Assembly: GCA_963667285.1 (NCBI GenBank)
Contig: OY763326.1
Span: forward strand, 4,847,546-4,911,545
Length of the DNA stretch: 64,000 nucleotides
Source: Alphaproteobacteria bacterium
GTDB lineage: Bacteria; Pseudomonadota; Alphaproteobacteria; MPNO01
Reading direction: 5' to 3'
In this document: positions 1 through 64,000 of the stretch, in pieces
Layout: each line of letters opens with the position of its first letter
How positions within the stretch are numbered: the stretch's first letter is position 1
Position numbers and translations under genes: made by a program
The notes under the pieces: generated by a model
Seen by the model: the letters and a program-made list of their open reading frames with translations, nothing else
The model's database searches: none
What the model was told of the DNA's origin: nothing

Positions 1-63
1 AGCGTCCGTTCCAACCGGGCCCGGAACGGCTACGCGACCGAACTCCCTCGAAGGACCGCACCC

Positions 64-260
64 ATGCCCGGCACCTACGACTATCCCGCCGAGATCAAAC
101 GCGACGAGGACGGCCGCCATGTCGTCGCATTCCCGATTTCGGGTGGGACGCGACGGAGGGCGCGACGCGCGACGAGGCGCTGGAAGAAGCCACAGACCTG
201 TTGCGCGAGCTGATCGCCGCCACGAACCGCGGGGACAAAGTTCTACCGGAGTTGCCGTAA
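64..260 (+). pseudogene. HicB-family antitoxin-like ORF, apparently frameshifted (possible pseudogene)
   Basis: ATG at 64. The N-terminus MPGTYDYPAEIKRDEDGRHVVAF fits the HicB/UPF0150 pattern. After about nt 133 the conserved continuation PDFGWDATEGATRDEALEEATDLLRELIAATNRGDKVLPELP reads in the +2 frame and ends at TAA 258-260. This is consistent with a 1-nt deletion in a C run at 132-134. No hicA is visible because the window starts at nt 1. Confidence 0.45.
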
Positions 261-505
261 GGCTCAAAGGCGCCCGTTGGTCGTGCCCCGGTGCTGAGCG
301 CACGGCAGCCGGCCCGCTACTAACGCTAACGCTAGGGCGGACTCTCGTAACGCCGCCTCGGCCCTGAACACCACAACGTCCAAAGCAACACCCGCCGATG
401 GGGGGCACTCGGCCAAAGTTTCTTTTTCTTTCCAACTGGAAATCTCTTAGCATCTGCACCATACATCCCATATCTTTGATCAACCAGTCTGGGCAGGCAC
501 ACGAT

Positions 506-1234
506 ATGGACTTCGATCAAATTGACTTTTCCGATTTGCCAGCAAATCGGGAAATGGCCTTTATTAACTTGGAACGTCAACTCAAACAGGCTTATGAAGT
601 CAGTTGTGAGAATGACAGACAAAGCCATCGCGGACAAGATGGAATATACACTGGCGAATATGAACCAGAACGCAATTACGTATCAGCTATATTAGCCTTT
701 CTCGATGAACTACGTCTCGATATTGGAGCTCAGGATATTTCTGCCTACTCATGGGACGACGGCCAAGAATTCATGCAGTCGTTCTCGGCCTTCAGGCAGA
801 AGGTGTATTATGCGGTTACTCGGTTTAAGCTGCGAATGGTACGAACCGAAAGCGGCGCCGCTGGTACTCTTCTCGACATTCGATCTGAGTATAAGGTTGA
901 AATCAGCAAACTCTTAACAACAATCAGAAAGATAGTGAATCAGGAAATTAGCGATGAGAACAAGAAAGACAGAATACACCGGAAAATAGCCGCCTTACAA
1001 CTGGAAATCGACAGAGAACGGTCTACCATAGATACACTGTTTAGCGCGGCATTAGATTTCACTCGGACGATCGCGGAATGCGCAGAAAACCTTACACCAC
1101 TCCTAGATAAGGCAGAGCAGGTGAAAAAGCTTATCTGGGATAATACACGGCTACCGCCCTCTCTTCCTGCAAGACATGAGGTGGGATTGATTGAAGATCG
1201 CTCTGACGATTCTGATGATGAAATACCACATTGA
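506..1234 (+). CDS. hypothetical protein in a low-GC island (predicted alpha-helical, acidic C-terminal tail DRSDDSDDEIPH)
   Basis: 243-codon ORF from ATG 506 (MDFDQIDF...), clearly AT-richer than the surrounding ~67% GC DNA (visual estimate). No family recognised. It sits between TA debris and an IS remnant. Confidence 0.5.
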   Translation: MDFDQIDFSDLPANREMAFINLERQLKQAYEVSCENDRQSHRGQDGIYTGEYEPERNYVSAILAFLDELRLDIGAQDISAYSWDDGQEFMQSFSAFRQKVYYAVTRFKLRMVRTESGAAGTLLDIRSEYKVEISKLLTTIRKIVNQEISDENKKDRIHRKIAALQLEIDRERSTIDTLFSAALDFTRTIAECAENLTPLLDKAEQVKKLIWDNTRLPPSLPARHEVGLIEDRSDDSDDEIPH

Positions 1235-1957
1235 TTTCATTTGTTACTTGTTTGACCGATAGCGGTGAACGTTTATTTATTCTCTGCTAGGAATGATGGT
1301 TCCCAACAACTCTAATTGTACAGTCGGCCTGCTACAGTATGCGGCGTGTCGAGGCCGTATCTGACATCCACATTAGAGCATTAATCATGAGCTACGTCCT
1401 CTGCCACCCGGTGGGTCGCGCGTTAGTATCCGTCGGCGACGAGGCCTTGAGCGAGGCCGTCTCCTCGCTACACCGCTTTTGATGCTCGATCAGATGGTGC
1501 TCAGGCTTCTGGCGCCGCTAGGGGACCACGGCTACGTCCTGCCTGGGAATCTAATCGACATCCTCGACTCGACGGAGCGACGGGAGCGGATCGAAGAGGC
1601 GAAGGAGCGTCTGGGGCTGGCGTGATCGGCCCGCTCGGATCGCGCTCATGACGAAGGGGAGGGACGCGATGAAATGACATCGTCAAGACCATATCGCCCC
1701 GTCGCCGGACACCGGGTCCGGAACGGTCCCCATCGTGGCGCGGCCCTCTGGAAACTCGTCTGACAGGCGAGTACCGCGCGAGATTACGGCTCATTGGGAG
1801 GAGAAGATGAGACCTTTGAATTCTCATTCGCCTACTCCCGTAGCAGACGCCTACTCCCGTAGCAGACAGCGCAGAAAAGGCGCCGTGTAGTCCGTGCCGT
1901 GAATGTAAAGCTCGTCCGGGTTTATCGTGCCGGGCTTGAAGTAGATCACGACGCGAT

Positions 1958-2686
1958 TCAGAAACCGGCGCACCGCGCTAATGTCCGCCCGCCTAAAGCC
2001 GGATAGGCCGCCAGCCCGTCCGTTGAGGCACGGGCGATCGCCCCAACATGTAGCAGCGCGCCGTCGATGACCGGATAGCCCGGGTCGCGATCCTCGAAGG
2101 CGAGGAACAGGTCGGTGCCGGCGAGCAGCACCGCTTCCGCGCCCTGTCGTTCGACCAGATCGCGGCCTATGCGGAAAAGGATATTGCGCCCCGCTTCGGT
2201 GACGGCGCCGGCCCTGGCAAGCGCGATATAGGCGTCGTGGACGGCCTTTAGATCGTCGCCTTCCGGGATTGCCGTTTCGACCCCGGCCAGGCCGCCGTAA
2301 ATACCGCTGGTCATCGCCACTGCCGTGCCGATCAGGCCGATCTTCCCGATGCCGCGTTCGCTCAGGCCGGCGGCGATTGCCGGCACGACATTGAGCGCCG
2401 GCAAGGGCGAGATCGGCTCGAAGGCGCAGAAGCAGTAATGCCCGCCGATGGAGGAGATCGCCACCGCCCCGGCGCCGGCTGCCTTGAGACGTTCGGTGAG
2501 CCCGACAAAGACTGCCGCCTGCGCCTGGGCATCGCCCGCCTCTGCATTGGCCGCCAAGCCGTGCGCGTCGGCATGGACGATGGTAAGTTCCATGCGCCGG
2601 CCCGCCGCCTCGTGATGCTGCACAAGATGGCGGTAGTAATGCGCCGTCGCGGCAGGTCCGATGCCGCCGATCAGTCCGATATGCAT
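1958..2686 (-). CDS. aspartate/glutamate/hydantoin racemase family protein
   Basis: Translation MHIGLIGGIGPAATAHYYRHL... carries the typical Asp/Glu racemase N-terminal motif and overall family pattern. ATG at 2686 is preceded by a GAGGAGG RBS. The ORF track extends it to a GTG at 2752. Confidence 0.8.
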   Translation of the reverse strand: MHIGLIGGIGPAATAHYYRHLVQHHEAAGRRMELTIVHADAHGLAANAEAGDAQAQAAVFVGLTERLKAAGAGAVAISSIGGHYCFCAFEPISPLPALNVVPAIAAGLSERGIGKIGLIGTAVAMTSGIYGGLAGVETAIPEGDDLKAVHDAYIALARAGAVTEAGRNILFRIGRDLVERQGAEAVLLAGTDLFLAFEDRDPGYPVIDGALLHVGAIARASTDGLAAYPALGGRTLARCAGF

Positions 2687-3445
2687 GGGCACCTCCTCAA
2701 CAGGCGCCTTGGCGGCCCGGAGGACACCCCATCGCCCGGCGCTCTCCGCCACTTGCTTTCCGCACTAACAGCGAAAGCCCGACAATGAAAATGCCGATTG
2801 AGAGAAAATGCATGATGCGAACGTATCCGGCAGGCCCTCCGACACTTCCGGTCTGCATTGCGGGCTTCCCTGCGCCGATCGCTTCCAGCTGGACGATCTT
2901 CCTCCCAGCTTTGCTTCCCGCACCTTGGCTCTCGGCGAAAGTCTCCCGATGATCGGGAAACTACTCTGGCATATGCGACGCGGGCGGACGGGCGCTCGCG
3001 GTCCGGCGAGGCCCGCGGCGGGGCTCGGGCTACTCTGGAGAGGGCACGATCAATCGTGGATCGCGCCGAGAGGGACGGGCAACGTATTCGCATCGCACTC
3101 GGTAAGCTCGACACGATGATTGACCTCTTGGCCGGCGAGGCAGTCGAAGAAGAACTGTCAGATGTCATCATGCGGGCAGATGATGCCGGACGGGCGCTTG
3201 ATGAGCAGGAGTTTGAAGTTGCGGTTCTCTAAACCGGGATTCCCCATATGGAACACTTCCAGCCCGTTGAGTGTGGTTCGAAACCGCTCGATGTGCAACT
3301 TGCCTTCGAATGACGGCCATCTTCGCGCCGATCCGGATGATTGAGGACCAATTGGCGGCGTTGGTGGCGCGGAATGGCATTTTTGCCGGCGATCCGGGCG
3401 CACCGATCATGTCGGCGGCGACGGGAAGGAACGGGGTGCCGTCGC

Positions 3446-4042
3446 TCATGCCGGGGCTGGCGGCGGTCTGAGCCGGTCGATTCGGCGCAGGATGTCGGCG
3501 AACAGGTCACGAGGAATGACAACCTCGGCCATCTGGAACGTGACGTAGCGCCCGTGGCGCACGACCTTCGCTCCGATCTTGATGAGCTTCTCTCGCAGGC
3601 TGGTCAGTGACCACTGTTCCACGGCATCGGGCAGCGCGAGGGTGCGCATGAAGTTGCCGAGGTTGTAGGCGAGCGCGTGAAGCTGGAGGCGAACGGCATT
3701 GTGGTCGAACCTGCGGCACGACAGGCGTGTCCACCGGATCGCGTTCTTGCCCTCCTTGATCCATTGCTCCGCCGTGCCGCGCCGATTGTAGAACGCAACC
3801 ACCCGCTCGGCGGGGCGGCCCAGGTTGGTGACAATAAACCCGACCCGCGGGTACAACTCACCCGGATGCCACTCGACCTTGGCGACGACGCGGCGGGGCT
3901 TGTCCCAGGTTCCGGCCTGATAACTGAAGCTGGCATGATACCGGCGTATGTCCTTGGGCGGCCTGCCGACGGGGCGCTTCAGGAGATGAGCGATGCTCTC
4001 TTGCAGCACCTTGTTGGCGGGCAGCCGGATGGCGTAGAGCAT
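3446..4042 (-). mobile_element. IS1380-family (IS4-like DDE) transposase, C-terminal ~200 aa fragment only
   Basis: The fragment ...VVAKVEWHPGELYPRVGFIVTNLGRP...YNRRGTAEQWIKEGKNAIRWTRLSCRRFDHNAVRLQLHALAYNLGNFMRTLALP...LREKLIKIGAKVVRHGRYVTFQMAEV matches the conserved C-terminal region of IS1380-family transposases. The N-terminal ~250 aa are absent, so this is a truncated remnant. Confidence 0.6.
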
Positions 4043-4228
4043 GCCGTCGGCTTCGAGGTAGTCGTAGATCTCCGGTGAGGCGAAGGCCGCATCGCCGCGG
4101 AATGACCCGTTCGCCGCCGCGCTCCAACGCCCCCCCGCCCCCCAACGTCATGCCCGGGCGCCCTCTGGCGTCCGGCGCGGCGCTTTCGTAGAGTCGGGCC
4201 GTCCTCCGGGCAATCCGCAGGAGTGGAG

Positions 4229-5044
4229 ATGATCCGTTCGCCGAACCATACCGTCGAGGCCGCCGTGGCCGACGGTGTGTGCACCGTAACCCTGTCGCGG
4301 CCGCAGTCGCTGAACGCGATCGACGGCGACATGGCGACGGCGCTCCATGCGGTGACCGAGGCGGCGGCGGCGGACCGGGCGGTCCGCTGCGTGCTGATCC
4401 GCGGCGCGGGCGATCACTTCATGGCCGGCGGCGACATCGCGGCGTTCCGCGCCAGGCTCGCGGAGATTCCCGGTTCGGAAGACCGGCGCGCCCATTTCGA
4501 GGCCTTCGTGCACCGCGTCCATCCCACGATCCGGGCGCTGCGGGCGATGCCCAAGCCGGCGGTCGCGGCGGTGCACGGCGCGGTGGCCGGGTTCGGGATG
4601 AGCCTGATGTCCGCCTGCGACCTCGCGGTGGCGAGCGAGACCGCCTTCTTCACCCTCGCCTATTGCCATATCGGCGTCAGCCCGGACGGGTCGTCGACCT
4701 ACACCCTGCCGCGCATCGTCGGGCTCAAGCGCAGCTTCGAGATGGCCTATCTCGGCGAGCGCTTCGGCGCGGAGGAGGCGAGGGCCATGGGGCTGGTCAA
4801 CCGCGTCGTGCCCGAGTCCGGGTTCGACGAGGCGGTCGACGGGCTCGCGCGCTGCCTGGCGGCGGGCCCGACCCGCGCCTACGCCAACGCCAAGGCGCTG
4901 CTCAACGCCTCCGGCGGGCGTTCGCTCGACGAACAGCTCGACGCCGAAGCCGCCGCCTTCGCCGACTGCGCCGCGGGCGGGGACTTCGCCGAGGGCATCG
5001 CCGCCTTCCTCGACAAGCGCACCCCCTCCTTCACCGGACGCTGA
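4229..5044 (+). CDS. enoyl-CoA hydratase/isomerase (crotonase superfamily)
   Basis: Crotonase fold motifs (AVHGAVAGFGMSLMSACDLAVAS, DGDMATAL...). GCAGGAG RBS 6 nt upstream of ATG 4229. The ORF track lists an alternative GTG at 4223. Confidence 0.85.
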   Translation: MIRSPNHTVEAAVADGVCTVTLSRPQSLNAIDGDMATALHAVTEAAAADRAVRCVLIRGAGDHFMAGGDIAAFRARLAEIPGSEDRRAHFEAFVHRVHPTIRALRAMPKPAVAAVHGAVAGFGMSLMSACDLAVASETAFFTLAYCHIGVSPDGSSTYTLPRIVGLKRSFEMAYLGERFGAEEARAMGLVNRVVPESGFDEAVDGLARCLAAGPTRAYANAKALLNASGGRSLDEQLDAEAAAFADCAAGGDFAEGIAAFLDKRTPSFTGR

Positions 5045-5062
5045 CGCCCCGTCCCCGGCTCC

Positions 5063-6016
5063 TCAATGGCCCGCCGGCGGGTCGCGGCGCACCGGCCAGG
5101 GCTTGTCGGAGACCACGGCGGGGCGCACCCGCATCTCGTCGGCGATGTCGATCACCATCAGGTCGTAGCCGATCTCGATCCGGCCGTCATACCCCTCGCC
5201 GACCTGGGCGAGCGCCGGGCCGATCACGTCGTCGTTGTTGTACATGTGGTAGATCACCCCGAGCCGGGGCCGGACGGCGGCCAGCACCTCGCCCACCTCG
5301 CGCGGCGCGGTGTGGACCTGTTCGGCGATGATGCGGGCAAGCTCGATCGGCCTTCCCGCCTTGTCGGCATAGACCTCGACCGGGGGGAACGCCTCGTGGA
5401 TCAGCAGGTCGACGCCGCTCGCCTTCTCGATCAGCGCGTCGCATTTCTTGGTGTCGCCGGAGAACACCATCGACCTTCCGGCGTAGTCGATGCGGATGCC
5501 GAAGGTGTTGTGCGGCGGGGTGTGCACTACCTCGAAGGCGGCCACGCGGATGCCGTCCTCCTCCCACACCGTGCCCTCGCCGTAATCCGTCGCCTCGATC
5601 TCGGAGCCCTGGAGGGAGTCGAACACGCGGCGCCGGGTCTCGATGTCCCACGCATAGATCTCACGCAGATGCCCGACGATGTCCTCCGTCCCGGGCGGAC
5701 CCCAGACCCTGAGCGGGCGGCGCCGTCCATAGGTCCAGCCGCCGATCCAGAACTGGTCCAGCCCGCCGATGTGGTCGACGTGATGATGCGTGAGGAAGAC
5801 CTTGTCCACCTCGTCGAACGGGATCTCCAGCGAGGTGAAATTGGCCGGCGTCCCCGAACCGACATCGAGCAGCATCTTGTGCCGGCCCGCCTCGACGAAC
5901 ATGCCGGCCGCCGCCTGGCCGCGGCGCGGGAACGGCGTGCCGGTGCCGAGCAGGGTGACCCGCATCGCGCCCGGCTCCAGCGGTTCGCCGGGGTAGAAGA
6001 CGTGCCGGTTCTCCAT
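5063..6016 (-). CDS. MBL-fold metallo-hydrolase
   Basis: HHHVDHIGG metal-binding motif and beta-lactamase-fold pattern. Convergent with the crotonase gene. Confidence 0.8.
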   Translation of the reverse strand: MENRHVFYPGEPLEPGAMRVTLLGTGTPFPRRGQAAAGMFVEAGRHKMLLDVGSGTPANFTSLEIPFDEVDKVFLTHHHVDHIGGLDQFWIGGWTYGRRRPLRVWGPPGTEDIVGHLREIYAWDIETRRRVFDSLQGSEIEATDYGEGTVWEEDGIRVAAFEVVHTPPHNTFGIRIDYAGRSMVFSGDTKKCDALIEKASGVDLLIHEAFPPVEVYADKAGRPIELARIIAEQVHTAPREVGEVLAAVRPRLGVIYHMYNNDDVIGPALAQVGEGYDGRIEIGYDLMVIDIADEMRVRPAVVSDKPWPVRRDPPAGH

Positions 6017-6200
6017 CGCTTCTCTCTCCGTCGTTTGGCGGGCGGGACATCATAGACGGGCGGCCGCGGGCAGGGAAAAACCGCTCCGGGAGACGGGTTA
6101 CAGCCCGCTGGACGGCTGTTATCATGCGCGGCGGAATCGGGCCCCCGGTCGCGCGGGCGGGCCGGAAACCCGACGGACAACCACAGGGAGCAGCTATCCG

Positions 6201-7214
6201 ATGAAACCGACCTTTGGATCCCTTGCCGCGGCCGGGGTCGCGGCGCTGACGGCGGCGGCGATCGCCCTGCCCGCCCAGGCGGCGACCGAGCTCAAGGTGA
6301 CGACGGCGCTCGGAACCAAGCACGACCAGTCGCAGGCCTTCCTCGAGACCTTCGTCAAGAAGATGAAGGAGGACGAGAGCGAGGTTACGCTGAAATATCT
6401 CGGCGGACCGGAGGTAACACCGCCCCGCAAGCAGGGCGCGGCGTTGAAGCGGGGTCTCATCGACATCATCATGTCGCCGTCGACCTATTACTCCGCCGCG
6501 CAGCCCGAAGCGAAGCTGACCGGGATCTCCAACATTCCGCCGCAGGAATGGCGCAAGAACGGCGGCTACGACCTCTTCTCCAAGGCGTGGGCCGAGCGGT
6601 CGAACGCGATCATCCTCGGATGGGGCAATTTCTACACCACCGAGCAGTTCTCGATCTGGCTGATCGACAAGCCCAAGCTCAGCAAGGAGACCGGGCTTGA
6701 CATCAGGGGCCTGAAGATGCGCTCGACCGCCCTCTACACGGCCTTCTTCAAGGCGATGGGCGCTATCCCGAAGACGATCGACCCGGCCGAGGTTTATACC
6801 GCGCTCGAACGCGGCGCGGTCCAGGGCCTTGCCTGGCCCGAAGGCGGGGTCGCGTTCCGCGGCTGGCAACGCTTCATCAAGTACCGGATCTTCCCCGGCT
6901 TCTTCCGGTCGACGACCATGGCGACGATGAACAAGGACAAGTTCGAGAGCCTGTCGAAGAAGGCGCAGGCGCAGATTCTCGCCGCCGGGCTGCATTACGA
7001 GAACGCGTCGGGACAGATCCTCAAGGCGAAGGCGAAGATCGACAACGAGAAGATTCGCAAGGCGGGCGTGCAGGACTATCACCTCCCGCCCGAATACGCG
7101 AAGATCTACATCAAGACGATCCTGGGCGCGAAATGGGCCGAAGCCGAGGGACAGAAGTTCACGATCCCCTTGAGCGAAATGAGAGCCAAGCTGTACAAGG
7201 CGGCCGGAAGTTGA
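6201..7214 (+). CDS. dctP: TRAP transporter substrate-binding protein, DctP family
   Basis: N-terminal signal peptide (AALTAAAIALPAQAATELKV) and DctP-family pattern. Convergent with the dctQM/Rieske operon. Confidence 0.85.
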   Translation: MKPTFGSLAAAGVAALTAAAIALPAQAATELKVTTALGTKHDQSQAFLETFVKKMKEDESEVTLKYLGGPEVTPPRKQGAALKRGLIDIIMSPSTYYSAAQPEAKLTGISNIPPQEWRKNGGYDLFSKAWAERSNAIILGWGNFYTTEQFSIWLIDKPKLSKETGLDIRGLKMRSTALYTAFFKAMGAIPKTIDPAEVYTALERGAVQGLAWPEGGVAFRGWQRFIKYRIFPGFFRSTTMATMNKDKFESLSKKAQAQILAAGLHYENASGQILKAKAKIDNEKIRKAGVQDYHLPPEYAKIYIKTILGAKWAEAEGQKFTIPLSEMRAKLYKAAGS

Positions 7215-7242
7215 TCCGACCCGACCGATACACGAGACTCCA

Positions 7243-7272
7243 GACGCCGCCCTCCGGGGCGGCGTCTTTTTT
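7243..7272 (+). terminator. rho-independent terminator downstream of dctP
   Basis: GACGCCGCCCTCCGGGGCGGCGTC perfect GC-rich hairpin followed by TTTTTTT. Confidence 0.7.
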
Positions 7273-7360
7273 TCCGGGGTAGCGGCTTTCTCCCGACCCC
7301 CTCGCGTCACCCCTCCATCGTCATGACGACAGGGAGCGCCGCCCGCCCCCCTCGGCCCCG

Positions 7361-8533
7361 CTACGCCGGCGCGAGCACCTCGTTGCGCGACGGAATCTCG
7401 ACCACCTGCTCGGCGGGATCGCGGGCGGTGCCGGGCGGGTCCTCGCCGCGCTCCATGGCATCGATCGCCTCGCGCAGGCGGCGGCGGAACATCGCGACGC
7501 CGCGGTCCGAGCTCGCCAGGTGTTCCAGCGCGTGGCGCGCGATCGCCCGCTGGCTCACCTGCGCCTCCCAGTCGTCGGGCGCGCGCTGCCGCTCCTCGTA
7601 GCCGCGCACGACCGGCGCGTCGGGCGGCTGGAAGATCTTCTTGTCGGGATCGATGCGCTCGACGTGGAAGCCGATCGTGTTCCCGTTGTCGACCGGCACC
7701 CACCAGCCGACCATGCGCGCACGTTCGGTCTCCTCGGGGTCGGTACCGGTCACCTCGGGCGGCGGCACCGACCGCGCGGTCGGCACGAAGACGGTCGAGA
7801 TCCGCGTCAGCCGGTGGCCGTTGTCGAGATCGCTGGTGCGGATATAGGACACGTGGCGGTCCGAATTCACGTAGTCGTAGCGCGGCGGCACCGCCATCAC
7901 CTCCGAGAATTCGAAGAGCCCCGGATTCCAGCCATGCAGGATGTTGGTATGGACCGGGTCGACGGCGTTCTCCTGGAGCTGCAGCCAGTTGCACGCCGCG
8001 ACCTCGCCCCGGCTGTAGTTGCGGTAGGCGAGGTACACCGCCTCCTCGTCCTCCAGGACGTCGTAGCGCGGCAATAGCGGCTTTTTCTCCAGCGGCCCCA
8101 TATAGGCGAAGACCAGACCCATGTATTCCTCGGCCGGGTACCAGGGCTGGCGGATCTCCTCCCTGTAGCGGCTGTGCGCGGGCTCGCCCGGCTGGTCGAG
8201 GCAGCGCCCCTCGCGGTCGTAGAGCCAGCCGTGATAGCAGCAGCGGATGCCGTTCTCCTCGATCCGGCCGTATTCGAGCGAGGTGCCGCGATGCGAGCAA
8301 TGCGCGCCGAGCACGCCGACGCGGCCCGATCTGTCGCGATAGGCGACCAGCTCCTCGCCCAGGATTTTCAGGAATTTGGGAAGCTCGCCGAGCTCCGCCG
8401 ACAGGCAGACCGGTTGCCAGTAGCGCCGCATCAGCTCGCCCATCGGCGTGCCGAAGGCCACATGGGTGAGTCTCGAATCCTCGTCGGGGACGATCGCGTT
8501 TCGGCCGTAGCCGGACCCGTCTGAATCGCTCAT
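7361..8533 (-). CDS. Rieske [2Fe-2S] aromatic ring-hydroxylating oxygenase alpha subunit (phthalate-dioxygenase-like alpha-only type)
   Basis: Rieske motif CSHRGTSLEYGRIEENGIRCCYHGW (CxH...CxxH) and mononuclear-iron catalytic domain pattern. No beta subunit or reductase is adjacent. Confidence 0.85.
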   Translation of the reverse strand: MSDSDGSGYGRNAIVPDEDSRLTHVAFGTPMGELMRRYWQPVCLSAELGELPKFLKILGEELVAYRDRSGRVGVLGAHCSHRGTSLEYGRIEENGIRCCYHGWLYDREGRCLDQPGEPAHSRYREEIRQPWYPAEEYMGLVFAYMGPLEKKPLLPRYDVLEDEEAVYLAYRNYSRGEVAACNWLQLQENAVDPVHTNILHGWNPGLFEFSEVMAVPPRYDYVNSDRHVSYIRTSDLDNGHRLTRISTVFVPTARSVPPPEVTGTDPEETERARMVGWWVPVDNGNTIGFHVERIDPDKKIFQPPDAPVVRGYEERQRAPDDWEAQVSQRAIARHALEHLASSDRGVAMFRRRLREAIDAMERGEDPPGTARDPAEQVVEIPSRNEVLAPA

Positions 8534-8555
8534 CCGCCTCTCTCCTTCCCCCGTC

Positions 8556-9863
8556 TCACATCAGGCTGGGCAGCCAGAGCGCGACGCCCGGGAAGGCGAC
8601 CAGGATCAGGATCAGGATCGTGTCGCAGACCAGGAAGGGAAACGCGGCGCCGGCGACCTGGATGATGGTCGTGCCCTTGGGCGCGACCCCCAGCATCACG
8701 TAGAGCAGTAATCCGAATGGCGGGGTGGTCCCCGCCATCTCGATCGTGATCAGGACGAACAGCCCGTACCAGATCAGGTCGAATCCGAGCGCATGCGCCA
8801 GCGGGAAGAAGATCGGCACGGTGATCAGCATCATCGACGTGGCGTCCATGAACATGCCAAGCAGGATCAGGACGCAGAACATCATCAGCAGGATGATCAG
8901 CCGGTGGAGCTCGTAGCTCGTCACCCACTCGATCAGCCCCTTGCTGGCCCCGGAGAAGGCCAGCATCTGGCTGAACACGGTCGAGTTCATCAGGATCAGG
9001 AACACCATCGCGGCAACCCGGACGGTCGCCTCGACGGCGGTCTTCATCGATCCGTAGGAGAGCGTGCGGAACAGGGCGGCCAGGATCATCACGCCGAGCA
9101 CGCCGCAGGCCGCCGCCTCGGTCGGCGTGGCGATGCCCAGGATGATGAAGCCGACCACCATGAAGACGACCAGCCCCATCGGCAGGATGTTGGTCGATAC
9201 CATCCTGACCCGGGTGCCGGGGGTCATATAGGGCACGTCGTAGGCGGGCGCCGAGCCGGGGTTGCGGACGAGCTGGAGCGTGATCATCGCCGCGTAGAGC
9301 GCGGCGAGCAGGAAGCCGGGCAGGAAGCCCGCGACCAGCAGCCGGCCGACGTCGATCTCGGCGATGGCGGCGAGCAGCACGCCGAGCGCGGATGGCGGGA
9401 TGATCATGGCGAGCCCGCCGGTGCCCAGGATCGGCCCCATCGACATCTTCTTGCTGTAGCCGCGCCGGTCCATCTCCGGCACCATCAGCGAGCCCAGCAT
9501 CGCGGTGTTGGCCATCGACGAGCCGGTCAGCGTCGAGAAGATCGACCCGCCGGCCACGGTGAGATAGCAAAGCCGGCCAGGCAGGCGCCCGAAGATCGCA
9601 TCCAGCCCGTCGAACACCCGTATCGCGAGCCCGGTGTGGAAAAACAGCGAGCCCATCATGATGAACATCGGCACCGGGCCGAGAATGAACCGGGTGATCA
9701 GCTGGGTCGAGTTGTCGGCCACCTGGATCAGCCCGGCGGTGCCGGCGAAGATGGTGACGGCGATGAAGTTGGTGGCGATGAACGCGAACGCCACCGGAAC
9801 GCCCAGCGCCATGAAGGAAATCACCATGCCGAGCAGAAGGGCGAAGGCCCAGTACCATTCCAT
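8556..9863 (-). CDS. dctM: TRAP transporter large permease
   Basis: 435-aa polytopic membrane protein with DctM family pattern. 3-nt gap to upstream dctQ. Confidence 0.9.
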   Translation of the reverse strand: MEWYWAFALLLGMVISFMALGVPVAFAFIATNFIAVTIFAGTAGLIQVADNSTQLITRFILGPVPMFIMMGSLFFHTGLAIRVFDGLDAIFGRLPGRLCYLTVAGGSIFSTLTGSSMANTAMLGSLMVPEMDRRGYSKKMSMGPILGTGGLAMIIPPSALGVLLAAIAEIDVGRLLVAGFLPGFLLAALYAAMITLQLVRNPGSAPAYDVPYMTPGTRVRMVSTNILPMGLVVFMVVGFIILGIATPTEAAACGVLGVMILAALFRTLSYGSMKTAVEATVRVAAMVFLILMNSTVFSQMLAFSGASKGLIEWVTSYELHRLIILLMMFCVLILLGMFMDATSMMLITVPIFFPLAHALGFDLIWYGLFVLITIEMAGTTPPFGLLLYVMLGVAPKGTTIIQVAGAAFPFLVCDTILILILVAFPGVALWLPSLM

Positions 9864-9866
9864 GGC

Positions 9867-10394
9867 CTACACCCCTTCCCGCACGTCCAGCCGGCTGCCG
9901 TACATGTCGTCCAGCCCGATCAGGAAGCGGAAGAACTCGACCGCCATCAGGAAGAACCCGAACGGCATCGGCAGATAGAGCGTCCAGAGAGGGAAATAGG
10001 CGCCGCGATCGTCGAGCTCCTGGAAGAGGAACGCTTCGTACCACAGCTGCACGGAGAAATAGACGAAGGCGAGGCACCCGACGATCGCCACGAGATAGGC
10101 GAACCTGGCCACCGCCCGCTTGACCGGCGGAGGCAGAAGCTGGGTGAGGGCATCGACGAAGACATGGCCCTTGATGCGTACGAGCCACGGAGCGGCCAGC
10201 ATGGTGAACCACAGCAGCCCGTACTCGACCAGCCCGTGGGTGCGGTCCCAGGGAAGCACGGGAAGGCCCCACCCGGCGAGGATGGTCAGCCCGACATCGG
10301 CGACGATGACCACGAAGACCGCAAAGATGATCAGCCCCGAACCGGCCTTGAACAGGTTCAACAGCCACAGATGGGCCTTGGCGATGGTGTCCAC
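9867..10394 (-). CDS. dctQ: TRAP transporter small permease
   Basis: 175 aa with four predicted TM helices, directly upstream of dctM. Confidence 0.8.
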   Translation of the reverse strand: MDTIAKAHLWLLNLFKAGSGLIIFAVFVVIVADVGLTILAGWGLPVLPWDRTHGLVEYGLLWFTMLAAPWLVRIKGHVFVDALTQLLPPPVKRAVARFAYLVAIVGCLAFVYFSVQLWYEAFLFQELDDRGAYFPLWTLYLPMPFGFFLMAVEFFRFLIGLDDMYGSRLDVREGV

Positions 10395-10546
10395 GAATCC
10401 CCCTATCTCCCGCCGCCCCCGGAGACCGGTCTTGGCGGTTGCGCTCGGGGAACACTTTAGCGGCCGGAGCGAGGCGGTCCAACCGAGACCCGGGGGCGAC
10501 GCCGAGCGTGCTTGTCAGCATGGCGGAGCCGTGGCAGCTTCGCCCC

Positions 10547-10623
10547 GGGCCCGTAGTTCAGCTGGTTAGAACGCGCCGCTCATAACGGCGTTGTCGCAGG
10601 TTCAAGTCCTGCCGGGCCCACCA
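10547..10623 (+). tRNA. tRNA with CAU anticodon, likely tRNA-Ile2 (lysidine) rather than elongator Met
   Basis: 77-nt cloverleaf. Acceptor stem GGGCCCG/CGGGCCC plus ACCA, D-arm GTTCAGCTGGTTAGAAC, anticodon stem CGCCG/CGGCG with loop CTCATAA (anticodon CAT), T-arm GCAGGTTCAAGTCCTGC. G1:C72 is paired, so it is not an initiator. C4:G69 and C5:G68 match TilS identity elements of tRNA-Ile2. Confidence 0.85.
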
Positions 10624-10702
10624 TCCTCCGGCCCGGTCCATCGACGACAGGCTCCGGCGCTGCGGCGGCCTCGCCCGATTCGCGGACGACCGCCGCATCT
10701 GC

Positions 10703-11797
10703 CTAGTTGACCGGGTAGGCGACCGGGTATTCGTGGCCTGTCTCCTCGTTGTACTTGATGAAGGCGCGCATGATGGCCGGCATGTCGATGGACTTCTTGG
10801 CCTTGACCGCCTGGGCGCGCTCGTTGGGCCAGGCCTTGAGGCGCTCGGCCCAGGCCTTCTTGGCTTCCGGCGTGATCTGCTTGATCTGGACGCCGGCCTC
10901 CCTGAGCTTCTCGATGCCCCAGTCGTGGTCGTTGTGCGAGCTGGCCATCGAGTGGGTCTCGTACTCGCGCGCCACCTCGTCGATGATTCTCAGAACCGCT
11001 TGCGGCAGCTTCTTGCGCGCGTTCAGGTTCATGTTGAGCGAGATCTGCACCACCGCGCCGAAATCGGCCGTCGTGTAGTAGCCGCCGCCGGTCGCCTCGT
11101 GCAGCTTGAGCTTGACGATGGTGTCGGGGAACAGCGTGATGCCCTCGCCGACGCCGGTCTGGAGCTGCTGCGCGGCCTTGGGGATCGTGGTGCGCACCGG
11201 GATGCCGCCCTTTACCCAGGGCATGTTGGGGCCTGCGGCGAGGATCTTGTGGCCCTTGAGGTCCTCGAACCGGTCCCAGTCGAACCGGGTCAGGAGGCCG
11301 TAATTGTTGAAGCCCGACAGCGCGATGAGCGTCTGGTTGTAGCGCCCCTCGTAGTCCTGGTTGATCGCCGGGAAGTCCTCGACGACGCGGCGGAAGATCT
11401 TCACCGCCACGTTGGAGTTGGGATGCGAGAACGGCACGAAGTAGCCGAGATTCATCGCCATCGCCTTGTCGTCGTCGAAACAGACGCAGAAGCCGCCGAT
11501 GTCGAGTCGGCCGTCCTGGATGCCTTCCAGAGTGTCGAACACGTTGACGACGGTTGCCGAATAGTGCTCGCGGAAGCGGATCTTGTACTCGGTCTCCTTC
11601 TCGACCCGCGCCTTGACCCGGGGCGCGAAGTACTTGGACATCTCCTTGACATAGGTGATGAACGGCGGATGGCCGGAGCCCATCCGCAGCGTGATCCGGT
11701 CGCCCTTGATCGAGACCGCGTCGGCGGCCCCGCTCGCCATGACCAGCCCCAGGGCGCCTGCGCAAAGCGCCGTGGTCCGTCGAATCGTCCTGTTCAC
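10703..11797 (-). CDS. dctP: TRAP transporter substrate-binding protein, DctP family
   Basis: DctP-family sequence. Likely GTG start at 11797 with an AGGGAG RBS, giving signal peptide VNRTIRRTTALCAGALGLVMASGAADA. The ORF track extends it to 11836. Confidence 0.85.
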   Translation of the reverse strand: MNRTIRRTTALCAGALGLVMASGAADAVSIKGDRITLRMGSGHPPFITYVKEMSKYFAPRVKARVEKETEYKIRFREHYSATVVNVFDTLEGIQDGRLDIGGFCVCFDDDKAMAMNLGYFVPFSHPNSNVAVKIFRRVVEDFPAINQDYEGRYNQTLIALSGFNNYGLLTRFDWDRFEDLKGHKILAAGPNMPWVKGGIPVRTTIPKAAQQLQTGVGEGITLFPDTIVKLKLHEATGGGYYTTADFGAVVQISLNMNLNARKKLPQAVLRIIDEVAREYETHSMASSHNDHDWGIEKLREAGVQIKQITPEAKKAWAERLKAWPNERAQAVKAKKSIDMPAIMRAFIKYNEETGHEYPVAYPVN

Positions 11798-11900
11798 GAG
11801 AGCATCTCCCTGCCTGTTGGGTTGCCGCACCGACACGCGCCTGCCTGGGCGCGGATTCTACGGCCCGCGGCGGCGCTTGAACAGGCGGACGGGCAACCGC

Positions 11901-13235
11901 TCAGATCATCTGCGACGGCAGCCAGGTCGCGATCCCGGGGAAGATCCAGATCAGCAGCATCACCAGCAGCATCAGGATCCAGTAGGGGACCGATCCCCGA
12001 AAGATCTCGGACAGCCGCACCGTCCGGTCTTCGACGGAGCCCTTCACGGTATAGACCAGCAGCCCGAACGGCGGCGTCAGCAGACCCGCCTCGATCACCA
12101 GGATGCCGAAGATCCCGAACGCGATCGGATCGAAGAACGGCTCGGTCAGCGGCGCGAAGATCGGCACGGTGATCAGGATGATCGAGATCGAATCGAGGAT
12201 CATGCCGAGCAGGAGCCAGATGACGATGATCACGGCGACGATGCCGATGGGCCCGAGGCTGTAGGTCTCGAAGGAATCGCGGATCAGCTCCGACATGCCA
12301 GCCGCTTCCATGAACTTGGCGTACATGTTGGCGGTCAGCAGCAGAAACATGATCGGCGCGGCCGTGCGCCCGGAATCGACCACCGCACGCCCCAGATCGC
12401 CCGGCCGCATGCCCTTGAGAATGCCGAGCACCAAAGCGCCCGCGGCGCCGACGCCGCCGGCTTCGGTCGGCGTGAACAGCCCGCCCCAGATGCCGCCCAG
12501 GACCAGGAGAATCAGCGCGCCGATGCCCAATCCGCTGGCGACCTCGGACCACGACAAGGGTTCCTCGCGTTCGCGGTAGCTCGGCGCCATCTCCGGCCTG
12601 ACGCGCGCCGTCACGCCGATATACACCATGAACAGGCAGGCCAGGATCAGCCCGGGAATCGCGCCGGCGATGAACAGCTGGGCGATCGATTTCTCGGCGA
12701 TGATGCCCCAGACGATCAACAGCACGCTGGGCGGGATGATCATGCCGAGACAAGCCGAACCGGCGACCGAGCCGAGCGCGAAGCTGCGGTTGTAGCCGTG
12801 GCGGAGCATCTGGGGATAGGCGATGCGGCTGAACGCGGCCGCGGCGGCGATCGAGACGCCGGTCACGGCGGCAAATACCGCGTTGCCGGCGACGGTTGCC
12901 ACCGCGAGCCGGCCGGGGATCAGCCGGAGGCTGCGGTTGATCAGGTTGTAGAGATCCCGGGCGGCGCCCGACTTGTTGACGAAGTCGCCGAGCAGCATGA
13001 AGAGTGGGATCGCCGCGAACACTTCCGATCTCAGGTATTCGTAGGCGACGCTCCCCGCGCCCTTGAGCGCGATGTCCATGCCGATCGCCCAGTCGCCGTC
13101 GATCCCGCCGAACAGAATCACGTTGCCGAGGAAGGCGGTCATGCCGAAGGCGAAGCCGATGTGGATGCCGACCAGGATCCCGATCAGCATCACGCCGAAC
13201 ATCAGCAACAGGACGGTTTCCTGCTCAAGCTCCAT
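11901..13235 (-). CDS. dctM: TRAP transporter large permease
   Basis: 444-aa DctM-family membrane protein. Overlaps upstream dctQ by 11 nt. Confidence 0.9.
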   Translation of the reverse strand: MELEQETVLLLMFGVMLIGILVGIHIGFAFGMTAFLGNVILFGGIDGDWAIGMDIALKGAGSVAYEYLRSEVFAAIPLFMLLGDFVNKSGAARDLYNLINRSLRLIPGRLAVATVAGNAVFAAVTGVSIAAAAAFSRIAYPQMLRHGYNRSFALGSVAGSACLGMIIPPSVLLIVWGIIAEKSIAQLFIAGAIPGLILACLFMVYIGVTARVRPEMAPSYREREEPLSWSEVASGLGIGALILLVLGGIWGGLFTPTEAGGVGAAGALVLGILKGMRPGDLGRAVVDSGRTAAPIMFLLLTANMYAKFMEAAGMSELIRDSFETYSLGPIGIVAVIIVIWLLLGMILDSISIILITVPIFAPLTEPFFDPIAFGIFGILVIEAGLLTPPFGLLVYTVKGSVEDRTVRLSEIFRGSVPYWILMLLVMLLIWIFPGIATWLPSQMI

Positions 13236-13746
13236 CGGATGCCCCCCGGCCGACGAAGTCGCGCGGCCGGCCCAGCGCCTTGGCGGTCAGCAATGCGCAC
13301 ACCGCCACGCCCACGACGCTCACCAGCACCACCAGCGTGCGGACCGGATAGACCGGGATCCGGAGGATGCCCGATCCCTCCTGCTCGCCGATCGCCCAGG
13401 CCTCGATCATGTTGGGCCAGCTGCCGACGGCGATGACCAGGAACAGCCCGCCCGCCAGGATGTAGGACGCCGCCTCGATCAGCGCTTTGCCCCGCAGGCT
13501 CGCATGGTCGTAGAGGATCGTGGTCCGCAACGAGCTGCGCGTCAGGATCGCCAGCGGCAGCTGCAGGAGCAGGATCGCCAGCACCGAGTTGGAGACGATC
13601 TCGTTCGTGCCCGGAAACGGCGCGTGGAACGCCTCCCGTCCGATCACGTCATAGAGGATCAGCAGCGCAATCGAGCCCAGCCAGACGGCGGACAGGATGT
13701 TGAGCCCCCTGGCGAACGCGCCGACGACCCGTTCGGTCCATTCCAT
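13225..13746 (-). CDS. dctQ: TRAP transporter small permease
   Basis: 173-aa four-TM protein, first gene of the dctQMP operon on the minus strand. Confidence 0.8.
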   Translation of the reverse strand: MEWTERVVGAFARGLNILSAVWLGSIALLILYDVIGREAFHAPFPGTNEIVSNSVLAILLLQLPLAILTRSSLRTTILYDHASLRGKALIEAASYILAGGLFLVIAVGSWPNMIEAWAIGEQEGSGILRIPVYPVRTLVVLVSVVGVAVCALLTAKALGRPRDFVGRGASDGA

Positions 13747-14146
13747 GCGACGCCGTCCCCGTCCAGCTCAACCCCTGCAGCCGGCCGAGCGGCCGCATCC
13801 CTTGCGGCGCAAACCTTGCACGCGCAATAGCCCCGCGCAACGCCGTGGCCGAGCGCAGCAGGACCGCCGCCGGCTTGCCGCTGTCCGTGCGATAGACGTG
13901 GACCGGCAGGAACAGCGACAGCTGCTGGTGGCCGTGAACCCGGTCGCAGGTGTCGTCGATGTCGAGCGTGATCGCCGCCGGCGGGGCGGGGCGAATGGTC
14001 GATCCCCGGCAATGCGACAGGGGAACAAGCCCCGCCGCCGTGTTGACCGCCGGGCGCCGCAATCCCTATAAGACACGGGATCCTTGCCCGCCGCACCGCT
14101 GCGTTGGGCGCGCGCGCGGATCGCCATCGACATTCGGGGCAAGGCC

Positions 14147-16255
14147 ATGATCCGAGGTCCGGACAGCGGACGGGGCGGCATCCAGGTCGGCGTCGACATC
14201 GGGGGCACGTTTACCGATATCGTCTTGTGCCGCTCCGACGGCCGCCTTCACGTGAAGAAGGTTTCTTCGACGCCGAGCGATCCATCTCAAGCGGTGATCG
14301 CCGGGCTGGGCGAGGTGCTGGCGGAAAACGGTCTCGATCCCGCCGGGGTCGACACCGTCGTGCACGGTACCACTGTCGGCTCGAACTGCATCCTGGAACG
14401 GACCGGCGCCCGCACCGGCCTGCTGACCACAAAGGGATTCCGCGACGTTCTGGAAATCGGACGTATCCGCACGCCGGACATGTTCGACCTGGAGTGGGAC
14501 AAGCCCCGGCCACTGGTTCGGCGCCGCCTGCGGCTGGAGGCGGACGAGCGCATCGCTGCCGACGGCAGCGTCGTCCGGCCGCTCGACGAGGATTCGGTGC
14601 GGTCCGCGGCCGAGGTCTTCAAGGCCGAAGGCGTCGAGTCGGTGGCCGTGTGCTTTCTCAACAGCTATCGCAACCCGGCTCACGAACAGTCGGCAGCGTC
14701 GCTGCTGCGGCGGATCTGCGCGGACATGAACGTCACCGCCTCCTGCGCCGTGCTGCCGGAGATGAAGGAGTACGAGCGCACCAGCACGACGGTGGTCAAC
14801 GCTTTCATCCAACCGGTCATGCGCCGCTACATCCGCCGTCTCGAGGCGGGGCTCCGGGACATGGGCGTCACGGCTCCGTTGCTGGTCGTGGCCTCCAATG
14901 GCGGGATCCTCAGCGCCGGGGCCATGGCCGAACGGCCGGTATTCGCGGTTGGCTCGGGGCCGGCTGCCGGTGTTGCGGGAGCGGCGCGCCTGGGCAAGGC
15001 GCTGGGCGAGGAGGATCTGATCGTCTTCGACATGGGGGGCACGACGGCAAAGGCATCGCTGGTCGAAGCCGGGCACCTCACCCTTACCTCCGAGTACGAG
15101 TTCCGCGATGGCATCACCACGCCGAGCCGCTTCATCAAGGCCGGCGGCTACATGCTGAAAGTGCCGGCCATCGACATCGCCGAGGTCGGGGCGGGGGCCG
15201 GATCGATCGCCTGGCTCGACGCCGGAGGTCTGATCAACGTGGGACCCCGCTCCGCGGGGGCGGAGCCCGGCCCCGCCTGCTACGGGCTCGGGGGGGACAA
15301 GCCGACGGTCACTGACGCCAATGTGGCGCTCGGATACCTCAACCCGGAGTCGCTCGCCGGCGGCAGGCTGAAGATCGACGCTTCGCTGGCCGAGGCCGCC
15401 ATCTCCGGCACGCTGGGCGCCCTCGGCCTGGGCCTGACGCAGGCCGCATACGGAATCCGCCGGGTGGCCAACGCCAACATGGCGCGCGCCATCCGGGCGG
15501 TCAGCATCGAACGGGGCCGGGATCCCAGGCGGTTCACCATGATCGCGTTCGGCGGCAGCGGGCCTGTGCATGCCGTCGACCTGGCCCGCGCGCTGGAGGT
15601 CCGGCGGGTCCTGATCCCGATCCTGCCCGGCGTCTTCACCGCCGCGGGAATGCTGGCCAGCGACGTCGAGCATCACTTCGTGCAAAGCTTCTCCGGACGG
15701 ATGGACGAGCTGGACGTCACCGGTGCCAACGAGGTTCTCGCCAGCCTGGCCCGATCCGGCGTCAAGGCCCTGGAATCCGATGGCTACGGGCCGGAAGAAC
15801 GGGACATCTCCTATTTGGCCGACCTCCGATTTCTCGGTCAGGGTTCGGAGCTGACGACGCCGGTCGAAGCGGCGCAGATCGACGGGTCGGGGCTGTCCGT
15901 GTTGCGGCAGGCGTTTCTGGACGAGTATGCTCGCACCTACGGGCATCAGGCCGAGGATCCCATCGAGATGGTTAACCTGCGGGTTGTCGCGACGGGCCGG
16001 CGCCCCAACCGGCTGCGATTCGAGGCGGTGACCGGCGCGACCGGGGCGCAGGACATGGAACGGTCCCGGAGGCCGGTATTCGACGGCGAGGCACAGGCGT
16101 TCCGTGACACCGAAGTGCTGCCCCGTTCGGCCTTGCTGGAGAGCAGCCTGGACGGTCCCGTCATCATCGAGTCCTACGATTCGACTGTTGTCGTGCCGGC
16201 CGGCTGCCGGGTCGAGGGCGACGCCGCCGGCAACATGCTGATCGAGGTCGGGTAA
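14147..16255 (+). CDS. hyuA: hydantoinase/oxoprolinase family protein, A subunit (HyuA-like, ATP-dependent)
   Basis: IQVGVDIGGTFTDIVL N-terminal ATPase motif and hydantoinase_A domain pattern. The ORF track extends it to 14084. Confidence 0.85.
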   Translation: MIRGPDSGRGGIQVGVDIGGTFTDIVLCRSDGRLHVKKVSSTPSDPSQAVIAGLGEVLAENGLDPAGVDTVVHGTTVGSNCILERTGARTGLLTTKGFRDVLEIGRIRTPDMFDLEWDKPRPLVRRRLRLEADERIAADGSVVRPLDEDSVRSAAEVFKAEGVESVAVCFLNSYRNPAHEQSAASLLRRICADMNVTASCAVLPEMKEYERTSTTVVNAFIQPVMRRYIRRLEAGLRDMGVTAPLLVVASNGGILSAGAMAERPVFAVGSGPAAGVAGAARLGKALGEEDLIVFDMGGTTAKASLVEAGHLTLTSEYEFRDGITTPSRFIKAGGYMLKVPAIDIAEVGAGAGSIAWLDAGGLINVGPRSAGAEPGPACYGLGGDKPTVTDANVALGYLNPESLAGGRLKIDASLAEAAISGTLGALGLGLTQAAYGIRRVANANMARAIRAVSIERGRDPRRFTMIAFGGSGPVHAVDLARALEVRRVLIPILPGVFTAAGMLASDVEHHFVQSFSGRMDELDVTGANEVLASLARSGVKALESDGYGPEERDISYLADLRFLGQGSELTTPVEAAQIDGSGLSVLRQAFLDEYARTYGHQAEDPIEMVNLRVVATGRRPNRLRFEAVTGATGAQDMERSRRPVFDGEAQAFRDTEVLPRSALLESSLDGPVIIESYDSTVVVPAGCRVEGDAAGNMLIEVG

Positions 16256-16260
16256 GGCGA

Positions 16261-18024
16261 ATGGCGCAGGCCGCCGCCATTCAGGACGCCGTTCGCGGGG
16301 ACATCGACCCGATCACCTTCGCGGTGATCAAGAGCGCCCTGGATTCGATTGTCGACGAGATGGCCTACACGGTGGTTCGCACCGCGCGGTCGGAGATCGT
16401 CAAGGACGTGATGGATTTCTCCGCCGCCCTGTGCGCCGCCGACGGACAGATGGTGGCGCAGGCCAAGACCATCGCGCTGCATCTCGGCGCCGTCCCGGTC
16501 GCCATGGACCACGTGCTCGCGAAGTTCGGCGACGATCTCAACCCCGGCGACATGGTGATCATGAACGACCCCTATGTCGGCGGCATGCACCTGCCCGACA
16601 TCTTCATGTTCATGCCCATCTTCCACGGCGGCAGGCGCCAGGCGATCGCCGTGGTGATCGCCCACCACACCGACGTGGGGGGCCGCGTTCCCGGGTCCAA
16701 CGCCAGCGACTCGACCGAGATCTTCCAGGAAGGCCTGCGCCTGCCGCCCGTGAAGCTCTACGAGGCCGGCATCCCCAACCGGACCCTGTTCGACATCATC
16801 GCCCAGAACGTACGGGTGCCCGACCGGGTGATCGGCGATCTCGGCGCCCAGAGCGCCGCCTGCACGGTGGGTGAGCGGGAATTCCTCAAGCTGGTCGCCC
16901 GCTACGGCGCCGGTCCCGTCCAGGGGTACATGCAGGGGCTGATCGACTATGCCGAGCGCATGACCCGCGAAGAAATCCGCGCCTGGCCGGACGGCACCTA
17001 CGTCTTCACCGACCACATCGACGATGACGGCTTCAGCGACGATCCCATCCCGATCAAGGCGACCGTGACGGTCGACGGCGACCACGTCACCGTGGACTAT
17101 GACGGCAGCGCGCCGCAGGTCCGCGGCGCCATCAACTCGACCCTGTCCTACACCGCCTCCTGCACCTATCTGAGCGTCCGCTGCCTGCTGCGGGGAGACA
17201 TCCCCAACAACGCGGGCGTGTTCCGCTGCGTCACCGTCAGGGCGCCGGAACGGTCGGTCCTCAACCCCGCCCATCCGGGCGCCTGCGCCGCCCGGGCGCT
17301 GACCGGCTACCGGATCGTGGACACGATGTTCGGGGCGCTCGCCCGAGCCGTGCCCGACCGGGTGCCGGCCGGGGGCGAGGGCGGCAACACGGTGGTGTGC
17401 CTCGGCGGATACCGCGAGGACCGCTCGCCCTTCATCATCGTCGACATGCTGTGCGGCGCTTGGGGCGGCCGCCCGGGCAAGGACGGGATCGAGGCGGTCA
17501 CCAACCCGTCGCAGAACCTGTCGAACACGCCCGTCGAGGTGCTCGAGGCCCAGCATCCCGTGCGCATCGAGTCCTACGGCTTCGTCGCCGACAGCTGCGG
17601 CGCCGGCAAGCATCGCGGCGGCCTCGGCATCGCGCGGGAGTACCGCCTGCTCGCCGACGAGGCGACGCTGCAGCTGCGCTCGGACCGCATGAAGTTCCGC
17701 CCCTACGGCCTCGCCGGCGGCCTTCCGGCCCAAGCGACCCGCAACATTCTCAACCCGGGGGACGGCGAGAGGGAGATGCCCAGCAAGTTCGCCCGAACCC
17801 TGACGAAGGGAGAAGTCATCTATCACCGCCAGGCCGGCGGCGGCGGTTTCGGCAACCCCTTCGAGCGCGACCCCCCGCAGGTGCGGGAGGACGTGCTCGA
17901 CGGTAAGATCACGGTCGATTTCGCCCGGCGCGCGCATGGCGTCGCCATCGACCCGAAGACCCTGGCGGTCGACGCGGAGGCGACGCGGTGCCTGCGGGAC
18001 GCCGCCAACCGATCGTGCAAATAG
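16261..18024 (+). CDS. hyuB: hydantoinase B/oxoprolinase family protein (HyuB-like)
   Basis: Hydantoinase_B pattern (DPITFAVIKSALDSIVDEMAYTVVRTARSEIVKDVMDFSAAL...). 5-nt gap after hyuA. Confidence 0.85.
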   Translation: MAQAAAIQDAVRGDIDPITFAVIKSALDSIVDEMAYTVVRTARSEIVKDVMDFSAALCAADGQMVAQAKTIALHLGAVPVAMDHVLAKFGDDLNPGDMVIMNDPYVGGMHLPDIFMFMPIFHGGRRQAIAVVIAHHTDVGGRVPGSNASDSTEIFQEGLRLPPVKLYEAGIPNRTLFDIIAQNVRVPDRVIGDLGAQSAACTVGEREFLKLVARYGAGPVQGYMQGLIDYAERMTREEIRAWPDGTYVFTDHIDDDGFSDDPIPIKATVTVDGDHVTVDYDGSAPQVRGAINSTLSYTASCTYLSVRCLLRGDIPNNAGVFRCVTVRAPERSVLNPAHPGACAARALTGYRIVDTMFGALARAVPDRVPAGGEGGNTVVCLGGYREDRSPFIIVDMLCGAWGGRPGKDGIEAVTNPSQNLSNTPVEVLEAQHPVRIESYGFVADSCGAGKHRGGLGIAREYRLLADEATLQLRSDRMKFRPYGLAGGLPAQATRNILNPGDGEREMPSKFARTLTKGEVIYHRQAGGGGFGNPFERDPPQVREDVLDGKITVDFARRAHGVAIDPKTLAVDAEATRCLRDAANRSCK

Positions 18025-18045
18025 CAGACAAGGGAGGAAGCAAGA

Positions 18046-19053
18046 ATGAGTGCCACGACCAGACGTTTCGCTCTCGCCGCCGCCGGCGGCGCACTGCTTG
18101 GCGTTTTCGCCGCCTCCGCCGTCCAGGCGGCCGATCCCAAGCTTTCGGTCCGCGTCGACTGGACGCCCTGGGGAATGCATGCCGGCCTCCATCTGGCCAA
18201 GCAGAAGGGCTGGTTCAAGGAGGCCGGGGTCGACGTGGAGATCTCCGACGGCAAGGGCTCTTCGCTGCTCATGCAACAGGTGGCGGCCGGTGACGTCGAC
18301 GTGGGCTGGGCCCAGATCGGAACCATGATGGTTGCCGCCTGCAAGGGCCTGCCGGTCAAGGCGGTCGCCGTGCTGGCGCGCGCCGGCGATCTGGGCTTCA
18401 TGGCGGACAAGTCCAAGTACAAGTCGCTCGCCGACCTCAAGGGGCAGAAGCTGGCCTATGCCGCGACCAGCGGCGCCGGTCCCTTCCTGGACACCTTCCT
18501 GAAGGCGGCGGGAGTGTCGAAGCGGGACTTCAAGGTGGTCAACGTCGACGCGTCGTCGCTGGTCAGCGTCTATACCTCGGGCGAGGCCGAGGCGTCGTTC
18601 TCCACGGTCGGCTTCTTCCTGCCCATCGTGTCCAAGAAGCGCCCCGCCTACGGCATCACCATGGCCAGTGTCGGGATCCACATCCCGAGCTACGGGCTGG
18701 TCAGCACCCAGAAGGTAATCGACGCGAAAGCCGAGGCGCTGAAGCGCTTCGTTCCGGTAGTCGGCAAGGCCTGGACCTACATCTTCGAATCGGATGCAAA
18801 TCTCGACGAGGCGATCGACGCCATCGCCAGCCAGCGTCCCAACGAGAAGCTGGACACGGCGGTGATGAAGGGTCAGGCCGCAATCTACAAGGAGCTGGGC
18901 CTGTTCAGCACGAAGCGCACCATGGACAAGACGTTCGGCTGGACCCATCCCGACGACATGGCCGACGCGCACAAGGTGCTGGAGGCGGTCGAGCTGTGCA
19001 AGCCGGGCAAGGCGACCGCCGACTTCTACACCAACCGGTTCGTCGGCGGCTGA
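18046..19053 (+). CDS. ABC transporter substrate-binding protein, NMT1/THI5-like (NitT/TauT family)
   Basis: Signal peptide plus NMT1-like SBP pattern. Strong GGGAGGAAG RBS. Confidence 0.8.
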   Translation: MSATTRRFALAAAGGALLGVFAASAVQAADPKLSVRVDWTPWGMHAGLHLAKQKGWFKEAGVDVEISDGKGSSLLMQQVAAGDVDVGWAQIGTMMVAACKGLPVKAVAVLARAGDLGFMADKSKYKSLADLKGQKLAYAATSGAGPFLDTFLKAAGVSKRDFKVVNVDASSLVSVYTSGEAEASFSTVGFFLPIVSKKRPAYGITMASVGIHIPSYGLVSTQKVIDAKAEALKRFVPVVGKAWTYIFESDANLDEAIDAIASQRPNEKLDTAVMKGQAAIYKELGLFSTKRTMDKTFGWTHPDDMADAHKVLEAVELCKPGKATADFYTNRFVGG

Positions 19054-19123
19054 GCCGTCAGGGCGTCGACACCGGGGGCGGGCTCCGGTCCCGCCCCCCG
19101 GAGCGCCCGAAGAACGCCTGGCG

Positions 19124-19921
19124 ATGGGCAACGGCGCAATCCGCGACGCCTATGTCGAGGTCCGCGACCTGAAGAAGGTCTACGCCTCCACCAAGGGCGA
19201 CTTCACGGCGCTTCAGGGCGTCGATCTCGACATCCGGCAACGCGAGTTCTTGAGCGTGCTCGGACCGAGCGGCTGCGGCAAGAGCACGCTCCTGAAATGC
19301 GTTGCCGGGATCACCGGCATCAGCGGAGGCGCCATCCAGGTCCAGGGACAGCCGGTCGTCGAGCCGCCGGCGGGGATGGGCATCGTTTTCCAGCGGGACA
19401 TCCTGCTGGACTGGCGGAGCAACCTCGACAACGTCCTGCTGCCCATCGAGTTCCGCCGCCTGAACAAGGCCGAATATGTCGGCCACGCCATGGAGCTGTT
19501 CGCCCTGCTCGGGCTCCAGGGGTTCGAGCACCGGCATCCCTGGGAGCTTTCCGGCGGCATGCGGCAGCGGGTGGCGATCTGCCGTGCCCTGATCCAGGAT
19601 CCCGAGCTGCTGCTGATGGACGAGCCGTTCGGGGCGCTCGACGCCCTGACCCGGGACGAGCTCAACCTCGAGCTGCAGCGCATCTGGATGGCCGATGCCA
19701 AGACCGTGATGTTCATCACCCACAGCATCGTCGAATCCGTGTTCCTGTCCGACCGGGTGGCCGTGATGACCTTCACCCCCGGCCGCATCCTCGAAATGAT
19801 CGACATAGACCTGCCGCGCCCGCGCGATCTCGATGTCCGCGAGACCGCGGAATTCGGGCGCTACGTCACCCACATCCGCGACCTGTTCAAGCAGATGGGA
19901 CTCTTCAAGGCCTCCGAATGA
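19124..19921 (+). CDS. ABC transporter ATP-binding protein (NitT/TauT family)
   Basis: Walker A GPSGCGKST, signature LSGGMRQR and Walker B LLLMDEP. Confidence 0.9.
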   Translation: MGNGAIRDAYVEVRDLKKVYASTKGDFTALQGVDLDIRQREFLSVLGPSGCGKSTLLKCVAGITGISGGAIQVQGQPVVEPPAGMGIVFQRDILLDWRSNLDNVLLPIEFRRLNKAEYVGHAMELFALLGLQGFEHRHPWELSGGMRQRVAICRALIQDPELLLMDEPFGALDALTRDELNLELQRIWMADAKTVMFITHSIVESVFLSDRVAVMTFTPGRILEMIDIDLPRPRDLDVRETAEFGRYVTHIRDLFKQMGLFKASE

Positions 19922-20730
19922 ACGCCCTGACGGCATTGCTGCGCGTCATGTCCGGATCGGGACGGGCGGGTTCGGCGTTTCGCGTCGTTGCCGGGTTCTT
20001 CCTCCTGTGGGAGGCGGGGTGCCGCGTCTTCGAGGCGCCCGTGTTCATCCTGCCGCCGCCATCGCTGGTCTTCTTGCGCTTCGCCGACGACCCGGCGCTG
20101 TTCGCCGAGCACACGGCCAACACGCTGTTCTACTGCCTGTTCGGCTTCGGCCTCGCCTTCGCGGCCGGCCTCGCGATCGCCGTCGGCATCGTCTATTCGA
20201 AGTTCCTCGAGAACACCCTCTTCACGCTGCTGGTGAGCCTCAACAGCATTCCCAAGATCACCCTGGCGCCGCTTTTCATCATCTGGATGGGGACCGGCTC
20301 GGCACCCAAGGTGGCGGTGTCGATGACGATCGCCCTGTGGGCCGTGGTGATCGACACGGTGCTCGGCCTGCGCTCGGTGGAACCGGACGTGCTGGACATG
20401 GCCCGTTCGATGCGTGCGTCGAAGCTTCAGGTGCTGTGGAAGATCCGCTTCCCGGCCGCCTTGCCTGCCATGTTCGCCGGAACCAAGGTGGCGATATCCA
20501 TGGCCCTGGTCGGCGTCATCGTCGGCGAGTTCGTGACCACCGACGTGGGCCTCGGCTTCGCCATCATGTCGGGACAGGGGAATTTCGACATCCCCATGGT
20601 CTATGTCTCGATCATCATCCTCGGCGTGCTGGGGACCTTGCTGTTCTACCTCGTCGACATGGTGGAACGCCTGGTCATCCCGTGGCACGTTTCCCAGCGG
20701 GCCGAGCCGGCCGGCCCGGGGAGCGCCTGA
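19918..20730 (+). CDS. ABC transporter permease (NitT/TauT family)
   Basis: Its ATG overlaps the ATPase stop (ATGA). Multi-TM BPD_transp_1-type permease. Confidence 0.85.
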   Translation: MNALTALLRVMSGSGRAGSAFRVVAGFFLLWEAGCRVFEAPVFILPPPSLVFLRFADDPALFAEHTANTLFYCLFGFGLAFAAGLAIAVGIVYSKFLENTLFTLLVSLNSIPKITLAPLFIIWMGTGSAPKVAVSMTIALWAVVIDTVLGLRSVEPDVLDMARSMRASKLQVLWKIRFPAALPAMFAGTKVAISMALVGVIVGEFVTTDVGLGFAIMSGQGNFDIPMVYVSIIILGVLGTLLFYLVDMVERLVIPWHVSQRAEPAGPGSA

Positions 20731-20748
20731 CATGCCGGGCGCTGCGCC

Positions 20749-21558
20749 GTGAGACTGCTGGTCGCCCTTGCCGGCGCCCTGGCGGGCCCGGGACGCACCC
20801 GCACGGTGATCCTGGTCCTGATCGGGAGTCTGGCGCTGTGGGAGGCCGCGACGCTGGCGTTCCGCCCCGAACCCTTCGTGTTGCCCGCGCCCTCCGCGGT
20901 CTTCGCCGAAATCGGCAGCGACATTCCGTGGTACGCCAACCACGCGATGTTCACCCTGGGTGCCACGCTGATGGGCTTCGGCCTTGCCGTGCTGGCGGGG
21001 ACGCTGGCGGCGATCGGGATCGTCTATTCCCGAGTCCTGGAGCACACCCTGTACACCCTGCTGGTCTCCCTCAACAGCATTCCCAAGATCGCGCTCGCAC
21101 CCCTGTTCGTCATCTGGATGTCGACGGGCGCGGCCTCGAAGGTCGCCATCGCCATGACCATCGCCCTGTGGCCGGTGGTCATCGACACGGTGCTTGGCCT
21201 CCGATCGGTCGAGCCGGAAGCGCTGGAGATGGCCCGCTCGATGCGGGCGACCAAATGGCAGGTCTTCTTCAAGATTCGCCTGCCCAACGCCTTGCCCTAC
21301 ATGTTCTCCGGCATGAAGGTCGCCATTTCGATGGCCCTGGTGGGCGCCATAGGCGGCGAGTTCGTGGCGTCGGAGGTGGGTTTGGGCTACGCTATCCTGG
21401 TGGCCCAGGGCCAGTTCAAGACCGACGTCGTGTTTGCCGCCATCATCCTCCTCGGCATTATGGGGACGCTGCTGTTCTTCCTGGTCGTGCTGGTCGAGCG
21501 CTTTTTCGTGACCTGGCACGTCACGCACCGCGCCGACGCGCATATCCACACCGCCTGA
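20749..21558 (+). CDS. ABC transporter permease, second paralogous copy
   Basis: GTG start. Translation is strongly similar to the preceding permease (…LLVSLNSIPKI[T/A]LAPLF[I/V]IWM…TIALW[A/P]VVIDTVLGLRSVEP…). Confidence 0.85.
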   Translation: MRLLVALAGALAGPGRTRTVILVLIGSLALWEAATLAFRPEPFVLPAPSAVFAEIGSDIPWYANHAMFTLGATLMGFGLAVLAGTLAAIGIVYSRVLEHTLYTLLVSLNSIPKIALAPLFVIWMSTGAASKVAIAMTIALWPVVIDTVLGLRSVEPEALEMARSMRATKWQVFFKIRLPNALPYMFSGMKVAISMALVGAIGGEFVASEVGLGYAILVAQGQFKTDVVFAAIILLGIMGTLLFFLVVLVERFFVTWHVTHRADAHIHTA

Positions 21559-21582
21559 GCCACGGGACCGGCAGGAGGCCGC

Positions 21583-22337
21583 ATGACCGAACGCATCTGG
21601 GACAGGTTCCTGACCGAGCGGGACAGGGAGAGGTGTTCGAACGTTCCGGCTACGGCACCCGCGGCGGCCTCGGGAGGCGGCCGGCCGTGCTGGTGATCGA
21701 CATGACCTACGACTTCGTCGGGGACCGGCCCGAACCGGTGCTGGAATCCATCAGGCGCTGGCCCAATTCCTCGGGCGAGGAAGGCTGGGCCGCCATCGCG
21801 GTCATCGAATCGGTGATCACCCGCGCCCGGCGGAAGAACCTGCCCCTCTTCTACACCAAGCCCGGCATCCGGCCGGATGGCTGGGACTGGGGCGGCTGGC
21901 ACTGGAAGAGCTCGCGCATCGAGGAGTGGCTCCAGGAGCCCACCGCCGACTTCGACGGCAACCGCATCGTCGCCCGGCTGGCGCCGGCGGCGCGGGACAT
22001 CGTGATCCCGAAGCACAAGCCGAGCGCTTTCTTCGGCACGCCCCTGATGCCGATGCTCACCCAGCTGGGGGCGGATTCGCTCATCGTCACCGGTTGCACC
22101 ACCAGCGGATGCGTTCGCGCGAGCGTCGTCGATGCGTTCAGCTACAACCTGCGGGTTGCGGTGGTCGAGGAGGGATGTTTCGACCGGGCCCAGGCGTCCC
22201 ATGCCATGACCCTGTGCGACCTCGACGCCAAATACGCCGACGTGCTGCCCGCCACGGAGATCCTGGACTACATGGACGGGTTGTCGGGCGACCTCTTCGT
22301 ACTGCCCGGCGGCGCACCCCCGCCACCGCCGGCGTGA
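21583..22337 (+). CDS. isochorismatase/cysteine-hydrolase family protein with apparent frameshift near 21628-21634 (N-carbamoylsarcosine-amidase-like)
   Basis: ATG 21583 with AGGAGG RBS encodes MTERIWDRFLTERDRE, then the family continuation (E)VFERSGYGTRGGLGRRPAVLVIDMTYDF...LIVTGCTTSGCVRASVVDAF runs in the +2 frame to TGA 22337. The family assignment is good. The integrity of the 5' end is uncertain. Confidence 0.65.
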
Positions 22338-22341
22338 GCCC

Positions 22342-23322
22342 GTGCCTGACGCCCTTCCCGTTTCGGTCTGCTTCTGGAACTACGACCGGACGGCGGCCCT
22401 CGCCGACGGCCGGGCGCCGATGCGGGGCTGCGCGCCCGCCTTCACCATCCTGCCGCCCGAGGAAGCCTTCGCGCGCGCCTTTTCGACCGCCGAGTTCGAC
22501 ATTACCGAACTCTCCTTCAGCAACCACCTGACGGCGTTGAGCCAAGGCCGCGCCGCGTACACGGCAATTCCGGTCTTTCCGTCGCGAGCGTTCCGCCATG
22601 GCAGCCTGTTCGTCCGCACCGACCGGGACATCCGCGAACCGGCCCATCTGAAGGGCAGGCGCATCGGGCTGCAGGAGTACCAGATGACGGCGGCGCTGGT
22701 GGTGCGTGGCATTCTCCGGGACGACTACGGCATCGAACCCGGCGACCTCGCCTGGGTGGTCGGCGGCGTCGAAGAGCCCGGACCGCCGCGCGACCGTACC
22801 GAGATCCCCGGTGTCGCCATCGAGGCCGCGCCACCCGGCGAAAGTCTGGACGCGCTGTTCGCCGACGGCCGGCTGGACGCCCTGCTCGCCCTCCGGCCGC
22901 CGCCCTGCATTGCCGCCGGCGCCTACCCGGTGGGTCGCCTGTTCCCGGACTGGCGGGCGGCGGAGCAGGACTACTATCGGCGCACCGGCCATTTCCCGAT
23001 CATGCACGTCATGGGGGTCCGTCGATCCCTGCTGGACGAGCACCCCTGGCTGGCGCGGTCCGTTTACGATGCCTTCTGCCGGGCCAAGGACATTGCGGTC
23101 GGCGAGCTCGCCGTCATTCAGGCGCCGAAGGTAACCCTTCCGTGGGGCGCGGCGGAGCTGGAGGCGACACGGGCCTTGATGGGTGAAGACATCTGGCCCT
23201 ACGGCGTCGGCGCCAACCGCGAGACCCTGGATCGCCAGATCGGATGGTCCTGCCGGGAGGGCCTGTCGGCGCGGCGTATCCCGGTCGAGGCGTTGTTCGC
23301 CGCCGGCACCCTGGACACCTGA
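22342..23322 (+). CDS. 4,5-dihydroxyphthalate decarboxylase (PhtD)-like / NMT1-fold protein
   Basis: N-terminal VSVCFWNYDRTAALADGRAPMRGCAPAFTILPPEEAFARAFSTAEFDITELSFSNHL fits the PhtD family pattern. Confidence 0.7.
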   Translation: MPDALPVSVCFWNYDRTAALADGRAPMRGCAPAFTILPPEEAFARAFSTAEFDITELSFSNHLTALSQGRAAYTAIPVFPSRAFRHGSLFVRTDRDIREPAHLKGRRIGLQEYQMTAALVVRGILRDDYGIEPGDLAWVVGGVEEPGPPRDRTEIPGVAIEAAPPGESLDALFADGRLDALLALRPPPCIAAGAYPVGRLFPDWRAAEQDYYRRTGHFPIMHVMGVRRSLLDEHPWLARSVYDAFCRAKDIAVGELAVIQAPKVTLPWGAAELEATRALMGEDIWPYGVGANRETLDRQIGWSCREGLSARRIPVEALFAAGTLDT

Positions 23323-23360
23323 GGGAGGCGGGCCCCGATGAGGACGTTGGGACGCAATCG

Positions 23361-23693
23361 ATGAATGACGGTCCCCATGCTTCCGGTCACCACGACTACG
23401 GTGGAAAGCCCGCCGGTCGGATCGACACGACGCTCCACGGCGCCACGGTGTGGGAACAGCGGGTCGATGCGATTCTGGAACTGCTGGGCGATCCGCGCCG
23501 CAGGCTGATGCGAGTCGACGAGTTCCGCCGGATGAACGAGACCATGGCGCCCGAGGACTACGAACGGCTGACCTATTACGAGCGCTGGGTCCACTCCATC
23601 ACGCGGCTGATGATTCGCAAGGGCGTCGTCACGGAAGAGGAGCTCTCCGCAAAGATGTCCGAGATTCGCGCCCGCGGGGACGCGCCCCTGTGA
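23361..23693 (+). CDS. nitrile hydratase superfamily, beta-subunit N-terminal-half protein (ScnB / thiocyanate hydrolase beta-like)
   Basis: MNDGPHASGHHDYGG...WEQRVDAILELLG...YYERWVHSITRLMIRKGVVTEEEL matches the N-terminal domain of NHase beta (MNGxHDxGG...WEKR...YYERW...). It stops after 110 aa. Confidence 0.75.
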   Translation: MNDGPHASGHHDYGGKPAGRIDTTLHGATVWEQRVDAILELLGDPRRRLMRVDEFRRMNETMAPEDYERLTYYERWVHSITRLMIRKGVVTEEELSAKMSEIRARGDAPL

Positions 23694-23706
23694 CGGTTCG
23701 ACGGCC

Positions 23707-24003
23707 GTGACTCCCCGCTACGCCGTCGGCGACGCCATTCGGGTTGGCGATCGCCGGGAACCCGGACATGTGCGAACGCCGGGCTACCTGATGGGCCGGG
23801 AAGGTCGCATCCTGCGGGTCTGCGGCGCCTTTCCCGATCCCGGCCGGCTGGCCGAAGGCGGGCTCGGCCTGCCTTACCGGATGCTCTACCGGGTGGCGTT
23901 CCGGCAACGGGATCTTTGGCCGGACTATGGCGGACCGGATGCCGACGACCTGGTGACCGATCTTTACGAACACTGGCTGGAACCGCGGGACCGGACACCA
24001 TGA
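23707..24003 (+). CDS. nitrile hydratase superfamily, beta-subunit C-terminal-half protein (ScnA-like)
   Basis: YAVGDAIRVGDRREPGHVRTPGYLMGREGRILRVCGAFPDP...YRVAFRQRDLWPD matches the C-terminal SH3-like domain of NHase beta. 13-nt gap after the previous ORF. Confidence 0.75.
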   Translation: MTPRYAVGDAIRVGDRREPGHVRTPGYLMGREGRILRVCGAFPDPGRLAEGGLGLPYRMLYRVAFRQRDLWPDYGGPDADDLVTDLYEHWLEPRDRTP

Positions 24004-24608
24004 ACCATCCTCATCCTCATCCCCACGCCGCGCCGGCGGAGCGGGAGCCCGATCCGCAGATCGCCCTCAAGGAGATGGCCCTGCGGGAACTGCTGATCGA
24101 GAAGGGCGTCTTCACCGCCGCGGACATCCGGCGCGCCATGGAGGCGATGGAGGCCCGAAGCCCGGCGGTGGGCGGGCGAATCGTCGCCCGGGCGTGGCGC
24201 GACCCCGCCTTCAAGCGCCGTTTGCTGACCCATGCCAACGGGGCGGTCGCCGAATTCGGGGTCGCCATGGGCCTCGCCGAGTTGACGGTGGTCGAGAACA
24301 CGCCGGAGCTGCACAATGTCATCGTCTGCACCCTGTGTTCCTGCTACCCCCGGGCGCTGCTCGGAATTCCGCCGAGCTGGTACAAGTCCAAGGCGTATCG
24401 GTCGCGCGTCGTTCGAGAGCCGAGAGCGGTGCTTGCCGAGTTCGGCACCGATTTGCCTGGCGATGTCGTCGTCCGCGTTCACGACAGCACCGCCGATCTC
24501 CGCTACATGGTTCTGCCGCAGCGCCCGGCCGGTACCGATGACTGGGACGACGAGAGAATGGCGGCCCTGGTCACGCGCGATTGCCTGGTGGGGGTAACGG
24601 CGGCTTAG
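24000..24608 (+). CDS. nitrile hydratase alpha-subunit-like catalytic protein, cobalt type (ScnC/gamma-like)
   Basis: Metal-site motif VCTLCSCYPRALLGIPPSWYKSKAYRSRVV (Co-type VCTLCSC, not Fe-type VCSLCSCT) and C-terminal RYMVLPQRPAGTDDW. Its ATG overlaps the previous stop (ATGA). Unusual His-rich N-terminus MNHPHPHPH. Confidence 0.85.
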   Translation: MNHPHPHPHAAPAEREPDPQIALKEMALRELLIEKGVFTAADIRRAMEAMEARSPAVGGRIVARAWRDPAFKRRLLTHANGAVAEFGVAMGLAELTVVENTPELHNVIVCTLCSCYPRALLGIPPSWYKSKAYRSRVVREPRAVLAEFGTDLPGDVVVRVHDSTADLRYMVLPQRPAGTDDWDDERMAALVTRDCLVGVTAA

Positions 24609-25662
24609 AGCACTATCCTATCGAGTTGAATCGATTGTGATTTCCCAAGGTTTTGCGATTCGTGATCCACACTGTCTGCCGGGGAGGAGGCCGGCGGACA
24701 TGTCCCGAGCACTTTCCCTTGATCTTCGCGTACGTGTCGTGGCGGCGGTTGCCGCGGGGTTGAGCCACCGCGCGGCCGCGGCCCGTTTCGGTGTGAGCGC
24801 GGCGAGTATCAGCCGGTGGCGCCGGCGGGCGCGGCTGGAAGGCGATCCCGGCCCGAGGGCGGCGGGCGGCGACCGTCGTTCGGGCCGCATCGAGGCGCAT
24901 CGTGGGCTGGTGCTTGGGCTGGTCGCCGAGACCCCGGACATCACCATCGAGGAGTTGCGCCGCCGGCTTGCCGGGCGCGGGCTGAGCTTCGGCTACGGCA
25001 CCGTCCAGCGTTTCCTGGTGCGCCACAACATGACGCGCAAGAAGAAGACCGGCCATGCCAGCGAGCAGGATCGCCCCGACGTGCTGGCCCGGCGCCAGTC
25101 CTGGCGCGACGGCCAGGCCGGGCTCGATGCGGCGCAGCTGGTCTTCATCGACGAGACCTGGGCCAAGACCAACATGGCGCGTGCTTACGGCCGCGCGCCG
25201 CGCGGCGAGCGCCTGCGCATGAGCCGGCCGCACGGCCACTGGAAGACCTCAACCTTCGTCGCCGGGCTCACCGTGCGCGGCATGATCGCCCCCTTCGTGC
25301 TCGGCCGCCCGATCAACCGTGTCGCCTTCGAGATCTATGTCGAGAAGGTGCTGGTCCCCGAACTGCGTCCCGGCAACATCGTCGTCATGGACAACCTGTC
25401 CAGCCACAAAGGGGAGAGGGTGCGCCAAAGGATCGAGGCCGCCGGCGCCGAGCTCCTCTTCTTGCCGCCCTACTCACCCGACCTCAACCCCATCGAAATG
25501 GCCTTCGCCAAGCTCAAGGCGTTGCTCCGCAAGGCCGCAGAGCGCACCGTCGACGGCCTCTGGGACGCCATCGGAAACATCCTCAAGAGCTTCCAACCCC
25601 AGGAATGCAGAAACTACTTCGCCGCCGCTGGTTATGATCCAACCTGATCGGATACTGCTCTA
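24606..25662 (+). mobile_element. IS630-family insertion sequence (about 1.05 kb) with TA target duplication
   Basis: Imperfect terminal inverted repeats GAGCACTATCCTATCGAGTTGAAT (24608-) and the reverse complement of ...CCTGATCGGATACTGCTC (-25660), about 21 of 26 matches. TA at 24606-07 and 25661-62. Single DDE transposase ORF inside. Confidence 0.8.
24700..25647 (+). CDS. IS630-family (Tc1/mariner-like) DDE transposase
   Basis: N-terminal HTH (LSLDLRVRVVAAVAAGLSHRAAAARFGVSAASISRW) and DDE region (FIDETWAKTNM...VVMDNLSSHK...YSPDLNPIE). Confidence 0.85.
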   Translation: MSRALSLDLRVRVVAAVAAGLSHRAAAARFGVSAASISRWRRRARLEGDPGPRAAGGDRRSGRIEAHRGLVLGLVAETPDITIEELRRRLAGRGLSFGYGTVQRFLVRHNMTRKKKTGHASEQDRPDVLARRQSWRDGQAGLDAAQLVFIDETWAKTNMARAYGRAPRGERLRMSRPHGHWKTSTFVAGLTVRGMIAPFVLGRPINRVAFEIYVEKVLVPELRPGNIVVMDNLSSHKGERVRQRIEAAGAELLFLPPYSPDLNPIEMAFAKLKALLRKAAERTVDGLWDAIGNILKSFQPQECRNYFAAAGYDPT

Positions 25663-25900
25663 GTCTGTCGGGCCTGTGCCGGATGCACGAGATCGCCGAC
25701 GGCCTCACGGCCCGGCGCGTCGTCGGCGAATGGGTCGGCTTCGTACAACACCCGGGGGCCGCACGCGGCGCCGGGCGGGAGACCCGCGGCCGCGACCGGA
25801 ATATCGGTTCAGGGGAATGCCGGCGGCCTGAGCTTCAACCGGAATGCGCCCTGGCCCGGCCGCCAGGCTGTCCGAAAGGGTCGAGCCAGCTCAGCTCAGC

Positions 25901-26980
25901 TCAGCGCGCGCGGCCGAGGCGCCGCCCGTCCTCGCCGAACAGGAACAGGTGCTCCGGGGTGAAGCGCACGCCGAGCTCGGTGCCCGCGCGGTAGGACGAA
26001 ACCCCGTCGACGATGGCGATCAGATCCTGCTCGCCGCCATAGTCGAAATAGAGCAGCGTGTCCTTGCCGAGCGGCTCGACCAGGTGGATCTTCTCGACCA
26101 GCTCGCCCTCGGTGCCGACGGCGAGATGCTCGGGCCGGATGCCGAGCGTGCCGGGCCCCGGCTCCGCCGCGGCGAAGGCGGGCGGCAGAGCGATCGTCGT
26201 GCGGTCGCTGGCGAAGACGACCGACCCGTTCGACCGTTCGATCCTGCCGGGGATCAGGTTCATCGACGGGCTGCCGAAGAAGTCGGCGACGAACAGCGAG
26301 ACCGGGTCGCTGTAGATGTCGAGCGGCGTGCCGACCTGCTCGATCTCGCCGGCGCGCATCACCACGATGCGGTCGGCCAGCGTCATCGCCTCTTCCTGGT
26401 CGTGGGTGACGTAGATGAAGGTCTTGCGCAGCTCCTGGTGGAGGCGGTCGACCTCGGCCCGCATCTCGCGCCTGAGCTTGGCGTCGAGGCTCGACAGCGG
26501 CTCGTCGAGCAGGAAGGTGTCGGGGTCGGTGATCAGGGTCCGGGCGAGCGCCACGCGCTGCGACTCGCCGCCCGAGCACTGGCCGGGCATCTTGTCCAGC
26601 AGGTGGGTGATGCGGACCATCGCGGCCACCTCGCGCACCCGGCGGCGGCGGGTCGCGGGATCGACCTTCTGCATCCTCGGGCCGAACTCGATGTTCTGCG
26701 CGACCGTCTTGTGGGGAAACAGCGCGTGGCTCTGGAACACCATGCCGAGATTGCGGTCGCCGGGCTCGAGATCGTTGACCGGGTTGCCGTCCATCAGGAT
26801 CTCGCCGGCGCTCGGGTCCTCGAAGCCGGCGATCATGCGCAGCGTCGTCGTCTTGCCGCAGCCCGACGGCCCCACCATGACGAGGAACTCGCCGTCCTCG
26901 ATGGTCAGGCTGAGATCCCTGACCGCGACCACCGACCGGCCGAACTCCTTGCGCAGGTCCTGCAGCTCGATGCGTGCCAC
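25901..26980 (-). CDS. ABC transporter ATP-binding protein (carbohydrate/MalK-UgpC-like with C-terminal TOBE domain)
   Basis: Walker A GPSGCGKTT, signature CSGGESQRVALAR, Walker B FLLDEP and a C-terminal regulatory domain. Confidence 0.9.
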   Translation of the reverse strand: MARIELQDLRKEFGRSVVAVRDLSLTIEDGEFLVMVGPSGCGKTTTLRMIAGFEDPSAGEILMDGNPVNDLEPGDRNLGMVFQSHALFPHKTVAQNIEFGPRMQKVDPATRRRRVREVAAMVRITHLLDKMPGQCSGGESQRVALARTLITDPDTFLLDEPLSSLDAKLRREMRAEVDRLHQELRKTFIYVTHDQEEAMTLADRIVVMRAGEIEQVGTPLDIYSDPVSLFVADFFGSPSMNLIPGRIERSNGSVVFASDRTTIALPPAFAAAEPGPGTLGIRPEHLAVGTEGELVEKIHLVEPLGKDTLLYFDYGGEQDLIAIVDGVSSYRAGTELGVRFTPEHLFLFGEDGRRLGRAR

Positions 26981-26984
26981 GTCG

Positions 26985-27866
26985 CTACCTTCTCACCATG
27001 CCGAAGCTGAAGCCGCGCGCGAGGTGCTTGCGGATGAACACGCCGATGATGACCAGCGGGATGGTGACGCCGACGGCGAGCGCCGCCTGGCGTCCGTAGA
27101 CCCTTCCCTCCGTCGAGCCCTCGTACTTGCTGAGCTCGACCGGGAGCGTCACGACCTCGGTCTTGGACAGGATCAGCGCCAGCAAATACTCGCTCCAGGT
27201 CAGGATCAGGATGAACAGGAAGGTCGCTACCAGCCCCGAGCGGACCAGCGGCAGCACCACCTCCCAGATGGTTCGCCACCGGCTCGCGCCGAGGATCATC
27301 GCCGCCTGCTCGACCTCGCGCGGGACCTCGTCGATGAAGCTCTTGGTCATCCACACCGCGTAGGGGAGCGTGGTCAGGAAGTAGACGATCACCAGCCCGA
27401 GCACGGTATCGAGCAGGCCGAGCGTCGAGTAGTAGAGCGAGAGCGGCGCCACCACCACGATCGGCGGCACCATGCGCAGCATCAGGAGCTGGAACATGCG
27501 CGCTTCCGACAGGATGCGGTAGCGCGAGACCCCGTAGGCCAGGATCGCGCCGAACCCGACGGCGAGGAATGTCGAGGTGAGCGAGATGATCAGGCTGTTG
27601 CGGAGCGCGATCCAGGGCTTTTGCAGCGACTTGATGTACTGCGTGTCCTCGTACTCCGAATGGTCGGTCCAGACGTTGAGGTAGTTGTTGAGGGTCGGTT
27701 CCTGCGACCAGTACACCGGAGGCCAGGCGAACCACTCGTGGTCGGGCTTGAAGGAGGTCGAGATCACCCAGAACATGGGAAAGGCGACGATCAGCAGCCA
27801 GAGCACGAGGATCGCGTAGCGCCCGGCCTCGAACGCGGTCTTCCTGCGTGCCCGGCTCATCGCCAT
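26985..27866 (-). CDS. ABC transporter permease (carbohydrate type, UgpE-like)
   Basis: Six-TM MalG/UgpE-like permease with an EAA-type loop. Confidence 0.85.
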   Translation of the reverse strand: MAMSRARRKTAFEAGRYAILVLWLLIVAFPMFWVISTSFKPDHEWFAWPPVYWSQEPTLNNYLNVWTDHSEYEDTQYIKSLQKPWIALRNSLIISLTSTFLAVGFGAILAYGVSRYRILSEARMFQLLMLRMVPPIVVVAPLSLYYSTLGLLDTVLGLVIVYFLTTLPYAVWMTKSFIDEVPREVEQAAMILGASRWRTIWEVVLPLVRSGLVATFLFILILTWSEYLLALILSKTEVVTLPVELSKYEGSTEGRVYGRQAALAVGVTIPLVIIGVFIRKHLARGFSFGMVRR

Positions 27867-27869
27867 CGC

Positions 27870-28799
27870 TCAGCCCGCCCGGTCCTCGGCGGGAACGCCG
27901 TACATCTCGTCGAGCGCCCGCTTTTCGCGGCGCAGGAAATAGATCGCGACCAGCACGATCGCGATCATGATCATCATCACGACATAGGACATCGCGGCCC
28001 CCTTGGAGACCTCGAAATACTGCCAGGTGGTGATGTAGAGGTAGATCGGGATGGTCTCGGTGGCCGAGCCCGGCCCGCCCTGGAACAGCGACCAGGTCTT
28101 GGGGAATTCCGCCATCGCCTCGAGGAACCTGAGCACGATGGCGAGGATGATCACCGGCCGCAGGAGCGGCAGCTGGATCTCCAGGAATATCCGCCATTTG
28201 GACGCGCCCAGGACCTGGGCGGCTTCCTGCGGCTCCTTCGGCAGCGAGGCGAGACCGGCGATCATGATGATGAAGGAGAACGGCACCCAGTTCCAGATTT
28301 CCAGCAGCATCACCGTGGTCAGCGCCATCTTCGCATTGGCGAGCCAGATGACGTTGACGTCGTGACCCGAGAGCCAGCTCAGCACGTCGTTGAGCGGCCC
28401 CTTCTGGTAGAGCAGCATCTCGCCGGTATAGGCGATCACGATCGGCACGGTGAGCATCGGCAGGATAAAGACGATGTAGAACAGCGCCTGGCCGCGGAAC
28501 GGCCGGTACATCAGGAGCGCCAGGCCGAAGCCGATCACGAAGCAGCCAATCGTCGAGCCCGCCGCGAACAGGAGCGAGCGGACGATGGCGATCCCGAGCC
28601 GGGGATCGGTCACCACCTCCTGGAAGATCTCGAGCCCCGCGTACTCGGCGTCCCACCAGCTGCCGAGATAGATCGAGAAATCGTGGAACGAGAAATAGAG
28701 CTGGAGGAACAGCACCGGGCCGAGCACGCCGACCATCAGGGCGATGAACACGCCGAGGACCGACCACTTGAAGCGGCGGACGGCGCGCGCCTGGGTCAT
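27870..28799 (-). CDS. ABC transporter permease (carbohydrate type, UgpA-like)
   Basis: MalF/UgpA-like pattern. Start chosen at MTQARAVRRFKW. The ORF track extends it to 28856. Confidence 0.8.
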   Translation of the reverse strand: MTQARAVRRFKWSVLGVFIALMVGVLGPVLFLQLYFSFHDFSIYLGSWWDAEYAGLEIFQEVVTDPRLGIAIVRSLLFAAGSTIGCFVIGFGLALLMYRPFRGQALFYIVFILPMLTVPIVIAYTGEMLLYQKGPLNDVLSWLSGHDVNVIWLANAKMALTTVMLLEIWNWVPFSFIIMIAGLASLPKEPQEAAQVLGASKWRIFLEIQLPLLRPVIILAIVLRFLEAMAEFPKTWSLFQGGPGSATETIPIYLYITTWQYFEVSKGAAMSYVVMMIMIAIVLVAIYFLRREKRALDEMYGVPAEDRAG

Positions 28800-28926
28800 C
28801 TCGCGCCGGCCGACCCTTCCCTCCCGCGAAACCGCGGCGGCTGCGTTCGTCGCCATCGACCCCTATCCCGAAGCGAATGGAGGCGCGCGACCGCGCGCCT
28901 CCAGCGGTACCGCGACCGGGCGCGGA

Positions 28927-30366
28927 TCAGGTCGGGACGTCGACCTTCGGGAACACCGCCCGGTAGCTCCCGAGCTCCTTCTTGAGGCGGCGCTTGCCGA
29001 TGCGCTTGACGATCTTGGTCCACGCCTCCTCGGTATCCTTGAGCACCCGGTCCGGCTTCTTCTGCCCGACATAGGCCTCGGACAGGTTCTTGGCGAGCTG
29101 GTCCTGGAACTCGAGATAGCCGGTCAGGTAGATCGGCGGCGAGGCCACCTTGAGGCAGGTCTCGATCGCCGAGATGCCGCCCGGCGTGTAGGCCGTCTTG
29201 ACCAGGTCGGACTTCATGTGGCCGACATGCCACGGGTCGTGGAAGGTGTTGACCCGGTCGGCGACGATCTCCTCGGAGTTCTTCAGCGAGCCCCACCACA
29301 TCGCCATATAGGCCGCCTTCTCCTTGTTCTTGGAGTACTTGTTCACCAGGATCGCGCCGAGCGGGGAGGAGATCGCGCGGTGGATCAGCTTGCCGGAGAA
29401 CTTGGAGCCCGGCGACAGGCTGTAATGCCACTTGCCGGCGGTCTTCGACTTCTTGGGGTTCTCGTTGAGCGCGATGATGCCGTCCCAGTACTGGCAGGCG
29501 AAGGCCTTGCCGCCGGTGATCCTCGGGATCATCTGCGGCGTGCCCCAGCCCGGCGCCTCGGGGTGGGAGACCTTCTTGATGTTGAGATAGGTCTCGACCG
29601 CGTAGCGCCCGGCCGGCGTGTCCAGCGTCGGGTTCATGTCGTCGTCGAACGGGAAGCCGCCCGCCGAGTAGAAATACATGTACCACCAGGTCACGCCGTT
29701 GGCGCGGTTGCGCAGATTGGCCGAGCCGTACAAATCCTGGTCGGGCCGGTGGAAGAACTCCATCAACTGCTGGTCGTCCTCCCAGGTCACCGGATAGTCG
29801 AGCTTCTTGCCGTGCTTGTCCTCGAAGGCCTTCTGCTCGTCCGGGTTCTCCATCAAATCCTTGCGGGTGAACTGGACGTGAACGTTGCCGTCGGTCGGGA
29901 CGCCGTAGGTGTTGCCCTTGTAGCGCATGAAATTGCCGTAGGTCCCGACCGCGTCGATCGAGAAATCGGCCTTCTTCATGTAAGCGTCCAGCGGCTCGAG
30001 CAGGCCGGCCGAGGCGAGCGAAGGGATCATGTTCGAATCGACGTGGAAGAAATCGAACTCGGGCGAGCGCGACAGGGCCTCGGCCATCGCGCGCTGCGGG
30101 ATGATGAAGATCGAAATGTCCTGGATACTGCCGACGCCGATCCCGGTGGACTGCCTGAACCGCTCCATCGACGCCGTCATGGCGACGTAGTAGTTCGACC
30201 AGATCATGCCCTTCAGGTCGGCCCCGCCGGCGCCCTTCGCCGCGGCTATGATCTTCTCGTTCTCGGTGGCGCCCCAGGCGAGCCCCGGAATGCCGACCGG
30301 CAGCGCGGAAAGCGAGGCGACGGTCAGACCGCCCTTGACGACATCACGCCTTGAGAACTTGCTCAT
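28927..30366 (-). CDS. ABC transporter substrate-binding protein (extracellular solute-binding family 1) with Tat-type signal
   Basis: MSKFSRRDVVKGGLTVASLSALPVGIPGLAWG twin-arginine signal and a large SBP_bac_1-like body. Confidence 0.85.
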   Translation of the reverse strand: MSKFSRRDVVKGGLTVASLSALPVGIPGLAWGATENEKIIAAAKGAGGADLKGMIWSNYYVAMTASMERFRQSTGIGVGSIQDISIFIIPQRAMAEALSRSPEFDFFHVDSNMIPSLASAGLLEPLDAYMKKADFSIDAVGTYGNFMRYKGNTYGVPTDGNVHVQFTRKDLMENPDEQKAFEDKHGKKLDYPVTWEDDQQLMEFFHRPDQDLYGSANLRNRANGVTWWYMYFYSAGGFPFDDDMNPTLDTPAGRYAVETYLNIKKVSHPEAPGWGTPQMIPRITGGKAFACQYWDGIIALNENPKKSKTAGKWHYSLSPGSKFSGKLIHRAISSPLGAILVNKYSKNKEKAAYMAMWWGSLKNSEEIVADRVNTFHDPWHVGHMKSDLVKTAYTPGGISAIETCLKVASPPIYLTGYLEFQDQLAKNLSEAYVGQKKPDRVLKDTEEAWTKIVKRIGKRRLKKELGSYRAVFPKVDVPT

Positions 30367-30521
30367 TCGGTGGACCTCCCCTGATCCGTGTTGCAACCCA
30401 GCGGGTACATCGTTCGGTCCGGCAAGCTAAACAAAACCCCGGGGACGAACAAGAGAATTGCACTTTTGGAAAATTTCGTGATTTTGGAAAAAACGAACGC
30501 CTGACAGCGGGAGGACCGACC

Positions 30522-31388
30522 ATGAAACCGGCGCCGTTCGCCTATCACGACCCGTCGACCGTCGACGAGCTGATGGGCCTGTTGGCCGAGAGGGAGAACG
30601 CCAGGCTGCTGGCAGGCGGCCAGTCGCTGATGCCGATGCTCAACATGCGCTACGCGATGCCCGACCACCTGATCGACCTCAACGGCATCGGCGACCTCGC
30701 CGGCGTCGCGGAGACCGGCGAGGCCGTCGAAATCGGCGCGATGACGCGCCAGCGCGACCTGCCGGGCTCGCGGCCGGCCGCCGGGCGCTTTCCGATTCTC
30801 GCCGAGGCGCTGGCGCAGGTCGGCCACTTCCAGACCCGCAACCGCGGCACGGTGGGGGGCAGCCTGTGCCATCTCGATCCGTCCGCCGAGCTTCCCTGCG
30901 TCGCCGCCGCCGCCGATGCGGTGCTGGTGGTGCGCGGCCAGGACGGGGAACGCGAGGTCGCCATGGCCGACTGGCCCACCGCCTACATGACGCCCGACCT
31001 CGCCGCGGACGAGGCGCTGGTGCGCATCCGCCTGCCCGAGAGCGCGGCGCTCGACGGCCAGGCGTTCGCCGAGTTCGCGAGACGGCACGGCGATTTCGCC
31101 ATCGTGGGGGTGGCGGCGATGCTCTCGCTCGACGGCGACACGATCCGGCGCGCGTCCCTCGCGGTGGCCGGCGTCGGCCCGCACCCGGTGCGCCTCGCCG
31201 AAATCGAGGCGGCGCTCGCGGGCGAGCCGGCGAACGAGGCGACCTTCAAGGCAGCTTCCGGCGAGGCGCGCGGAATCGAAGCGATGAGCGATGCCTATGT
31301 CAGCGGCAAGTACCGCCGGCGCCTGACCGGCGTGCTGGTGGAGCGCGCGCTGGCGAAGGCCGCCGAACGGGCCCGGGAGGCCGCGTGA
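30522..31388 (+). CDS. molybdenum hydroxylase FAD-binding medium subunit (CoxM/CutM-like, xanthine dehydrogenase family)
   Basis: FAD_binding_5 pattern (LLAGGQSLMPMLNMRYAMPDHLIDL...) and CO dehydrogenase flavoprotein C-terminal domain. Confidence 0.85.
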   Translation: MKPAPFAYHDPSTVDELMGLLAERENARLLAGGQSLMPMLNMRYAMPDHLIDLNGIGDLAGVAETGEAVEIGAMTRQRDLPGSRPAAGRFPILAEALAQVGHFQTRNRGTVGGSLCHLDPSAELPCVAAAADAVLVVRGQDGEREVAMADWPTAYMTPDLAADEALVRIRLPESAALDGQAFAEFARRHGDFAIVGVAAMLSLDGDTIRRASLAVAGVGPHPVRLAEIEAALAGEPANEATFKAASGEARGIEAMSDAYVSGKYRRRLTGVLVERALAKAAERAREAA

Positions 31389-31389
31389 C

Positions 31390-31890
<501 letters not shown>

Positions 31891-31893
31891 GCG

Positions 31894-34224
31894 ATGGGAG
31901 TTCGCTATTTCGGCGCCGAGGTGCGCAGGGTCGAGGACGCGCGTCTGGTCACCGGCAACGGGCGCTATGTCGACGACATAGAGCTGCCCGGCATGCTGGA
32001 GGCGGCGATCGTCCGCTCGACCGAGGCGCATGCGCGGATCCGTTCGATCGACGCGGCCGCCGCGCGGGCGCTGCCCGGCGTGCACGCGGTGTTCACCCTG
32101 CAGGACTTCCCGCCCGAATACCGCGACCGGCCGATGGTCCAGCCCTACCCGGCGCCGGTCCTGCTCCAGCCCACCACGCAGTACCCGCTGGCCAAGGACG
32201 AGGTGTGCTATGTCGGCCAGGGGATCGCGATCGCGGTCGCCGAGACGCGCCACATCGCCGAGGATGCGGCGGGGCTGGTGGCGGTCGATTACGAGACACT
32301 GCCCGCCGTGGTCGACTGCCGCGAGGCGGTGAAGAGCGGCGCGCCGCTCGCGCATGCCGATTCGCCGGACAATATCGTGGCACGGCTCCGCGTCGCCTTC
32401 GGCGAGGTGGACGCCGCCTTCGCCGATGCCGCGCATGTCTTCGAGGAGCGTTTTCTCCAGCATCGCGGCGGCTGCCATGCGATGGAGTGCCGCGGCGTGA
32501 TCGCCGAGGACCGGCCGCATCACGACGGGCTCACGATCGTCTCGGCCACCCAATGCCCCTACCTCGTGCGGCGCAACGTCGCCGCCTATCTCGGCCGCGA
32601 CGAGGGAAGGGTGCGGGTGGTGGCGCCCGACGTGGGCGGCGGTTTCGGGCCCAAGGCCGGCGTCTACGCCGAGGAGATCGTGGTTCCGCTGGCCGCTTCC
32701 GCCCTGGGACGGCCGGTCAAGTGGATCGAGGACCGGCGCGAGCATTTCGTGACCACCAACACCCAGCGCGACCAGGAATGGACGCTGGAGGCCGCGGTCG
32801 ACGCGGACGGCAGGCTGCTCGGCGTCCGGGGGCGCGTGATCCACGACAACGGGGCGTTCGTGCCCTACGGGCTGCTGCTTCCGATGACCACGCTGACGCC
32901 GCTTCCCGGCCCCTACGCGGTGCCCGCGCTCGACGTCGCCATGGAGGTCGCGTTCACCAACACCGCGCCGAACTCGCCGATCCGCGGCGCCGGCAGGCCG
33001 AACGCCGCCTTCGCGATGGAACGCCTGGTCGCCCGCATCGCCCGCGAGCTCGGCCTCGACCAGGCCGAGGTGCGGCGCCGCAACTACGTGCCGGCGGACG
33101 GGTTTCCCTACGATACCGGGCAGAAGTTCCGCGACGGCTCGCCGATCAGGTACGACAGCGGCGATTTCGAGGGCTGCCTCGACAAGGTCGCGGAGCTCGC
33201 CGACTACGCGGGCTTCGCCGGGCGCCAGAAAGCGGCGCGGGAAGAGGGCCGCTATCTCGGGATCGGCGTTTCGAGCTGCATCGAGGATACCGGCGTCGGG
33301 CCGTATGAGGGGGCGACGGTGCGCGTCCAGCCCGACGGCAAGGTGCTGATCCGGACCGGCGCGGCGAGCCAGGGCCAGGGGCACGAGACCATGCTGGCGC
33401 AAGTCTGCGCCGACCGGCTCGACGTGGCGATCGGGGACGTCTACGTGATGGCGGCGGATACCGGCGCCTTCCCGCACGGCGTCGGCACCATCGGCAGCCG
33501 GGTCGCGGTCAACGCCTCGACGGCGGTGTTCGACGCCGCGGAGAGCGTTCGCGACAAGGCGCTGAGTCTTGCCGCCGAGCGGCTCGAGGCCTCGGTCGAG
33601 GACCTGGAGGTCGAGGACGGCGTGATCGGTGTGGCGGGCGTTCCGGAGATGACGGTCACCTACGGCGACCTCGCCAGGCAGCTCGCTCCGATGGCGGGGG
33701 GGCCGCTGCCCAGGGGCTTCGCGCCGGGGCTGGAGGCGACCTCCTACCGGACGTCCGACGGCATGCCGACCGCGTCCGGTTCCAACATCGCCGAGGTCGA
33801 GGTCGATATCGGCACCGGCGAGGTGCGCGTGCTGCGCTACTCGGTGGCGCATGATTGCGGGAACATGATCAACCCGATGATGGTCGACGGGCAGATCGTC
33901 GGCGGCGTGGTCCACGGCATCGGCAACGCGCTGTTCGAACGGCTGGTCTACGACGAGTCGGGGCAGCCGCTGAACAACAATTACGGCGAGTACCTGCTGC
34001 CGATCGCGACCGAGATGCCGCCCATCGCGATCACCCACCAGGAGACGCCGTCCCCGCTCAACCCGCTCGGCATCAAGGGCGCCGGCGAAGGCGGCACGAT
34101 CCCGGCGGCATCGGCGATCGTGGCCGCGATCGAGAACGCGCTCGAGCCGTTCGGCGTCGTCATCCGGTCCTACCCGGTGAGCCCGGAAGAGATCTGCGAC
34201 CTGATCGACGCGAGCGGGGGTTAG
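31894..34224 (+). CDS. molybdopterin-binding large subunit, xanthine dehydrogenase/aldehyde oxidase family (form-II CoxL-like)
   Basis: 776-aa aldehyde-oxidase/XDH molybdopterin-binding pattern. Active-site loop is AY(I)RGAGR-like rather than the form-I CODH VAYRCSFR, so probably not a true CO dehydrogenase. Confidence 0.9.
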   Translation: MGVRYFGAEVRRVEDARLVTGNGRYVDDIELPGMLEAAIVRSTEAHARIRSIDAAAARALPGVHAVFTLQDFPPEYRDRPMVQPYPAPVLLQPTTQYPLAKDEVCYVGQGIAIAVAETRHIAEDAAGLVAVDYETLPAVVDCREAVKSGAPLAHADSPDNIVARLRVAFGEVDAAFADAAHVFEERFLQHRGGCHAMECRGVIAEDRPHHDGLTIVSATQCPYLVRRNVAAYLGRDEGRVRVVAPDVGGGFGPKAGVYAEEIVVPLAASALGRPVKWIEDRREHFVTTNTQRDQEWTLEAAVDADGRLLGVRGRVIHDNGAFVPYGLLLPMTTLTPLPGPYAVPALDVAMEVAFTNTAPNSPIRGAGRPNAAFAMERLVARIARELGLDQAEVRRRNYVPADGFPYDTGQKFRDGSPIRYDSGDFEGCLDKVAELADYAGFAGRQKAAREEGRYLGIGVSSCIEDTGVGPYEGATVRVQPDGKVLIRTGAASQGQGHETMLAQVCADRLDVAIGDVYVMAADTGAFPHGVGTIGSRVAVNASTAVFDAAESVRDKALSLAAERLEASVEDLEVEDGVIGVAGVPEMTVTYGDLARQLAPMAGGPLPRGFAPGLEATSYRTSDGMPTASGSNIAEVEVDIGTGEVRVLRYSVAHDCGNMINPMMVDGQIVGGVVHGIGNALFERLVYDESGQPLNNNYGEYLLPIATEMPPIAITHQETPSPLNPLGIKGAGEGGTIPAASAIVAAIENALEPFGVVIRSYPVSPEEICDLIDASGG

Positions 34225-34232
34225 GGCCGGCC

Positions 34233-34889
34233 TCACGCTCTCCGGCTGAGCAGCGATTCCACCATGCGGGTGCTGTCGCTGCTGCTTTGCGCGGCGGGGC
34301 TGAGCCAGACCATCAGGATCTCGGCGTCCTCCTCGCCTACGGTGGTGTAGGTGTGGGCCATCTGGCTGTCCATGTAGAGGCTGTCGCCCTCGTCCAGCGT
34401 GACCGGCTCGTAGTGCTCGGTGTGGACCGCGACGGTGCCCTTCAGGACATAGACGAACTCCTCCCCGGAATGGCTCAGCATCCCGTCCGCGGTGTCGGGA
34501 TCGCGGCTGCGGACGCGTTCGACCATCGGCAGCATGCGCTTGTGCTGGATATTGGTGCAGAGCGCCCAGATGTCGTAGCTCTGGGTGGTCCGGAACCTGG
34601 CGTCGCTGGCGCGGGTCACGGTCAGCCGGGCGGAGCCGGACCGGTCCTCGCTGTCGAGCGCGACCAGGCGGCTCAGCGGGATGTCGAGGCCTTCGGCGAG
34701 GCGCATCAGGTTCGCGAAGGTGGGGGAAACCTGGTCGTTCTCGATCTTGGAGATCGCCGAGATCGAGATCCCGGTGGCCTCGGAGACCTCGGCCAGCGTC
34801 ATCCCGAGCTCCTTGCGGATACGCCGGACGCGCGGGCCCAGTGTCCCGTTCGCGCGCCCCGCCCGGGGCCGTGCGCCGTCCTCCTCCAT
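34233..34889 (-). CDS. XRE-family HTH transcriptional regulator with C-terminal cupin domain
   Basis: HTH_3 motif IRKELGMTLAEVSEATGISISAISKIENDQVSPTFANLMRLAEGL followed by a cupin_2 pattern (HSGEEFVYVLKGTVAV). Convergent with coxL. Confidence 0.75.
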   Translation of the reverse strand: MEEDGARPRAGRANGTLGPRVRRIRKELGMTLAEVSEATGISISAISKIENDQVSPTFANLMRLAEGLDIPLSRLVALDSEDRSGSARLTVTRASDARFRTTQSYDIWALCTNIQHKRMLPMVERVRSRDPDTADGMLSHSGEEFVYVLKGTVAVHTEHYEPVTLDEGDSLYMDSQMAHTYTTVGEEDAEILMVWLSPAAQSSSDSTRMVESLLSRRA

Positions 34890-34932
34890 CGCTCCTGATT
34901 AGGCGCTGCGGCCCGGATTGTCCACGATTCCG

Positions 34933-36678
34933 TCAGCCCGGAATGATCGGCAGCAGGAGGTGGGACGGCCGGTCCGGGCCCATATGGATCGTCACGTCGC
35001 CGCCATAGACCTGCGCCGGCCGGTCGCCCGCGTCGTCATGCTTGAACGGGCCCACCCCGGTGAAGACGGCCCCCAGCGTGCCCAGCCCGGCCGCCGTCCC
35101 GCCCGGCCATTCGTAGTCCCGCCCGCGCACCGACAGGCCGACGCGGTAGCCCCTGGGCACGACGATGCAGCTCGGCCAGATCTCGATGTCGAGCGCGTAG
35201 ACCTCGCTTGGGGTCAGCTTCTGGACCTCGTCATGGGTGTGGTAGGGCCGGTAGGGCAGGGAGAGGCTCTCGTCGAGCTTGCGGTGCGAGGCGCGCAGCC
35301 AGCCCTGCGCGACCGGCGTGTTGGGATCGAGCGCGCCCTGGAAGGTCACCTCCCTGAAGTCGGGCGCGAACACGCGCACCACGAGGAACAGGTCCGCGTC
35401 CTCCGTGCTCGACGACACGAAGAGCCTGGCCGCCATCGGCCCGGTGATCTCGGTGTCTTCCGCCATCGGCGCGGTCAGGAAGGTCGCGCCCTCGCCCAGC
35501 CCGGCATAGGTCACCGTGCCGTCCGCCGCCGGGGGCTCCTGGTTCAGCGAATGATCTCCGGCGTGGAGATGGAACCTGGTCCATCTCGTGCGCGGGATCG
35601 GCCACGCGTCCTCGTGGCGCTCGACGAATTTCTCGCCCGGATGGCGGACCTGGAGCTGGACCTTCGGCTGGTCCTTCCAGCCGGTGTCCTCGCCCTTCAG
35701 GAAATGCCCGAAAAACTTCTTCTGAAGCGCCACCCCGTAATCGGTGTAGAACTCGGTCCAGTGTTCGATCCCGTGTATTTCGAGCCACTTCTGGTCCGAG
35801 GCCGAGCGCACGAAACCCTCGAAATTGCCGCGCGGGTGGAGGCCCTGCCCGCCCCAGTTGCCGGAGGAGAAGAGCGGGACCTCGACCTTCGACCAGTCCG
35901 GCATGCGGGATTGCCAGTACGCCGCGCTGTCGAGCGGGTTGTCCTGGCAGTCCCGCCAGAAATCCGCCCGGCTGGAGCCGAGCTCCTCCTGGCTCAGCGT
36001 CGGCGGGCCCGCGACCCAGTCGCCGTTCATGCGGCTGCGGAACCCGTTCTTGCCGACGCCGTGCTGGACGGTCTTGACCTGGGAGGGGTACCAGGCCCGG
36101 CCGAAGGCGCACAATATGCCCCCGTGATAGGCGAGGTCGCGGTAGAAATCGGCCGCGCCCTCCCAGATGCAGATCGCAGCCAGATGCGGCGGTTTGAGCG
36201 CGGCGACCTGCCATTGGTTCATCGCGTAGTACGAGATGCCGTTCGCGCCGACCTTGCCGTTCGACCACGGCCTTGTGCCGGCCCATTCGATGCAGTCGTG
36301 GAAATCGCGCGCCTCGCGCGCCGACCAGATGTCGAGAAAGCCGGGCGAGCGGCCGGCGCCGCGCGAATCGACACGGACCACGGCGTAGCCGTCGGGAACC
36401 CATTTCTCCGGGTCGACCACCTCCCAGTTCTGGTAGAGATTGGAGGACCCGGCGACGACGTCCGGATGGTTCCGGGCCATCCGGCGCCACTGATCGGTAT
36501 ACAGGTCCTCGAAATGCAGGAGCTTCCCGTAGGGGCCGTAGGAGATGATGACGGGGTAGTTCCCGTCCTCGACCGGGCGGTAGACGTCGCAGCGGAGCAC
36601 GATCCCGTCATCCATCTCGATCGGCGCATCCCATTCGACGGTCATCCCGTCCCTGATCTCGGTCCTGTGGTCGCTCAT
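34933..36678 (-). CDS. CocE/NonD-family alpha/beta hydrolase (X-Pro dipeptidyl-peptidase S15 fold)
   Basis: MSDHRTEIRDGMTVEWDAPIEMDDGIVLRCDVYRPVEDGNYPVIISYGPYGK plus C-terminal beta-sandwich domain pattern. ATG at 36678. The ORF track extends it to 36768. Confidence 0.8.
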   Translation of the reverse strand: MSDHRTEIRDGMTVEWDAPIEMDDGIVLRCDVYRPVEDGNYPVIISYGPYGKLLHFEDLYTDQWRRMARNHPDVVAGSSNLYQNWEVVDPEKWVPDGYAVVRVDSRGAGRSPGFLDIWSAREARDFHDCIEWAGTRPWSNGKVGANGISYYAMNQWQVAALKPPHLAAICIWEGAADFYRDLAYHGGILCAFGRAWYPSQVKTVQHGVGKNGFRSRMNGDWVAGPPTLSQEELGSSRADFWRDCQDNPLDSAAYWQSRMPDWSKVEVPLFSSGNWGGQGLHPRGNFEGFVRSASDQKWLEIHGIEHWTEFYTDYGVALQKKFFGHFLKGEDTGWKDQPKVQLQVRHPGEKFVERHEDAWPIPRTRWTRFHLHAGDHSLNQEPPAADGTVTYAGLGEGATFLTAPMAEDTEITGPMAARLFVSSSTEDADLFLVVRVFAPDFREVTFQGALDPNTPVAQGWLRASHRKLDESLSLPYRPYHTHDEVQKLTPSEVYALDIEIWPSCIVVPRGYRVGLSVRGRDYEWPGGTAAGLGTLGAVFTGVGPFKHDDAGDRPAQVYGGDVTIHMGPDRPSHLLLPIIPG

Positions 36679-36782
36679 GAAGGTCTCCGGCAAATGACAC
36701 CGCCGCGGATTTGATCGCCGGCGGTTTTCTGATACGACAAATATACGCGAATACGATAATCGGACCACAAGGGGGGAGCGCC

Positions 36783-37517
36783 ATGACGGAACGCAGGGTG
36801 GAGATTCTCGACCGCTCCGAGATGGTCGAGAAGATGACCGGGCTGCTTCACCTGAAGCCCGGCGAGACGGCGATCGTTACCGTCGACATGCATCGCGGCC
36901 ATCTCGACCCGGAGGTCGCGACCATGCCGGCGAAGGCGGAAGACAGCGCCCGGGTGATCGCCAACGCGAAGCAGGTCCTCGACCTCGCGCGCGGGCACGG
37001 CGTCCCGGTGATCCACGTCATCCTGGTCTATCGCAGGATTCCGGGTGTGGGCAGCGAGGGCATGACGGCGCCGTTCTGGGCCGCGATGTCGGAGATCACC
37101 GACGAGGAGAACCGCCTCACGCTCGGCCGCAAGTCGACCGTGAACGACCACAACATCGAGGGCAGCCCCGGCACCCAGATCATCCCGGCGCTCTACGCCG
37201 CGACCGACTACGTGATCGACAACAAGAAGCGCCTCGACTGCTTCATGGGCACCGACCTCGACATGCTGCTGGAGAACCTCGGGGCGCGGAATGTCTGCCT
37301 GATGGGCATCAACACCAACACCTGCGTGCTGAACACGGCGTTTACCGCGCACAACAGGAACTACGCCACGGTCGTGCTCTCGGACTGCGTCGCCAGCATG
37401 TATGGCGACGACCTCCACGAGTTCGGTCTCCAGAACGTCATGCGATGCCTGGGCTGGGTGCTCGACAACGAGCAGTTCGCGGCCAAGCTCGAAGCAGGCC
37501 GCCGGCTCAACGCTTAG
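36783..37517 (+). CDS. isochorismatase/cysteine-hydrolase family protein
   Basis: Family pattern with GETAIVTVDMHRGHLDP and catalytic-Cys region LMGINTNTCVLNTAF. ATG 36783. Its stop TAG 37514-16 lies inside the IS4 target duplication. Confidence 0.85.
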   Translation: MTERRVEILDRSEMVEKMTGLLHLKPGETAIVTVDMHRGHLDPEVATMPAKAEDSARVIANAKQVLDLARGHGVPVIHVILVYRRIPGVGSEGMTAPFWAAMSEITDEENRLTLGRKSTVNDHNIEGSPGTQIIPALYAATDYVIDNKKRLDCFMGTDLDMLLENLGARNVCLMGINTNTCVLNTAFTAHNRNYATVVLSDCVASMYGDDLHEFGLQNVMRCLGWVLDNEQFAAKLEAGRRLNA

Positions 37518-37518
37518 C

Positions 37519-38983
37519 CGCAATACTGTTCACTTTATGACTTTGATGCTGTTGACTGGATTGACGGCAGGGAGTGGAGGGGTGTCTGGCCGGCGCAGTG
37601 GGAACTTGCTCATTTTGCGTTTGACGGCGCGCGGGTTTTGCCGGTTTCGGCTGGAGACGACACGTTCCTGAAGGATTTCGTCGAGGACGGCGTCATGGAA
37701 GGCCTTGCTCTTCCGAGGGGGGAATGGCTACGGCGGCGGGCAGCTTTCGACGCACCACCCGCACAGCGTGAAGGAAGGAGAGGCGGTCCGGGTCTTCGTC
37801 GGCTTTCAGCGCGGCCTCATGGATCAGGCTTCGGATGGCGAAGTGCGCCATCATGAGGCCATAGAACTCCTGGCGGACGAGGTCCGGCGTCTTGCTGCGC
37901 AGGACGATCCTGGCGCCCCGCAGATGGGTCTTGAGTTCGTCGAGCGCGGTCTCGATTTCCCAGCGCTCATGATAGAGGGCCGCCAGCTCATGCGCCGGCG
38001 CCACGTCGTGGTCGAGGATCGTGGTGAGGAGACGATAGAACGGTACGGCGCCGCCGACACCCTCCAGCCGGTAGTCGATCGCCCGCACCGTGAGCCCGCC
38101 GGTCCGGTGGCGGCGATCCCGTTGCGAGGGATAGATGGTGCTCAGGTAAGAGCCGTCAGGCAATCGCCGCTCGGGAACCAGGCGCATGTTCTTCTTGACG
38201 CGCCAGAGCAGGTCGGCCCCGCTGCCGCGCGCCAGGGACCACAGCGCGAAGCCGAAGAACTGGCGGTCCGCCAAGCACAGCATGCCGGCCTCCAGCCGGC
38301 CAAGCACAGCTTTGGCGAGCGTGATCTCGCTCGTCCCATAGCCCGCCATCTCGCTGGCAAACAGCACATGCGTGCCGTTCTCCACCAGCGAGACAAAGCG
38401 CAGCTGCGGGAAGGCGCTGCGGCCCCGGCTGGCGCCGGGCCGGCCGAACGCCGCGGCGTTCGACGCCTCGTCGGCAACGTCCAGCGTGCTGCCGTCCAGG
38501 CTCACCAGACGCCATCGCCCATACCACGCCCCCCTGGTCAGCCGATCCGCAATCGGCTTCACCACCGCGCCATGCAGGCGGTGCAGCGGCTCCCAGCCAA
38601 GACGCGTGCGCGCCTGCGAGATCCCCGACTTGCCGGCCACCTCAAGCGCCTGCGACGGACCGGCCAGCCACTGAACCCCCTCCAGCAGGCAGCGCAGAAC
38701 CTCGCGGTAGGACGACTGCATGTAGAGCCCAAGCGCGATTACGTAATACACCACCACAGGCGCCGGAAGCGCACGCCGGCGCCGGCTCGACCGCCCGGTA
38801 TCCCGTAGGACAGACTGCACCGTATCCAGCGGAAACGTCTTCGCGATCACACCCAGACTGATGTAGTCGGTGACGCGAGAACCCGCCGGGAGCGTCCCAA
38901 CAGCGCGTGACATCGGCCTGACCCCTGCTGCGTCACAGGCCTACGACTGTAGCACCGATCAATCACTAAGTGAACAGTATTGC
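37519..38983 (-). mobile_element. intact IS4-family insertion sequence (1465 bp) with perfect 16-bp terminal inverted repeats and 8-bp target duplication
   Basis: IR GCAATACTGTTCACTT at 37519-37534 and its exact reverse complement at 38968-38983. Direct repeat GCTTAGCC at 37511-18 and 38984-91. Single transposase ORF inside. Confidence 0.8.
37693..38913 (-). CDS. IS4-family DDE transposase
   Basis: 406 aa with DDE blocks (RLVSLDGSTLDV..., CLADRQFF..., YHERWEIETALDELK), a pattern seen in IS4-family transposases. Confidence 0.85.
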   Translation of the reverse strand: MSRAVGTLPAGSRVTDYISLGVIAKTFPLDTVQSVLRDTGRSSRRRRALPAPVVVYYVIALGLYMQSSYREVLRCLLEGVQWLAGPSQALEVAGKSGISQARTRLGWEPLHRLHGAVVKPIADRLTRGAWYGRWRLVSLDGSTLDVADEASNAAAFGRPGASRGRSAFPQLRFVSLVENGTHVLFASEMAGYGTSEITLAKAVLGRLEAGMLCLADRQFFGFALWSLARGSGADLLWRVKKNMRLVPERRLPDGSYLSTIYPSQRDRRHRTGGLTVRAIDYRLEGVGGAVPFYRLLTTILDHDVAPAHELAALYHERWEIETALDELKTHLRGARIVLRSKTPDLVRQEFYGLMMAHFAIRSLIHEAALKADEDPDRLSFLHAVRVVRRKLPAAVAIPPSEEQGLP

Positions 38984-38989
38984 GCTTAG

Positions 38990-39277
38990 CCCGCATTTCC
39001 CGCCAGGGTCATGGTCTGCGCGGCGCTGTCCGGCCGACAGGGCAGGAGAGGCGCGCGGCGCGATGCGGGGACATCGGGCAAGCGCCTCGACGCACCCTGT
39101 CGGCCGGACAGCGCCGCCCCTTCGACACGCTCAGGGCAGGCTCGAAGGGTCGCGCGCAGGCGCCCGCCCGCTGCGTCGCGGGCCTCGACCGTAGTGCCTG
39201 CTACGCTCTTCGGCCCGCTCCTGGCGGATCGAACGCCTGCGCGCGACGCAGACCGTGACCCTGGTGAGAAATGCGGG
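38990..39277 (+). repeat. MITE-like palindromic repeat element, copy A (288 bp)
   Basis: Terminal inverted repeats CCCGCATTTC(C/T)C(G/A)CCAGGGTCA(T/C)GGTCTGCG ... CGCAGACCGTGACCCTGGTGAGAAATGCGGG. Flanked by TTAG (left) and CTAG (right). Two more copies lie at 44019-44281 and 53542-53805. Copy A carries a ~22-bp indel relative to copies B and C. Confidence 0.7.
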
Positions 39278-39925
39278 CTAGGCGTCGGCGGGGAAGTCGG
39301 GCTGTTTCGCCGGATGGGCATCGGCGAACGCATCGAGCGCCATGCAGGTCTCGAAGATCCGCATCGCCGTCGGGTAGGGCTCCATCGGACAGCCGAACAT
39401 GCGCGAGCCCACGATCTGCGGCACCAGGCAGAGATCGGCGAGGCCGGGCCGGTCGCCGTGGCAGAACCGCCCGGTGCCGGGGCCGGCCGCCAGATGCGCC
39501 TCCATCGCCTCCAGACCGGCCCCCATCCAGCGGCGGATCCAGGCCCCGAGCTGCTCGTCCGACAGGTCGAGATCCTCGGTCAGGTATTTCCGGATGCGCG
39601 GGACGATCAGCGGATGGGTGTCCGAGCTCGCGATCTGGGCGATGCCGCGCACCCGGGCGCGGCCCCCGGGGTCGGCCGGGAGCAGCGGCGGTTCGGGGCG
39701 GGTCTCGTCGAGATATTCGACGATCGCGAGCGACTGGAAGAGGGTCGTGCCGCCGTCGACCAGGGCGGGGACCACGGGTTGCGGGTTGACCGCGCGATAG
39801 GCGCCCTCGAACTGGTCGCCTTCGAGCAGGTCGACCGTCTCGATGTCGCAGTCCATGCCCTTGAGGTTGAGCGCGATGCGCACGCGAAACGACGCGAGCG
39901 AACGCCAGTAGCTGAACAGTTTCAT
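39278..39925 (-). CDS. maiA: maleylacetoacetate/maleylpyruvate isomerase (glutathione S-transferase zeta class)
   Basis: GST zeta pattern (MKLFSYWRSLASFRVRIALNLKG...NPQPVVPALVDGG...SLAIVEYLDE). Its stop codon is the CTAG flank of MITE copy A. Confidence 0.8.
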   Translation of the reverse strand: MKLFSYWRSLASFRVRIALNLKGMDCDIETVDLLEGDQFEGAYRAVNPQPVVPALVDGGTTLFQSLAIVEYLDETRPEPPLLPADPGGRARVRGIAQIASSDTHPLIVPRIRKYLTEDLDLSDEQLGAWIRRWMGAGLEAMEAHLAAGPGTGRFCHGDRPGLADLCLVPQIVGSRMFGCPMEPYPTAMRIFETCMALDAFADAHPAKQPDFPADA

Positions 39926-39957
39926 CCTTCCCCTCCAATACGCCCCGGAGGCGCGCC

Positions 39958-41091
39958 GTGAGCGATACAGGAACCAGCCGCTTCGCCAAACTCTTTTCGC
40001 CCGGGCGGATCGGCGGCGTGGCGCTCGGCAACCGGACGGCGGTCGCGCCGATGACCCGGATCAGCGCCGGCCCGGGCGGGCTCGCGACCGACGGGATGGC
40101 GGCCTATTACGCCGACTATGCGAAAGGCGGGTTCGGGCTGGTGATCACCGAAGGCACCTATATCGACGAGGCCCACAGCCAGGGCTATGTCGACCAGCCC
40201 GGCATCGCCAACGACGCCCAGCGCGATTCCTGGAAGAAGGTGGTCGACGCGGTCCACGCGCAAGGCGTGCCGATTTTCATGCAGCTCCTGCACGCCGGCG
40301 CGCTGATCCAGCACAACGACCATGTCGGCGAGGCGGTCGCCCCGTCGGCCGTCGAGCCGGTCGGCGAGATGGCGCCGCACTACAAGGGCGCGGGCCGGTT
40401 CCCGGTGCCGCGCGAAATCTCGCGCCGGGAGATGACCGACGTCGCCGCCGCGTTCGGCGCCGCCGCGCGGCGCGCGGTCGAGGCGGGGTTCGACGGGGTC
40501 GAGATCCACGGCGCGAACGGCTACCTGGCCGACCAGTTCCTCACCGACTACACCAACCGGCGCGACGACGAATATGGCGGGCCGACCGCGCGACGGGTGC
40601 GCTACCACACCGAGATCGTGGCCGTGGTGAAGCGGGCGCTCGACGGCCGCGCGCCGTTCGGGATCCGCATCTCCGAGACCAAGGTCAACGACCTCGCCCA
40701 TAGCTGGGCGGGCGGCGCGGACGATGCGCGGACGATTTTCGGCGCGATCGGCGAGGCCGGGCCGAGCTATATCCACGTCAACGCCCATCGCGGCTTCGAG
40801 CCGGTCTTCGGAACCGGCAAGTCGCTCGCGCGCCTGGCCCGCGAAGCCGCGCCGCGCGACGTCCGGATCGTCGCCTGCGGCAAGCTCAACGACCCGCTGC
40901 TCGCCGAAGCCTTGATCGAGGACGGCACCGCCGATGCCGCCGCGATCGCCAAGGGCGCGCTCGCCGACCCAGGCTGGCCGGCGAAGATCGCGCGCGGCGA
41001 AGCGCCGGTCGCCTTCGATCCGGCAATGCTCCGCCCCTACGCGACCCTGGAAAACGTGAGCGAGTGGAGAGCGGGCAAGGGTCCCGGCTGA
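39958..41091 (+). CDS. NADH:flavin oxidoreductase / Old Yellow Enzyme family (alkene reductase)
   Basis: OYE pattern (RTAVAPMTRISA...GFGLVITEGTYID...HGANGYLADQFL). Confidence 0.85.
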   Translation: MSDTGTSRFAKLFSPGRIGGVALGNRTAVAPMTRISAGPGGLATDGMAAYYADYAKGGFGLVITEGTYIDEAHSQGYVDQPGIANDAQRDSWKKVVDAVHAQGVPIFMQLLHAGALIQHNDHVGEAVAPSAVEPVGEMAPHYKGAGRFPVPREISRREMTDVAAAFGAAARRAVEAGFDGVEIHGANGYLADQFLTDYTNRRDDEYGGPTARRVRYHTEIVAVVKRALDGRAPFGIRISETKVNDLAHSWAGGADDARTIFGAIGEAGPSYIHVNAHRGFEPVFGTGKSLARLAREAAPRDVRIVACGKLNDPLLAEALIEDGTADAAAIAKGALADPGWPAKIARGEAPVAFDPAMLRPYATLENVSEWRAGKGPG

Positions 41092-41172
41092 CGCTGGAGC
41101 GGGCCCCATGGGCCGGACAGGTGGATTGAAATGATTCGACCGGTGCGCCGGGCATTCGAAGGATCGACGCCC

Positions 41173-41352
41173 ATGGCCAGGCACCGAATCCACCGAACCC
41201 GCAGCATCGCCTTCAAGCGCCGGTTCGTTCTGGAGTATCTCGCCGGCGAGACGCTCCACGGTCCGGCCGGTCGGCACGACCTGTCCCGCACCCCGATCCG
41301 GATCCGGGTCGAAAAGTACGAGACCGGCGCCTTCGACGAGGACGCCGGGGCG
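41173..41352 (+). mobile_element. IS3-family transposase OrfA (HTH) N-terminal fragment, remnant
   Basis: RIHRTRSIAFKRRFVLEYLAGETLHGPAGRHDLSRTPIRIRVEKYETGAFDEDAG follows the IS3-family OrfA HTH pattern (R.H.PEFK..V......G..L...A..HD......I..W...). It decays afterwards. No OrfB is present. Confidence 0.4.
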
Positions 41353-41396
41353 GCCGCGACTGCCTTTTTCCTTCGCAATTCGCCGTACGGCAGGGT

Positions 41397-41828
41397 TCAA
41401 GCCTCCGCGTCGAAAGTCCGGCTGGTTCGCTTCTCGCTGATTCTCCAGCCGCCGGATTCGCGCACCAGGCGGTTGTGCGAGACGCCCACCATATGAACCC
41501 CGGAGACCGGCGCCGGGCCTTCTTGCGGCGCCGGGCCGCGGTGGCGGTACACCGTCAGATAGGTGATGCCGGTCGCGTTGTCTTCGTCGATCACCTCGAC
41601 AAGGACGTTCGAGATGACATGCCGGATAATCAGGTCGCGGGGCCGGTCTCTCATGGCTTCGAGCAATCCCGCCGGCCCGATCGCGTCGCCGCCCGGCCGC
41701 GACCAGACGCCGTTCTCGGCCATCAATCCGGCCATGGTCTCGTAATCCCCGGCATCGAGCGCGTTTATGAAGCGGGTCAGCGTCCTGGTGCAGTCCCATT
41801 CGATCGCGCGGCGCCGGGCTTCATCCAT
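41397..41828 (-). CDS. SnoaL-like / NTF2-fold protein (ring-hydroxylating dioxygenase beta-subunit-like)
   Basis: 143 aa with NTF2-like pattern. Family assignment is moderate. Confidence 0.55.
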   Translation of the reverse strand: MDEARRRAIEWDCTRTLTRFINALDAGDYETMAGLMAENGVWSRPGGDAIGPAGLLEAMRDRPRDLIIRHVISNVLVEVIDEDNATGITYLTVYRHRGPAPQEGPAPVSGVHMVGVSHNRLVRESGGWRISEKRTSRTFDAEA

Positions 41829-42193
41829 CGTCCTCGCCTCCCGTCCTCACGCAGACGCAGTCGTCCGTGGCGATCGCCGCGAACGCCCGATTGCCCGGAT
41901 CGAAGCCGGCCTGGGGTCCCGCGCGAACCCGGAGCGGCCTGCCCCTGCGGGTGACGTCGTAACAGGTGGAACCGCCGAAGAAGGTGCTTCCTTCAACGGT
42001 TACTTCCCGGACCGCCCCGCGGGCGTCGCCGGCCGGGGGGAGGCGGTGAGATGAATGAGTTCCGGTCTCGGCGACACCGGCACGACCTCTTCGCGACCCG
42101 GCGCCTCGGTGGACGAGACGCTGACCGGTCCGCATTCCGTCCCGATGCGAAAACGGTCTCGAACCCCTTGTCCAGGCCGGCGACTTCCAGCAC
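41824..42193 (-). pseudogene. ABC transporter ATP-binding protein remnant, internally deleted (N-terminal ~15 aa + C-terminal TOBE-like ~55 aa)
   Basis: The minus strand from 42193 reads MLEVAGLDKGFETVF, a typical ABC ATPase start, then loses frame. A different frame ends with ...VTVEGSTFFGGSTCYDVTRRGRPLRVRAGPQAGFDPGNRAFAAIATDDCVCVR, a TOBE-domain-like C-terminus. Only ~370 bp remain where ~1.1 kb would be expected. Confidence 0.4.
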
Positions 42194-42194
42194 T

Positions 42195-43940
42195 TCAATT
42201 GCCCCGCGTATCGAACAGCCCCTGCGCCCGGAAAAACCGCTGGACGATCAGCAGCACCGCACCCGATACGGTGAACATCGCCACGCCGAGCGCGGACGCC
42301 GCACCGTACTGGCCGGTCTCCCACAGCGTCCATATGCGGACCGACAGAACGATGTTGCTCGGGCTCGCCAGCATCAGCGGAATGGTCACCTCGCGGAGCA
42401 CCAGGAGCGCGATCCACAGCGCCGCATAGGCCAGCGAAGACTTGATCAGGGGCACCGCGATGCGCAGCAGGATCTGGATCGTGTTGGCGCCGCACATGCG
42501 CGCCGCCTCCTCGATCTCGGCGTGGATCTGCAGCAGCGCGGCGTTGGTCACCCTGGTGCAGTAGGGGATGCGGTAGACCACCAGCGCGGCGACGATCATC
42601 GCCATCGTGCCGGATAGCTGGAGTCCGGTGAAACGGCTCAGCGCGATCCCGAAGACGATCAGCGCGAAGGCGAACGCGATCCCCGGAATGACATGCGGCA
42701 ACATCGCCGCGGTATCGATCAGCTGCCGGCCGGGGAGACGGGACCGCACGGTGACATAGGACATCACCAGCGAGAAGCCGACCACCAAAGCGGGCGTCGC
42801 GGTGATCATCACGATGGTGTTGACCAGGGGCTCCCAGCCGCCGAGCTGGCCCCAGAGGCCGCCATAGGTGGCGAAGGAGATCGCGTCGAGCGCGTTCAGC
42901 GAGAACTGCGTGAGCGCGGGCAACAACGACATCCAGACCAGCATCGCCAGCGGCAGCAGCTCCGACAGCGCGACGTAGAAGGCAACGAAGCCGACGGCCG
43001 CCCAGCGCCAGCGCCCGAGATCCACCAATCCGGGGCGGTAGCCCTTGCCCGTGACCACCGCGAAGCGGTGGGCCTTGCGGATCGCCCGGCCATAGAACCA
43101 GAGCGCAAAGATAGCGAAGGCCATCATGATCACGCCGTACACCGCGGCATAGCCGAGTTCTATCGAGCCGCCGGCCGATCGGACATAGAGGAAGAGCTCG
43201 GTGGAGAGGACCGCCGTATCCTCGTCCAGCAACAACGCGGCGATCTCGTAGAGCGTGACCGCGGTCATGAAATTGTAGATCAGGCCGGCGATGACGGCAG
43301 GGCGGATCAGCGGGAAGCTGACCCGCGCGATGGTGAGCCAGCGGCTGGCGCCCGACATCTGGGCCGCCTCCTCCAGCGCTGGATCGAGCGCGATCATGCT
43401 GCCCGAGATCAGGAAGAACATGGCGGGGGTCAGCATCAGACCCTGGATGAACACCACCCCGCCGATGCCATAGATGGTGAACGGCGCTTCCGCCGCACCC
43501 GTGATCTCCGCATACAGGCTGTTGATCAGCCCGATATCGGGGCTGAGCATCAGGATCCAGCCCATCGCCTTCAGAAATCCCGGAATCAGGATGCTGATCG
43601 CCACCAGGGTGACGACCAGGGACTTGCCGGGCATGTCGGTACGGTGGACCAGCCAGGCGAGCGGAACGGCAAAGAGCATGTTGACGGCGACCGTTCCGAT
43701 GCCGATCAGGAAGCTGTTGATCAGCGCATCGAAGATCACCCCGTCGTCGAACACGTCGGTGTAGTTCTCGACGGTGAAGCCGGGATCGCCGGGCAGACCC
43801 GGCAGCGTGCTCATCCAGACGACGATCGCCATCAGGAGCAGGATGAACAGCGCGACGACCCCGGCGACGATGCCAAGCGACCATTCCCCGGCATCGACGA
43901 CACCGGTGACCCGGGCTCGCGCCAGGAACGGCCGCCGCAT
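42195..43940 (-). CDS. Fe3+/thiamine-type ABC transporter permease, fused two-domain (FbpB/AfuB-like)
   Basis: 581-aa protein with two BPD_transp_1 repeats. The ORF track N-terminal extension (to 44294) reads through MITE copy B and is rejected. Confidence 0.85.
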   Translation of the reverse strand: MRRPFLARARVTGVVDAGEWSLGIVAGVVALFILLLMAIVVWMSTLPGLPGDPGFTVENYTDVFDDGVIFDALINSFLIGIGTVAVNMLFAVPLAWLVHRTDMPGKSLVVTLVAISILIPGFLKAMGWILMLSPDIGLINSLYAEITGAAEAPFTIYGIGGVVFIQGLMLTPAMFFLISGSMIALDPALEEAAQMSGASRWLTIARVSFPLIRPAVIAGLIYNFMTAVTLYEIAALLLDEDTAVLSTELFLYVRSAGGSIELGYAAVYGVIMMAFAIFALWFYGRAIRKAHRFAVVTGKGYRPGLVDLGRWRWAAVGFVAFYVALSELLPLAMLVWMSLLPALTQFSLNALDAISFATYGGLWGQLGGWEPLVNTIVMITATPALVVGFSLVMSYVTVRSRLPGRQLIDTAAMLPHVIPGIAFAFALIVFGIALSRFTGLQLSGTMAMIVAALVVYRIPYCTRVTNAALLQIHAEIEEAARMCGANTIQILLRIAVPLIKSSLAYAALWIALLVLREVTIPLMLASPSNIVLSVRIWTLWETGQYGAASALGVAMFTVSGAVLLIVQRFFRAQGLFDTRGN

Positions 43941-44018
43941 CCTGGCACCGCCCCCTGTCTCGACGATCGACCGTCCCATGAGCGAATTTGGGGAGCGGCG
44001 TGCGGACCCCCGGGCCAG

Positions 44019-44281
44019 CCCGCATTTCTCACCAGGGTCACGGTCTGCGTCGCGCGCAGGCGTTCGATCTGCCAGGAGCGGGCCGAAAAGCGTAGCAGGC
44101 ACTACGGTTAAGGCCCGCGACGCAGCGGGCGGGCGCCTGCGCGCGACCCTTCGGGCGGCGCTGTCAGGCCGACAGGGTGCGTCGAGGCGCTTGCCCGATG
44201 TCCCGCATCGCGCCGCGCGCCTCTCCTGCCCTGTCGGCCGCACAGCGCCGCGCAGACCATGACCCTGGCGAGAAATGCGGG
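44019..44281 (-). repeat. MITE-like palindromic repeat element, copy B (263 bp)
   Basis: Same TIRs as copy A, in reverse-complement orientation. Flanked by CCAG on both sides. Confidence 0.7.
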
Positions 44282-44312
44282 CCAGGGGGCGCACGCCGCT
44301 ATGCGAGCCGCC

Positions 44313-45407
44313 CTACTTCTTCTTGGTGCCCTTGATGCCGCGGACGATCTGGCCGGTGAACTTCTTCCCGGCCTTGGTCGCCAGCCACTGGAGCTTGCCG
44401 TAGTTCTCCGCGGAATCGAAGAACGATGCCGGGACCACGCCGACCTTCTCCGATTCACGCCGCGCGATCTCTATCGCCTCGTTGCCGCCGTAATCGGCAT
44501 TGCCGAGATTGTTGCCTTCGCTCATCGCCCCGATGGCGTCACGCCCGGTGGTCCACATGACGAACAGCTTGGCCGCGTTGGGACTTTCGGCCCCCTTGCG
44601 GACGGCATGCAGCAGGACACCGTGGGGCACGAAGTCCTTGAACATGGCGATCGACAGCTTGGCGCCCTTCTGCGTGGCATCGAGGAACTGTTCGGTCGAC
44701 TGGAAGCCGCCCAGGGCGAACTCCCCGAGCGCCACCCGCTGGGCCATCGCCGTCGGGTGCAGCCGCTTGACCTTGGCCGCGCCCCACGCCTTGGCGTAAC
44801 CCACCAGCGTTGCGGCGTCGTATTTCAGGATCGCGGCCGTGATGTTGCTGGCGAACAGCGTGATCGCGGCCTTTCCGGCGCCGCCCAGATCCTTCATCGC
44901 GAGCGGCAGCCTGGCGCTGTCGAACTTGCCGGGGTTGTAGGAGAACCCCCAGTAAAGGTCGCAGCACTTGAAACCGATGCCGGCGATCGGCCCCGGGCTT
45001 GCCTTGGCCGGGTTCGTACCCTCGGGCAGCATGTCCTGCCAGCCCTCGATCCTGACCAGCGCGTCGGCCGCGGCGAGCGTCATGAAGGCGCTCTCGTTCA
45101 GCACCATCACGTCATAGGACGGCTTGCCGCCGGTCTTGTACTCGATCGCGCCCTTGGCGGCCTTGCCGGAATAGCGCCCGGTCAGGTCGGGCTTCACGTC
45201 GATCGACAGGCCGTAGGCCTTGTTGAACGCAGCCGCGACCTTCTTCGCGGTGTCGGGCGCGATCGTCGGGTGCAGCGTCACGCGGAGCGACGACTCCTTC
45301 TTCGCGCCCGCGACCAGCTCCGAAAGCATGTCGGCGCCGGCCGGCATGGCGATGAGCGCAGCGGCTCCCGCGATGAGCAGCGCGGTTGTGGCGTGGCGAA
45401 ATGTCAT
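44313..45407 (-). CDS. Fe3+/thiamine-type ABC transporter substrate-binding protein (FbpA/AfuA-like)
   Basis: Signal peptide MTFRHATTALLIAGAAALIAMPAGA, GGGAGG RBS, SBP_bac_1/6-like body. Confidence 0.8.
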   Translation of the reverse strand: MTFRHATTALLIAGAAALIAMPAGADMLSELVAGAKKESSLRVTLHPTIAPDTAKKVAAAFNKAYGLSIDVKPDLTGRYSGKAAKGAIEYKTGGKPSYDVMVLNESAFMTLAAADALVRIEGWQDMLPEGTNPAKASPGPIAGIGFKCCDLYWGFSYNPGKFDSARLPLAMKDLGGAGKAAITLFASNITAAILKYDAATLVGYAKAWGAAKVKRLHPTAMAQRVALGEFALGGFQSTEQFLDATQKGAKLSIAMFKDFVPHGVLLHAVRKGAESPNAAKLFVMWTTGRDAIGAMSEGNNLGNADYGGNEAIEIARRESEKVGVVPASFFDSAENYGKLQWLATKAGKKFTGQIVRGIKGTKKK

Positions 45408-45459
45408 TGTTTCCTCCCTGGATCGGTTGCCGGGCCGGGCCGGGCCGGCCAACCCGTTC

Positions 45460-46305
45460 TCAAATGTCCTCCCCAAGCTCGCTCAGAAACCCATGGATGG
45501 TCGAGTTCACCAAGTCCGGATGCTCCCAGAACACGCCGTGGCGGGCATTCGGCACCATGAAGAACTTCGAGCCCTTTATCTTGCCGTGAAGGTGGCGGGT
45601 CTGCTTGACGAAGTCGCCCGTGCCCTCGGCGAAACGGTCCTCGTCGCCGACGACGATCAGGGTCGGCGCGACGATCCGGTCGAGCTTGTCGGTCACGTTG
45701 TGGTTCTGGCGCGCGATGATATGGCGCAGATAGGGCTTCAGGGGCGGCGGCTCCATCATCGCGAGATCGAGGATCTTCTCCATGATCTCGGGGTTGTTCC
45801 TGCGGAATTCCGGCGTGTACCAGAATTCGCCGAGATGGGAGTCCTTGAGCCGTTCGGCGACCGAACCGTCGACCCTGGAGAAGGTGAGGCAGGTCTGGAG
45901 CGGGATGCCGCGCGGGAAGTCGTAGCCCGGGAACGGGCCGGACCCGGTCTCGGACAGCACCAGCCCGCGGGTCTTGTCGGGGTAGTCGATGGCAAATTGC
46001 TGCGCCACCTGCCCGCCCATCGAATGGCCCAGGATATGGGCCCGGGCGATGCCGAGCGCGTCCAGCAGGTCGCACAGATCCTCGGCGAACATCGGGATCG
46101 AGTACTCGATGTCGGGCTTGTCCGACTTTCCGGTGCCCCGGTGATCGAAGACGATGGTCTGGTAGTGCCGGCTGAAATACGGCACCTGGTAGAGGTGCCA
46201 TTTGTGCAGGTGAGAGCCGGTGCCGGCGATCAGGACCAGTGGCTCCCCCTCGCCGTGGATCTCGTAATACATGTTGAGCCCGCTGCGCAGCTCGACCATC
46301 GGCAT
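45460..46305 (-). CDS. alpha/beta hydrolase (meta-cleavage-product hydrolase-like)
   Basis: Nucleophile elbow GHSMGG and alpha/beta hydrolase fold pattern. Confidence 0.85.
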   Translation of the reverse strand: MPMVELRSGLNMYYEIHGEGEPLVLIAGTGSHLHKWHLYQVPYFSRHYQTIVFDHRGTGKSDKPDIEYSIPMFAEDLCDLLDALGIARAHILGHSMGGQVAQQFAIDYPDKTRGLVLSETGSGPFPGYDFPRGIPLQTCLTFSRVDGSVAERLKDSHLGEFWYTPEFRRNNPEIMEKILDLAMMEPPPLKPYLRHIIARQNHNVTDKLDRIVAPTLIVVGDEDRFAEGTGDFVKQTRHLHGKIKGSKFFMVPNARHGVFWEHPDLVNSTIHGFLSELGEDI

Positions 46306-46319
46306 CGCGATCCGCCTCC

Positions 46320-46712
46320 CTATGATTGCTCGGGCAGTACCGCGACCGCCTCCATCTCGACCAGCATGTCGGGGTTCTTCAGCCCGACATAGGCCGACGA
46401 GCGGGCCGGCAGCGGCTCCGGCATCAGCTTGCGGTATTCGTCGTTGAAGGCCGGCGCATCCCCGGCATCCCGGAGATAGACGGTCACCTTGACCACGTCG
46501 GCGAGCGAGGCGCCGGCCTCGGCGAGGATCGCCTCGACATTGCCGATGCAGCGCCGGGCCTGATCGCGGATGTCGCCCATCTTTCCGGTTTCTCGGTTGC
46601 GCCCGGCCTGGCCCGAGGTGAACACCAGGTTGCCGATGCGGATGGCCTGGTTGAACGGCCCGGTCGGCGTCGGCGCGGCATCGGTGTGGATCGGTTGCTT
46701 GCCGGGCGGCAT
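46320..46712 (-). CDS. RidA/YjgF family protein (possible aminomuconate-type deaminase)
   Basis: PTPTGPFNQAIRIGNLVFTSGQAG...VKVTVYLRD pattern. Start at MPPGK. The ORF track extends it to 46838. Confidence 0.8.
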   Translation of the reverse strand: MPPGKQPIHTDAAPTPTGPFNQAIRIGNLVFTSGQAGRNRETGKMGDIRDQARRCIGNVEAILAEAGASLADVVKVTVYLRDAGDAPAFNDEYRKLMPEPLPARSSAYVGLKNPDMLVEMEAVAVLPEQS

Positions 46713-46728
46713 GCGACTCTCCCGGAGT

Positions 46729-47565
46729 TCAGGCGGCGCCCTTCCAGAGCGCGACCGGGCAGGTGCCGACGCCGCGCACCGGCTTGTGGCGGATGAAGTC
46801 GGGCTTGCGGTCGGCGACCACGCCGAGGACCGTAACATAGTTGAGGAACTCCGCGGTCGAGTTGCCCTCGCGGATCAGCCGGGGCACGGAGAGGGAGTCG
46901 AGGATCGTGTCCTTCGCGCCGTCGCTCATCTGCCGGATCACCCAGCGATTGAAGTCCTGGTTGTAGTTGCCCATCTTCGGGCCGCCCACCTCGACGGTGA
47001 GATTGAACGAGCCGATCATCGCGATGCGCTCGTCGGCCGGACGGGCGTGGATCACCTCTCCGATCAGCTCTCCCAGCGCATACCAGCGCCGCGTGCTGGG
47101 GATCGGGTAGCCGAAGGCGTTGGAGATGATCGGGACGATGGGGATGTCCTGTTCCGGCCGCACATAGGAGAGCGGCAGGGTGAAGGCGTGGTCGATCTTG
47201 AACTCGTGCACCTGGGAGAACGGGATGCCGTTCTCCGCGCCCCGCCGCAGGACGTCCTGGGCGAGATCCTGATGCACCGCGCAGCGATAGGACGGCAGGT
47301 GCATGATCTCGGATTCGTACCAGAACGGCCCCTCGGCGACCGGACCCGTGCCCACCGCGAAGGACGGCAGGTTGTCGAAGAAGAAATTGTCGAGATGGTC
47401 GTTGGCGACCACGACGATCGCATCGGGCGCGGCCTCGGCGAGCCCCGCGCGAAGCACGCCGAAGGCCTCTTCCAGCTCGGCGAGGTCCTGCGCGTCGGCG
47501 TTGTCGCGGTTCCAGAAGATCCGCGGATTGTGGGTCGACGCGATGACGCAGACGGTTTTCGCCAT
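46729..47565 (-). CDS. class III extradiol ring-cleavage dioxygenase, LigB-family catalytic subunit
   Basis: MAKTVCVIASTHNP... and LigB-family pattern. GGGGAGGG RBS. The ORF track N-terminal extension (to 47811) is rejected. Confidence 0.8.
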   Translation of the reverse strand: MAKTVCVIASTHNPRIFWNRDNADAQDLAELEEAFGVLRAGLAEAAPDAIVVVANDHLDNFFFDNLPSFAVGTGPVAEGPFWYESEIMHLPSYRCAVHQDLAQDVLRRGAENGIPFSQVHEFKIDHAFTLPLSYVRPEQDIPIVPIISNAFGYPIPSTRRWYALGELIGEVIHARPADERIAMIGSFNLTVEVGGPKMGNYNQDFNRWVIRQMSDGAKDTILDSLSVPRLIREGNSTAEFLNYVTVLGVVADRKPDFIRHKPVRGVGTCPVALWKGAA

Positions 47566-47575
47566 CAACCCTCCC

Positions 47576-47881
47576 CTATCCCGCGTCCCGGGGCGGGCTG
47601 TAGTAGTCGTACCAGCTATTGGGGATGTCCCGGATCTTCGGAACCACCTCCTTGACGTACCATTCGCGCGGGTTGAGGACCGCGGAGAGGTGGAACAGCA
47701 GGACGGGGTGCACGTCCATCGCCCAGAGCCGCGGGAAATCGCGTGCGACCAGGGCCGCGCGCTCGCGCTCGTCGAGCCCGAAGCGGTCGAGGACCGCATG
47801 GTCGCCGTCACGGAAGGCCATCGTCCGGTCGCGATCGATATAGATGTGGTGGATCGCCTTGTTGAGTTCGTAGGACGACAT
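47576..47881 (-). CDS. LigA-like small subunit of extradiol dioxygenase
   Basis: 101-aa protein immediately upstream of the LigB-like gene with a 10-nt gap. LigA-like size and position. Sequence match is moderate. Confidence 0.55.
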   Translation of the reverse strand: MSSYELNKAIHHIYIDRDRTMAFRDGDHAVLDRFGLDERERAALVARDFPRLWAMDVHPVLLFHLSAVLNPREWYVKEVVPKIRDIPNSWYDYYSPPRDAG

Positions 47882-47894
47882 CGGGCTCCCTCGT

Positions 47895-48365
47895 TCAGAC
47901 CGGCGGCAGGGCGCCGACGGCCTCGACCGTCAACCGGGCGACCTTGCCGTCATTCGCGGGCGAGCCGCCGCCGATGCCGATCGCGCCGATACATTCTTCG
48001 CCGTCGAAGATGGGGTGTCCACCGGCATTCAGCGTCACCCCGCCGGGGATGACCTCGGTCAGGCTGAGCGGGAACATCGGCCGGTCCTTCCACTGCTCCA
48101 TCAGGGCGTCGGACGGCTTGCGGAAGGCCGCCGACAGCCGCGCCTTGCCGGTCGCCATGTAGGGGCCGTGCCAGGCGGTTTCCCGGCCGCGCGCGACCAC
48201 GACCGGATGGCCGGCGGAATCCACCACCGCGACGCTCACCTCCAGGCCGTGGTCCCTGCCGACCTGCTTGGCCTTCAGCATGATCTCGAGCGCGCGTTCG
48301 TAGTTCACGATGCCTCGCCGTCCCGCTTCACCCGAATCAGAGCATCCTGAGAAAACGGTCTGCAT
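47895..48365 (-). CDS. GlcG/HbpS-like heme-binding protein (DUF336)
   Basis: ALEIMLKAKQVGRDHGLEVSVAVVDSAGHPVVVARGRETAWHGPYMATGKARLSAAF pattern. Start codon is uncertain (possible overlap with the upstream gene). Confidence 0.65.
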   Translation of the reverse strand: MQTVFSGCSDSGEAGRRGIVNYERALEIMLKAKQVGRDHGLEVSVAVVDSAGHPVVVARGRETAWHGPYMATGKARLSAAFRKPSDALMEQWKDRPMFPLSLTEVIPGGVTLNAGGHPIFDGEECIGAIGIGGGSPANDGKVARLTVEAVGALPPV

Positions 48366-49521
48366 TGCCGGCGAGCAGCTTTTGCATGGCCCCGGGCCCG
48401 ATCGTGTTGGACCAGGCGAGCACGTTGTCGACGGAGCGCGGCCAGTCGCATTCCGGGTGCGGAAAGTCCGATGCGTACATCAGGCAGCCGTCGCCCAGCA
48501 CGTCGATCACCGCCCTGGTCATCTCGGGACCCTCATGGGTCTCGATCGCGCAAAAGACGCGTCCCGCGCGGACATAGTCGGAGGGCTTCATCGCGAGCGC
48601 CGGCACGGCGCCGGTGACGTACTCCACCTGGCTGTCCAGGCGGAGAACCCAGTAGGGCAGCCAGCCATGGCCGGTCTCGGAAAACCCCATTTTGATGTCG
48701 GGATAGCGGTCGAGGATCCCGCCGCAGATCACATAGGCCAGGAGGCGCTGCGCGCCCCACGGGTGGGCGGCCACGCGCGCCACCGCCGCATTGCCCCAGA
48801 TGTCGCGGTAACCGGGGAAGTAGGGCGGCTCGTAGAAGAAGCTGTGATGCATGATCGGCAGGTGGAAGTCGTTCATCGCCTGCCAGATCGGCTCGTGGTC
48901 GGGATCGTCGACGGGGACTCCCTCGGGGAGAACGGGCCACACGCAGGACACCCACTTCTGGTTTCCGCGCCGCCTGATCTCCGCCGCCGCCCATTCGACA
49001 TCGGCGGCCGGAGCCAGCAGGAGACCCTTGAGGCGATCGGGATCGGCGGCGCAGAACGCCGCCATGTACTCGTGATAGGCGCCATAGAGCCCGACGGCGA
49101 GAGACGGGTCGAGCGCGGTCACGGCCGATGCCCAGGTGCCGGGAATCAGGCAGTTGACGTCGACCCCCTCCCGGTCCATGTCGGCCAGCCGGCCGGTGCT
49201 GTTGTCGTGCTGTATCCGCGGGCTGCAGGTCTCCCTGGCGATGTTCTGCACGCGACCGGCGAGCGCCCCGGCGCCGCCCTTCTCCGCTTCTCCCGCGTCG
49301 CCTTTGCGGCCGGCCACGCGGTCATAGGGTATCGGGTTGATCTTGAGCGTCGTCCAGGGCTCCTCCGGGTGGCCGCGCCCGGGCGGCGAAGTCATGGTCC
49401 GCACATAGGGGGCGAACTCGTCCCAGCGCGCCTTGAGCCCCTCATCGGCGTGGCGATGCAGCACCTCGAGAGAGGGCGTCACGTGGCTGTCGACGTCGAT
49501 TACCCGGTATCCGGCCCGCAT
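48337..49521 (-). CDS. amidohydrolase-2 family metal-dependent hydrolase (LigJ/ACMSD-like)
   Basis: MRAGYRVIDVDSHV... with amidohydrolase_2 pattern, including the DFPHPE C-terminal metal-ligand region. Confidence 0.8.
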   Translation of the reverse strand: MRAGYRVIDVDSHVTPSLEVLHRHADEGLKARWDEFAPYVRTMTSPPGRGHPEEPWTTLKINPIPYDRVAGRKGDAGEAEKGGAGALAGRVQNIARETCSPRIQHDNSTGRLADMDREGVDVNCLIPGTWASAVTALDPSLAVGLYGAYHEYMAAFCAADPDRLKGLLLAPAADVEWAAAEIRRRGNQKWVSCVWPVLPEGVPVDDPDHEPIWQAMNDFHLPIMHHSFFYEPPYFPGYRDIWGNAAVARVAAHPWGAQRLLAYVICGGILDRYPDIKMGFSETGHGWLPYWVLRLDSQVEYVTGAVPALAMKPSDYVRAGRVFCAIETHEGPEMTRAVIDVLGDGCLMYASDFPHPECDWPRSVDNVLAWSNTIGPGAMQKLLAGNADRFLRML

Positions 49522-49610
49522 TGTCCTTCCCCAGCGCCGCCGCGAATGGCGATCCGGCGGGAATGATACAGGTCTTTCGCGATTTCTGAACCGGTGCGGC
49601 GGCGGTGGGA

Positions 49611-50678
49611 TCAATCGTCCTCGGGCCACTCGCGGGGCGCGATGTCGATCCCCCTCGCCCGACGCTCTTCCACGAGACGGCGGAACTGGGCCCTGGTTTC
49701 CTCGATGCTCTCTATCGGCCTGTCGGCGAAACCGTCATTCGGCCAGCCGACGGACGCCTCGTACTCCCTGGCATACATCTCGGCCCGGATGGTCACCGGA
49801 TGGAACGGCTTGGCGCGCGCGCGGCGCAGGGCGTTCAGATCGACCGGGGCCTTGATGGTGGCCTCGCCGGCGCCCCGGATCCTGTTGATGCACCCGCCGT
49901 CGAAGGAATAGATGCCGGAATCCCCATGGCTTCCGAACAGCCCCCGCGTCGCGCCCTCGTACATGCCGATATTGGCGGCCGCGAGATAGCACTTGTTCTC
50001 GTAGGCCCGCGTCATGCGATAGGCCTCCCAGTTGTACACGTCCCCGTGGCTCATGTTGTGGGGCTCGGAGGTGAGATGGGCCAGGATCTCGGCGCCGTTC
50101 ATCATCGTGCAGCGCGCGTTCTCCGGAAAGCCGAGCTCGCCGCAGGTGATCAGGCCGATATTGCCGATCTCGGTGCGGGCGACGGGAAACAGGTTCTCCC
50201 GTCCGAACCTGGCGCAGAACTCGGTGTAGATGTCGGACGGCGTCGTGTAGGGGAACACCCAGGCGTTGTTGTTGTTCTTCCAGTGCTTGAGGATCACCGC
50301 GCCCGAGGGGTCGATCAGGAAAGAGCAGTTGAAGAACCGGCGGGGAAAATCGGGATGCACCTCGAACAGGTTCGCCGCGATGAAGATGTTTCGCTGCTTC
50401 GCCTTCTCGCCCAGCAGCTCGGTATAGGGCCCGGGAATGGTGGTGCAGAGCCTGAACCAGTCCTCCAGCTCCAGCCTCTGCCAGCGCGCGTTGATCGAAT
50501 ACTCGGGAAGAACCACCAGGCGCACTTCGGAGTTTCCGAACGCGGTCACGTAGTCGATCATCTCGCCGATCCGCGCGATGTTCTCGCGGATGTCGCGGTC
50601 GCGCTCCTCTTCGCCGAGCGAGACCGCCCGGGAGCGCGTTTGCAGGCACGCGATTTCGTAATTCAGGACCTGTGCCAA
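49611..50678 (-). CDS. carbon-nitrogen hydrolase family protein (nitrilase/amidase superfamily)
   Basis: CN_hydrolase pattern (VRLVVLPEYSINA..., ...GLITCGELGFPE catalytic Cys region). Confidence 0.8.
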   Translation of the reverse strand: MAQVLNYEIACLQTRSRAVSLGEEERDRDIRENIARIGEMIDYVTAFGNSEVRLVVLPEYSINARWQRLELEDWFRLCTTIPGPYTELLGEKAKQRNIFIAANLFEVHPDFPRRFFNCSFLIDPSGAVILKHWKNNNNAWVFPYTTPSDIYTEFCARFGRENLFPVARTEIGNIGLITCGELGFPENARCTMMNGAEILAHLTSEPHNMSHGDVYNWEAYRMTRAYENKCYLAAANIGMYEGATRGLFGSHGDSGIYSFDGGCINRIRGAGEATIKAPVDLNALRRARAKPFHPVTIRAEMYAREYEASVGWPNDGFADRPIESIEETRAQFRRLVEERRARGIDIAPREWPEDD

Positions 50679-50785
50679 GGTGGTCTCCGTTCGGTGTACC
50701 GGCCAAGCCGATCTTGGCGGGATCTTCCCCCGCGCAGGCCAGAGCGTCTACTCTGCTCAAGCCGGGCCGCCGGCGGGAGAGTCTC

Positions 50786-51907
50786 GTGAAGTTCTCATAC
50801 ACCCATCACATGCCCTACACCCATGTCGAGGAGGCGGGGCAGGACTGGCCGGTCCCCAACAAGCAGTTCGACCCGGAGAAGGGCGTCGCGCTCTATCGCG
50901 AGTACATCGACAACAAGGTCTTCGCCGAGGAGGTCGGGTTCGACTGGATCGGCTGCAACGAGCATCACATGAGCCCCTACGGCTTGATGCCCAACCCCAA
51001 TCTCACCGCCGCGGCCATCATCGAGCGCACGAGGACGGCCGGCATCCTGCAATCGGGCAATATCGTGCCGCTGACCAACCCGATCCGCATCGCCGAGGAA
51101 TACGCCATGCTCGACGTGCAGTCGGGCGGGCGGCTGATCGCCGGGTTCATGCGCGGGATCCCGCACGAATACGTCGCCTACAACGTCTCGCCGGACGACT
51201 CCTACCCCCGCATGCGCGAGGCCTGCGAGCTGATCGTCAAGTGCTGGACCGAGCCCGAGCCTTTCGGCTGGGAGGGCGAGCATTACCGCTACCGCGCGGT
51301 CTCGATCTGGCCGCGCCCGGTGCAGCAGCCGCATCCCAGACTCCTGATGTCCGGTTCCAGCCCGGACTCGGTGCGTCTCGCCGTCGCCTTCCGCGCGACC
51401 ATCGGGCTGCTTCGAATCACCGACTTCGAGAGCGCGCGCGAGATGCGGGACCTGTACACCGGCCTGGCCCGGGAAGACGGATGGGAACCGCAGCCCGAAC
51501 ACTTCATGGTCGGCATGCCGTGCTCCATCGCCGACACCGCGGAAGAGGCGATGGAAACCCTCAGGAACGGCACCAGGTATTTCCTCGGGGTGCTCGGCGG
51601 CGGAATCCGGACGGCGCAGCGTCTCGTCTTGCAGAAGACACGCTATTACCGCGAGGCGGCGCATCGCGAGCGGTTCCCCGGCCTCGCCACGCGTCGCGAG
51701 ACGCCGCTCGAAGAGTTGATGGAGAAGGGGCTGGTGCTGTGCGGGACCCCGGACATGGCGGTCGCCCAGATCAAGCGGGCCAAGGCGGAGCTCGGCCACG
51801 GGCTGATGAACCTCAACATCAAGATCGGCAACACCCCGCAATCGGCGGTGCTGCGAACCATGCGGGCGCTGCGCGACCATGTCTTCCCGGCGGTACGGGA
51901 TGTCTGA
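50786..51907 (+). CDS. LLM-class flavin-dependent oxidoreductase (luciferase-like monooxygenase), paralog 1
   Basis: GTG start with GGGAGAG RBS. Bacterial-luciferase-fold pattern. About 90% identical to paralog 3 over the N-terminal half. Confidence 0.85.
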   Translation: MKFSYTHHMPYTHVEEAGQDWPVPNKQFDPEKGVALYREYIDNKVFAEEVGFDWIGCNEHHMSPYGLMPNPNLTAAAIIERTRTAGILQSGNIVPLTNPIRIAEEYAMLDVQSGGRLIAGFMRGIPHEYVAYNVSPDDSYPRMREACELIVKCWTEPEPFGWEGEHYRYRAVSIWPRPVQQPHPRLLMSGSSPDSVRLAVAFRATIGLLRITDFESAREMRDLYTGLAREDGWEPQPEHFMVGMPCSIADTAEEAMETLRNGTRYFLGVLGGGIRTAQRLVLQKTRYYREAAHRERFPGLATRRETPLEELMEKGLVLCGTPDMAVAQIKRAKAELGHGLMNLNIKIGNTPQSAVLRTMRALRDHVFPAVRDV

Positions 51908-52700
51908 AGCGGACGAGGCCGCGCCCTTCGAAAGGATGACCGCCCGGCTCTCGGCGGGCGAGATACCCTACCGGGTCGCGGGCGCCGGGCCGCCGGTGCT
52001 TTACCTCCACGCAGCGGGCGGCGCGCGGACCACGCCGGGGCTGGCGCTGCTTGCCCGCAACCGGCGCATCCACATGCCGATCATCCCGGGATTCGACGAT
52101 ACGCCCATCCTCCCATCCGTCTCCACGATGCGGGATATCGCGAGTCTCGGCGCGGAGTTCATCGAGACCGTCATCGGCGAGCCTGCGGATGTCATCGGGC
52201 AATCCTTCGGAGGCTGGGCCGCGCCATGGCTCGCGCTGGAGCATGCCGGTGCGGTCGGGTTGCTGGTACTCGAATGCCCGGCGGGTTTCCGGCCCAGGGG
52301 GCACCCGCCGCCGTCGCGGGACCCGGAGCTGAGATTGCGGCAGATGTTCGCCCATCCGGAGCGACGGCCGCCGGAGACCAGGTCGAACGAGACCCTGGCG
52401 CGGAACCGCGAGATGCTGCACCGCTATCACGGGGCGGAAACTCGCGACGACGCCTTGATCGACCGGCTCGGCGAGATCGAAGCGCTGACGCTGGTCCTGC
52501 TCGGCACCAAAGACGGGCGCATGCCGCGGGAATGCGTCCAATTGCTGAAAGACCGCCTGCCGCGCGCGTTCCTGATCTATGTCTACGATGCGGCGCACAG
52601 CATCGAAACCGATCAGCCCGAGCGGTTCGCCAACCTGGTCGGGGACTTCCTGCACCGGGGCGAGACGTTTCTCGTCAACCAGACGGCCCCCTGGCCGTAA
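51900..52700 (+). CDS. alpha/beta hydrolase, paralog a
   Basis: Its ATG overlaps the LLM stop. GQSFGGW nucleophile elbow. Paralogous to the convergent gene 52717-53502. Confidence 0.8.
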   Translation: MSEADEAAPFERMTARLSAGEIPYRVAGAGPPVLYLHAAGGARTTPGLALLARNRRIHMPIIPGFDDTPILPSVSTMRDIASLGAEFIETVIGEPADVIGQSFGGWAAPWLALEHAGAVGLLVLECPAGFRPRGHPPPSRDPELRLRQMFAHPERRPPETRSNETLARNREMLHRYHGAETRDDALIDRLGEIEALTLVLLGTKDGRMPRECVQLLKDRLPRAFLIYVYDAAHSIETDQPERFANLVGDFLHRGETFLVNQTAPWP

Positions 52701-52716
52701 CCGGCGGGGTTGAGTT

Positions 52717-53502
52717 TCAGGCCGCCCGGTCGTCGGTCCCCGGATTGACGAGGAACGCCTCGCCGCGGGTCAGGAAATCGCTGACCAGACCCGTGAAGTA
52801 TTCCGGCTGGTCCACTTCGATGGCGTGCGCCGCATCGTAGACATAGATCAGGAACGCACGAGGGATCAGGCGTTTCAGCAGCCGAGGACTCGAGATCGGA
52901 ATCGCGCCGTCCTTCGTGCCGTGCAGGATCAGCGTCAGCACCTCGATCTCGTTCAGCCGGTCGACCAGCGCATCGTCCTTCGCCTTGCCGCCGTGGTAAT
53001 GGGCGAGCATTTCCCGATTCCGGGTCACCATGGATTCGGGCTTGGTCTCGGGCGGCACCTTCTCGGGATGGGCGTAGAGCCGGCGCTGCAATTCCTCGGG
53101 GTCGGGGGACAGCCCGCCCACCCCCTCTTCCCGGAACCCGGCCGGGCATTCCAGTACCAGCTGGCCCACCTTTTGCGGGTGCAGGACCGTATACCAGGTC
53201 GCTCGCCAGCCGCCGAACGAATGGCCGATGACATCCGCGGTTTCGCCGATGACGGTATCGGCGAACTCCGCTTCGAGGCGGGCCAGCGCCTCCATCGACG
53301 CCACGCCGTCATGGGTCGCGGTGCCGTCGAAGCCCGGCGTCACCGGCGCATAGATCCGGAACGATTGCGCCAGGGCCTCGAGCGCCGCCGTCGCGCGAAA
53401 CCCGGATGCGGCATGCATGTGGATCACGGGCGGCCCGTCGCCGGCGACGTGATAGGCCAAGGGGCCGCTGGAAAGCGCTACGGTGTTTTCCTGAAACGAC
53501 AT
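52717..53502 (-). CDS. alpha/beta hydrolase, paralog b
   Basis: MSFQENTVALSSGPLAYHVAGDGPPVIHMHAASG... with GHSFGGW elbow. Shares long blocks with paralog a (LVLECPAGFR..., RAFLIYVYDAAH[S/A]IE[T/V]DQPE[R/Y]F). The ORF track N-terminal extension (to 53784) reads through MITE copy C and is rejected. Confidence 0.8.
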   Translation of the reverse strand: MSFQENTVALSSGPLAYHVAGDGPPVIHMHAASGFRATAALEALAQSFRIYAPVTPGFDGTATHDGVASMEALARLEAEFADTVIGETADVIGHSFGGWRATWYTVLHPQKVGQLVLECPAGFREEGVGGLSPDPEELQRRLYAHPEKVPPETKPESMVTRNREMLAHYHGGKAKDDALVDRLNEIEVLTLILHGTKDGAIPISSPRLLKRLIPRAFLIYVYDAAHAIEVDQPEYFTGLVSDFLTRGEAFLVNPGTDDRAA

Positions 53503-53541
53503 GATCTGTCCCTTGCTTCCGCGCGACCGGCCGGATCCTAG

Positions 53542-53805
53542 CCCGCATTTCTCACCACTGTCACGGCCTGCGTCGCGCCCAGGCGTTCGATCCGCCAGGA
53601 GCGGGCCGAAAAGCGTAGCGGGGACTACGGTTAAGGCCCGCGACGCAGCGGGCGGACGCCTGGGCGCGACCCTTCGGGCGGCGCTGTCCGGCCGACAGGG
53701 TGCGTCGAGGCGCTTGCCCGATGTCCCCGCATCGCGCCGCGCGCCTCTCCTGCCCTGTCGGCCGGACAGCGCCGCGCAGGCCATGACAGTGGTGAGAAAT
53801 GCGGG
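53542..53805 (-). repeat. MITE-like palindromic repeat element, copy C (264 bp)
   Basis: Same TIRs, flanked by CTAG on both sides. The right CTAG contains the TAG stop (minus strand) of LLM paralog 2. It lies in the promoter region of hydrolase paralog b. Confidence 0.7.
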
Positions 53806-54930
53806 CTAGAGGTCGCGCACGGCCGGCGCGACATGCTCGCCCCACAGCGTCATGCTGCGGCGCACCGCGGCGTCGGAGATGTTGCCGATCTTCATGTTGA
53901 TGTTCATGACGCCGTGGCCGAGCTCGGCGTGCAGATGCCTGACCTGCTCGATCACCCGGTCGGGCGTGCCGCACAGCACCAGGCCCTTGTCGATGCGCTC
54001 CTCGATCGTGGTCTGGCGCAATGCCGCGAGCCTGGCGCCGAGGGTCTTGCGGTTGGCCTCGTCCTCGTAGAACCGCGTCTTCTGTATCACCAGCCGCTGC
54101 GCCGTCCGCGGGCCGCCGAACAGCACGTGGTAGAAGTAGTCGAGACCGCCGCCGAGATGGCGCCGTGCCGCCTCGTCGTCCTCCGCGACGCAGGTATGCG
54201 CGCCGACGAGAATGTCGTCGACCGCGGGTTCCCAGCCGTGCTCGCGGGCGGTTTCCCTGTAGATCCGGATGCAGTTCTTCGCAGCCTCGAGATCGGTCAG
54301 CATCACCATCCCCATCTTCGCGCGGTGGCGCGCGGCGAAGCGGGCCGATTCGGGGCTGCTCGCCGACATGAGGATCGGCGGATGGGGTTGCTGGATCGGA
54401 CGGGGCCAGATCGACACCGCGCGGTACTTGTAGTGCTTTCCCTCCCAGCCGAACGGCTCGGGCTCGGTCCAGGCCTTGAGGATCAGCTCGGACGCTTCCT
54501 CCAGCCGCTCCCAGGACTCGCTGGGCGCGATGTTGTAGGCGACGTATTCATGCGGGATCCCGCGCATGAAGCCCGCAATCAGCCGGCCGCCCGACATGAC
54601 ATCCAGCATGGCGTACTCCTCGGCGACCCGGATCGGATTGAGAAGCGGCACCAGATTGCCGAACATGGCGATGCGCGCGCGCCTGGTGCGCTGGATCAGC
54701 ACCGTCCCGATGAGGTTGCAATTGGACATCAAGCCGTATGGGCTGAAATGGTGCTCGTTGCAGCCGATCCAGTCGAAACCGCACTCCTCGGCGTACACCA
54801 TGGTGTCGATGTAGGTCTCGTAGAGCGCCGTCGCGCGGTCGGGCACGAACCTCTTGTTGGCGACCGGCCAGTCCTGGTCGGTCTCCTCGATGTCGGTCCA
54901 CGGCATCAGGTGGAAGTAGTTGAATTTCAT
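53806..54930 (-). CDS. LLM-class flavin-dependent oxidoreductase, paralog 2
   Basis: MKFNYFHLMPWTDIEETDQDWPVANKRF... luciferase-like pattern. More divergent than paralogs 1 and 3. Confidence 0.85.
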   Translation of the reverse strand: MKFNYFHLMPWTDIEETDQDWPVANKRFVPDRATALYETYIDTMVYAEECGFDWIGCNEHHFSPYGLMSNCNLIGTVLIQRTRRARIAMFGNLVPLLNPIRVAEEYAMLDVMSGGRLIAGFMRGIPHEYVAYNIAPSESWERLEEASELILKAWTEPEPFGWEGKHYKYRAVSIWPRPIQQPHPPILMSASSPESARFAARHRAKMGMVMLTDLEAAKNCIRIYRETAREHGWEPAVDDILVGAHTCVAEDDEAARRHLGGGLDYFYHVLFGGPRTAQRLVIQKTRFYEDEANRKTLGARLAALRQTTIEERIDKGLVLCGTPDRVIEQVRHLHAELGHGVMNINMKIGNISDAAVRRSMTLWGEHVAPAVRDL

Positions 54931-54972
54931 GCAGAAGCACCCTGGAGATCGCGGTCGGCGCGGAGCATTCGC

Positions 54973-56097
54973 CTACAGATTCCGGACCGCGGGAAAGACG
55001 GTTTCCTTGAGGTGGCGCATGGTCGTCGTCACCGCGGCGTCGGGCGTGTTGCCGATCTTGATATTGAGGTTCATGCGCCCATGGCCAAGCTCGGCCTTCA
55101 CGCGCCGCAGCTGGTCGATCACCATGTCGGGAGTGCCGCAGAGCAGCAACCCCTTCTCGATCCGCTCCTCGATGGGCACCTGTTTGACCTTGCTCGGTAG
55201 TCCGGGGAAATTCTGCCGCGACTCCTCGTGCTCGAAATAGCGGGTCTTCTGGATCACCAGTCGCTGGGCCGTCCGGATGCCGCCGCCGAGCACCTCGAAG
55301 AAATACTTCTGGCCGGCCTTCATGGTCTCGACCGCCTCGTCCTTCGTGCCGGCGATGCAGCATCCCATGCCGACCATGAAATGGTCGGGTCCGGGCTCCC
55401 AGCCATCGGACCTCGCGACTTCGCGGTAGACGTCCATCATCGCCCGCGCCTCGTCGAAGCTGGTCAGGCGCAGGACACCCATGGTCGCGCCCAGCTCGGC
55501 CGCGAGCGTGGCCGATTCCCGGCTCGTGCCCGACATCACCAGGGGTGGGTGGGGCTGCTGCACCGGGCGCGGCCAGATGGACACCGCGCGGAACCGATAA
55601 TGCTCGCCCTCCCAGCCGAAGGGTTCCGGCTCGGTCCAGCATTTGAGGATCAGCTCGCACGCCTCGCGCATGCGCGAATACGATTCGTCGGGAGCCACGT
55701 TGTAGGCGACGTATTCGTGCGGGATCCCGCGCATGAACCCGGCGACCAGCCGTCCGCCCGACTGGACGTCGAGCATGGCGTATTCCTCGGCGATGCGGAT
55801 GGGATTGGCCAGCGGCACGATGTTGCCCGACTGGAGGATGCCGGCCGTCCTCGTGCGCTCGATGACGGCGGCCGCGATCAGGTTGGGGTTGGGCATGAGC
55901 CCGTAGGGGCTCATGTGGTGCTCGTTGCATCCGATCCAGTCGAACCCGACCTCCTCCGCATACACCTTGTTGTCGATGTACTTGCGGTAGAGCTCGGCCC
56001 CGCGCTTCGGGTCGAACTGCTTGTTGGCGACCGGCCAGTCCTGCCCTGCCTCCTCCACATGGGTGTAGGGCATGTGGTGGGTGTAGGAGAACTTCAC
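54973..56097 (-). CDS. LLM-class flavin-dependent oxidoreductase, paralog 3
   Basis: MKFSYTHHMPYTHVEEAGQDWPVANKQFDP... nearly identical to paralog 1 through about residue 190, then diverges. Confidence 0.85.
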   Translation of the reverse strand: MKFSYTHHMPYTHVEEAGQDWPVANKQFDPKRGAELYRKYIDNKVYAEEVGFDWIGCNEHHMSPYGLMPNPNLIAAAVIERTRTAGILQSGNIVPLANPIRIAEEYAMLDVQSGGRLVAGFMRGIPHEYVAYNVAPDESYSRMREACELILKCWTEPEPFGWEGEHYRFRAVSIWPRPVQQPHPPLVMSGTSRESATLAAELGATMGVLRLTSFDEARAMMDVYREVARSDGWEPGPDHFMVGMGCCIAGTKDEAVETMKAGQKYFFEVLGGGIRTAQRLVIQKTRYFEHEESRQNFPGLPSKVKQVPIEERIEKGLLLCGTPDMVIDQLRRVKAELGHGRMNLNIKIGNTPDAAVTTTMRHLKETVFPAVRNL

Positions 56098-56158
56098 GAG
56101 TCCTCGCCGGTCGGTGGCGACGGGCGGTGCGGCGCGGGCGCGCCGCCCGCTGGCCTCG

Positions 56159-57202
56159 CTATCTCAAGCCCATGATCTTGCCGTATTTCTTTCTCAGCCG
56201 GAGACCGTTCTCCTGGACATATTCCCGGGTCAGCCAGCCAATCTTCTTGCCGGCGGCAAGCTTGTTCAGGTCGTTCCCCTCGGTGGTGACGAAACCGGTG
56301 CCGTCGATTTCGTTGAGCGCCTGCTGGCCATCCGGGGTGGTAATCCAATAGGCCCAAAGCTTGGCGAGGTTGGGGCTCTTCGTGTCCGACATCAGATAGT
56401 ATGACCAGTTCGAAAGCGCGATGGGATCGATCGGCGCCATCTTGACCGGCGCGCCCTGGCGGATCTGCTTGAACGCGTCCGTCCCGATCGACAGCGCGAA
56501 CTCGCCGGTCAGGACCTTGCCGCGGACATCGGGGAACCGCGCCATCATCTTGGCCTGGCCCTTCGCCATGATCTCGGTCAGGAGCGCGGTGGCCTTCTCT
56601 TCACCGATCGCCGCGGCCAGATAGATCCACGGGCTCGGCGAGCGCGGCATCGCGATCCGGCCCTTCCACTTGGGATCGAGCAGGTCGTCCCAGCTCCGCG
56701 GCGCCTCGGAATCCTTCACCAGGTTGGTGTTGTAGGTAACGAAGCACAGGCTGACGTCGTGCGACTTGACCCCGTATTCGCTGGCCCGCAGCGAGGCCGG
56801 GATGCCGAGTTCCTTGACCCAGTCGACCTTCTGGACCGCCCCGGAACGTTCAAGGCGCACGCTGGTGCTGTAGGACGTCCAGAACACGTCGAAACCGGTG
56901 GGCACCCCCTTCTTGATGGCCAGCGCGACCTCGGCGGCCTTCTTGGTGTGGAAGCCTCCACCCATGTTGAGCTCGATCGGGAACCCGTAGAACGCGTTGA
57001 GCCGCTTGGAGAAGGCGCGGACCGCGCTGGGCTTCAGCGTGCGGCCGTACACCGTGATCTCGCCTTCCTTCTTGGCGCCTTCAACCAGGGCCTGCACGCC
57101 GGGCGGCAGATCGCGCGCCGTGGCCGGTACCGAGGTCAGGGTTGTCAGCGCCGCGGCGGCCAGGGCCAGCGCGCCCGCGTGTCGAATGCTCCTCCGCAAC
57201 AT
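56159..57202 (-). CDS. Fe3+/thiamine-type ABC transporter substrate-binding protein
   Basis: Signal peptide MLRRSIRHAGALALAAAALTTLTSVPATA and SBP_bac_6/8-like pattern. Confidence 0.85.
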   Translation of the reverse strand: MLRRSIRHAGALALAAAALTTLTSVPATARDLPPGVQALVEGAKKEGEITVYGRTLKPSAVRAFSKRLNAFYGFPIELNMGGGFHTKKAAEVALAIKKGVPTGFDVFWTSYSTSVRLERSGAVQKVDWVKELGIPASLRASEYGVKSHDVSLCFVTYNTNLVKDSEAPRSWDDLLDPKWKGRIAMPRSPSPWIYLAAAIGEEKATALLTEIMAKGQAKMMARFPDVRGKVLTGEFALSIGTDAFKQIRQGAPVKMAPIDPIALSNWSYYLMSDTKSPNLAKLWAYWITTPDGQQALNEIDGTGFVTTEGNDLNKLAAGKKIGWLTREYVQENGLRLRKKYGKIMGLR

Positions 57203-57295
57203 GGCACGCCCCCTCTCGTTGTTTTCGGTTTGTCGGGTTCAATCCTAGGCAGCTTCCTTCGCGCCTGCCAAGCGTGCGCCGACGTCGTCGCCGAT

Positions 57296-59056
57296 TCACT
57301 CGGCGGGGCTGGGAATGGCGGTCCGGGCGCGCATCCGGCGGCCGCGCCTTCTGCGTCGTCTCGAGTAATCCACGCCGAACTCGCTCATCCCCGTCATCCT
57401 GTGCGCGAACACCGCGAGCACGGCGAGCAGGACGATCATGTAGATCGCGATCGCCCCGGCGGCGTTCTGGTCCCCGTTGGTCTGAAGGTCGAAGATCAGG
57501 GTCGAGATGGTGTGCGTCTTGCCCGCGCTCATGATCAGCGGCAGGGTCAGGTCGCGCGCCGCCAGCATGCCGGACATCAGGGCTGCGTAGAACAGCGCCG
57601 GCGCCATGATGGGCAGGAAGACCCGGCGGAAGGCGACCAGCTGGGAAACGCCGGAAGCGCGGGCGGCCTCGTCGAGCTCGAACCGAATCTGCAGCGAAGA
57701 GGCGTTCATGGTGCGGGTGCAGTAGGCAAGCATCCGCGTGCCCATGGCGATGGCGATCAGCCAGATCGTCCCGTAGAGCGGAATCCAGTGATAGATCGAG
57801 ATGCCGAGGAACTGGAACGCGACACCCGCGACCATGGTGGGAACGGCGGGAGCCAGGAACACCAGCGCGTCGGACCACCGGGCGGCGGGGCTGCGGCTTC
57901 GGGTGACGACCCAGGAAATGCTGGTCGCCAGCACTATCGAAACCACGATGGCGCCGGCCATGATGATCAGCGTGTTGCGCAGCGGGCCCATCATGTAGTC
58001 GATGGCGTCGACAAAGCTGACGAGCGTCATCGTCGACATGGCGGCGATCGAGAACGCCTGGAGATAGGGCACCAGCGCCACCCACACCAGGGTGATCACC
58101 GGGACGACCACGGCGAGCAGCACCCAGAACCCGACATAGGCGCCGGCGACCCAGCGCCATTTTCCGAGCGGCTGCGGCGAGAACCTGCGTCCCTTGCCGC
58201 CCACCACGGCGTATCTGTCGGCCTGTCGCAGCATGCGGACATAGAACGCGATGGCGATGCCGCAGAGCAGAAACAGCATCATGCCGATCGCCCCGGCGAG
58301 CCCGAAATTGGGTAGCCCGATCATCGGATGCATGGCGTCGTAGATCCAGATGACCAGCACGTCCACGCCGCCGGGCAAGCCGATCAGCCCGACGATGTCG
58401 AAGATCTCGATCGAGATGACGAAGAAGAACAGCGCCGCCGCCACAACGCCGGGTGCGAGCAGCGGCAGGACGATGCGGCGGATCGTCCGTGCACGGGAGA
58501 CGCCGGAGACCCAGGCCGCCTCCTCCAGCGACGCATCCATGTTGCGGAACGCCGGCAACATCATGAAGACGCAGGCGGGCGTGAGCACCACGCCCTGGAG
58601 AAAACACACCCATGAGAGCTGGTAGATATCGAACGCCGCCGCCCCGTCGACACCGGTGGCGCCCAGCATCTTGTTCACCAGACCGGAGGTCGGATTGAAC
58701 AGCCAGACATAGGACATCGCCGTTATGAAGCCGGGAATGGCGAGCTTGGCGGTCAGCAGGGTGAACAGGGCGCCCTTCCACGGGAAGTCGGTCCGCGTGA
58801 TCAGCCAGGCGAACGGGAAGGAGAACGCCATCATGAAGACAATGCTGCCCAATCCGAGGACGATGGTGCGGACGAGCACGGGCAGGAGCTCGTCGTCGGC
58901 CAGCATGTCGGCATAGTTCGCCAGCGTGAACGTCCCGATATCGCCTTCGATGGAGAAGCTGCCGACGACGTTGCCGAGCAGGGAAACCACGATGAAGGCG
59001 AGGCCGAGAAAGGCCAGCCCGAACACCCAGGCGATGCCGGTCGGTCTAACCCGCAT
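57296..59056 (-). CDS. Fe3+-type ABC transporter permease, fused two-domain
   Basis: 586 aa with two permease repeats, homologous to the gene at 42195-43940. Confidence 0.85.
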   Translation of the reverse strand: MRVRPTGIAWVFGLAFLGLAFIVVSLLGNVVGSFSIEGDIGTFTLANYADMLADDELLPVLVRTIVLGLGSIVFMMAFSFPFAWLITRTDFPWKGALFTLLTAKLAIPGFITAMSYVWLFNPTSGLVNKMLGATGVDGAAAFDIYQLSWVCFLQGVVLTPACVFMMLPAFRNMDASLEEAAWVSGVSRARTIRRIVLPLLAPGVVAAALFFFVISIEIFDIVGLIGLPGGVDVLVIWIYDAMHPMIGLPNFGLAGAIGMMLFLLCGIAIAFYVRMLRQADRYAVVGGKGRRFSPQPLGKWRWVAGAYVGFWVLLAVVVPVITLVWVALVPYLQAFSIAAMSTMTLVSFVDAIDYMMGPLRNTLIIMAGAIVVSIVLATSISWVVTRSRSPAARWSDALVFLAPAVPTMVAGVAFQFLGISIYHWIPLYGTIWLIAIAMGTRMLAYCTRTMNASSLQIRFELDEAARASGVSQLVAFRRVFLPIMAPALFYAALMSGMLAARDLTLPLIMSAGKTHTISTLIFDLQTNGDQNAAGAIAIYMIVLLAVLAVFAHRMTGMSEFGVDYSRRRRRRGRRMRARTAIPSPAE

Positions 59057-60203
59057 TCCCGGCCCCGGTCAGGGATTCCCCGGCGTCGTATGCCTCGCCG
59101 CCGCCGGCCGCCGGCGCCACGACCGAGCAATGTTCGGGCGGCATGTGGAGGAAGATCTTCCGGCCTTCGCCGAGTTCGACGCTGTGGTGCAGCTTGACGC
59201 GGAGCTTCACGGAACCCATCGACACCGTGTAGACCATCGCCTCTCCGACGAACTGACGCGTGGTCACCTCGCATTCGATGGTGTTGCCGGCGGCCGCATC
59301 CCGATCCGCCAGCCGCATGTCCTCCGGCCGTATGCCGAAAAAGCAGCGTGCGCCCGCCGACAGTCGCTTCTCCCGCGGGGCCAGCGCGCGGACACGCCCG
59401 ATCGCGCTGTCCAACGTGGCGAATCCGTCCGTGACATCGACCAGGTCCGCGGGCACCAGGCTCATCTCCCCGATGAACCGTGCGACGAACTCGTCGGCGG
59501 GGTGACGATAGATTTCCCGCGGGGTGCCGATCTGGACCATGCGGCCGCGATCCATCACCGCGATCCGGTCGCCCGTTTCCATCGCCTCGGCCTGGTTGTG
59601 CGTGACGTAGACCGTGGTCAGGCCGAGTCGGTGCATGAGTTCCTTGAGCTGCGCCCGAAGCCGGAGCTGGAGCTTGAAGTCGAGGTTCGACAGCGGTTCG
59701 TCCATCAGCAGCACATCGGGCTGCAGCGCAAGCGCCCGGGCCAGCGCGACTCGCTGCTGCTGGCCGCCCGACAACGTGGTCACCGGCCGGTCGGAGAGGC
59801 TGGAAAGCGCGAGCAGGTCGAGAACGTCAAGGACTCTGGCGCGCTGTTCTTCCTTCGGCAGCCGCCGCACCCCTTCGCGCAGGGGAAAGGCCACGTTCTC
59901 GTACACATCCATATGCGGCCATACGGCATAGGACTGGAAGACCATGGCGATGGGCCGGCGCTCGGGCGGGACGTGGCGCCGTTCGGAGGCGGAGACCACG
60001 GTCTCGCCGTCGATCTCGATGGTTCCGCGGTCCGGCCTTTCGAGGCCCGCGATCGAGCGCAGCATGGTGGTCTTGCCGCAGCCGCTGGGACCGAGCAGCA
60101 CAAAGAATTCGCCCCTGGCGACCTCGAAATCCACACCGTCCAGGGCGCGCACCTCGGAGTCGCTCAGCCGGAACGTCTTCTTGAGGCCCCGGACAGTCAG
60201 CAT
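59046..60203 (-). CDS. ABC transporter ATP-binding protein with C-terminal TOBE domain (FbpC/PotA-like)
   Basis: Walker A GPSGCGKTT, signature LSGGQQQRVALARAL, Walker B LLMDEP, C-terminal TOBE pattern. Confidence 0.9.
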   Translation of the reverse strand: MLTVRGLKKTFRLSDSEVRALDGVDFEVARGEFFVLLGPSGCGKTTMLRSIAGLERPDRGTIEIDGETVVSASERRHVPPERRPIAMVFQSYAVWPHMDVYENVAFPLREGVRRLPKEEQRARVLDVLDLLALSSLSDRPVTTLSGGQQQRVALARALALQPDVLLMDEPLSNLDFKLQLRLRAQLKELMHRLGLTTVYVTHNQAEAMETGDRIAVMDRGRMVQIGTPREIYRHPADEFVARFIGEMSLVPADLVDVTDGFATLDSAIGRVRALAPREKRLSAGARCFFGIRPEDMRLADRDAAAGNTIECEVTTRQFVGEAMVYTVSMGSVKLRVKLHHSVELGEGRKIFLHMPPEHCSVVAPAAGGGEAYDAGESLTGAGNAG

Positions 60204-61017
60204 GCCGCAACGATCTTACCGGGCGATATCGACGGGGAGCAATTGCGGCTTGGCGGCCGCCTCTGAGCTGGCCTCGTCTTTTCGGACAACTTGGCGGCGG
60301 CTTTAGGGTGCATTCCGAATGAGGTTCAGGCCGCTAGAAACCTCCCGAATCGAACTCCCTGACGGCGCGCGCGAACGCCAGATCCGGCTCGAAGGCGTGA
60401 CCGATACCGCCGCCGCGCGATCTCCTGGCGGGCGGAGCGCGAGGGGGTGCTGCTCACCCGCGGGTCGCCGTGGCCGATTGCATGGGAGTCCTCCAGGTCA
60501 GTTCTTCTGACGCGAGCGGCTCCCGGACCATCCGCCAAGGGGATCGGAGGTGGGTTGCGTCCGCAGATCACGATCTTCGGCACGGGCGATTTTCTTGTCA
60601 GCTCATCCCGGGGCAGGGGCCCGGCGCGGTCCTCTGGAGGGGCTGAATCGGGCAGGTCAACGAGATAGGTCTCCAATGAAATCAAGCCCCCCATTTGGGG
60701 CGGTTGGGTCACATAGTCCATTGAAATTAACGGAACATTCAGCTCATGCCGGGCCCACCACCTCGCTTGGAACATCGTTTCCGACCCCACCTTCGCCGGC
60801 AAGAGCCGGTTCGCGGCTGCGACGCAGCGTGAAGCCTCCCGAGCGGTGCCGGGCCCGGATCCCTGCCCTCCCGGTCGACCGGCGCGCCGGGCCTGCGCGC
60901 TGCCTGGCGAAGGGCACGGTCTCCAGGTGCTTTTGCACGGCATGGGCGACGCTGTCGGCGAGCGGCAGATGCGCCCTTTCGGCGTTCCAGTGCTGGCGGA
61001 AGAGCTCGACGGTCTCG

Positions 61018-62445
61018 CTAAGCGGGCGCGCCGAGGCGTTCGAGCACCCGCTTGAGGCGGTGGAGGGGGCTGCGGTCGCGCATCATCTGGAGCGGCACCG
61101 AGAAGTGGCCGCGCCGCCAGATGAAGCGGTTCTCCGCCGGGACCCGCCAGTCGTCGATCAGCGCCTTGCCGGTGGCGAACGGGGTGACGGTGTCCCGGCT
61201 GCCGAGCACGGTGACGATGTTCCGCGGGTCCATCGCCGGGGGGCCGCCCTGGGGGTCGAGCAAGGGGAGCCAGCGCAGCGCCTCCTCCTGGCTCCAGCCA
61301 TGCGCGGCCAAGGCCTCGGCCACGCCCCAGAGCCTGGCCATGCTGCCGCGCAGCGCCGCGTCCTCGTGATGCCCGCAATGGGTGACCAGGAACAGCGCGT
61401 CGGGCCGGACCGCTTCCGGCCAGGCGCTCGCCTTGACCGCCAGAAGCTGGGAGAGCAGCGCGCCGAGGCTGCTGCCGCCGACGGCGACCGGGCCGCGGCT
61501 GGTCCGCCGGCTCCAGTCGATCAGCACCGGCCATTCCAGGAGCTGGGCGGAGAACGTGTCCAGCGCGCCGCGCGGCGCGCGGGCGATGAACATCTCCCCG
61601 CCATAGCGCCCGTCGGGCACCCGCCTTCCGTGCCACGGCGCTTCGGGCCGGACCACGCGGATCCCCATCTGGCACATCAGGAAGACCTCGTCGACCAGCC
61701 CGTGCCAGTGGTCGAACTCGACGCAGATTCCGTGGCCGAACACCAGCGTGGGAGGATCGGTGACGCCGACCGGCTCGTAGACCCGGGCGAACACGTCGTC
61801 GTTCATCACCGGGCTGGGGGAGCGGAACCTGAGCCAGTACTCCTCTCCCACCGGCCCGGGCACGCGCTGCGATTGGGCGATCTCGGGAAACGGCAGGGAG
61901 GGCGCGAAGGCGGCGGCCGGGTCGGCCAGCCAGGCGCCGTAATCGGCCTCGACCTCGTCCACGCTCGGCACGTCCCAGCGAACCGGCCGGATCGACCGCC
62001 GGCGCCCGAGATAGGAAAAATGCCGCCGCGTGGCGTTGTAGGCGTTGCGCCGGTCGCGCCTCGCCGCCTCGATCGCCACCAGCCGGTAGAGCTCGGTCTC
62101 CCGCTCGTCGAAGAACACCTGGCGCCAGCGCGCCTCGGTCGCGTTCACCGCCTCGCGCGCGGTCTCGAACCGGTCGAGCGTCTTGCGCAGCCTGGCCCCG
62201 ATCCCCGGGATCGGGTCCATCGGCACTTCCTCGTAGAACTTGAGGAGCGACCCGTTGGCGGCCCGCGCCGCCGCCCACAGCCGCGACAGGGGGAAGAACC
62301 AGCGCCCCAGCAGCCACAGCGCCACGGGATCGAACCACGGCCGCGCCAGCCCCGCGCCGACCGGCGAGCGCATCCATCTCTCGCTGAAATCCTCGGCGGT
62401 GAGACGCGGTTCCCAACCCTCGGGAAAAACCGGCCCAGGGGTCAA
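61018..62445 (-). CDS. alpha/beta-hydrolase-fold protein with N-terminal extension (putative esterase/lipase/depolymerase)
   Basis: GxSxG elbow (VGGSSLGALLS) and catalytic His candidate (HCGHHED). 475 aa. Overlaps the downstream acyltransferase by 4 nt. Confidence 0.55.
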   Translation of the reverse strand: MTPGPVFPEGWEPRLTAEDFSERWMRSPVGAGLARPWFDPVALWLLGRWFFPLSRLWAAARAANGSLLKFYEEVPMDPIPGIGARLRKTLDRFETAREAVNATEARWRQVFFDERETELYRLVAIEAARRDRRNAYNATRRHFSYLGRRRSIRPVRWDVPSVDEVEADYGAWLADPAAAFAPSLPFPEIAQSQRVPGPVGEEYWLRFRSPSPVMNDDVFARVYEPVGVTDPPTLVFGHGICVEFDHWHGLVDEVFLMCQMGIRVVRPEAPWHGRRVPDGRYGGEMFIARAPRGALDTFSAQLLEWPVLIDWSRRTSRGPVAVGGSSLGALLSQLLAVKASAWPEAVRPDALFLVTHCGHHEDAALRGSMARLWGVAEALAAHGWSQEEALRWLPLLDPQGGPPAMDPRNIVTVLGSRDTVTPFATGKALIDDWRVPAENRFIWRRGHFSVPLQMMRDRSPLHRLKRVLERLGAPA

Positions 62446-63875
62446 GGCGCGGCGTCCCGCTCTGGCAGCAGGTGGATCACGGGCGTGACGTAGAAATCGA
62501 GCAATTTGCTTTCTTCGGGATTTACCTTGTACCTGCCGGGCGGATCTTCAAGCAGGATTCGGCGCTTCAGCAGGAGCTGCAAGCCGTCATTGACGGCGAG
62601 GCTCTCTTCGCCGAAGGGAACATACACATGCGCGCCGCCGCTTTCGAACGCGCCGATGAGCCGGTGCACGCGCGCCTTCAGCTCGAGCTCGCTCAGCGCC
62701 CGGCCGGGACTCTCCGCCAGGGCGGTCGCGATCAGCGAGACCGGCAGCACGGGGGTCAGCCTGCCCACCTCCTCCATCAACCCGGTGACCAGCTTCATGG
62801 AGACGCCGTAGCGGGTCTCGCGGTCGAGCCCCGCGAGCTCGACCCCGTTTTCGGCGAGCCACGCCTTGAGGGAGACGGGCGCTCCGAAATTCGCGCATGC
62901 CCGGCCGAATCGCTGGCGCCGCCCATGGATCAGCTCGACGGAGGTGCGGAGGAAAAACGCCAATGTCGAGCGCAGCACGAAGGCCGTGCCCCGCTTGCTG
63001 AGCATCGCCTCTTCGCCGTGGCGCAGCAGGGTGCGGTCCTCGACCACGCGCTCGTAATTGATCGCGACGGGGATGAACAGGACATCGGGCGAGGCCTCGA
63101 CGTCGAAGCCGCGCATGATGTAGTCGATCAGCCCGGCCCTGGGCGGCCGCAGCCCGCCGTCATGCGACAGCCCGGCCTCGGGAAACAGCGCCTGCGGCAC
63201 CCGGCCCTCCACCGCGAGCTGGACATAGCGCTCGACCACGCGCCGGTAGAGAGGATTCCGCGAATTGCGCCGGACGAAATAGGCGCCCATCGCGCGCAGC
63301 AGATTCGCCACCGGCCAGAACAGCGTCCACTCGCCCGCCGCGTAGGAGAGCGCGGCGCGGCGCGAGGCGAGATAGGTGACGAGCAGGTAGTCGAAATTGC
63401 TGCGGTGGTTCATCACCAGCACCAGGCTGGCGCCGCTGTCGACCTTGTCGAGGGTTTCCTGGTCGGCGTAGCCGATCCGCACCCGGTAGAAGAAGCGGAT
63501 GAACCGGCGGGCCAGGCGGTAGCCGAGGCGGAAATAGAAATAGGCGTTGAACCCGGGCACGATCTCCTCGGCGTAGCCCCGGATCTCCTCGACGACGATC
63601 TGCTGCGGGACGTCCCGCTCGGCAGCGGCCTCGGCCGCCGCGTCGAGCAGCTTTTCGTCGTAGATCAGGCGGTCGATCAACCGGTCGCGCTTGGTCAGCA
63701 TGAACGGCGGCAGGTCGATCCGCAGCCTCGAATTGACGTCCTCGATGACCCGGTAGACGCGGCGCCGCAGCACCCAGCGCGTCCCCGGCATCAGGAAGTG
63801 GCCGAAGAGGGAAAGCAGCGCGAGCGCCGAGACCAGCACGACCAGCCAGACGGGCAAGGCAACGAGTTCGCCCAC
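62442..63875 (-). CDS. lysophospholipid/glycerol-3-phosphate acyltransferase family protein
   Basis: HXXXXD acyltransferase motif NHRSNFDYLLV and PlsB-like pattern. N-terminal TM helix. Confidence 0.75.
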   Translation of the reverse strand: MGELVALPVWLVVLVSALALLSLFGHFLMPGTRWVLRRRVYRVIEDVNSRLRIDLPPFMLTKRDRLIDRLIYDEKLLDAAAEAAAERDVPQQIVVEEIRGYAEEIVPGFNAYFYFRLGYRLARRFIRFFYRVRIGYADQETLDKVDSGASLVLVMNHRSNFDYLLVTYLASRRAALSYAAGEWTLFWPVANLLRAMGAYFVRRNSRNPLYRRVVERYVQLAVEGRVPQALFPEAGLSHDGGLRPPRAGLIDYIMRGFDVEASPDVLFIPVAINYERVVEDRTLLRHGEEAMLSKRGTAFVLRSTLAFFLRTSVELIHGRRQRFGRACANFGAPVSLKAWLAENGVELAGLDRETRYGVSMKLVTGLMEEVGRLTPVLPVSLIATALAESPGRALSELELKARVHRLIGAFESGGAHVYVPFGEESLAVNDGLQLLLKRRILLEDPPGRYKVNPEESKLLDFYVTPVIHLLPERDAAP

Positions 63876-64000
63876 GAGACCTCCCCGGCGGACCGCAGCC
63901 CCGCGCAGGGGCCGCCTCGAGGCACGCTGGCGAAACCCGCTGTGCAGGGCGGCGATGTTTTTTGCCCAGACTGCGCCTATATTAGCATGGGCGTCGTGTC

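Follow-up and report, generated by a model that had tools for sequence, protein, structure and literature searches.

Why should the insertion point of a mobile element coincide with the stop codon of the gene that it has entered? The question is raised by an IS630-family element found at the end of an NHase alpha gene, within a 64-kb stretch of alphaproteobacterial DNA that is referred to here as the window. The original prediction held that stop codons act as AT landing pads in this GC-rich DNA. The cause is very probably another one: the element prefers CTAG-type target sites, a preference also common to the MITEs and the IS4-family element of the window.

An IS630-family element in the NHase alpha gene

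The features considered are collected in Table 1. The transposase ORF of the IS630 element is preceded by a GGAGG-like sequence (24684-24690), and its product matches the NCBIfam profile NF033545 (IS630 family) with 209 bits over positions 2-298 of 299, the cutoff being 100, as well as Pfam DDE_3 (E 7e-31), HTH_23 and HTH_28. The two terminal repeats, identical at 19 of 24 positions, start with GAGCAC and end with a GTGCTC-like sequence. The element therefore shows what is expected of the IS630 family, namely a DDE/HTH transposase, inverted repeats around a single ORF, the length (about 1-1.4 kb), the TA duplication and a CTAG-type target, which in this copy is the tetranucleotide TTAG. The best identity of the transposase in the genome collection is 76%, and the DNA of the element gave only a match of 74% in the plasmid collection. 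An exact-protein look-up returned no record for this transposase (with its ATG start), for NHase alpha or for the IS4 transposase.

Table 1. Features of the window discussed in the text (positions are those of the window)
Feature	Position	Strand	Description
NHase beta, N-terminal-half ORF	23244..23693	+	Pfam PF21006 NHase_beta_N, E 6e-19
NHase beta, C-terminal-half ORF	23707..24003	+	Pfam PF02211, E 2e-20
NHase alpha gene	24000..24608	+	202 aa; Pfam PF02979, E 1e-79, profile 3-184/184
TA target-site duplication, left copy	24606..24607
IS630-family IS	24608..25660	+	1,053 bp; IRL 24608-24631, IRR 25637-25660
IS630 transposase ORF	24700..25647	+	315 aa, intact; same orientation as the NHase genes
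TA target-site duplication, right copy	25661..25662
Right flank	25663..25900		first ~40 bp share homology with a 3' tail that is still coding in the closest homologues; remainder spacer, ending at the convergent ABC ATPase gene
ABC ATPase gene (ABC_tran)	25901-26980	-	convergent; 238 bp past the IS630 element
Isochorismatase-family gene	36711..37517	+	Pfam PF00857; stop TAG 37515-17
IS4 8-bp duplication, left copy	37512..37519		GCTTAGCC (GC-TTAG-CC)
IS4-family IS	37520..38983	-	1,464 bp; perfect 16-bp terminal repeats GCAATACTGTTCACTT
IS4 transposase	37693-38913	-	NF033592, 222 bits (cutoff 115); PF13006, PF01609
IS4 8-bp duplication, right copy	38984..38991		GCTTAGCC
MITE A	38989..39278		290 bp; IS1380-family termini GCCCGCATTTC...; flanked by TA 38987-88 and TA 39279-80
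GST gene	39278..40060	-	Pfam GST_N/GST_C; convergent with the isochorismatase gene
MITE B	44018..44282		265 bp; CA/CA flanks
MITE C	53541..53806		266 bp; in a CTAG site
Luciferase-like monooxygenase gene	53806-54972	-

The gene entered by IS630 encodes a protein with the CxLCSC metal-binding motif, present as VCTLCSCYP and conserved in the alignment of homologues, and its start overlaps the stop of the C-terminal-half ORF of NHase beta (ATGA). The real start of the N-terminal-half ORF probably lies downstream of 23244. The stop codon of NHase alpha (TAG, 24606-24608) is formed by the TA target and the first base of the element, a G; on this point, both the sequence and the alignment with L082, which holds the closest homologous gene, agree with the original prediction. 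As the right flank starts with GTCTG, the reconstructed empty site reads GCGGCT-TA-GTCTG and also contains the TAG, so the codon predates the insertion, which most likely leaves the NHase protein unaffected, as had been proposed. This reconstructed site aligns without gaps across the junction with the homologous gene of L082, where exactly 2 nt are found between the same flanks, and this alignment fixes the boundaries of IS630 and its 2-bp duplication.

It had also been suggested that the element cuts the operon off from whatever once followed it, for example an activator, with possible effects on polarity or termination. What follows the element is a stretch of 238 bp and the convergent ABC ATPase gene; with no co-oriented gene there, nothing supports an effect through polarity or a lost activator. 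The next gene of the window is thus no activator or accessory gene that could have been cut off, and in L081 and L082, the two closest homologous operons, alpha is likewise the last NHase gene and is followed by unrelated genes. A scan of positions 24400-26000 for promoters and terminators gave nothing above shuffled expectation, and hence no evidence of a terminator displaced by IS630. For the NHase operon, the insertion is probably almost neutral. In turn, an intact co-oriented transposase gene has been placed where read-through transcription of the operon could reach it.

Origin of the NHase alpha stop codon

The codon that corresponds to the window TAG is TCG in P0001 (92% identical) and TTG in P0002 (91%), and the closest NHase alpha homologues read through it and extend 12-16 codons further, which makes the stop of the window gene lineage-specific. 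Since the DNA just past IS630 is homologous to the tail of P0001 and P0002, both of which run past this codon, it could be argued that the insertion truncated a gene formerly 12-16 codons longer and that the present stop is its consequence. This is very unlikely, because the duplication reads TA on either side and its right copy is followed by a G, so that the codon already was an in-frame TAG before the insertion, and an insertion of the IS630 type cannot make TAG from TTG. Moreover, the tail after the GVTxA motif varies between 3 and 19 residues among homologues, neither its length nor its sequence being conserved.

This bears on the expectation that an IS-free locus would carry the same stop and C-terminus: TAG is recovered in the reconstructed site, whereas the 91-92% identical homologues have TTG or TCG and longer products, although these are not true empty-site alleles of the locus, as their downstream genes differ. 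No IS-free allele of the junction was found in the plasmid collection or the metagenome contigs, and the exact 20-mer of the predicted empty site had no match in the latter; the argument that the stop came first and the IS second is therefore drawn from how the duplication reads. In this order of events, a point change from a TTG- or TCG-like codon to TAG would have come first, shortening a non-conserved C-terminal tail and creating a TTAG target, and IS630 would have inserted afterwards.

Target sites of related IS630 copies

The target preference of this kind of element was tallied on 55 related copies from other genomes with clean ends (TA-GAGC...GCTC-TA), whose transposases are 43-76% identical to that of the window. 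The targets are CTAG in 41 copies, TTAG in 8, CTAA in 5 and TTAA in 1. In 11 of the 55 (~20%), the element has hit precisely the stop codon that ends a gene-like ORF, and 37 are intergenic. Ten of the ORFs hit in this way were put through Pfam, and seven resemble genes with natural ends (amidase, Amidase_2, CobD, DUF6279, ROK, LuxR-type and recombinase). Stop codons are therefore frequent landing sites, as the original prediction stated; in the window, the IS4 element and two of the three MITEs touch stop codons as well.

This frequency is that of the target itself. In 261 kb of flanking DNA of the relatives, stop codons account for 2.8% of TA and 15% of CTAG, and when sites outside coding sequences are compared, they make up 11 of 48 insertions versus 23 of 117 background CTAG sites (odds ratio 1.2, p=0.67); stop codons thus represent 15-20% of CTAG in these flanks. 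The relatives consequently show no stop-codon enrichment beyond the CTAG background. Genes in these flanks were called with a crude GC3-based caller that misses some of them, which inflates the intergenic class, in observed and background sites alike. The tabulation of insertion sites that had been called for, carried out here at the level of IS630 relatives, thus yields the expected hits in stops, but at a share equal to that of CTAG.

These data also bear on the idea that the elements actively home to gene ends beyond their CTAG specificity, the G...C termini being an adaptation that restores TAG. Three unrelated transposase families reach the same motif, an IS4 element at the junction of a stop and a MITE was found twice, and among the YTAR sites of the window, elements occupy 3 of the 7 that are stop-type but 0 of ~10 that are intergenic (Fisher p ~0.05), so that gene ends may be favoured to a modest additional degree. 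Nevertheless, the window sample is tiny, the stop share among the relatives equals the CTAG background, and most of their insertions are intergenic. Such homing is unlikely.

MITEs and the IS4 element of the window

The three MITEs of the window are ~90% identical, have no ORF of their own and are predicted to form a long hairpin. Their 17-nt terminus, GCCCGCATTTCTCACCA, occurs in more than 120 metagenome contigs and is also common to elements of 1.63-1.75 kb in six loci (L089, L093, L094, L133, L167 and L191). The ORFs tested from L093, L094 and L167 match PF13701 (E down to 1e-159), and those of L094 and L167 additionally match NF033539, the IS1380-family transposase. The MITEs are therefore IS1380-family derivatives; a derivation from IS630, whose termini are different, was discarded. 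At 59048, inside the 3' end of a gene, lies a sequence with 72% similarity over 39 nt that may be the end of a fourth MITE.

TA flanks 121 of 139 ends with this terminus in the metagenome contigs, and when the first G of the element is included, the junction reads CTAG at 89 of them and TTAG at 28. The 4-nt flanks in the window are CTAG/CTAG, CCAG/CCAG and TTAG/CTAG. The IS1380 family is usually described with a duplication of 4-5 bp. Among the metagenome flank pairs, a 2-bp TA duplication fits 41 of 54 and a 4-bp reading 24 of 54, which disfavours a strict 4-bp duplication; at CTAG the two readings are indistinguishable, as the target is palindromic.

The original prediction that the MITE copies, too, lie in stop codons holds for A and C and fails for B. 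MITE A touches stops at both ends, its right TA and last base forming the TAG of the GST gene (39280-39278). The same convergent arrangement of GST and isochorismatase genes is found in L224 and L225, and in L225, a syntenic empty site, the two genes overlap by CTAG. The reconstructed MITE A site aligns with L225 without gaps, which confirms that MITE A entered a TA common to two overlapping convergent stop codons. In MITE C, the right TA (53807-08) and the last base of the element are the stop of the luciferase-like monooxygenase gene. MITE B lies outside any stop codon, 27 bp from that of a minus-strand gene ending at 44313, and its target, CCAG, is outside YTAR.

The IS4-family element carries an IS4-type DDE transposase and terminal repeats, with a direct duplication of fixed length. 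It was said to behave as IS630 does, which it does: the left copy of its duplication covers the stop of the isochorismatase gene, homologues of which have 244 aa. Its start had been placed at 37519, one base early, the correct position being 37520. The last GCC of the right copy is at the same time the first three bases of MITE A, which implies that IS4 arrived after the MITE. In the plasmid collection, its DNA gave matches of 72-73% only. Among IS4 relatives (transposase identity 79-98%), the flanks are nearly all NN-YTAR-NN; the perfect 8-bp duplications are GCTTAGCT, GGTTAGCT and GGTTAACC, and the 8-bp length is repeated in L218, L219 and L221. In L206, a 98% identical IS4 again lies between the TAG stop of a gene and an IS1380-type MITE end.

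TA and CTAG composition of the window

The original prediction attributed the pattern to the scarcity of any TA in GC-rich DNA, which would leave stop codons as generic AT landing pads. TA is indeed found at half its expectation in the window (881 versus 1,764), and three of the four TA-type insertions lie within stops. On the other hand, TA and TAG are not rare outside stops: 862 of the 881 TA (98%) lie elsewhere and 19 (2%) in stop codons, and there are 319 TAG trinucleotides versus 17 TAG stops. For at least three of four insertions to fall in stops, the probability is 4e-5 when every TA counts as an equal target and 0.006 when every non-coding TA does; it rises to 0.19 when the targets are the non-coding YTAR sites of the GC-rich part, ~40% of which are stop codons. 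Furthermore, all 55 related IS630 copies are in YTAR and none in an arbitrary NTAN, and the junction is CTAG or TTAG at 117 of the 139 MITE ends. AT scarcity as such is thus an extremely improbable cause. What is scarce is CTAG, with 11 occurrences versus 197 expected (~18-fold depleted), and the specificity of the elements is for CTAG/YTAR. Eight of the 19 TAG/TAA stops in the window are YTAR, and four of these eight are touched by a mobile element, at three insertion sites.

A CTAG-type target as the probable explanation

The anatomy of the elements, their duplications, the target logos of the three families, the empty site of MITE A and the missing excess of stop codons over the CTAG background are direct observations. 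In the explanation favoured here, that of a CTAG-type target preference, an apparently intact IS630-family element (Tc1/mariner-type, with predicted cut-and-paste transposition) entered the TA of TTAG and duplicated it, its subfamily keeping the classical 5'-CTAG-3' preference with one-off variants (YTAR) included. The terminal bases of the element, G at its start and C at its end, restore (C/T)TAG at either junction, so that an ORF ended by the target TAG does not lose its stop. The coincidence with stop codons would have three reasons: IS630, the MITEs and IS4 all recognise CTAG-type sites; CTAG is strongly depleted in this 67% GC DNA, with in-frame (C/T)TAG stops probably among the few survivors; and selection presumably removes insertions within genes. 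The stop-codon insertions are ordinary target-site biology, in which about one insertion in five falls exactly in a stop codon and a special mechanism is unnecessary.

A more far-reaching and rather doubtful reading is that CTAG targeting arose independently in at least three co-resident transposase families (IS630, the IS1380 subgroup and the IS4 subgroup) of GC-rich alphaproteobacterial genomes and works as a safe-haven strategy. CTAG would be nearly missing from coding interiors and persist mainly at gene ends, where G...C termini would rebuild TAG on both sides and overlapping convergent stops could be split without damage. The element ends would create new CTAGCC sites that may seed nested insertions, as in the IS4/MITE end found twice, and pressure from such elements might add to the depletion of CTAG.

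For the annotation of GC-rich genomes, (C/T)TAG at the end of a gene, with GAGC..., GCCCGCATTTC... or an IS4 end directly after it, should be taken to indicate an intact gene and a neutral insertion instead of a disrupted gene. Target logos are now given for the IS1380 and IS4 subgroups, none having been found in the literature searched, and a CTAG-type target is seen to be common to three unrelated families within one 64-kb stretch.

Comparison with known systems

IS630 from Shigella sonnei, the IS630/Tc1/mariner family including ISY100, and IS870 likewise have a single DDE transposase with an N-terminal HTH, and members of the family are likewise ~1.05 kb long, with short terminal repeats and TA duplicated within a CTAG-type target. 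According to PMC2170065, which cites Tenzen & Ohtsubo (1991), IS630 prefers a TA that lies in CTAG. A CTAG preference has also been published for IS870 (Fournier et al. 1993; cited in PMC2170065 and PMC6471742), and CTAG is a known IS target that is generally under-represented (PMC6471742). IS870 and ISMt1 take the target TAG as their own stop. The window IS630 differs from IS870 in that its ORF ends with a TGA of its own (25645-47) and makes no use of the target TAG; it is the stop of the host gene that sits in the target. No statement that host stop codons are preferred sites of IS630 or MITEs was found in the literature.

MITEPsy1 from Pseudomonas syringae, which is related to IS5, inserts at CTAG or YTAA and duplicates its target, and no link to stop codons is reported for it (PMC3189936). 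It resembles the window MITEs in its CTAG-type insertion with target duplication, and differs from them in its transposase family, its termini and its 4-nt duplication. The window MITEs share their 17-nt termini with IS1380-family elements encoding NF033539/PF13701, although in this subgroup a TA duplication of 2 bp, within YTAR, agrees better with the flanks.

The IS4 family likewise has a transposase with DDE_Tnp_1 and IS4 N-terminal domains, between perfect terminal repeats, and duplicates a fixed length of target; its IS10-like members likewise have a symmetric target consensus, the IS10 hotspot being NGCTNAGCN. For the target of the subgroup found here, no description was found in the literature searched. 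What sets this subgroup apart is its 8-bp duplication, with a YTAR-centred consensus close to GGCTAGCC.

Insertion of an IS630-Family Element in the Stop Codon of a Nitrile Hydratase Gene

The nitrile hydratase (NHase) alpha ORF reads to a TAG codon at 24606-24608, and the predicted insertion of an IS630-family element in this codon is real. The terminal inverted repeats of the element (GAGCACTATCC.../...GGATACTGCTC) match at 19 of 24 positions, with a TA on either side (24606-24607 and 25661-25662). With the NCBIfam IS630-family model (cutoff 100), its transposase reaches 209 bits over positions 2-298 of 299, and Pfam identifies DDE_3 and HTH domains in it. When the element and one TA are removed, the resulting site, GCGGCT-TA-GTCTGTC, can be aligned gap-free through the junction with its nearest homologous gene (locus L082), where exactly two nucleotides separate the corresponding flanks. 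The predicted boundaries, the 2-bp duplication and the G as first base of the element are therefore correct, and the codon before insertion also reads TAG. As the duplication reads TA followed by G on either side, the in-frame TAG must have predated the arrival of the element.

Coordinates of the features (window positions)
Feature	Position	Strand	Remarks
NHase alpha subunit ORF	24000-24608		Pfam PF02979, whole profile, E 1e-79
IS630-family element, 1,053 bp	24608-25660		Terminal inverted repeats and flanking TA
IS630 transposase ORF, intact, 315 aa	24700-25647		Sole ORF noted; NCBIfam IS630-family model and Pfam
ABC-transporter ATPase gene, convergent	25901-26980	minus	Lies 238 bp past the insertion
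IS4 element	37520-38983		Perfect 16-bp repeats, 8-bp duplication GCTTAGCC
MITE A	38989-39278
MITE B	44018-44282
MITE C	53541-53806

This alpha stop is specific to the lineage. Its nearest relatives among alpha subunits, P0001 (92% identical) and P0002 (91%), have TCG and TTG, respectively, at the position of the TAG and run on for 12 and 16 codons, and the window DNA directly after the element aligns with their C-terminal tail. This tail differs from one homologue to the next, and conservation of the core stops at GVTxA, so a functional 202-aa protein is probable. In the simplest history, one point change would have created both the premature stop and a TTAG target, into which the element came later. 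The genes downstream of the P0001 and P0002 operons differ from those of the window, and hence they are not alleles of this locus; an exact search of metagenomes for the predicted empty site gave no match. Upstream of alpha, the NHase beta subunit is split between two ORFs, one for the N-terminal and one for the C-terminal half, in a three-ORF layout (23244-24608) with an ATGA overlap between the second half and alpha. Some alpha homologues carry the database label thiocyanate hydrolase gamma (P0092).

The proposal that the insertion cut off a downstream activator or causes polarity is without support: no co-oriented gene follows alpha and the element, the next gene being the convergent ATPase, and both homologous operons likewise have no NHase gene after alpha. 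Since the transposase is encoded in the same direction as the operon, transcriptional read-through into its gene is possible.

Target Specificity and Background of Stop Codons

The original prediction explained the position by a shortage of TA/TAG-containing sites outside stop codons, which would make stops AT landing pads in GC-rich DNA. The window holds 881 TA dinucleotides (half of those expected), of which 19 lie within stop codons, and 11 CTAG vs 197 expected. The statement on TA rarity is therefore wrong, and the relevant scarcity concerns CTAG or YTAR (CTAG with its variants TTAG, CTAA and TTAA). An AT-rich stretch at 300-1650, which looks like a foreign island amid 67% GC DNA, contains 19 of the 48 YTAR sites of the window and a low-GC ORF (~505-1233), with a short ORF (~64-260) just upstream.

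A protein-guided scan, using one genome per species, found transposase relatives at 80 loci (identity at best 76%). Both ends could be placed in 55, all of which read TA-GAGC...GCTC-TA, with CTAG (41), TTAG (8), CTAA (5) or TTAA (1) as reconstructed target. Of these 55 insertions, 11 coincide exactly with the stop codon that ends a gene-like ORF, 37 fall between genes and 7 within ORFs. A Pfam check of 10 ORFs ending at such junctions found seven to be gene-like with natural ends (amidase, Amidase_2 with PG_binding_1, CobD, DUF6279, ROK, LuxR-type and recombinase). One further match, an AI-2E transporter, seems truncated; at this locus (L073) the element lies in an in-frame TAA that ends the ORF after 116 of 327 profile positions, a stop that seems premature, as at NHase alpha.

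In the same 261 kb of flanks, with crude GC3-based gene calls from one caller for observed and background sites alike, stop codons make up 2.8% of all TA dinucleotides, 15% of all CTAG and 20% of CTAG outside ORFs. Against the CTAG background, the odds ratio of stop-codon insertion is 1.2 (p=0.67). Target specificity and loss of intragenic insertions account completely for the association. Within the window, C or T precedes 8 of the 19 TAG/TAA stops, and a mobile element abuts four of these eight, which correspond to three insertion sites. That three or more of four insertions fall in stops has a probability of 4e-5 with all TA sites taken as equal, and of 0.19 for non-coding YTAR sites in the GC-rich part of the window.

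MITEs Derived from IS1380

The three MITEs are ~90% identical, with termini GCCCGCATTTC(T/C)C..., and an exact 17-mer of this terminus occurs in more than 120 metagenome contigs. In these contigs, TA precedes 121 of 139 ends, and the junction including the first G of the element reads CTAG in 89 and TTAG in 28. Paired ends enclose MITEs (48-750 bp) as well as six longer elements (1.63-1.75 kb). ORFs tested from three of the longer elements encode transposases of the IS1380 family (PF13701, E down to 1e-159), and the two checked against NF033539 match it. Because these longer elements share the terminus, the window MITEs are IS1380 derivatives and have no relation to the IS630 element. A 4-bp duplication fits less well (24 of 54 pairs) than a TA duplication within YTAR (41 of 54). 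Across contigs L083-L202 (GC content 44% to 75%), the 17-nt terminus is conserved and followed by two recurrent internal motifs (..TTCGTAGCGA and ..TCTACTGCG), and MITE sizes cluster sharply at 177-178 and 232-233 bp.

The claim that the MITEs also occupy stop codons holds for A, which touches those of an isochorismatase-family gene (plus) and a convergent GST gene (minus), and for C, at the stop of a luciferase-like monooxygenase gene, but not for B, which lies in CCAG, 27 bp from a stop. In the syntenic locus L225, the isochorismatase protein is 90% identical and the called gene overlaps the same convergent GST by four bases, CTAG. The reconstructed site of MITE A (AACGCT-TA-GGCGTC) aligns with L225 without gaps. 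L225 is a true empty site, and the MITE therefore went into the TA common to two overlapping convergent stops; the duplication left each gene a stop of its own. At 38988-39281, MITE A forms a long hairpin that is nearly perfect (-231 kcal/mol, z = -14 vs shuffles) and that, between these formerly overlapping convergent genes, could act as bidirectional terminator or mRNA-end stabiliser.

The monooxygenase gene beside MITE C (53806-54972), confirmed by Pfam, stands in tandem on the minus strand with a paralogue (54973-56163; DNA 72-80% identical), and 50783-51684 holds another copy in inverted orientation (81% over 902 nt); a like tandem pair lies at 20183-20482 and 21014-21313 (77%). A 39-nt stretch at 59046-59086, 72% similar to the MITE terminus (AACCCGCATTCCCGGCC...), begins at the TA of the stop of a minus-strand gene (59046-60203) and may represent either a degenerate MITE end or a coincidental similarity.

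The IS4 Element

IS4 arrived after MITE A, since the last three bases of its duplication coincide with the start of the MITE. Nearly all flanks of its relatives (transposases 79-98% identical) and of three plasmid copies show NN-YTAR-NN; the perfect duplications among them read GCTTAGCT, GGTTAGCT and GGTTAACC. In L206 (1422-2930), a locus unrelated to that of the window, a 98% identical IS4 is once more placed between a MITE end of IS1380 type, TAGTCCGCATTTCTCACCA, and the TAG stop of a His_Phos_1 gene (183 codons). IS4 may favour the MITE/stop junction (CTAGCC) as a target. At L217, an arginase stop codon forms the flank of the IS4 copy.

Relation to Known Elements

Three unrelated transposase families in the window share a CTAG-type target. 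A preference for CTAG has been published for IS630 itself (Tenzen & Ohtsubo 1991, as cited in PMC2170065) and for IS870 (Fournier et al. 1993, as cited in PMC6471742). An explicit statement of the association with stop codons was not found in the papers searched. The mechanism is this known preference of IS630-type elements plus selection, and not a general TA shortage; the IS1380-derived MITE and the IS4 subgroup have the same preference. The elements of the window are new members of known families, and their association with stop codons is an expected by-product of target preference.

Follow-up and report, generated by a model that had tools for sequence, protein, structure and literature searches.

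A probable MITE with IS1380-type ends and a covarying hairpin fold in an alphaproteobacterial genome

The window analysed here, a 64,000-nt stretch of contig OY763326.1 from an alphaproteobacterial assembly (GCA_963667285.1), contains three dispersed copies of a short repeat: copy A (38990–39277, plus strand, 288 bp), copy B (44019–44281, minus strand, 263 bp), and copy C (53542–53805, minus strand, 264 bp), where orientation was set by the asymmetric interior, in which hairpin 1 is followed by hairpin 2. The copies aligned end to end with pairwise identities of ~95–96% over aligned columns (mean column identity was 90% with the flanks counted in), and the single large difference was a 24-bp insertion present only in copy A (39119–39142), which, in the predicted folds, adds a further small hairpin where the stems meet at the junction. 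Each copy had terminal inverted repeats of ~31 nt, with repeat-finding arms of 38–44 nt at 86–93% complementarity. In copy A, the left terminal inverted repeat (38990–39020) starts with the 14 nt CCCGCATTTC(C/T)C(G/A)C, which match the terminus of an IS1380 clade described below, and the right terminal inverted repeat (39247–39277) ends with ...GTGACCCTGGTGAGAAATGCGGG. A 21-nt terminus, GACCCTGGTGAGAAATGCGGG, occurred at six sites in the window at three or fewer mismatches, exactly the six copy ends, compared to an expectation of 0.00 in dinucleotide shuffles of the window. A weaker match on the plus strand (59050–59074, 20/25 nt), preceded by CTAA and located in the last codons of a minus-strand gene (59046–60215), is probably a decayed solo terminus of the same family, an assignment that is uncertain.

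The four bases on each side of the copies were TTAG (38986–38989) and CTAG (39278–39281) for copy A, CCAG (44015–44018) and CCAG (44282–44285) for copy B, where they form a perfect 4-bp direct repeat that reads CTGG in the orientation of the element, and CTAG (53538–53541) and CTAG (53806–53809) for copy C. An earlier, sequence-only reading of this DNA had reported three copies of 263–288 bp at these positions, terminal repeats of ~30 bp, and the same flanks, all of which agree with our analysis, in which the copies were 90–96% identical; it had also noted the copy A indel, which is present but measures 24 bp instead of the ~22 bp proposed.

Gene context in the window was determined by GC3-based ORF screening together with Pfam and NCBIfam searches. 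As the same reading had claimed for genes it called gstZ and LLM-2, stop codons lie within the right flanks of copies A and C. Read on the minus strand, the CTA at 39278–39280 supplies the TAG that ends a GST-like gene (39278–39925, minus strand), and the CTA at 53806–53808 does the same for a luciferase-like monooxygenase gene (53806–54930, minus strand). The left side of copy A has a more complex history. The TAG that adjoins the copy (38987–38989) is no longer the stop of any gene, and the stop of the isochorismatase-family gene (36711–37517, plus strand) is now at 37515–37517. An intact IS4-family IS (37519–38984; 22-nt TIRs; transposase scoring 222 bits on NF033592) sits exactly at the junction of that stop and copy A and is bordered by a 6-bp duplication, CTTAGC, at 37513–37518 and 38985–38990, within which the TTAG flank of copy A now also falls. 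Removing the IS4-family IS in silico placed the isochorismatase-family TAG directly against copy A, and copy A was thus originally located exactly between two convergent stop codons, with one in either copy of its target duplication. The proposed closeness of the isochorismatase stop to copy A is therefore correct for the ancestral arrangement, with the two now parted by the IS4-family IS.

Copy B is 31 bp past the stop (44313–44315) of an upstream ORF (44313–45476), close to the ~30 bp estimated previously for the stop of a gene labelled SBP, and 39 bp ahead of an ABC permease gene that starts at ~43979; all of these features are on the minus strand. Copy C separates the monooxygenase stop from the start (53502) of an alpha/beta-hydrolase gene, also on the minus strand, and is 39 bp upstream of the hydrolase ATG. 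Copies B and C are flanked by co-directional minus-strand genes and are thus intercistronic, and a location between convergent genes, as had been suggested for the elements generally, holds only for the ancestral state of copy A.

The family extends far beyond the window. A single scan of a species-representative genome collection with a degenerate 23-nt terminus, the kind of wider search for terminal repeats that the sequence-only reading had recommended, found at least 107 loci in ~40 assemblies, nearly all of them MAGs; the labels of the repeat-bearing MAGs listed were mostly Alphaproteobacteria, Rhodospirillales, Defluviicoccus, or Thalassobaculaceae. Among the loci listed plus the window, 182 termini comprised 62 pairs and 58 unpaired ends, and 61 of the 62 paired spans were 122–320 bp, with a mode of 263–264 bp; the remaining pair was 1967 bp apart and is considered below. 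Size variants resulted from deletion of one hairpin (122–193 bp) or addition of small hairpins of 23–47 bp (288–320 bp), and several of the listed loci stop inside a copy. Among the loci listed, identity averaged 93.8% within an assembly and 89.7% between assemblies, and 16 of 32 copies had their nearest neighbour in their own assembly. The window copies were closest, among the matches listed, to those of MAG OZ242200.1. Blastn searches with the whole element found no match in PLSDB plasmids, viral contigs had no match to the terminus, and Rfam at gathering thresholds identified one tRNA in the 64-kb window and no family for the element.

Copies differed from each other by 1-bp and non-triplet indels, and tblastn searches with IS1182 and IS1380 transposases detected no transposase inside them, in agreement with the earlier description of a non-coding, non-autonomous element with terminal inverted repeats. 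Unpaired solo termini were considered as ends of a larger autonomous element, but the ORFs that run into them were cellular genes (ABC ATPases, RecN, a methyltransferase) and not transposases. Loci L032 and L080 were likewise compared as a possible site occupied by a large element, and their 2.4-kb difference consisted of two cellular genes. By its anatomy (small, dispersed, and polymorphic, with terminal inverted repeats, a 4-bp target duplication, and no transposase gene), the element can be classified as a MITE.

Multiple observations bear on the length of the target duplication. Of 51 full-length copies, 37 had flanks conforming to YTAR on each side, and 20 had perfect 4-bp direct repeats, a number reached in 0 of 10,000 shuffles (mean 9.5, maximum 18). 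A lack of conserved target duplications had been named in the sequence-only reading as a result that would count against a mobile element, and the duplications are present. The outer flank positions also co-varied. When the left flank ended in A at position 4, the right flank did so as well in 8 of 8 cases (p = 4e-5), and when the right flank started with T at position 1, the left flank did so in 8 of 9 cases (p = 0.0013). Perfect pairs that are not palindromic were also found, including TTAG/TTAG, CTAA/CTAA, and the CTGG/CTGG pair of copy B. This co-variation, together with the perfect non-palindromic pairs, argues for a duplication of 4 bp rather than TA only; where the target is CTAG, the duplicated stretch may be only 2 bp (TA), with element ends reading G...C. 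Nearly all flank mismatches were transitions (C/T or G/A) of the outer positions, as in TTAG/CTAG and CTAG/CTAA, and we read such mismatched flanks as decayed CTAG.

Comparison of orthologous loci revealed one clean empty site, the only such case, in which locus L096 has ctag, the element, and then ctagcgac, and locus L026 has a single CTAG in the sequence ...CTAGCGAC.... At one orthologous site, the copy was 263 bp in L027 and 138 bp in L099. For empty sites corresponding to the window's own copies, exact-protein look-ups of two flanking genes returned no record.

At least one strand of YTAR, and in some cases both, reads TAG or TAA, and a stop codon can therefore serve as the target. Moreover, once a 4-bp YTAR has been duplicated, there is again a TAG or TAA to the left of the element and a CTA or TTA to its right, and both neighbouring genes keep a stop. 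Among 61 elements from the loci listed plus the window, a strict GC3-pattern criterion placed the stop of a gene-like ORF inside one flank in 27, and in 2 of the 61 both flanks had such a stop. By the same criterion, 111 of 740 unoccupied YTAR sites in these loci contained a stop, or 111 of 605 after subtraction of sites inside recognised genes. These values correspond to a ~2.4- to 3-fold enrichment at the elements, as judged by a crude GC3-based gene caller that under-detects genes. A large part of the enrichment probably reflects the fact that stop codons are a main source of tolerated YTAR sites in a genome of ~67% G+C.

The termini of the element connect it to the IS1380 family. A PLSDB search at E <= 10 with a 35-nt query (CTAG plus the terminal inverted repeat) returned 18/18-nt matches, CTAGCCCGCATTTCTCAC, at both ends of ISs of 1654–1655 bp in P. 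putida pKF715A, a Stutzerimonas megaplasmid, and Bradyrhizobium sp. 62B p1, each flanked by ctag on the left and right. The ORF of these plasmid ISs carries an IS1380 family transposase annotation and scored 407 bits on NCBIfam NF033539, for which the cutoff is 180. Scanning metagenomes with an alignment of the plasmid-IS transposases identified 80 loci, and 53 full-length ISs of 1.63–1.73 kb were drawn from these and the three plasmid loci. Consensus ends of the 53 ISs were CCCGnATtTCTCACa (left) and CCCGcATTTCTCACac (right, reverse complement), and the MITE has CCCGCATTTCTCACCA at both ends. Importantly, the outer 14 nt of the MITE, CCCGCATTTCTCAC, were identical at 14 of 14 positions to both termini of the three plasmid IS1380-family ISs and to the 53-IS consensus. 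Flanks of the 53 ISs were CTAG/CTAG in 24, CTAA/CTAA in 4, TTAG/TTAG in 2, CTAA/CTAG in 6, TTAG/CTAG in 4, and CTAG/TTAG in 3, a pattern that is the same as that of the MITE, down to the transition mismatches; a copy in Rhizobium leguminosarum had ttag on both sides. Between the transposases of this clade and that of the type element, Acetobacter IS1380A, identity was ~57%, and the IS1380A ends have a TCTCAC core in common with the clade.

Similarity between the MITE and the ISs was confined to 14–16 terminal nt, and their interiors could not be aligned, indicating that the MITE interior is a palindromic module in its own right and not an obvious deletion remnant. There was a 14-nt subterminal match to a Pseudomonas IS, positioned 83 nt from the right end in the MITE and 86 nt from it in the IS; the subterminal motif GCTTGCCCGA was discarded as evidence for an IS1380 connection, as it was found in only 3 of the 53 ISs. 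Neither the window nor any of the 107 MITE-bearing loci listed, each of 8 kb, gave a tblastn match to an IS1380-clade transposase, and no autonomous element with the full 31-nt MITE-type terminal inverted repeat (CCCGCATTTCTCACCAGGGTCA termini) was seen among the loci listed plus the window. A truncated IS1380-family transposase does occur in the window (3446–4042) but was rejected as a partner, as it belongs to another clade (30% identity), has a different terminus, and fell short of the cutoff (171 compared to 180 bits). We infer from the ends and the target that the MITE is mobilised in trans by an IS1380-family enzyme.

On either strand, the element was predicted to fold into a three-way junction, in which an outer stem of ~31 bp closes two hairpins of ~100 nt each. 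RNA folding energies on the two strands were -203 and -202 kcal/mol (z ~ -14), and the DNA fold was -129.5 kcal/mol (z = -16). The RNA fold of copy A was -225.2 kcal/mol (z = -14.4), with the 24-bp insertion adding a third small hairpin, and copy C had three compensated changes in the outer stem. Folding the element, a step proposed in the sequence-only reading, thus yielded the very stable hairpin structure that had been suspected. Covariation was analysed in 41 copies of 262–288 bp, in which 97.7% of pair cells contained standard pairs. Compensatory double changes were found at 22 pairs (for example, GC 21 / AU 18 and GC 18 / CG 12), compared to 8.9 +/- 1.7 when columns were shuffled (22 was reached in 0 of 500 shuffles) and 3–9 in slid controls. 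Variants common to two or more copies maintained pairing in 245 of 288 cells. By contrast, private variants, found in one copy, broke pairing in 40 of 62 cases, and their density was 0.34 per column in stems and 0.44 per column in loops. Shared variants pair and private ones break, indicating that structure is kept in copy-producing lineages and that single insertions decay almost neutrally. Selection on the fold thus acts in the lineage that spreads and not locus by locus.

Orientation of the elements relative to the gene reading into them showed no bias (13 forward, 16 reverse), and a motif for an intrinsic terminator was not found in the elements. A strand-specific RNA function was rejected on the basis of this 13:16 ratio and of the about equal numbers of G-U and A-C intermediates in the pair table. 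The idea that the hairpin acts as a bidirectional terminator between convergent genes fits the ancestral position of copy A only and is at odds with the missing terminator motif and the absence of orientation bias. These two results, together with frequent truncation, favour a selfish element for which the fold matters in propagation over a host-maintained RNA element. One possibility is that the fold may bring together the two ends of what is a very short element.

Several other origins need to be weighed against IS1380-type mobilisation. YTAR and CTAG-type targets are classically tied to the IS5 family, and the flanks of the MITE would suit such an element; the sequence-only reading accordingly proposed a derivative of the IS427/IS1031 group. 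We consider this assignment very improbable. Among the IS ends compared with those of the MITE, IS1380-family ends are identical on both sides in at least 56 autonomous elements. An IS5-family element with the MITE ends was not seen, and the inspected 18-mer matches in 7.3 Gb of plasmids were all IS1380-family ends. Co-variation of flank positions 1 and 4 indicates a duplication of 4 bp, longer than the 2–3 bp of the IS427/IS1031 groups; for IS427-group ISs captured in Paracoccus, the duplications are 2 bp long (PMC3281130, Table 2). An even weaker case, which we judge to have almost no chance of being right, can be made for internal deletion of an IS1182-family IS. This model draws on the 1967-bp pair noted above (L009:2863-4829), a span that is bounded by MITE termini, flanked by TTAG/CTAG, and encodes an IS1182-family transposase of 440 aa (367 bits against a cutoff of 270); the MITE aligns to its first 65 and last 259 nt. 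Four further copies of the same IS (L108-L111; 1655–1659 bp, transposases 98% and 93% identical), however, have their own terminal inverted repeat, GGAGCGTGCGCYGCAGAAA...TTCTACGGCGCACGCTCC, always CTAG/CTAG flanks, and no MITE sequence nearby, and these different ends lead us to conclude that the IS in L009 merely inserted at a CTAG inside a MITE copy. The sequence-only reading had listed a match of the termini to a REP/BIME-type repeat family as a result that would overturn its own view. Spread of such a palindromic repeat by a RAYT (Y1) transposase would explain an intergenic, palindromic, GC-rich, and highly repeated sequence, and yet is just as hard to credit: the MITE is 263 bp compared to 20–40 bp for REP/BIME repeats, which are imperfect palindromes that lack a target duplication, is flanked by a direct 4-bp duplication with an empty site to match, has the termini of a DDE IS family, and lacks the conserved 5' GTAG head.

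The remaining alternative is that the repeat serves the host as a structured RNA or DNA element, for example by marking a processing site between cistrons, ending transcription, or stabilising mRNA, and is under selection at each locus and repeated by chance. A very strong and covarying secondary structure, locations directly after stop codons and between operon genes, and ~90% identity across ~40 assemblies (among the loci listed) would all be expected of such an element. We nevertheless regard it as improbable, given that private substitutions break pairs as described and hit stems almost as often as loops, that orientation relative to the reading-in gene is unbiased, that an Rfam hit and a terminator motif are both absent, and that copies are polymorphic for presence and for truncation. 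Side effects on transcripts are likely, as a by-product.

Taken together, the element is best described, on its anatomy, as a MITE of 263 bp (122–320 bp across variants), the outermost 14–16 nt of which appear to be the terminal inverted repeats of one IS1380-family clade. The whole explanation, in which a MITE with IS1380-clade ends is moved in trans and its fold is kept in the transposing lineage, is in our judgement probably correct. As we envisage the cycle, an IS1380-family DDE transposase supplied in trans would bind both termini. The anatomy shows that the element is then inserted at YTAR, with CTAG preferred, and with a 4-bp duplication. A stop codon can act as the target, and because either side is left with a complete stop after the duplication, the very ends of genes tolerate insertions. 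This stop logic of YTAR accounts both for copy A between two convergent stops and for copy C on a stop inside an apparent operon. The covariation shows that the fold is maintained in the lineage that keeps transposing, where mobilisation, or the survival of source copies, may depend on it. Once inserted, a copy would decay neutrally, with a hairpin of ~-200 kcal/mol in 3'UTRs or intercistronic RNA as a presumed by-product.

A bolder proposal is that the three-way-junction fold is functionally required for IS1380-type mobilisation, for example as a folded or cruciform substrate that joins the two ends of an element below the persistence length, or else that it is an RNA module used by hosts between operon genes. 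We consider this proposal unlikely. If it were true, the MITE would be structure-dependent, and secondary structure, not TIR sequence alone, would define transposition competence. The contrast between shared and private substitutions provides a clean and testable signature of structure selection at the level of the transposing lineage. The target logic is also of general interest, as a transposon that duplicates YTAR can land on stop codons with neither neighbouring gene damaged. For annotation, it matters that MITE copies create long spurious ORFs, sit on stops and operon junctions in many uncultured Alphaproteobacteria, and break short-read assemblies.

The IS1380 family includes ISEcp1-type elements, which are important in the mobilisation of resistance genes. 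The searched literature contained no paper on an IS1380-linked MITE or on the present family, and a MITE with such a link would be a clear instance of a kind for which none was described there. The earlier description of the element as novel stands in the sense that it is absent from Rfam, PLSDB, and the searched literature, and in that sense only, with ISfinder outside the comparison. The repeat is nonetheless of an ordinary kind among bacterial mobile repeats and leaves current concepts unchanged.

Among known systems, the closest relatives of the MITE ends are those of the IS1380-family clade with termini CCCG(C/G)AT(T/A)TCTCAC, found on plasmids of Pseudomonas putida (pKF715A), Stutzerimonas, Bradyrhizobium, and Rhizobium, which have the same outer 14 nt at both ends and 4-bp YTAR (mostly CTAG) flanks. 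Compared to these ISs, the MITE has no transposase gene, is 263 bp instead of ~1.65 kb, has a longer inverted repeat (~31 nt), and contains a self-complementary interior with no detectable likeness to that of the ISs. The MITE duplication fits the 4–5 bp of the IS1380 family, in which the clade ISs have 4-bp YTAR flanks and the DR of IS1247 is 5 bp (PMC3281130, Table 2).

In general architecture, the element resembles stem-loop MITEs such as the Correia elements of Neisseria, the enterobacterial ERIC/IRU elements, and MITEPye1 of Paracoccus yeei. These are likewise small and non-coding, with terminal inverted repeats, a short target duplication, intergenic or 3'-of-gene locations, a strong predicted hairpin, presumed mobilisation in trans, and possible effects on co-transcribed mRNAs. 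The Correia and ERIC/IRU elements are linked to other transposase families or are not known to be linked to any. MITEPye1 is linked to IS1182 (PMC11578231). The present MITE differs from all three in its presumed transposase family, its three-way junction with covariation, and its YTAR target that overlaps stop codons. IS1182-linked MITEs and ISs share with it a 4-bp duplication at a short palindromic target, as illustrated by the ISMac2-derived MITEs of Methanosarcina (160–169 bp, DR 4 bp; PMC3852290) and by ISPsy36, which uses the 4-bp palindromic target GGCC (PMC8027508). A CTAG-specific IS1182-family IS co-occurs with the present MITE and even inserts into a MITE copy, and its termini, GGAGCGTGCGC..., are unrelated to the CCCGCATTTCTCAC of the MITE.

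An intact IS4-family insertion sequence (IS; window 37519-38984) with 22-nt terminal inverted repeats (TIRs) and a minus-strand transposase gene (37693-38913) lies beside copy A of the MITE, the non-coding repeat found three times in the window. Its 6-bp target duplication, CTTAGC, shows that this IS entered exactly between the stop codon of the isochorismatase-family gene and the first base of copy A. At copy C, a weak, outward-facing match to a sigma-70 promoter (9 of 12 positions; window 53535-53564, minus strand) has its –35-like element, GTGACA, in the TIR and its –10-like element, TAGGAT, across the duplicated CTAG, and is directed toward the downstream hydrolase gene; resting on consensus matching, this promoter-like sequence is putative. 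Copy C is also surrounded by several genes that are diverged paralogues of one another (window 50700-56100; repeat families D2, D5, I1, and I2), with 72–81% identity across 0.3–0.9 kb, and the paralogue at 53806-54930 is a luciferase-like monooxygenase by Pfam.

Single ends of the MITE family occur as well. In the window, positions 59050-59074 match the terminus at 20 of 25 nucleotides, directly follow CTAA, and occupy the last codons of a minus-strand gene (59046-60215), whose C-terminus (...LTGAGNAG-TAG) is similar to the reading frame of the TIR (VTLVRNAG-TAG). This segment is probably a decayed lone end of the family, an assignment that is uncertain. Elsewhere, solo termini are present in stretches L003 (~7857-7881), L034 (~3822-3847), L068 (~6399-6423), and L082 (~4813-4837) from the genome-collection scan, and about 20 more unpaired ends are found among the loci listed. 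Each consists of 22–76 nt from one MITE arm, with unrelated DNA beyond it. At least four of these remnants are entered by the reading frame of a normal cellular gene (ABC ATPase, methyltransferase, RecN), which terminates at a TGA within the TIR (CCG TGA CC...). Deletion plus selection for an in-frame stop could have produced the solo termini, as could one-ended events.

Exact matches to the terminus are also found outside Alphaproteobacteria, in MAGs labelled Solirubrobacterales and Bryobacterales/Bryobacteraceae (L091, L103, and L002), where they are isolated ends or part of a degenerate 187-bp element; tblastn detected no IS1380-family genes near these termini. The window itself encodes part of an IS1380-family transposase, its C-terminal half (3446-4042, minus strand; possible element end near 3234-3251), which scores 171 bits on NF033539, slightly short of the 180-bit cutoff. 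Its identity to the IS1380-family clade with MITE-matching ends is only ~30%, and CCGGGATTCCCC, which lies near its presumed end, is unlike those ends. This piece seems to be left over from a different IS.

CTAG also flanks both sides of every copy of an IS1182-family IS (1655–1659 bp; TIR GGAGCGTGCGCYGCAGAAA), present at L009 (2915-4575), L108 (1420-3077), L109 (1419-3075), L110 (660-2315), and L111 (150-1806). One copy is nested inside a MITE and one interrupts a short-chain dehydrogenase gene (ISSQ|LGHVG). The transposase of this IS is ~53% identical to that of ISKpn6.
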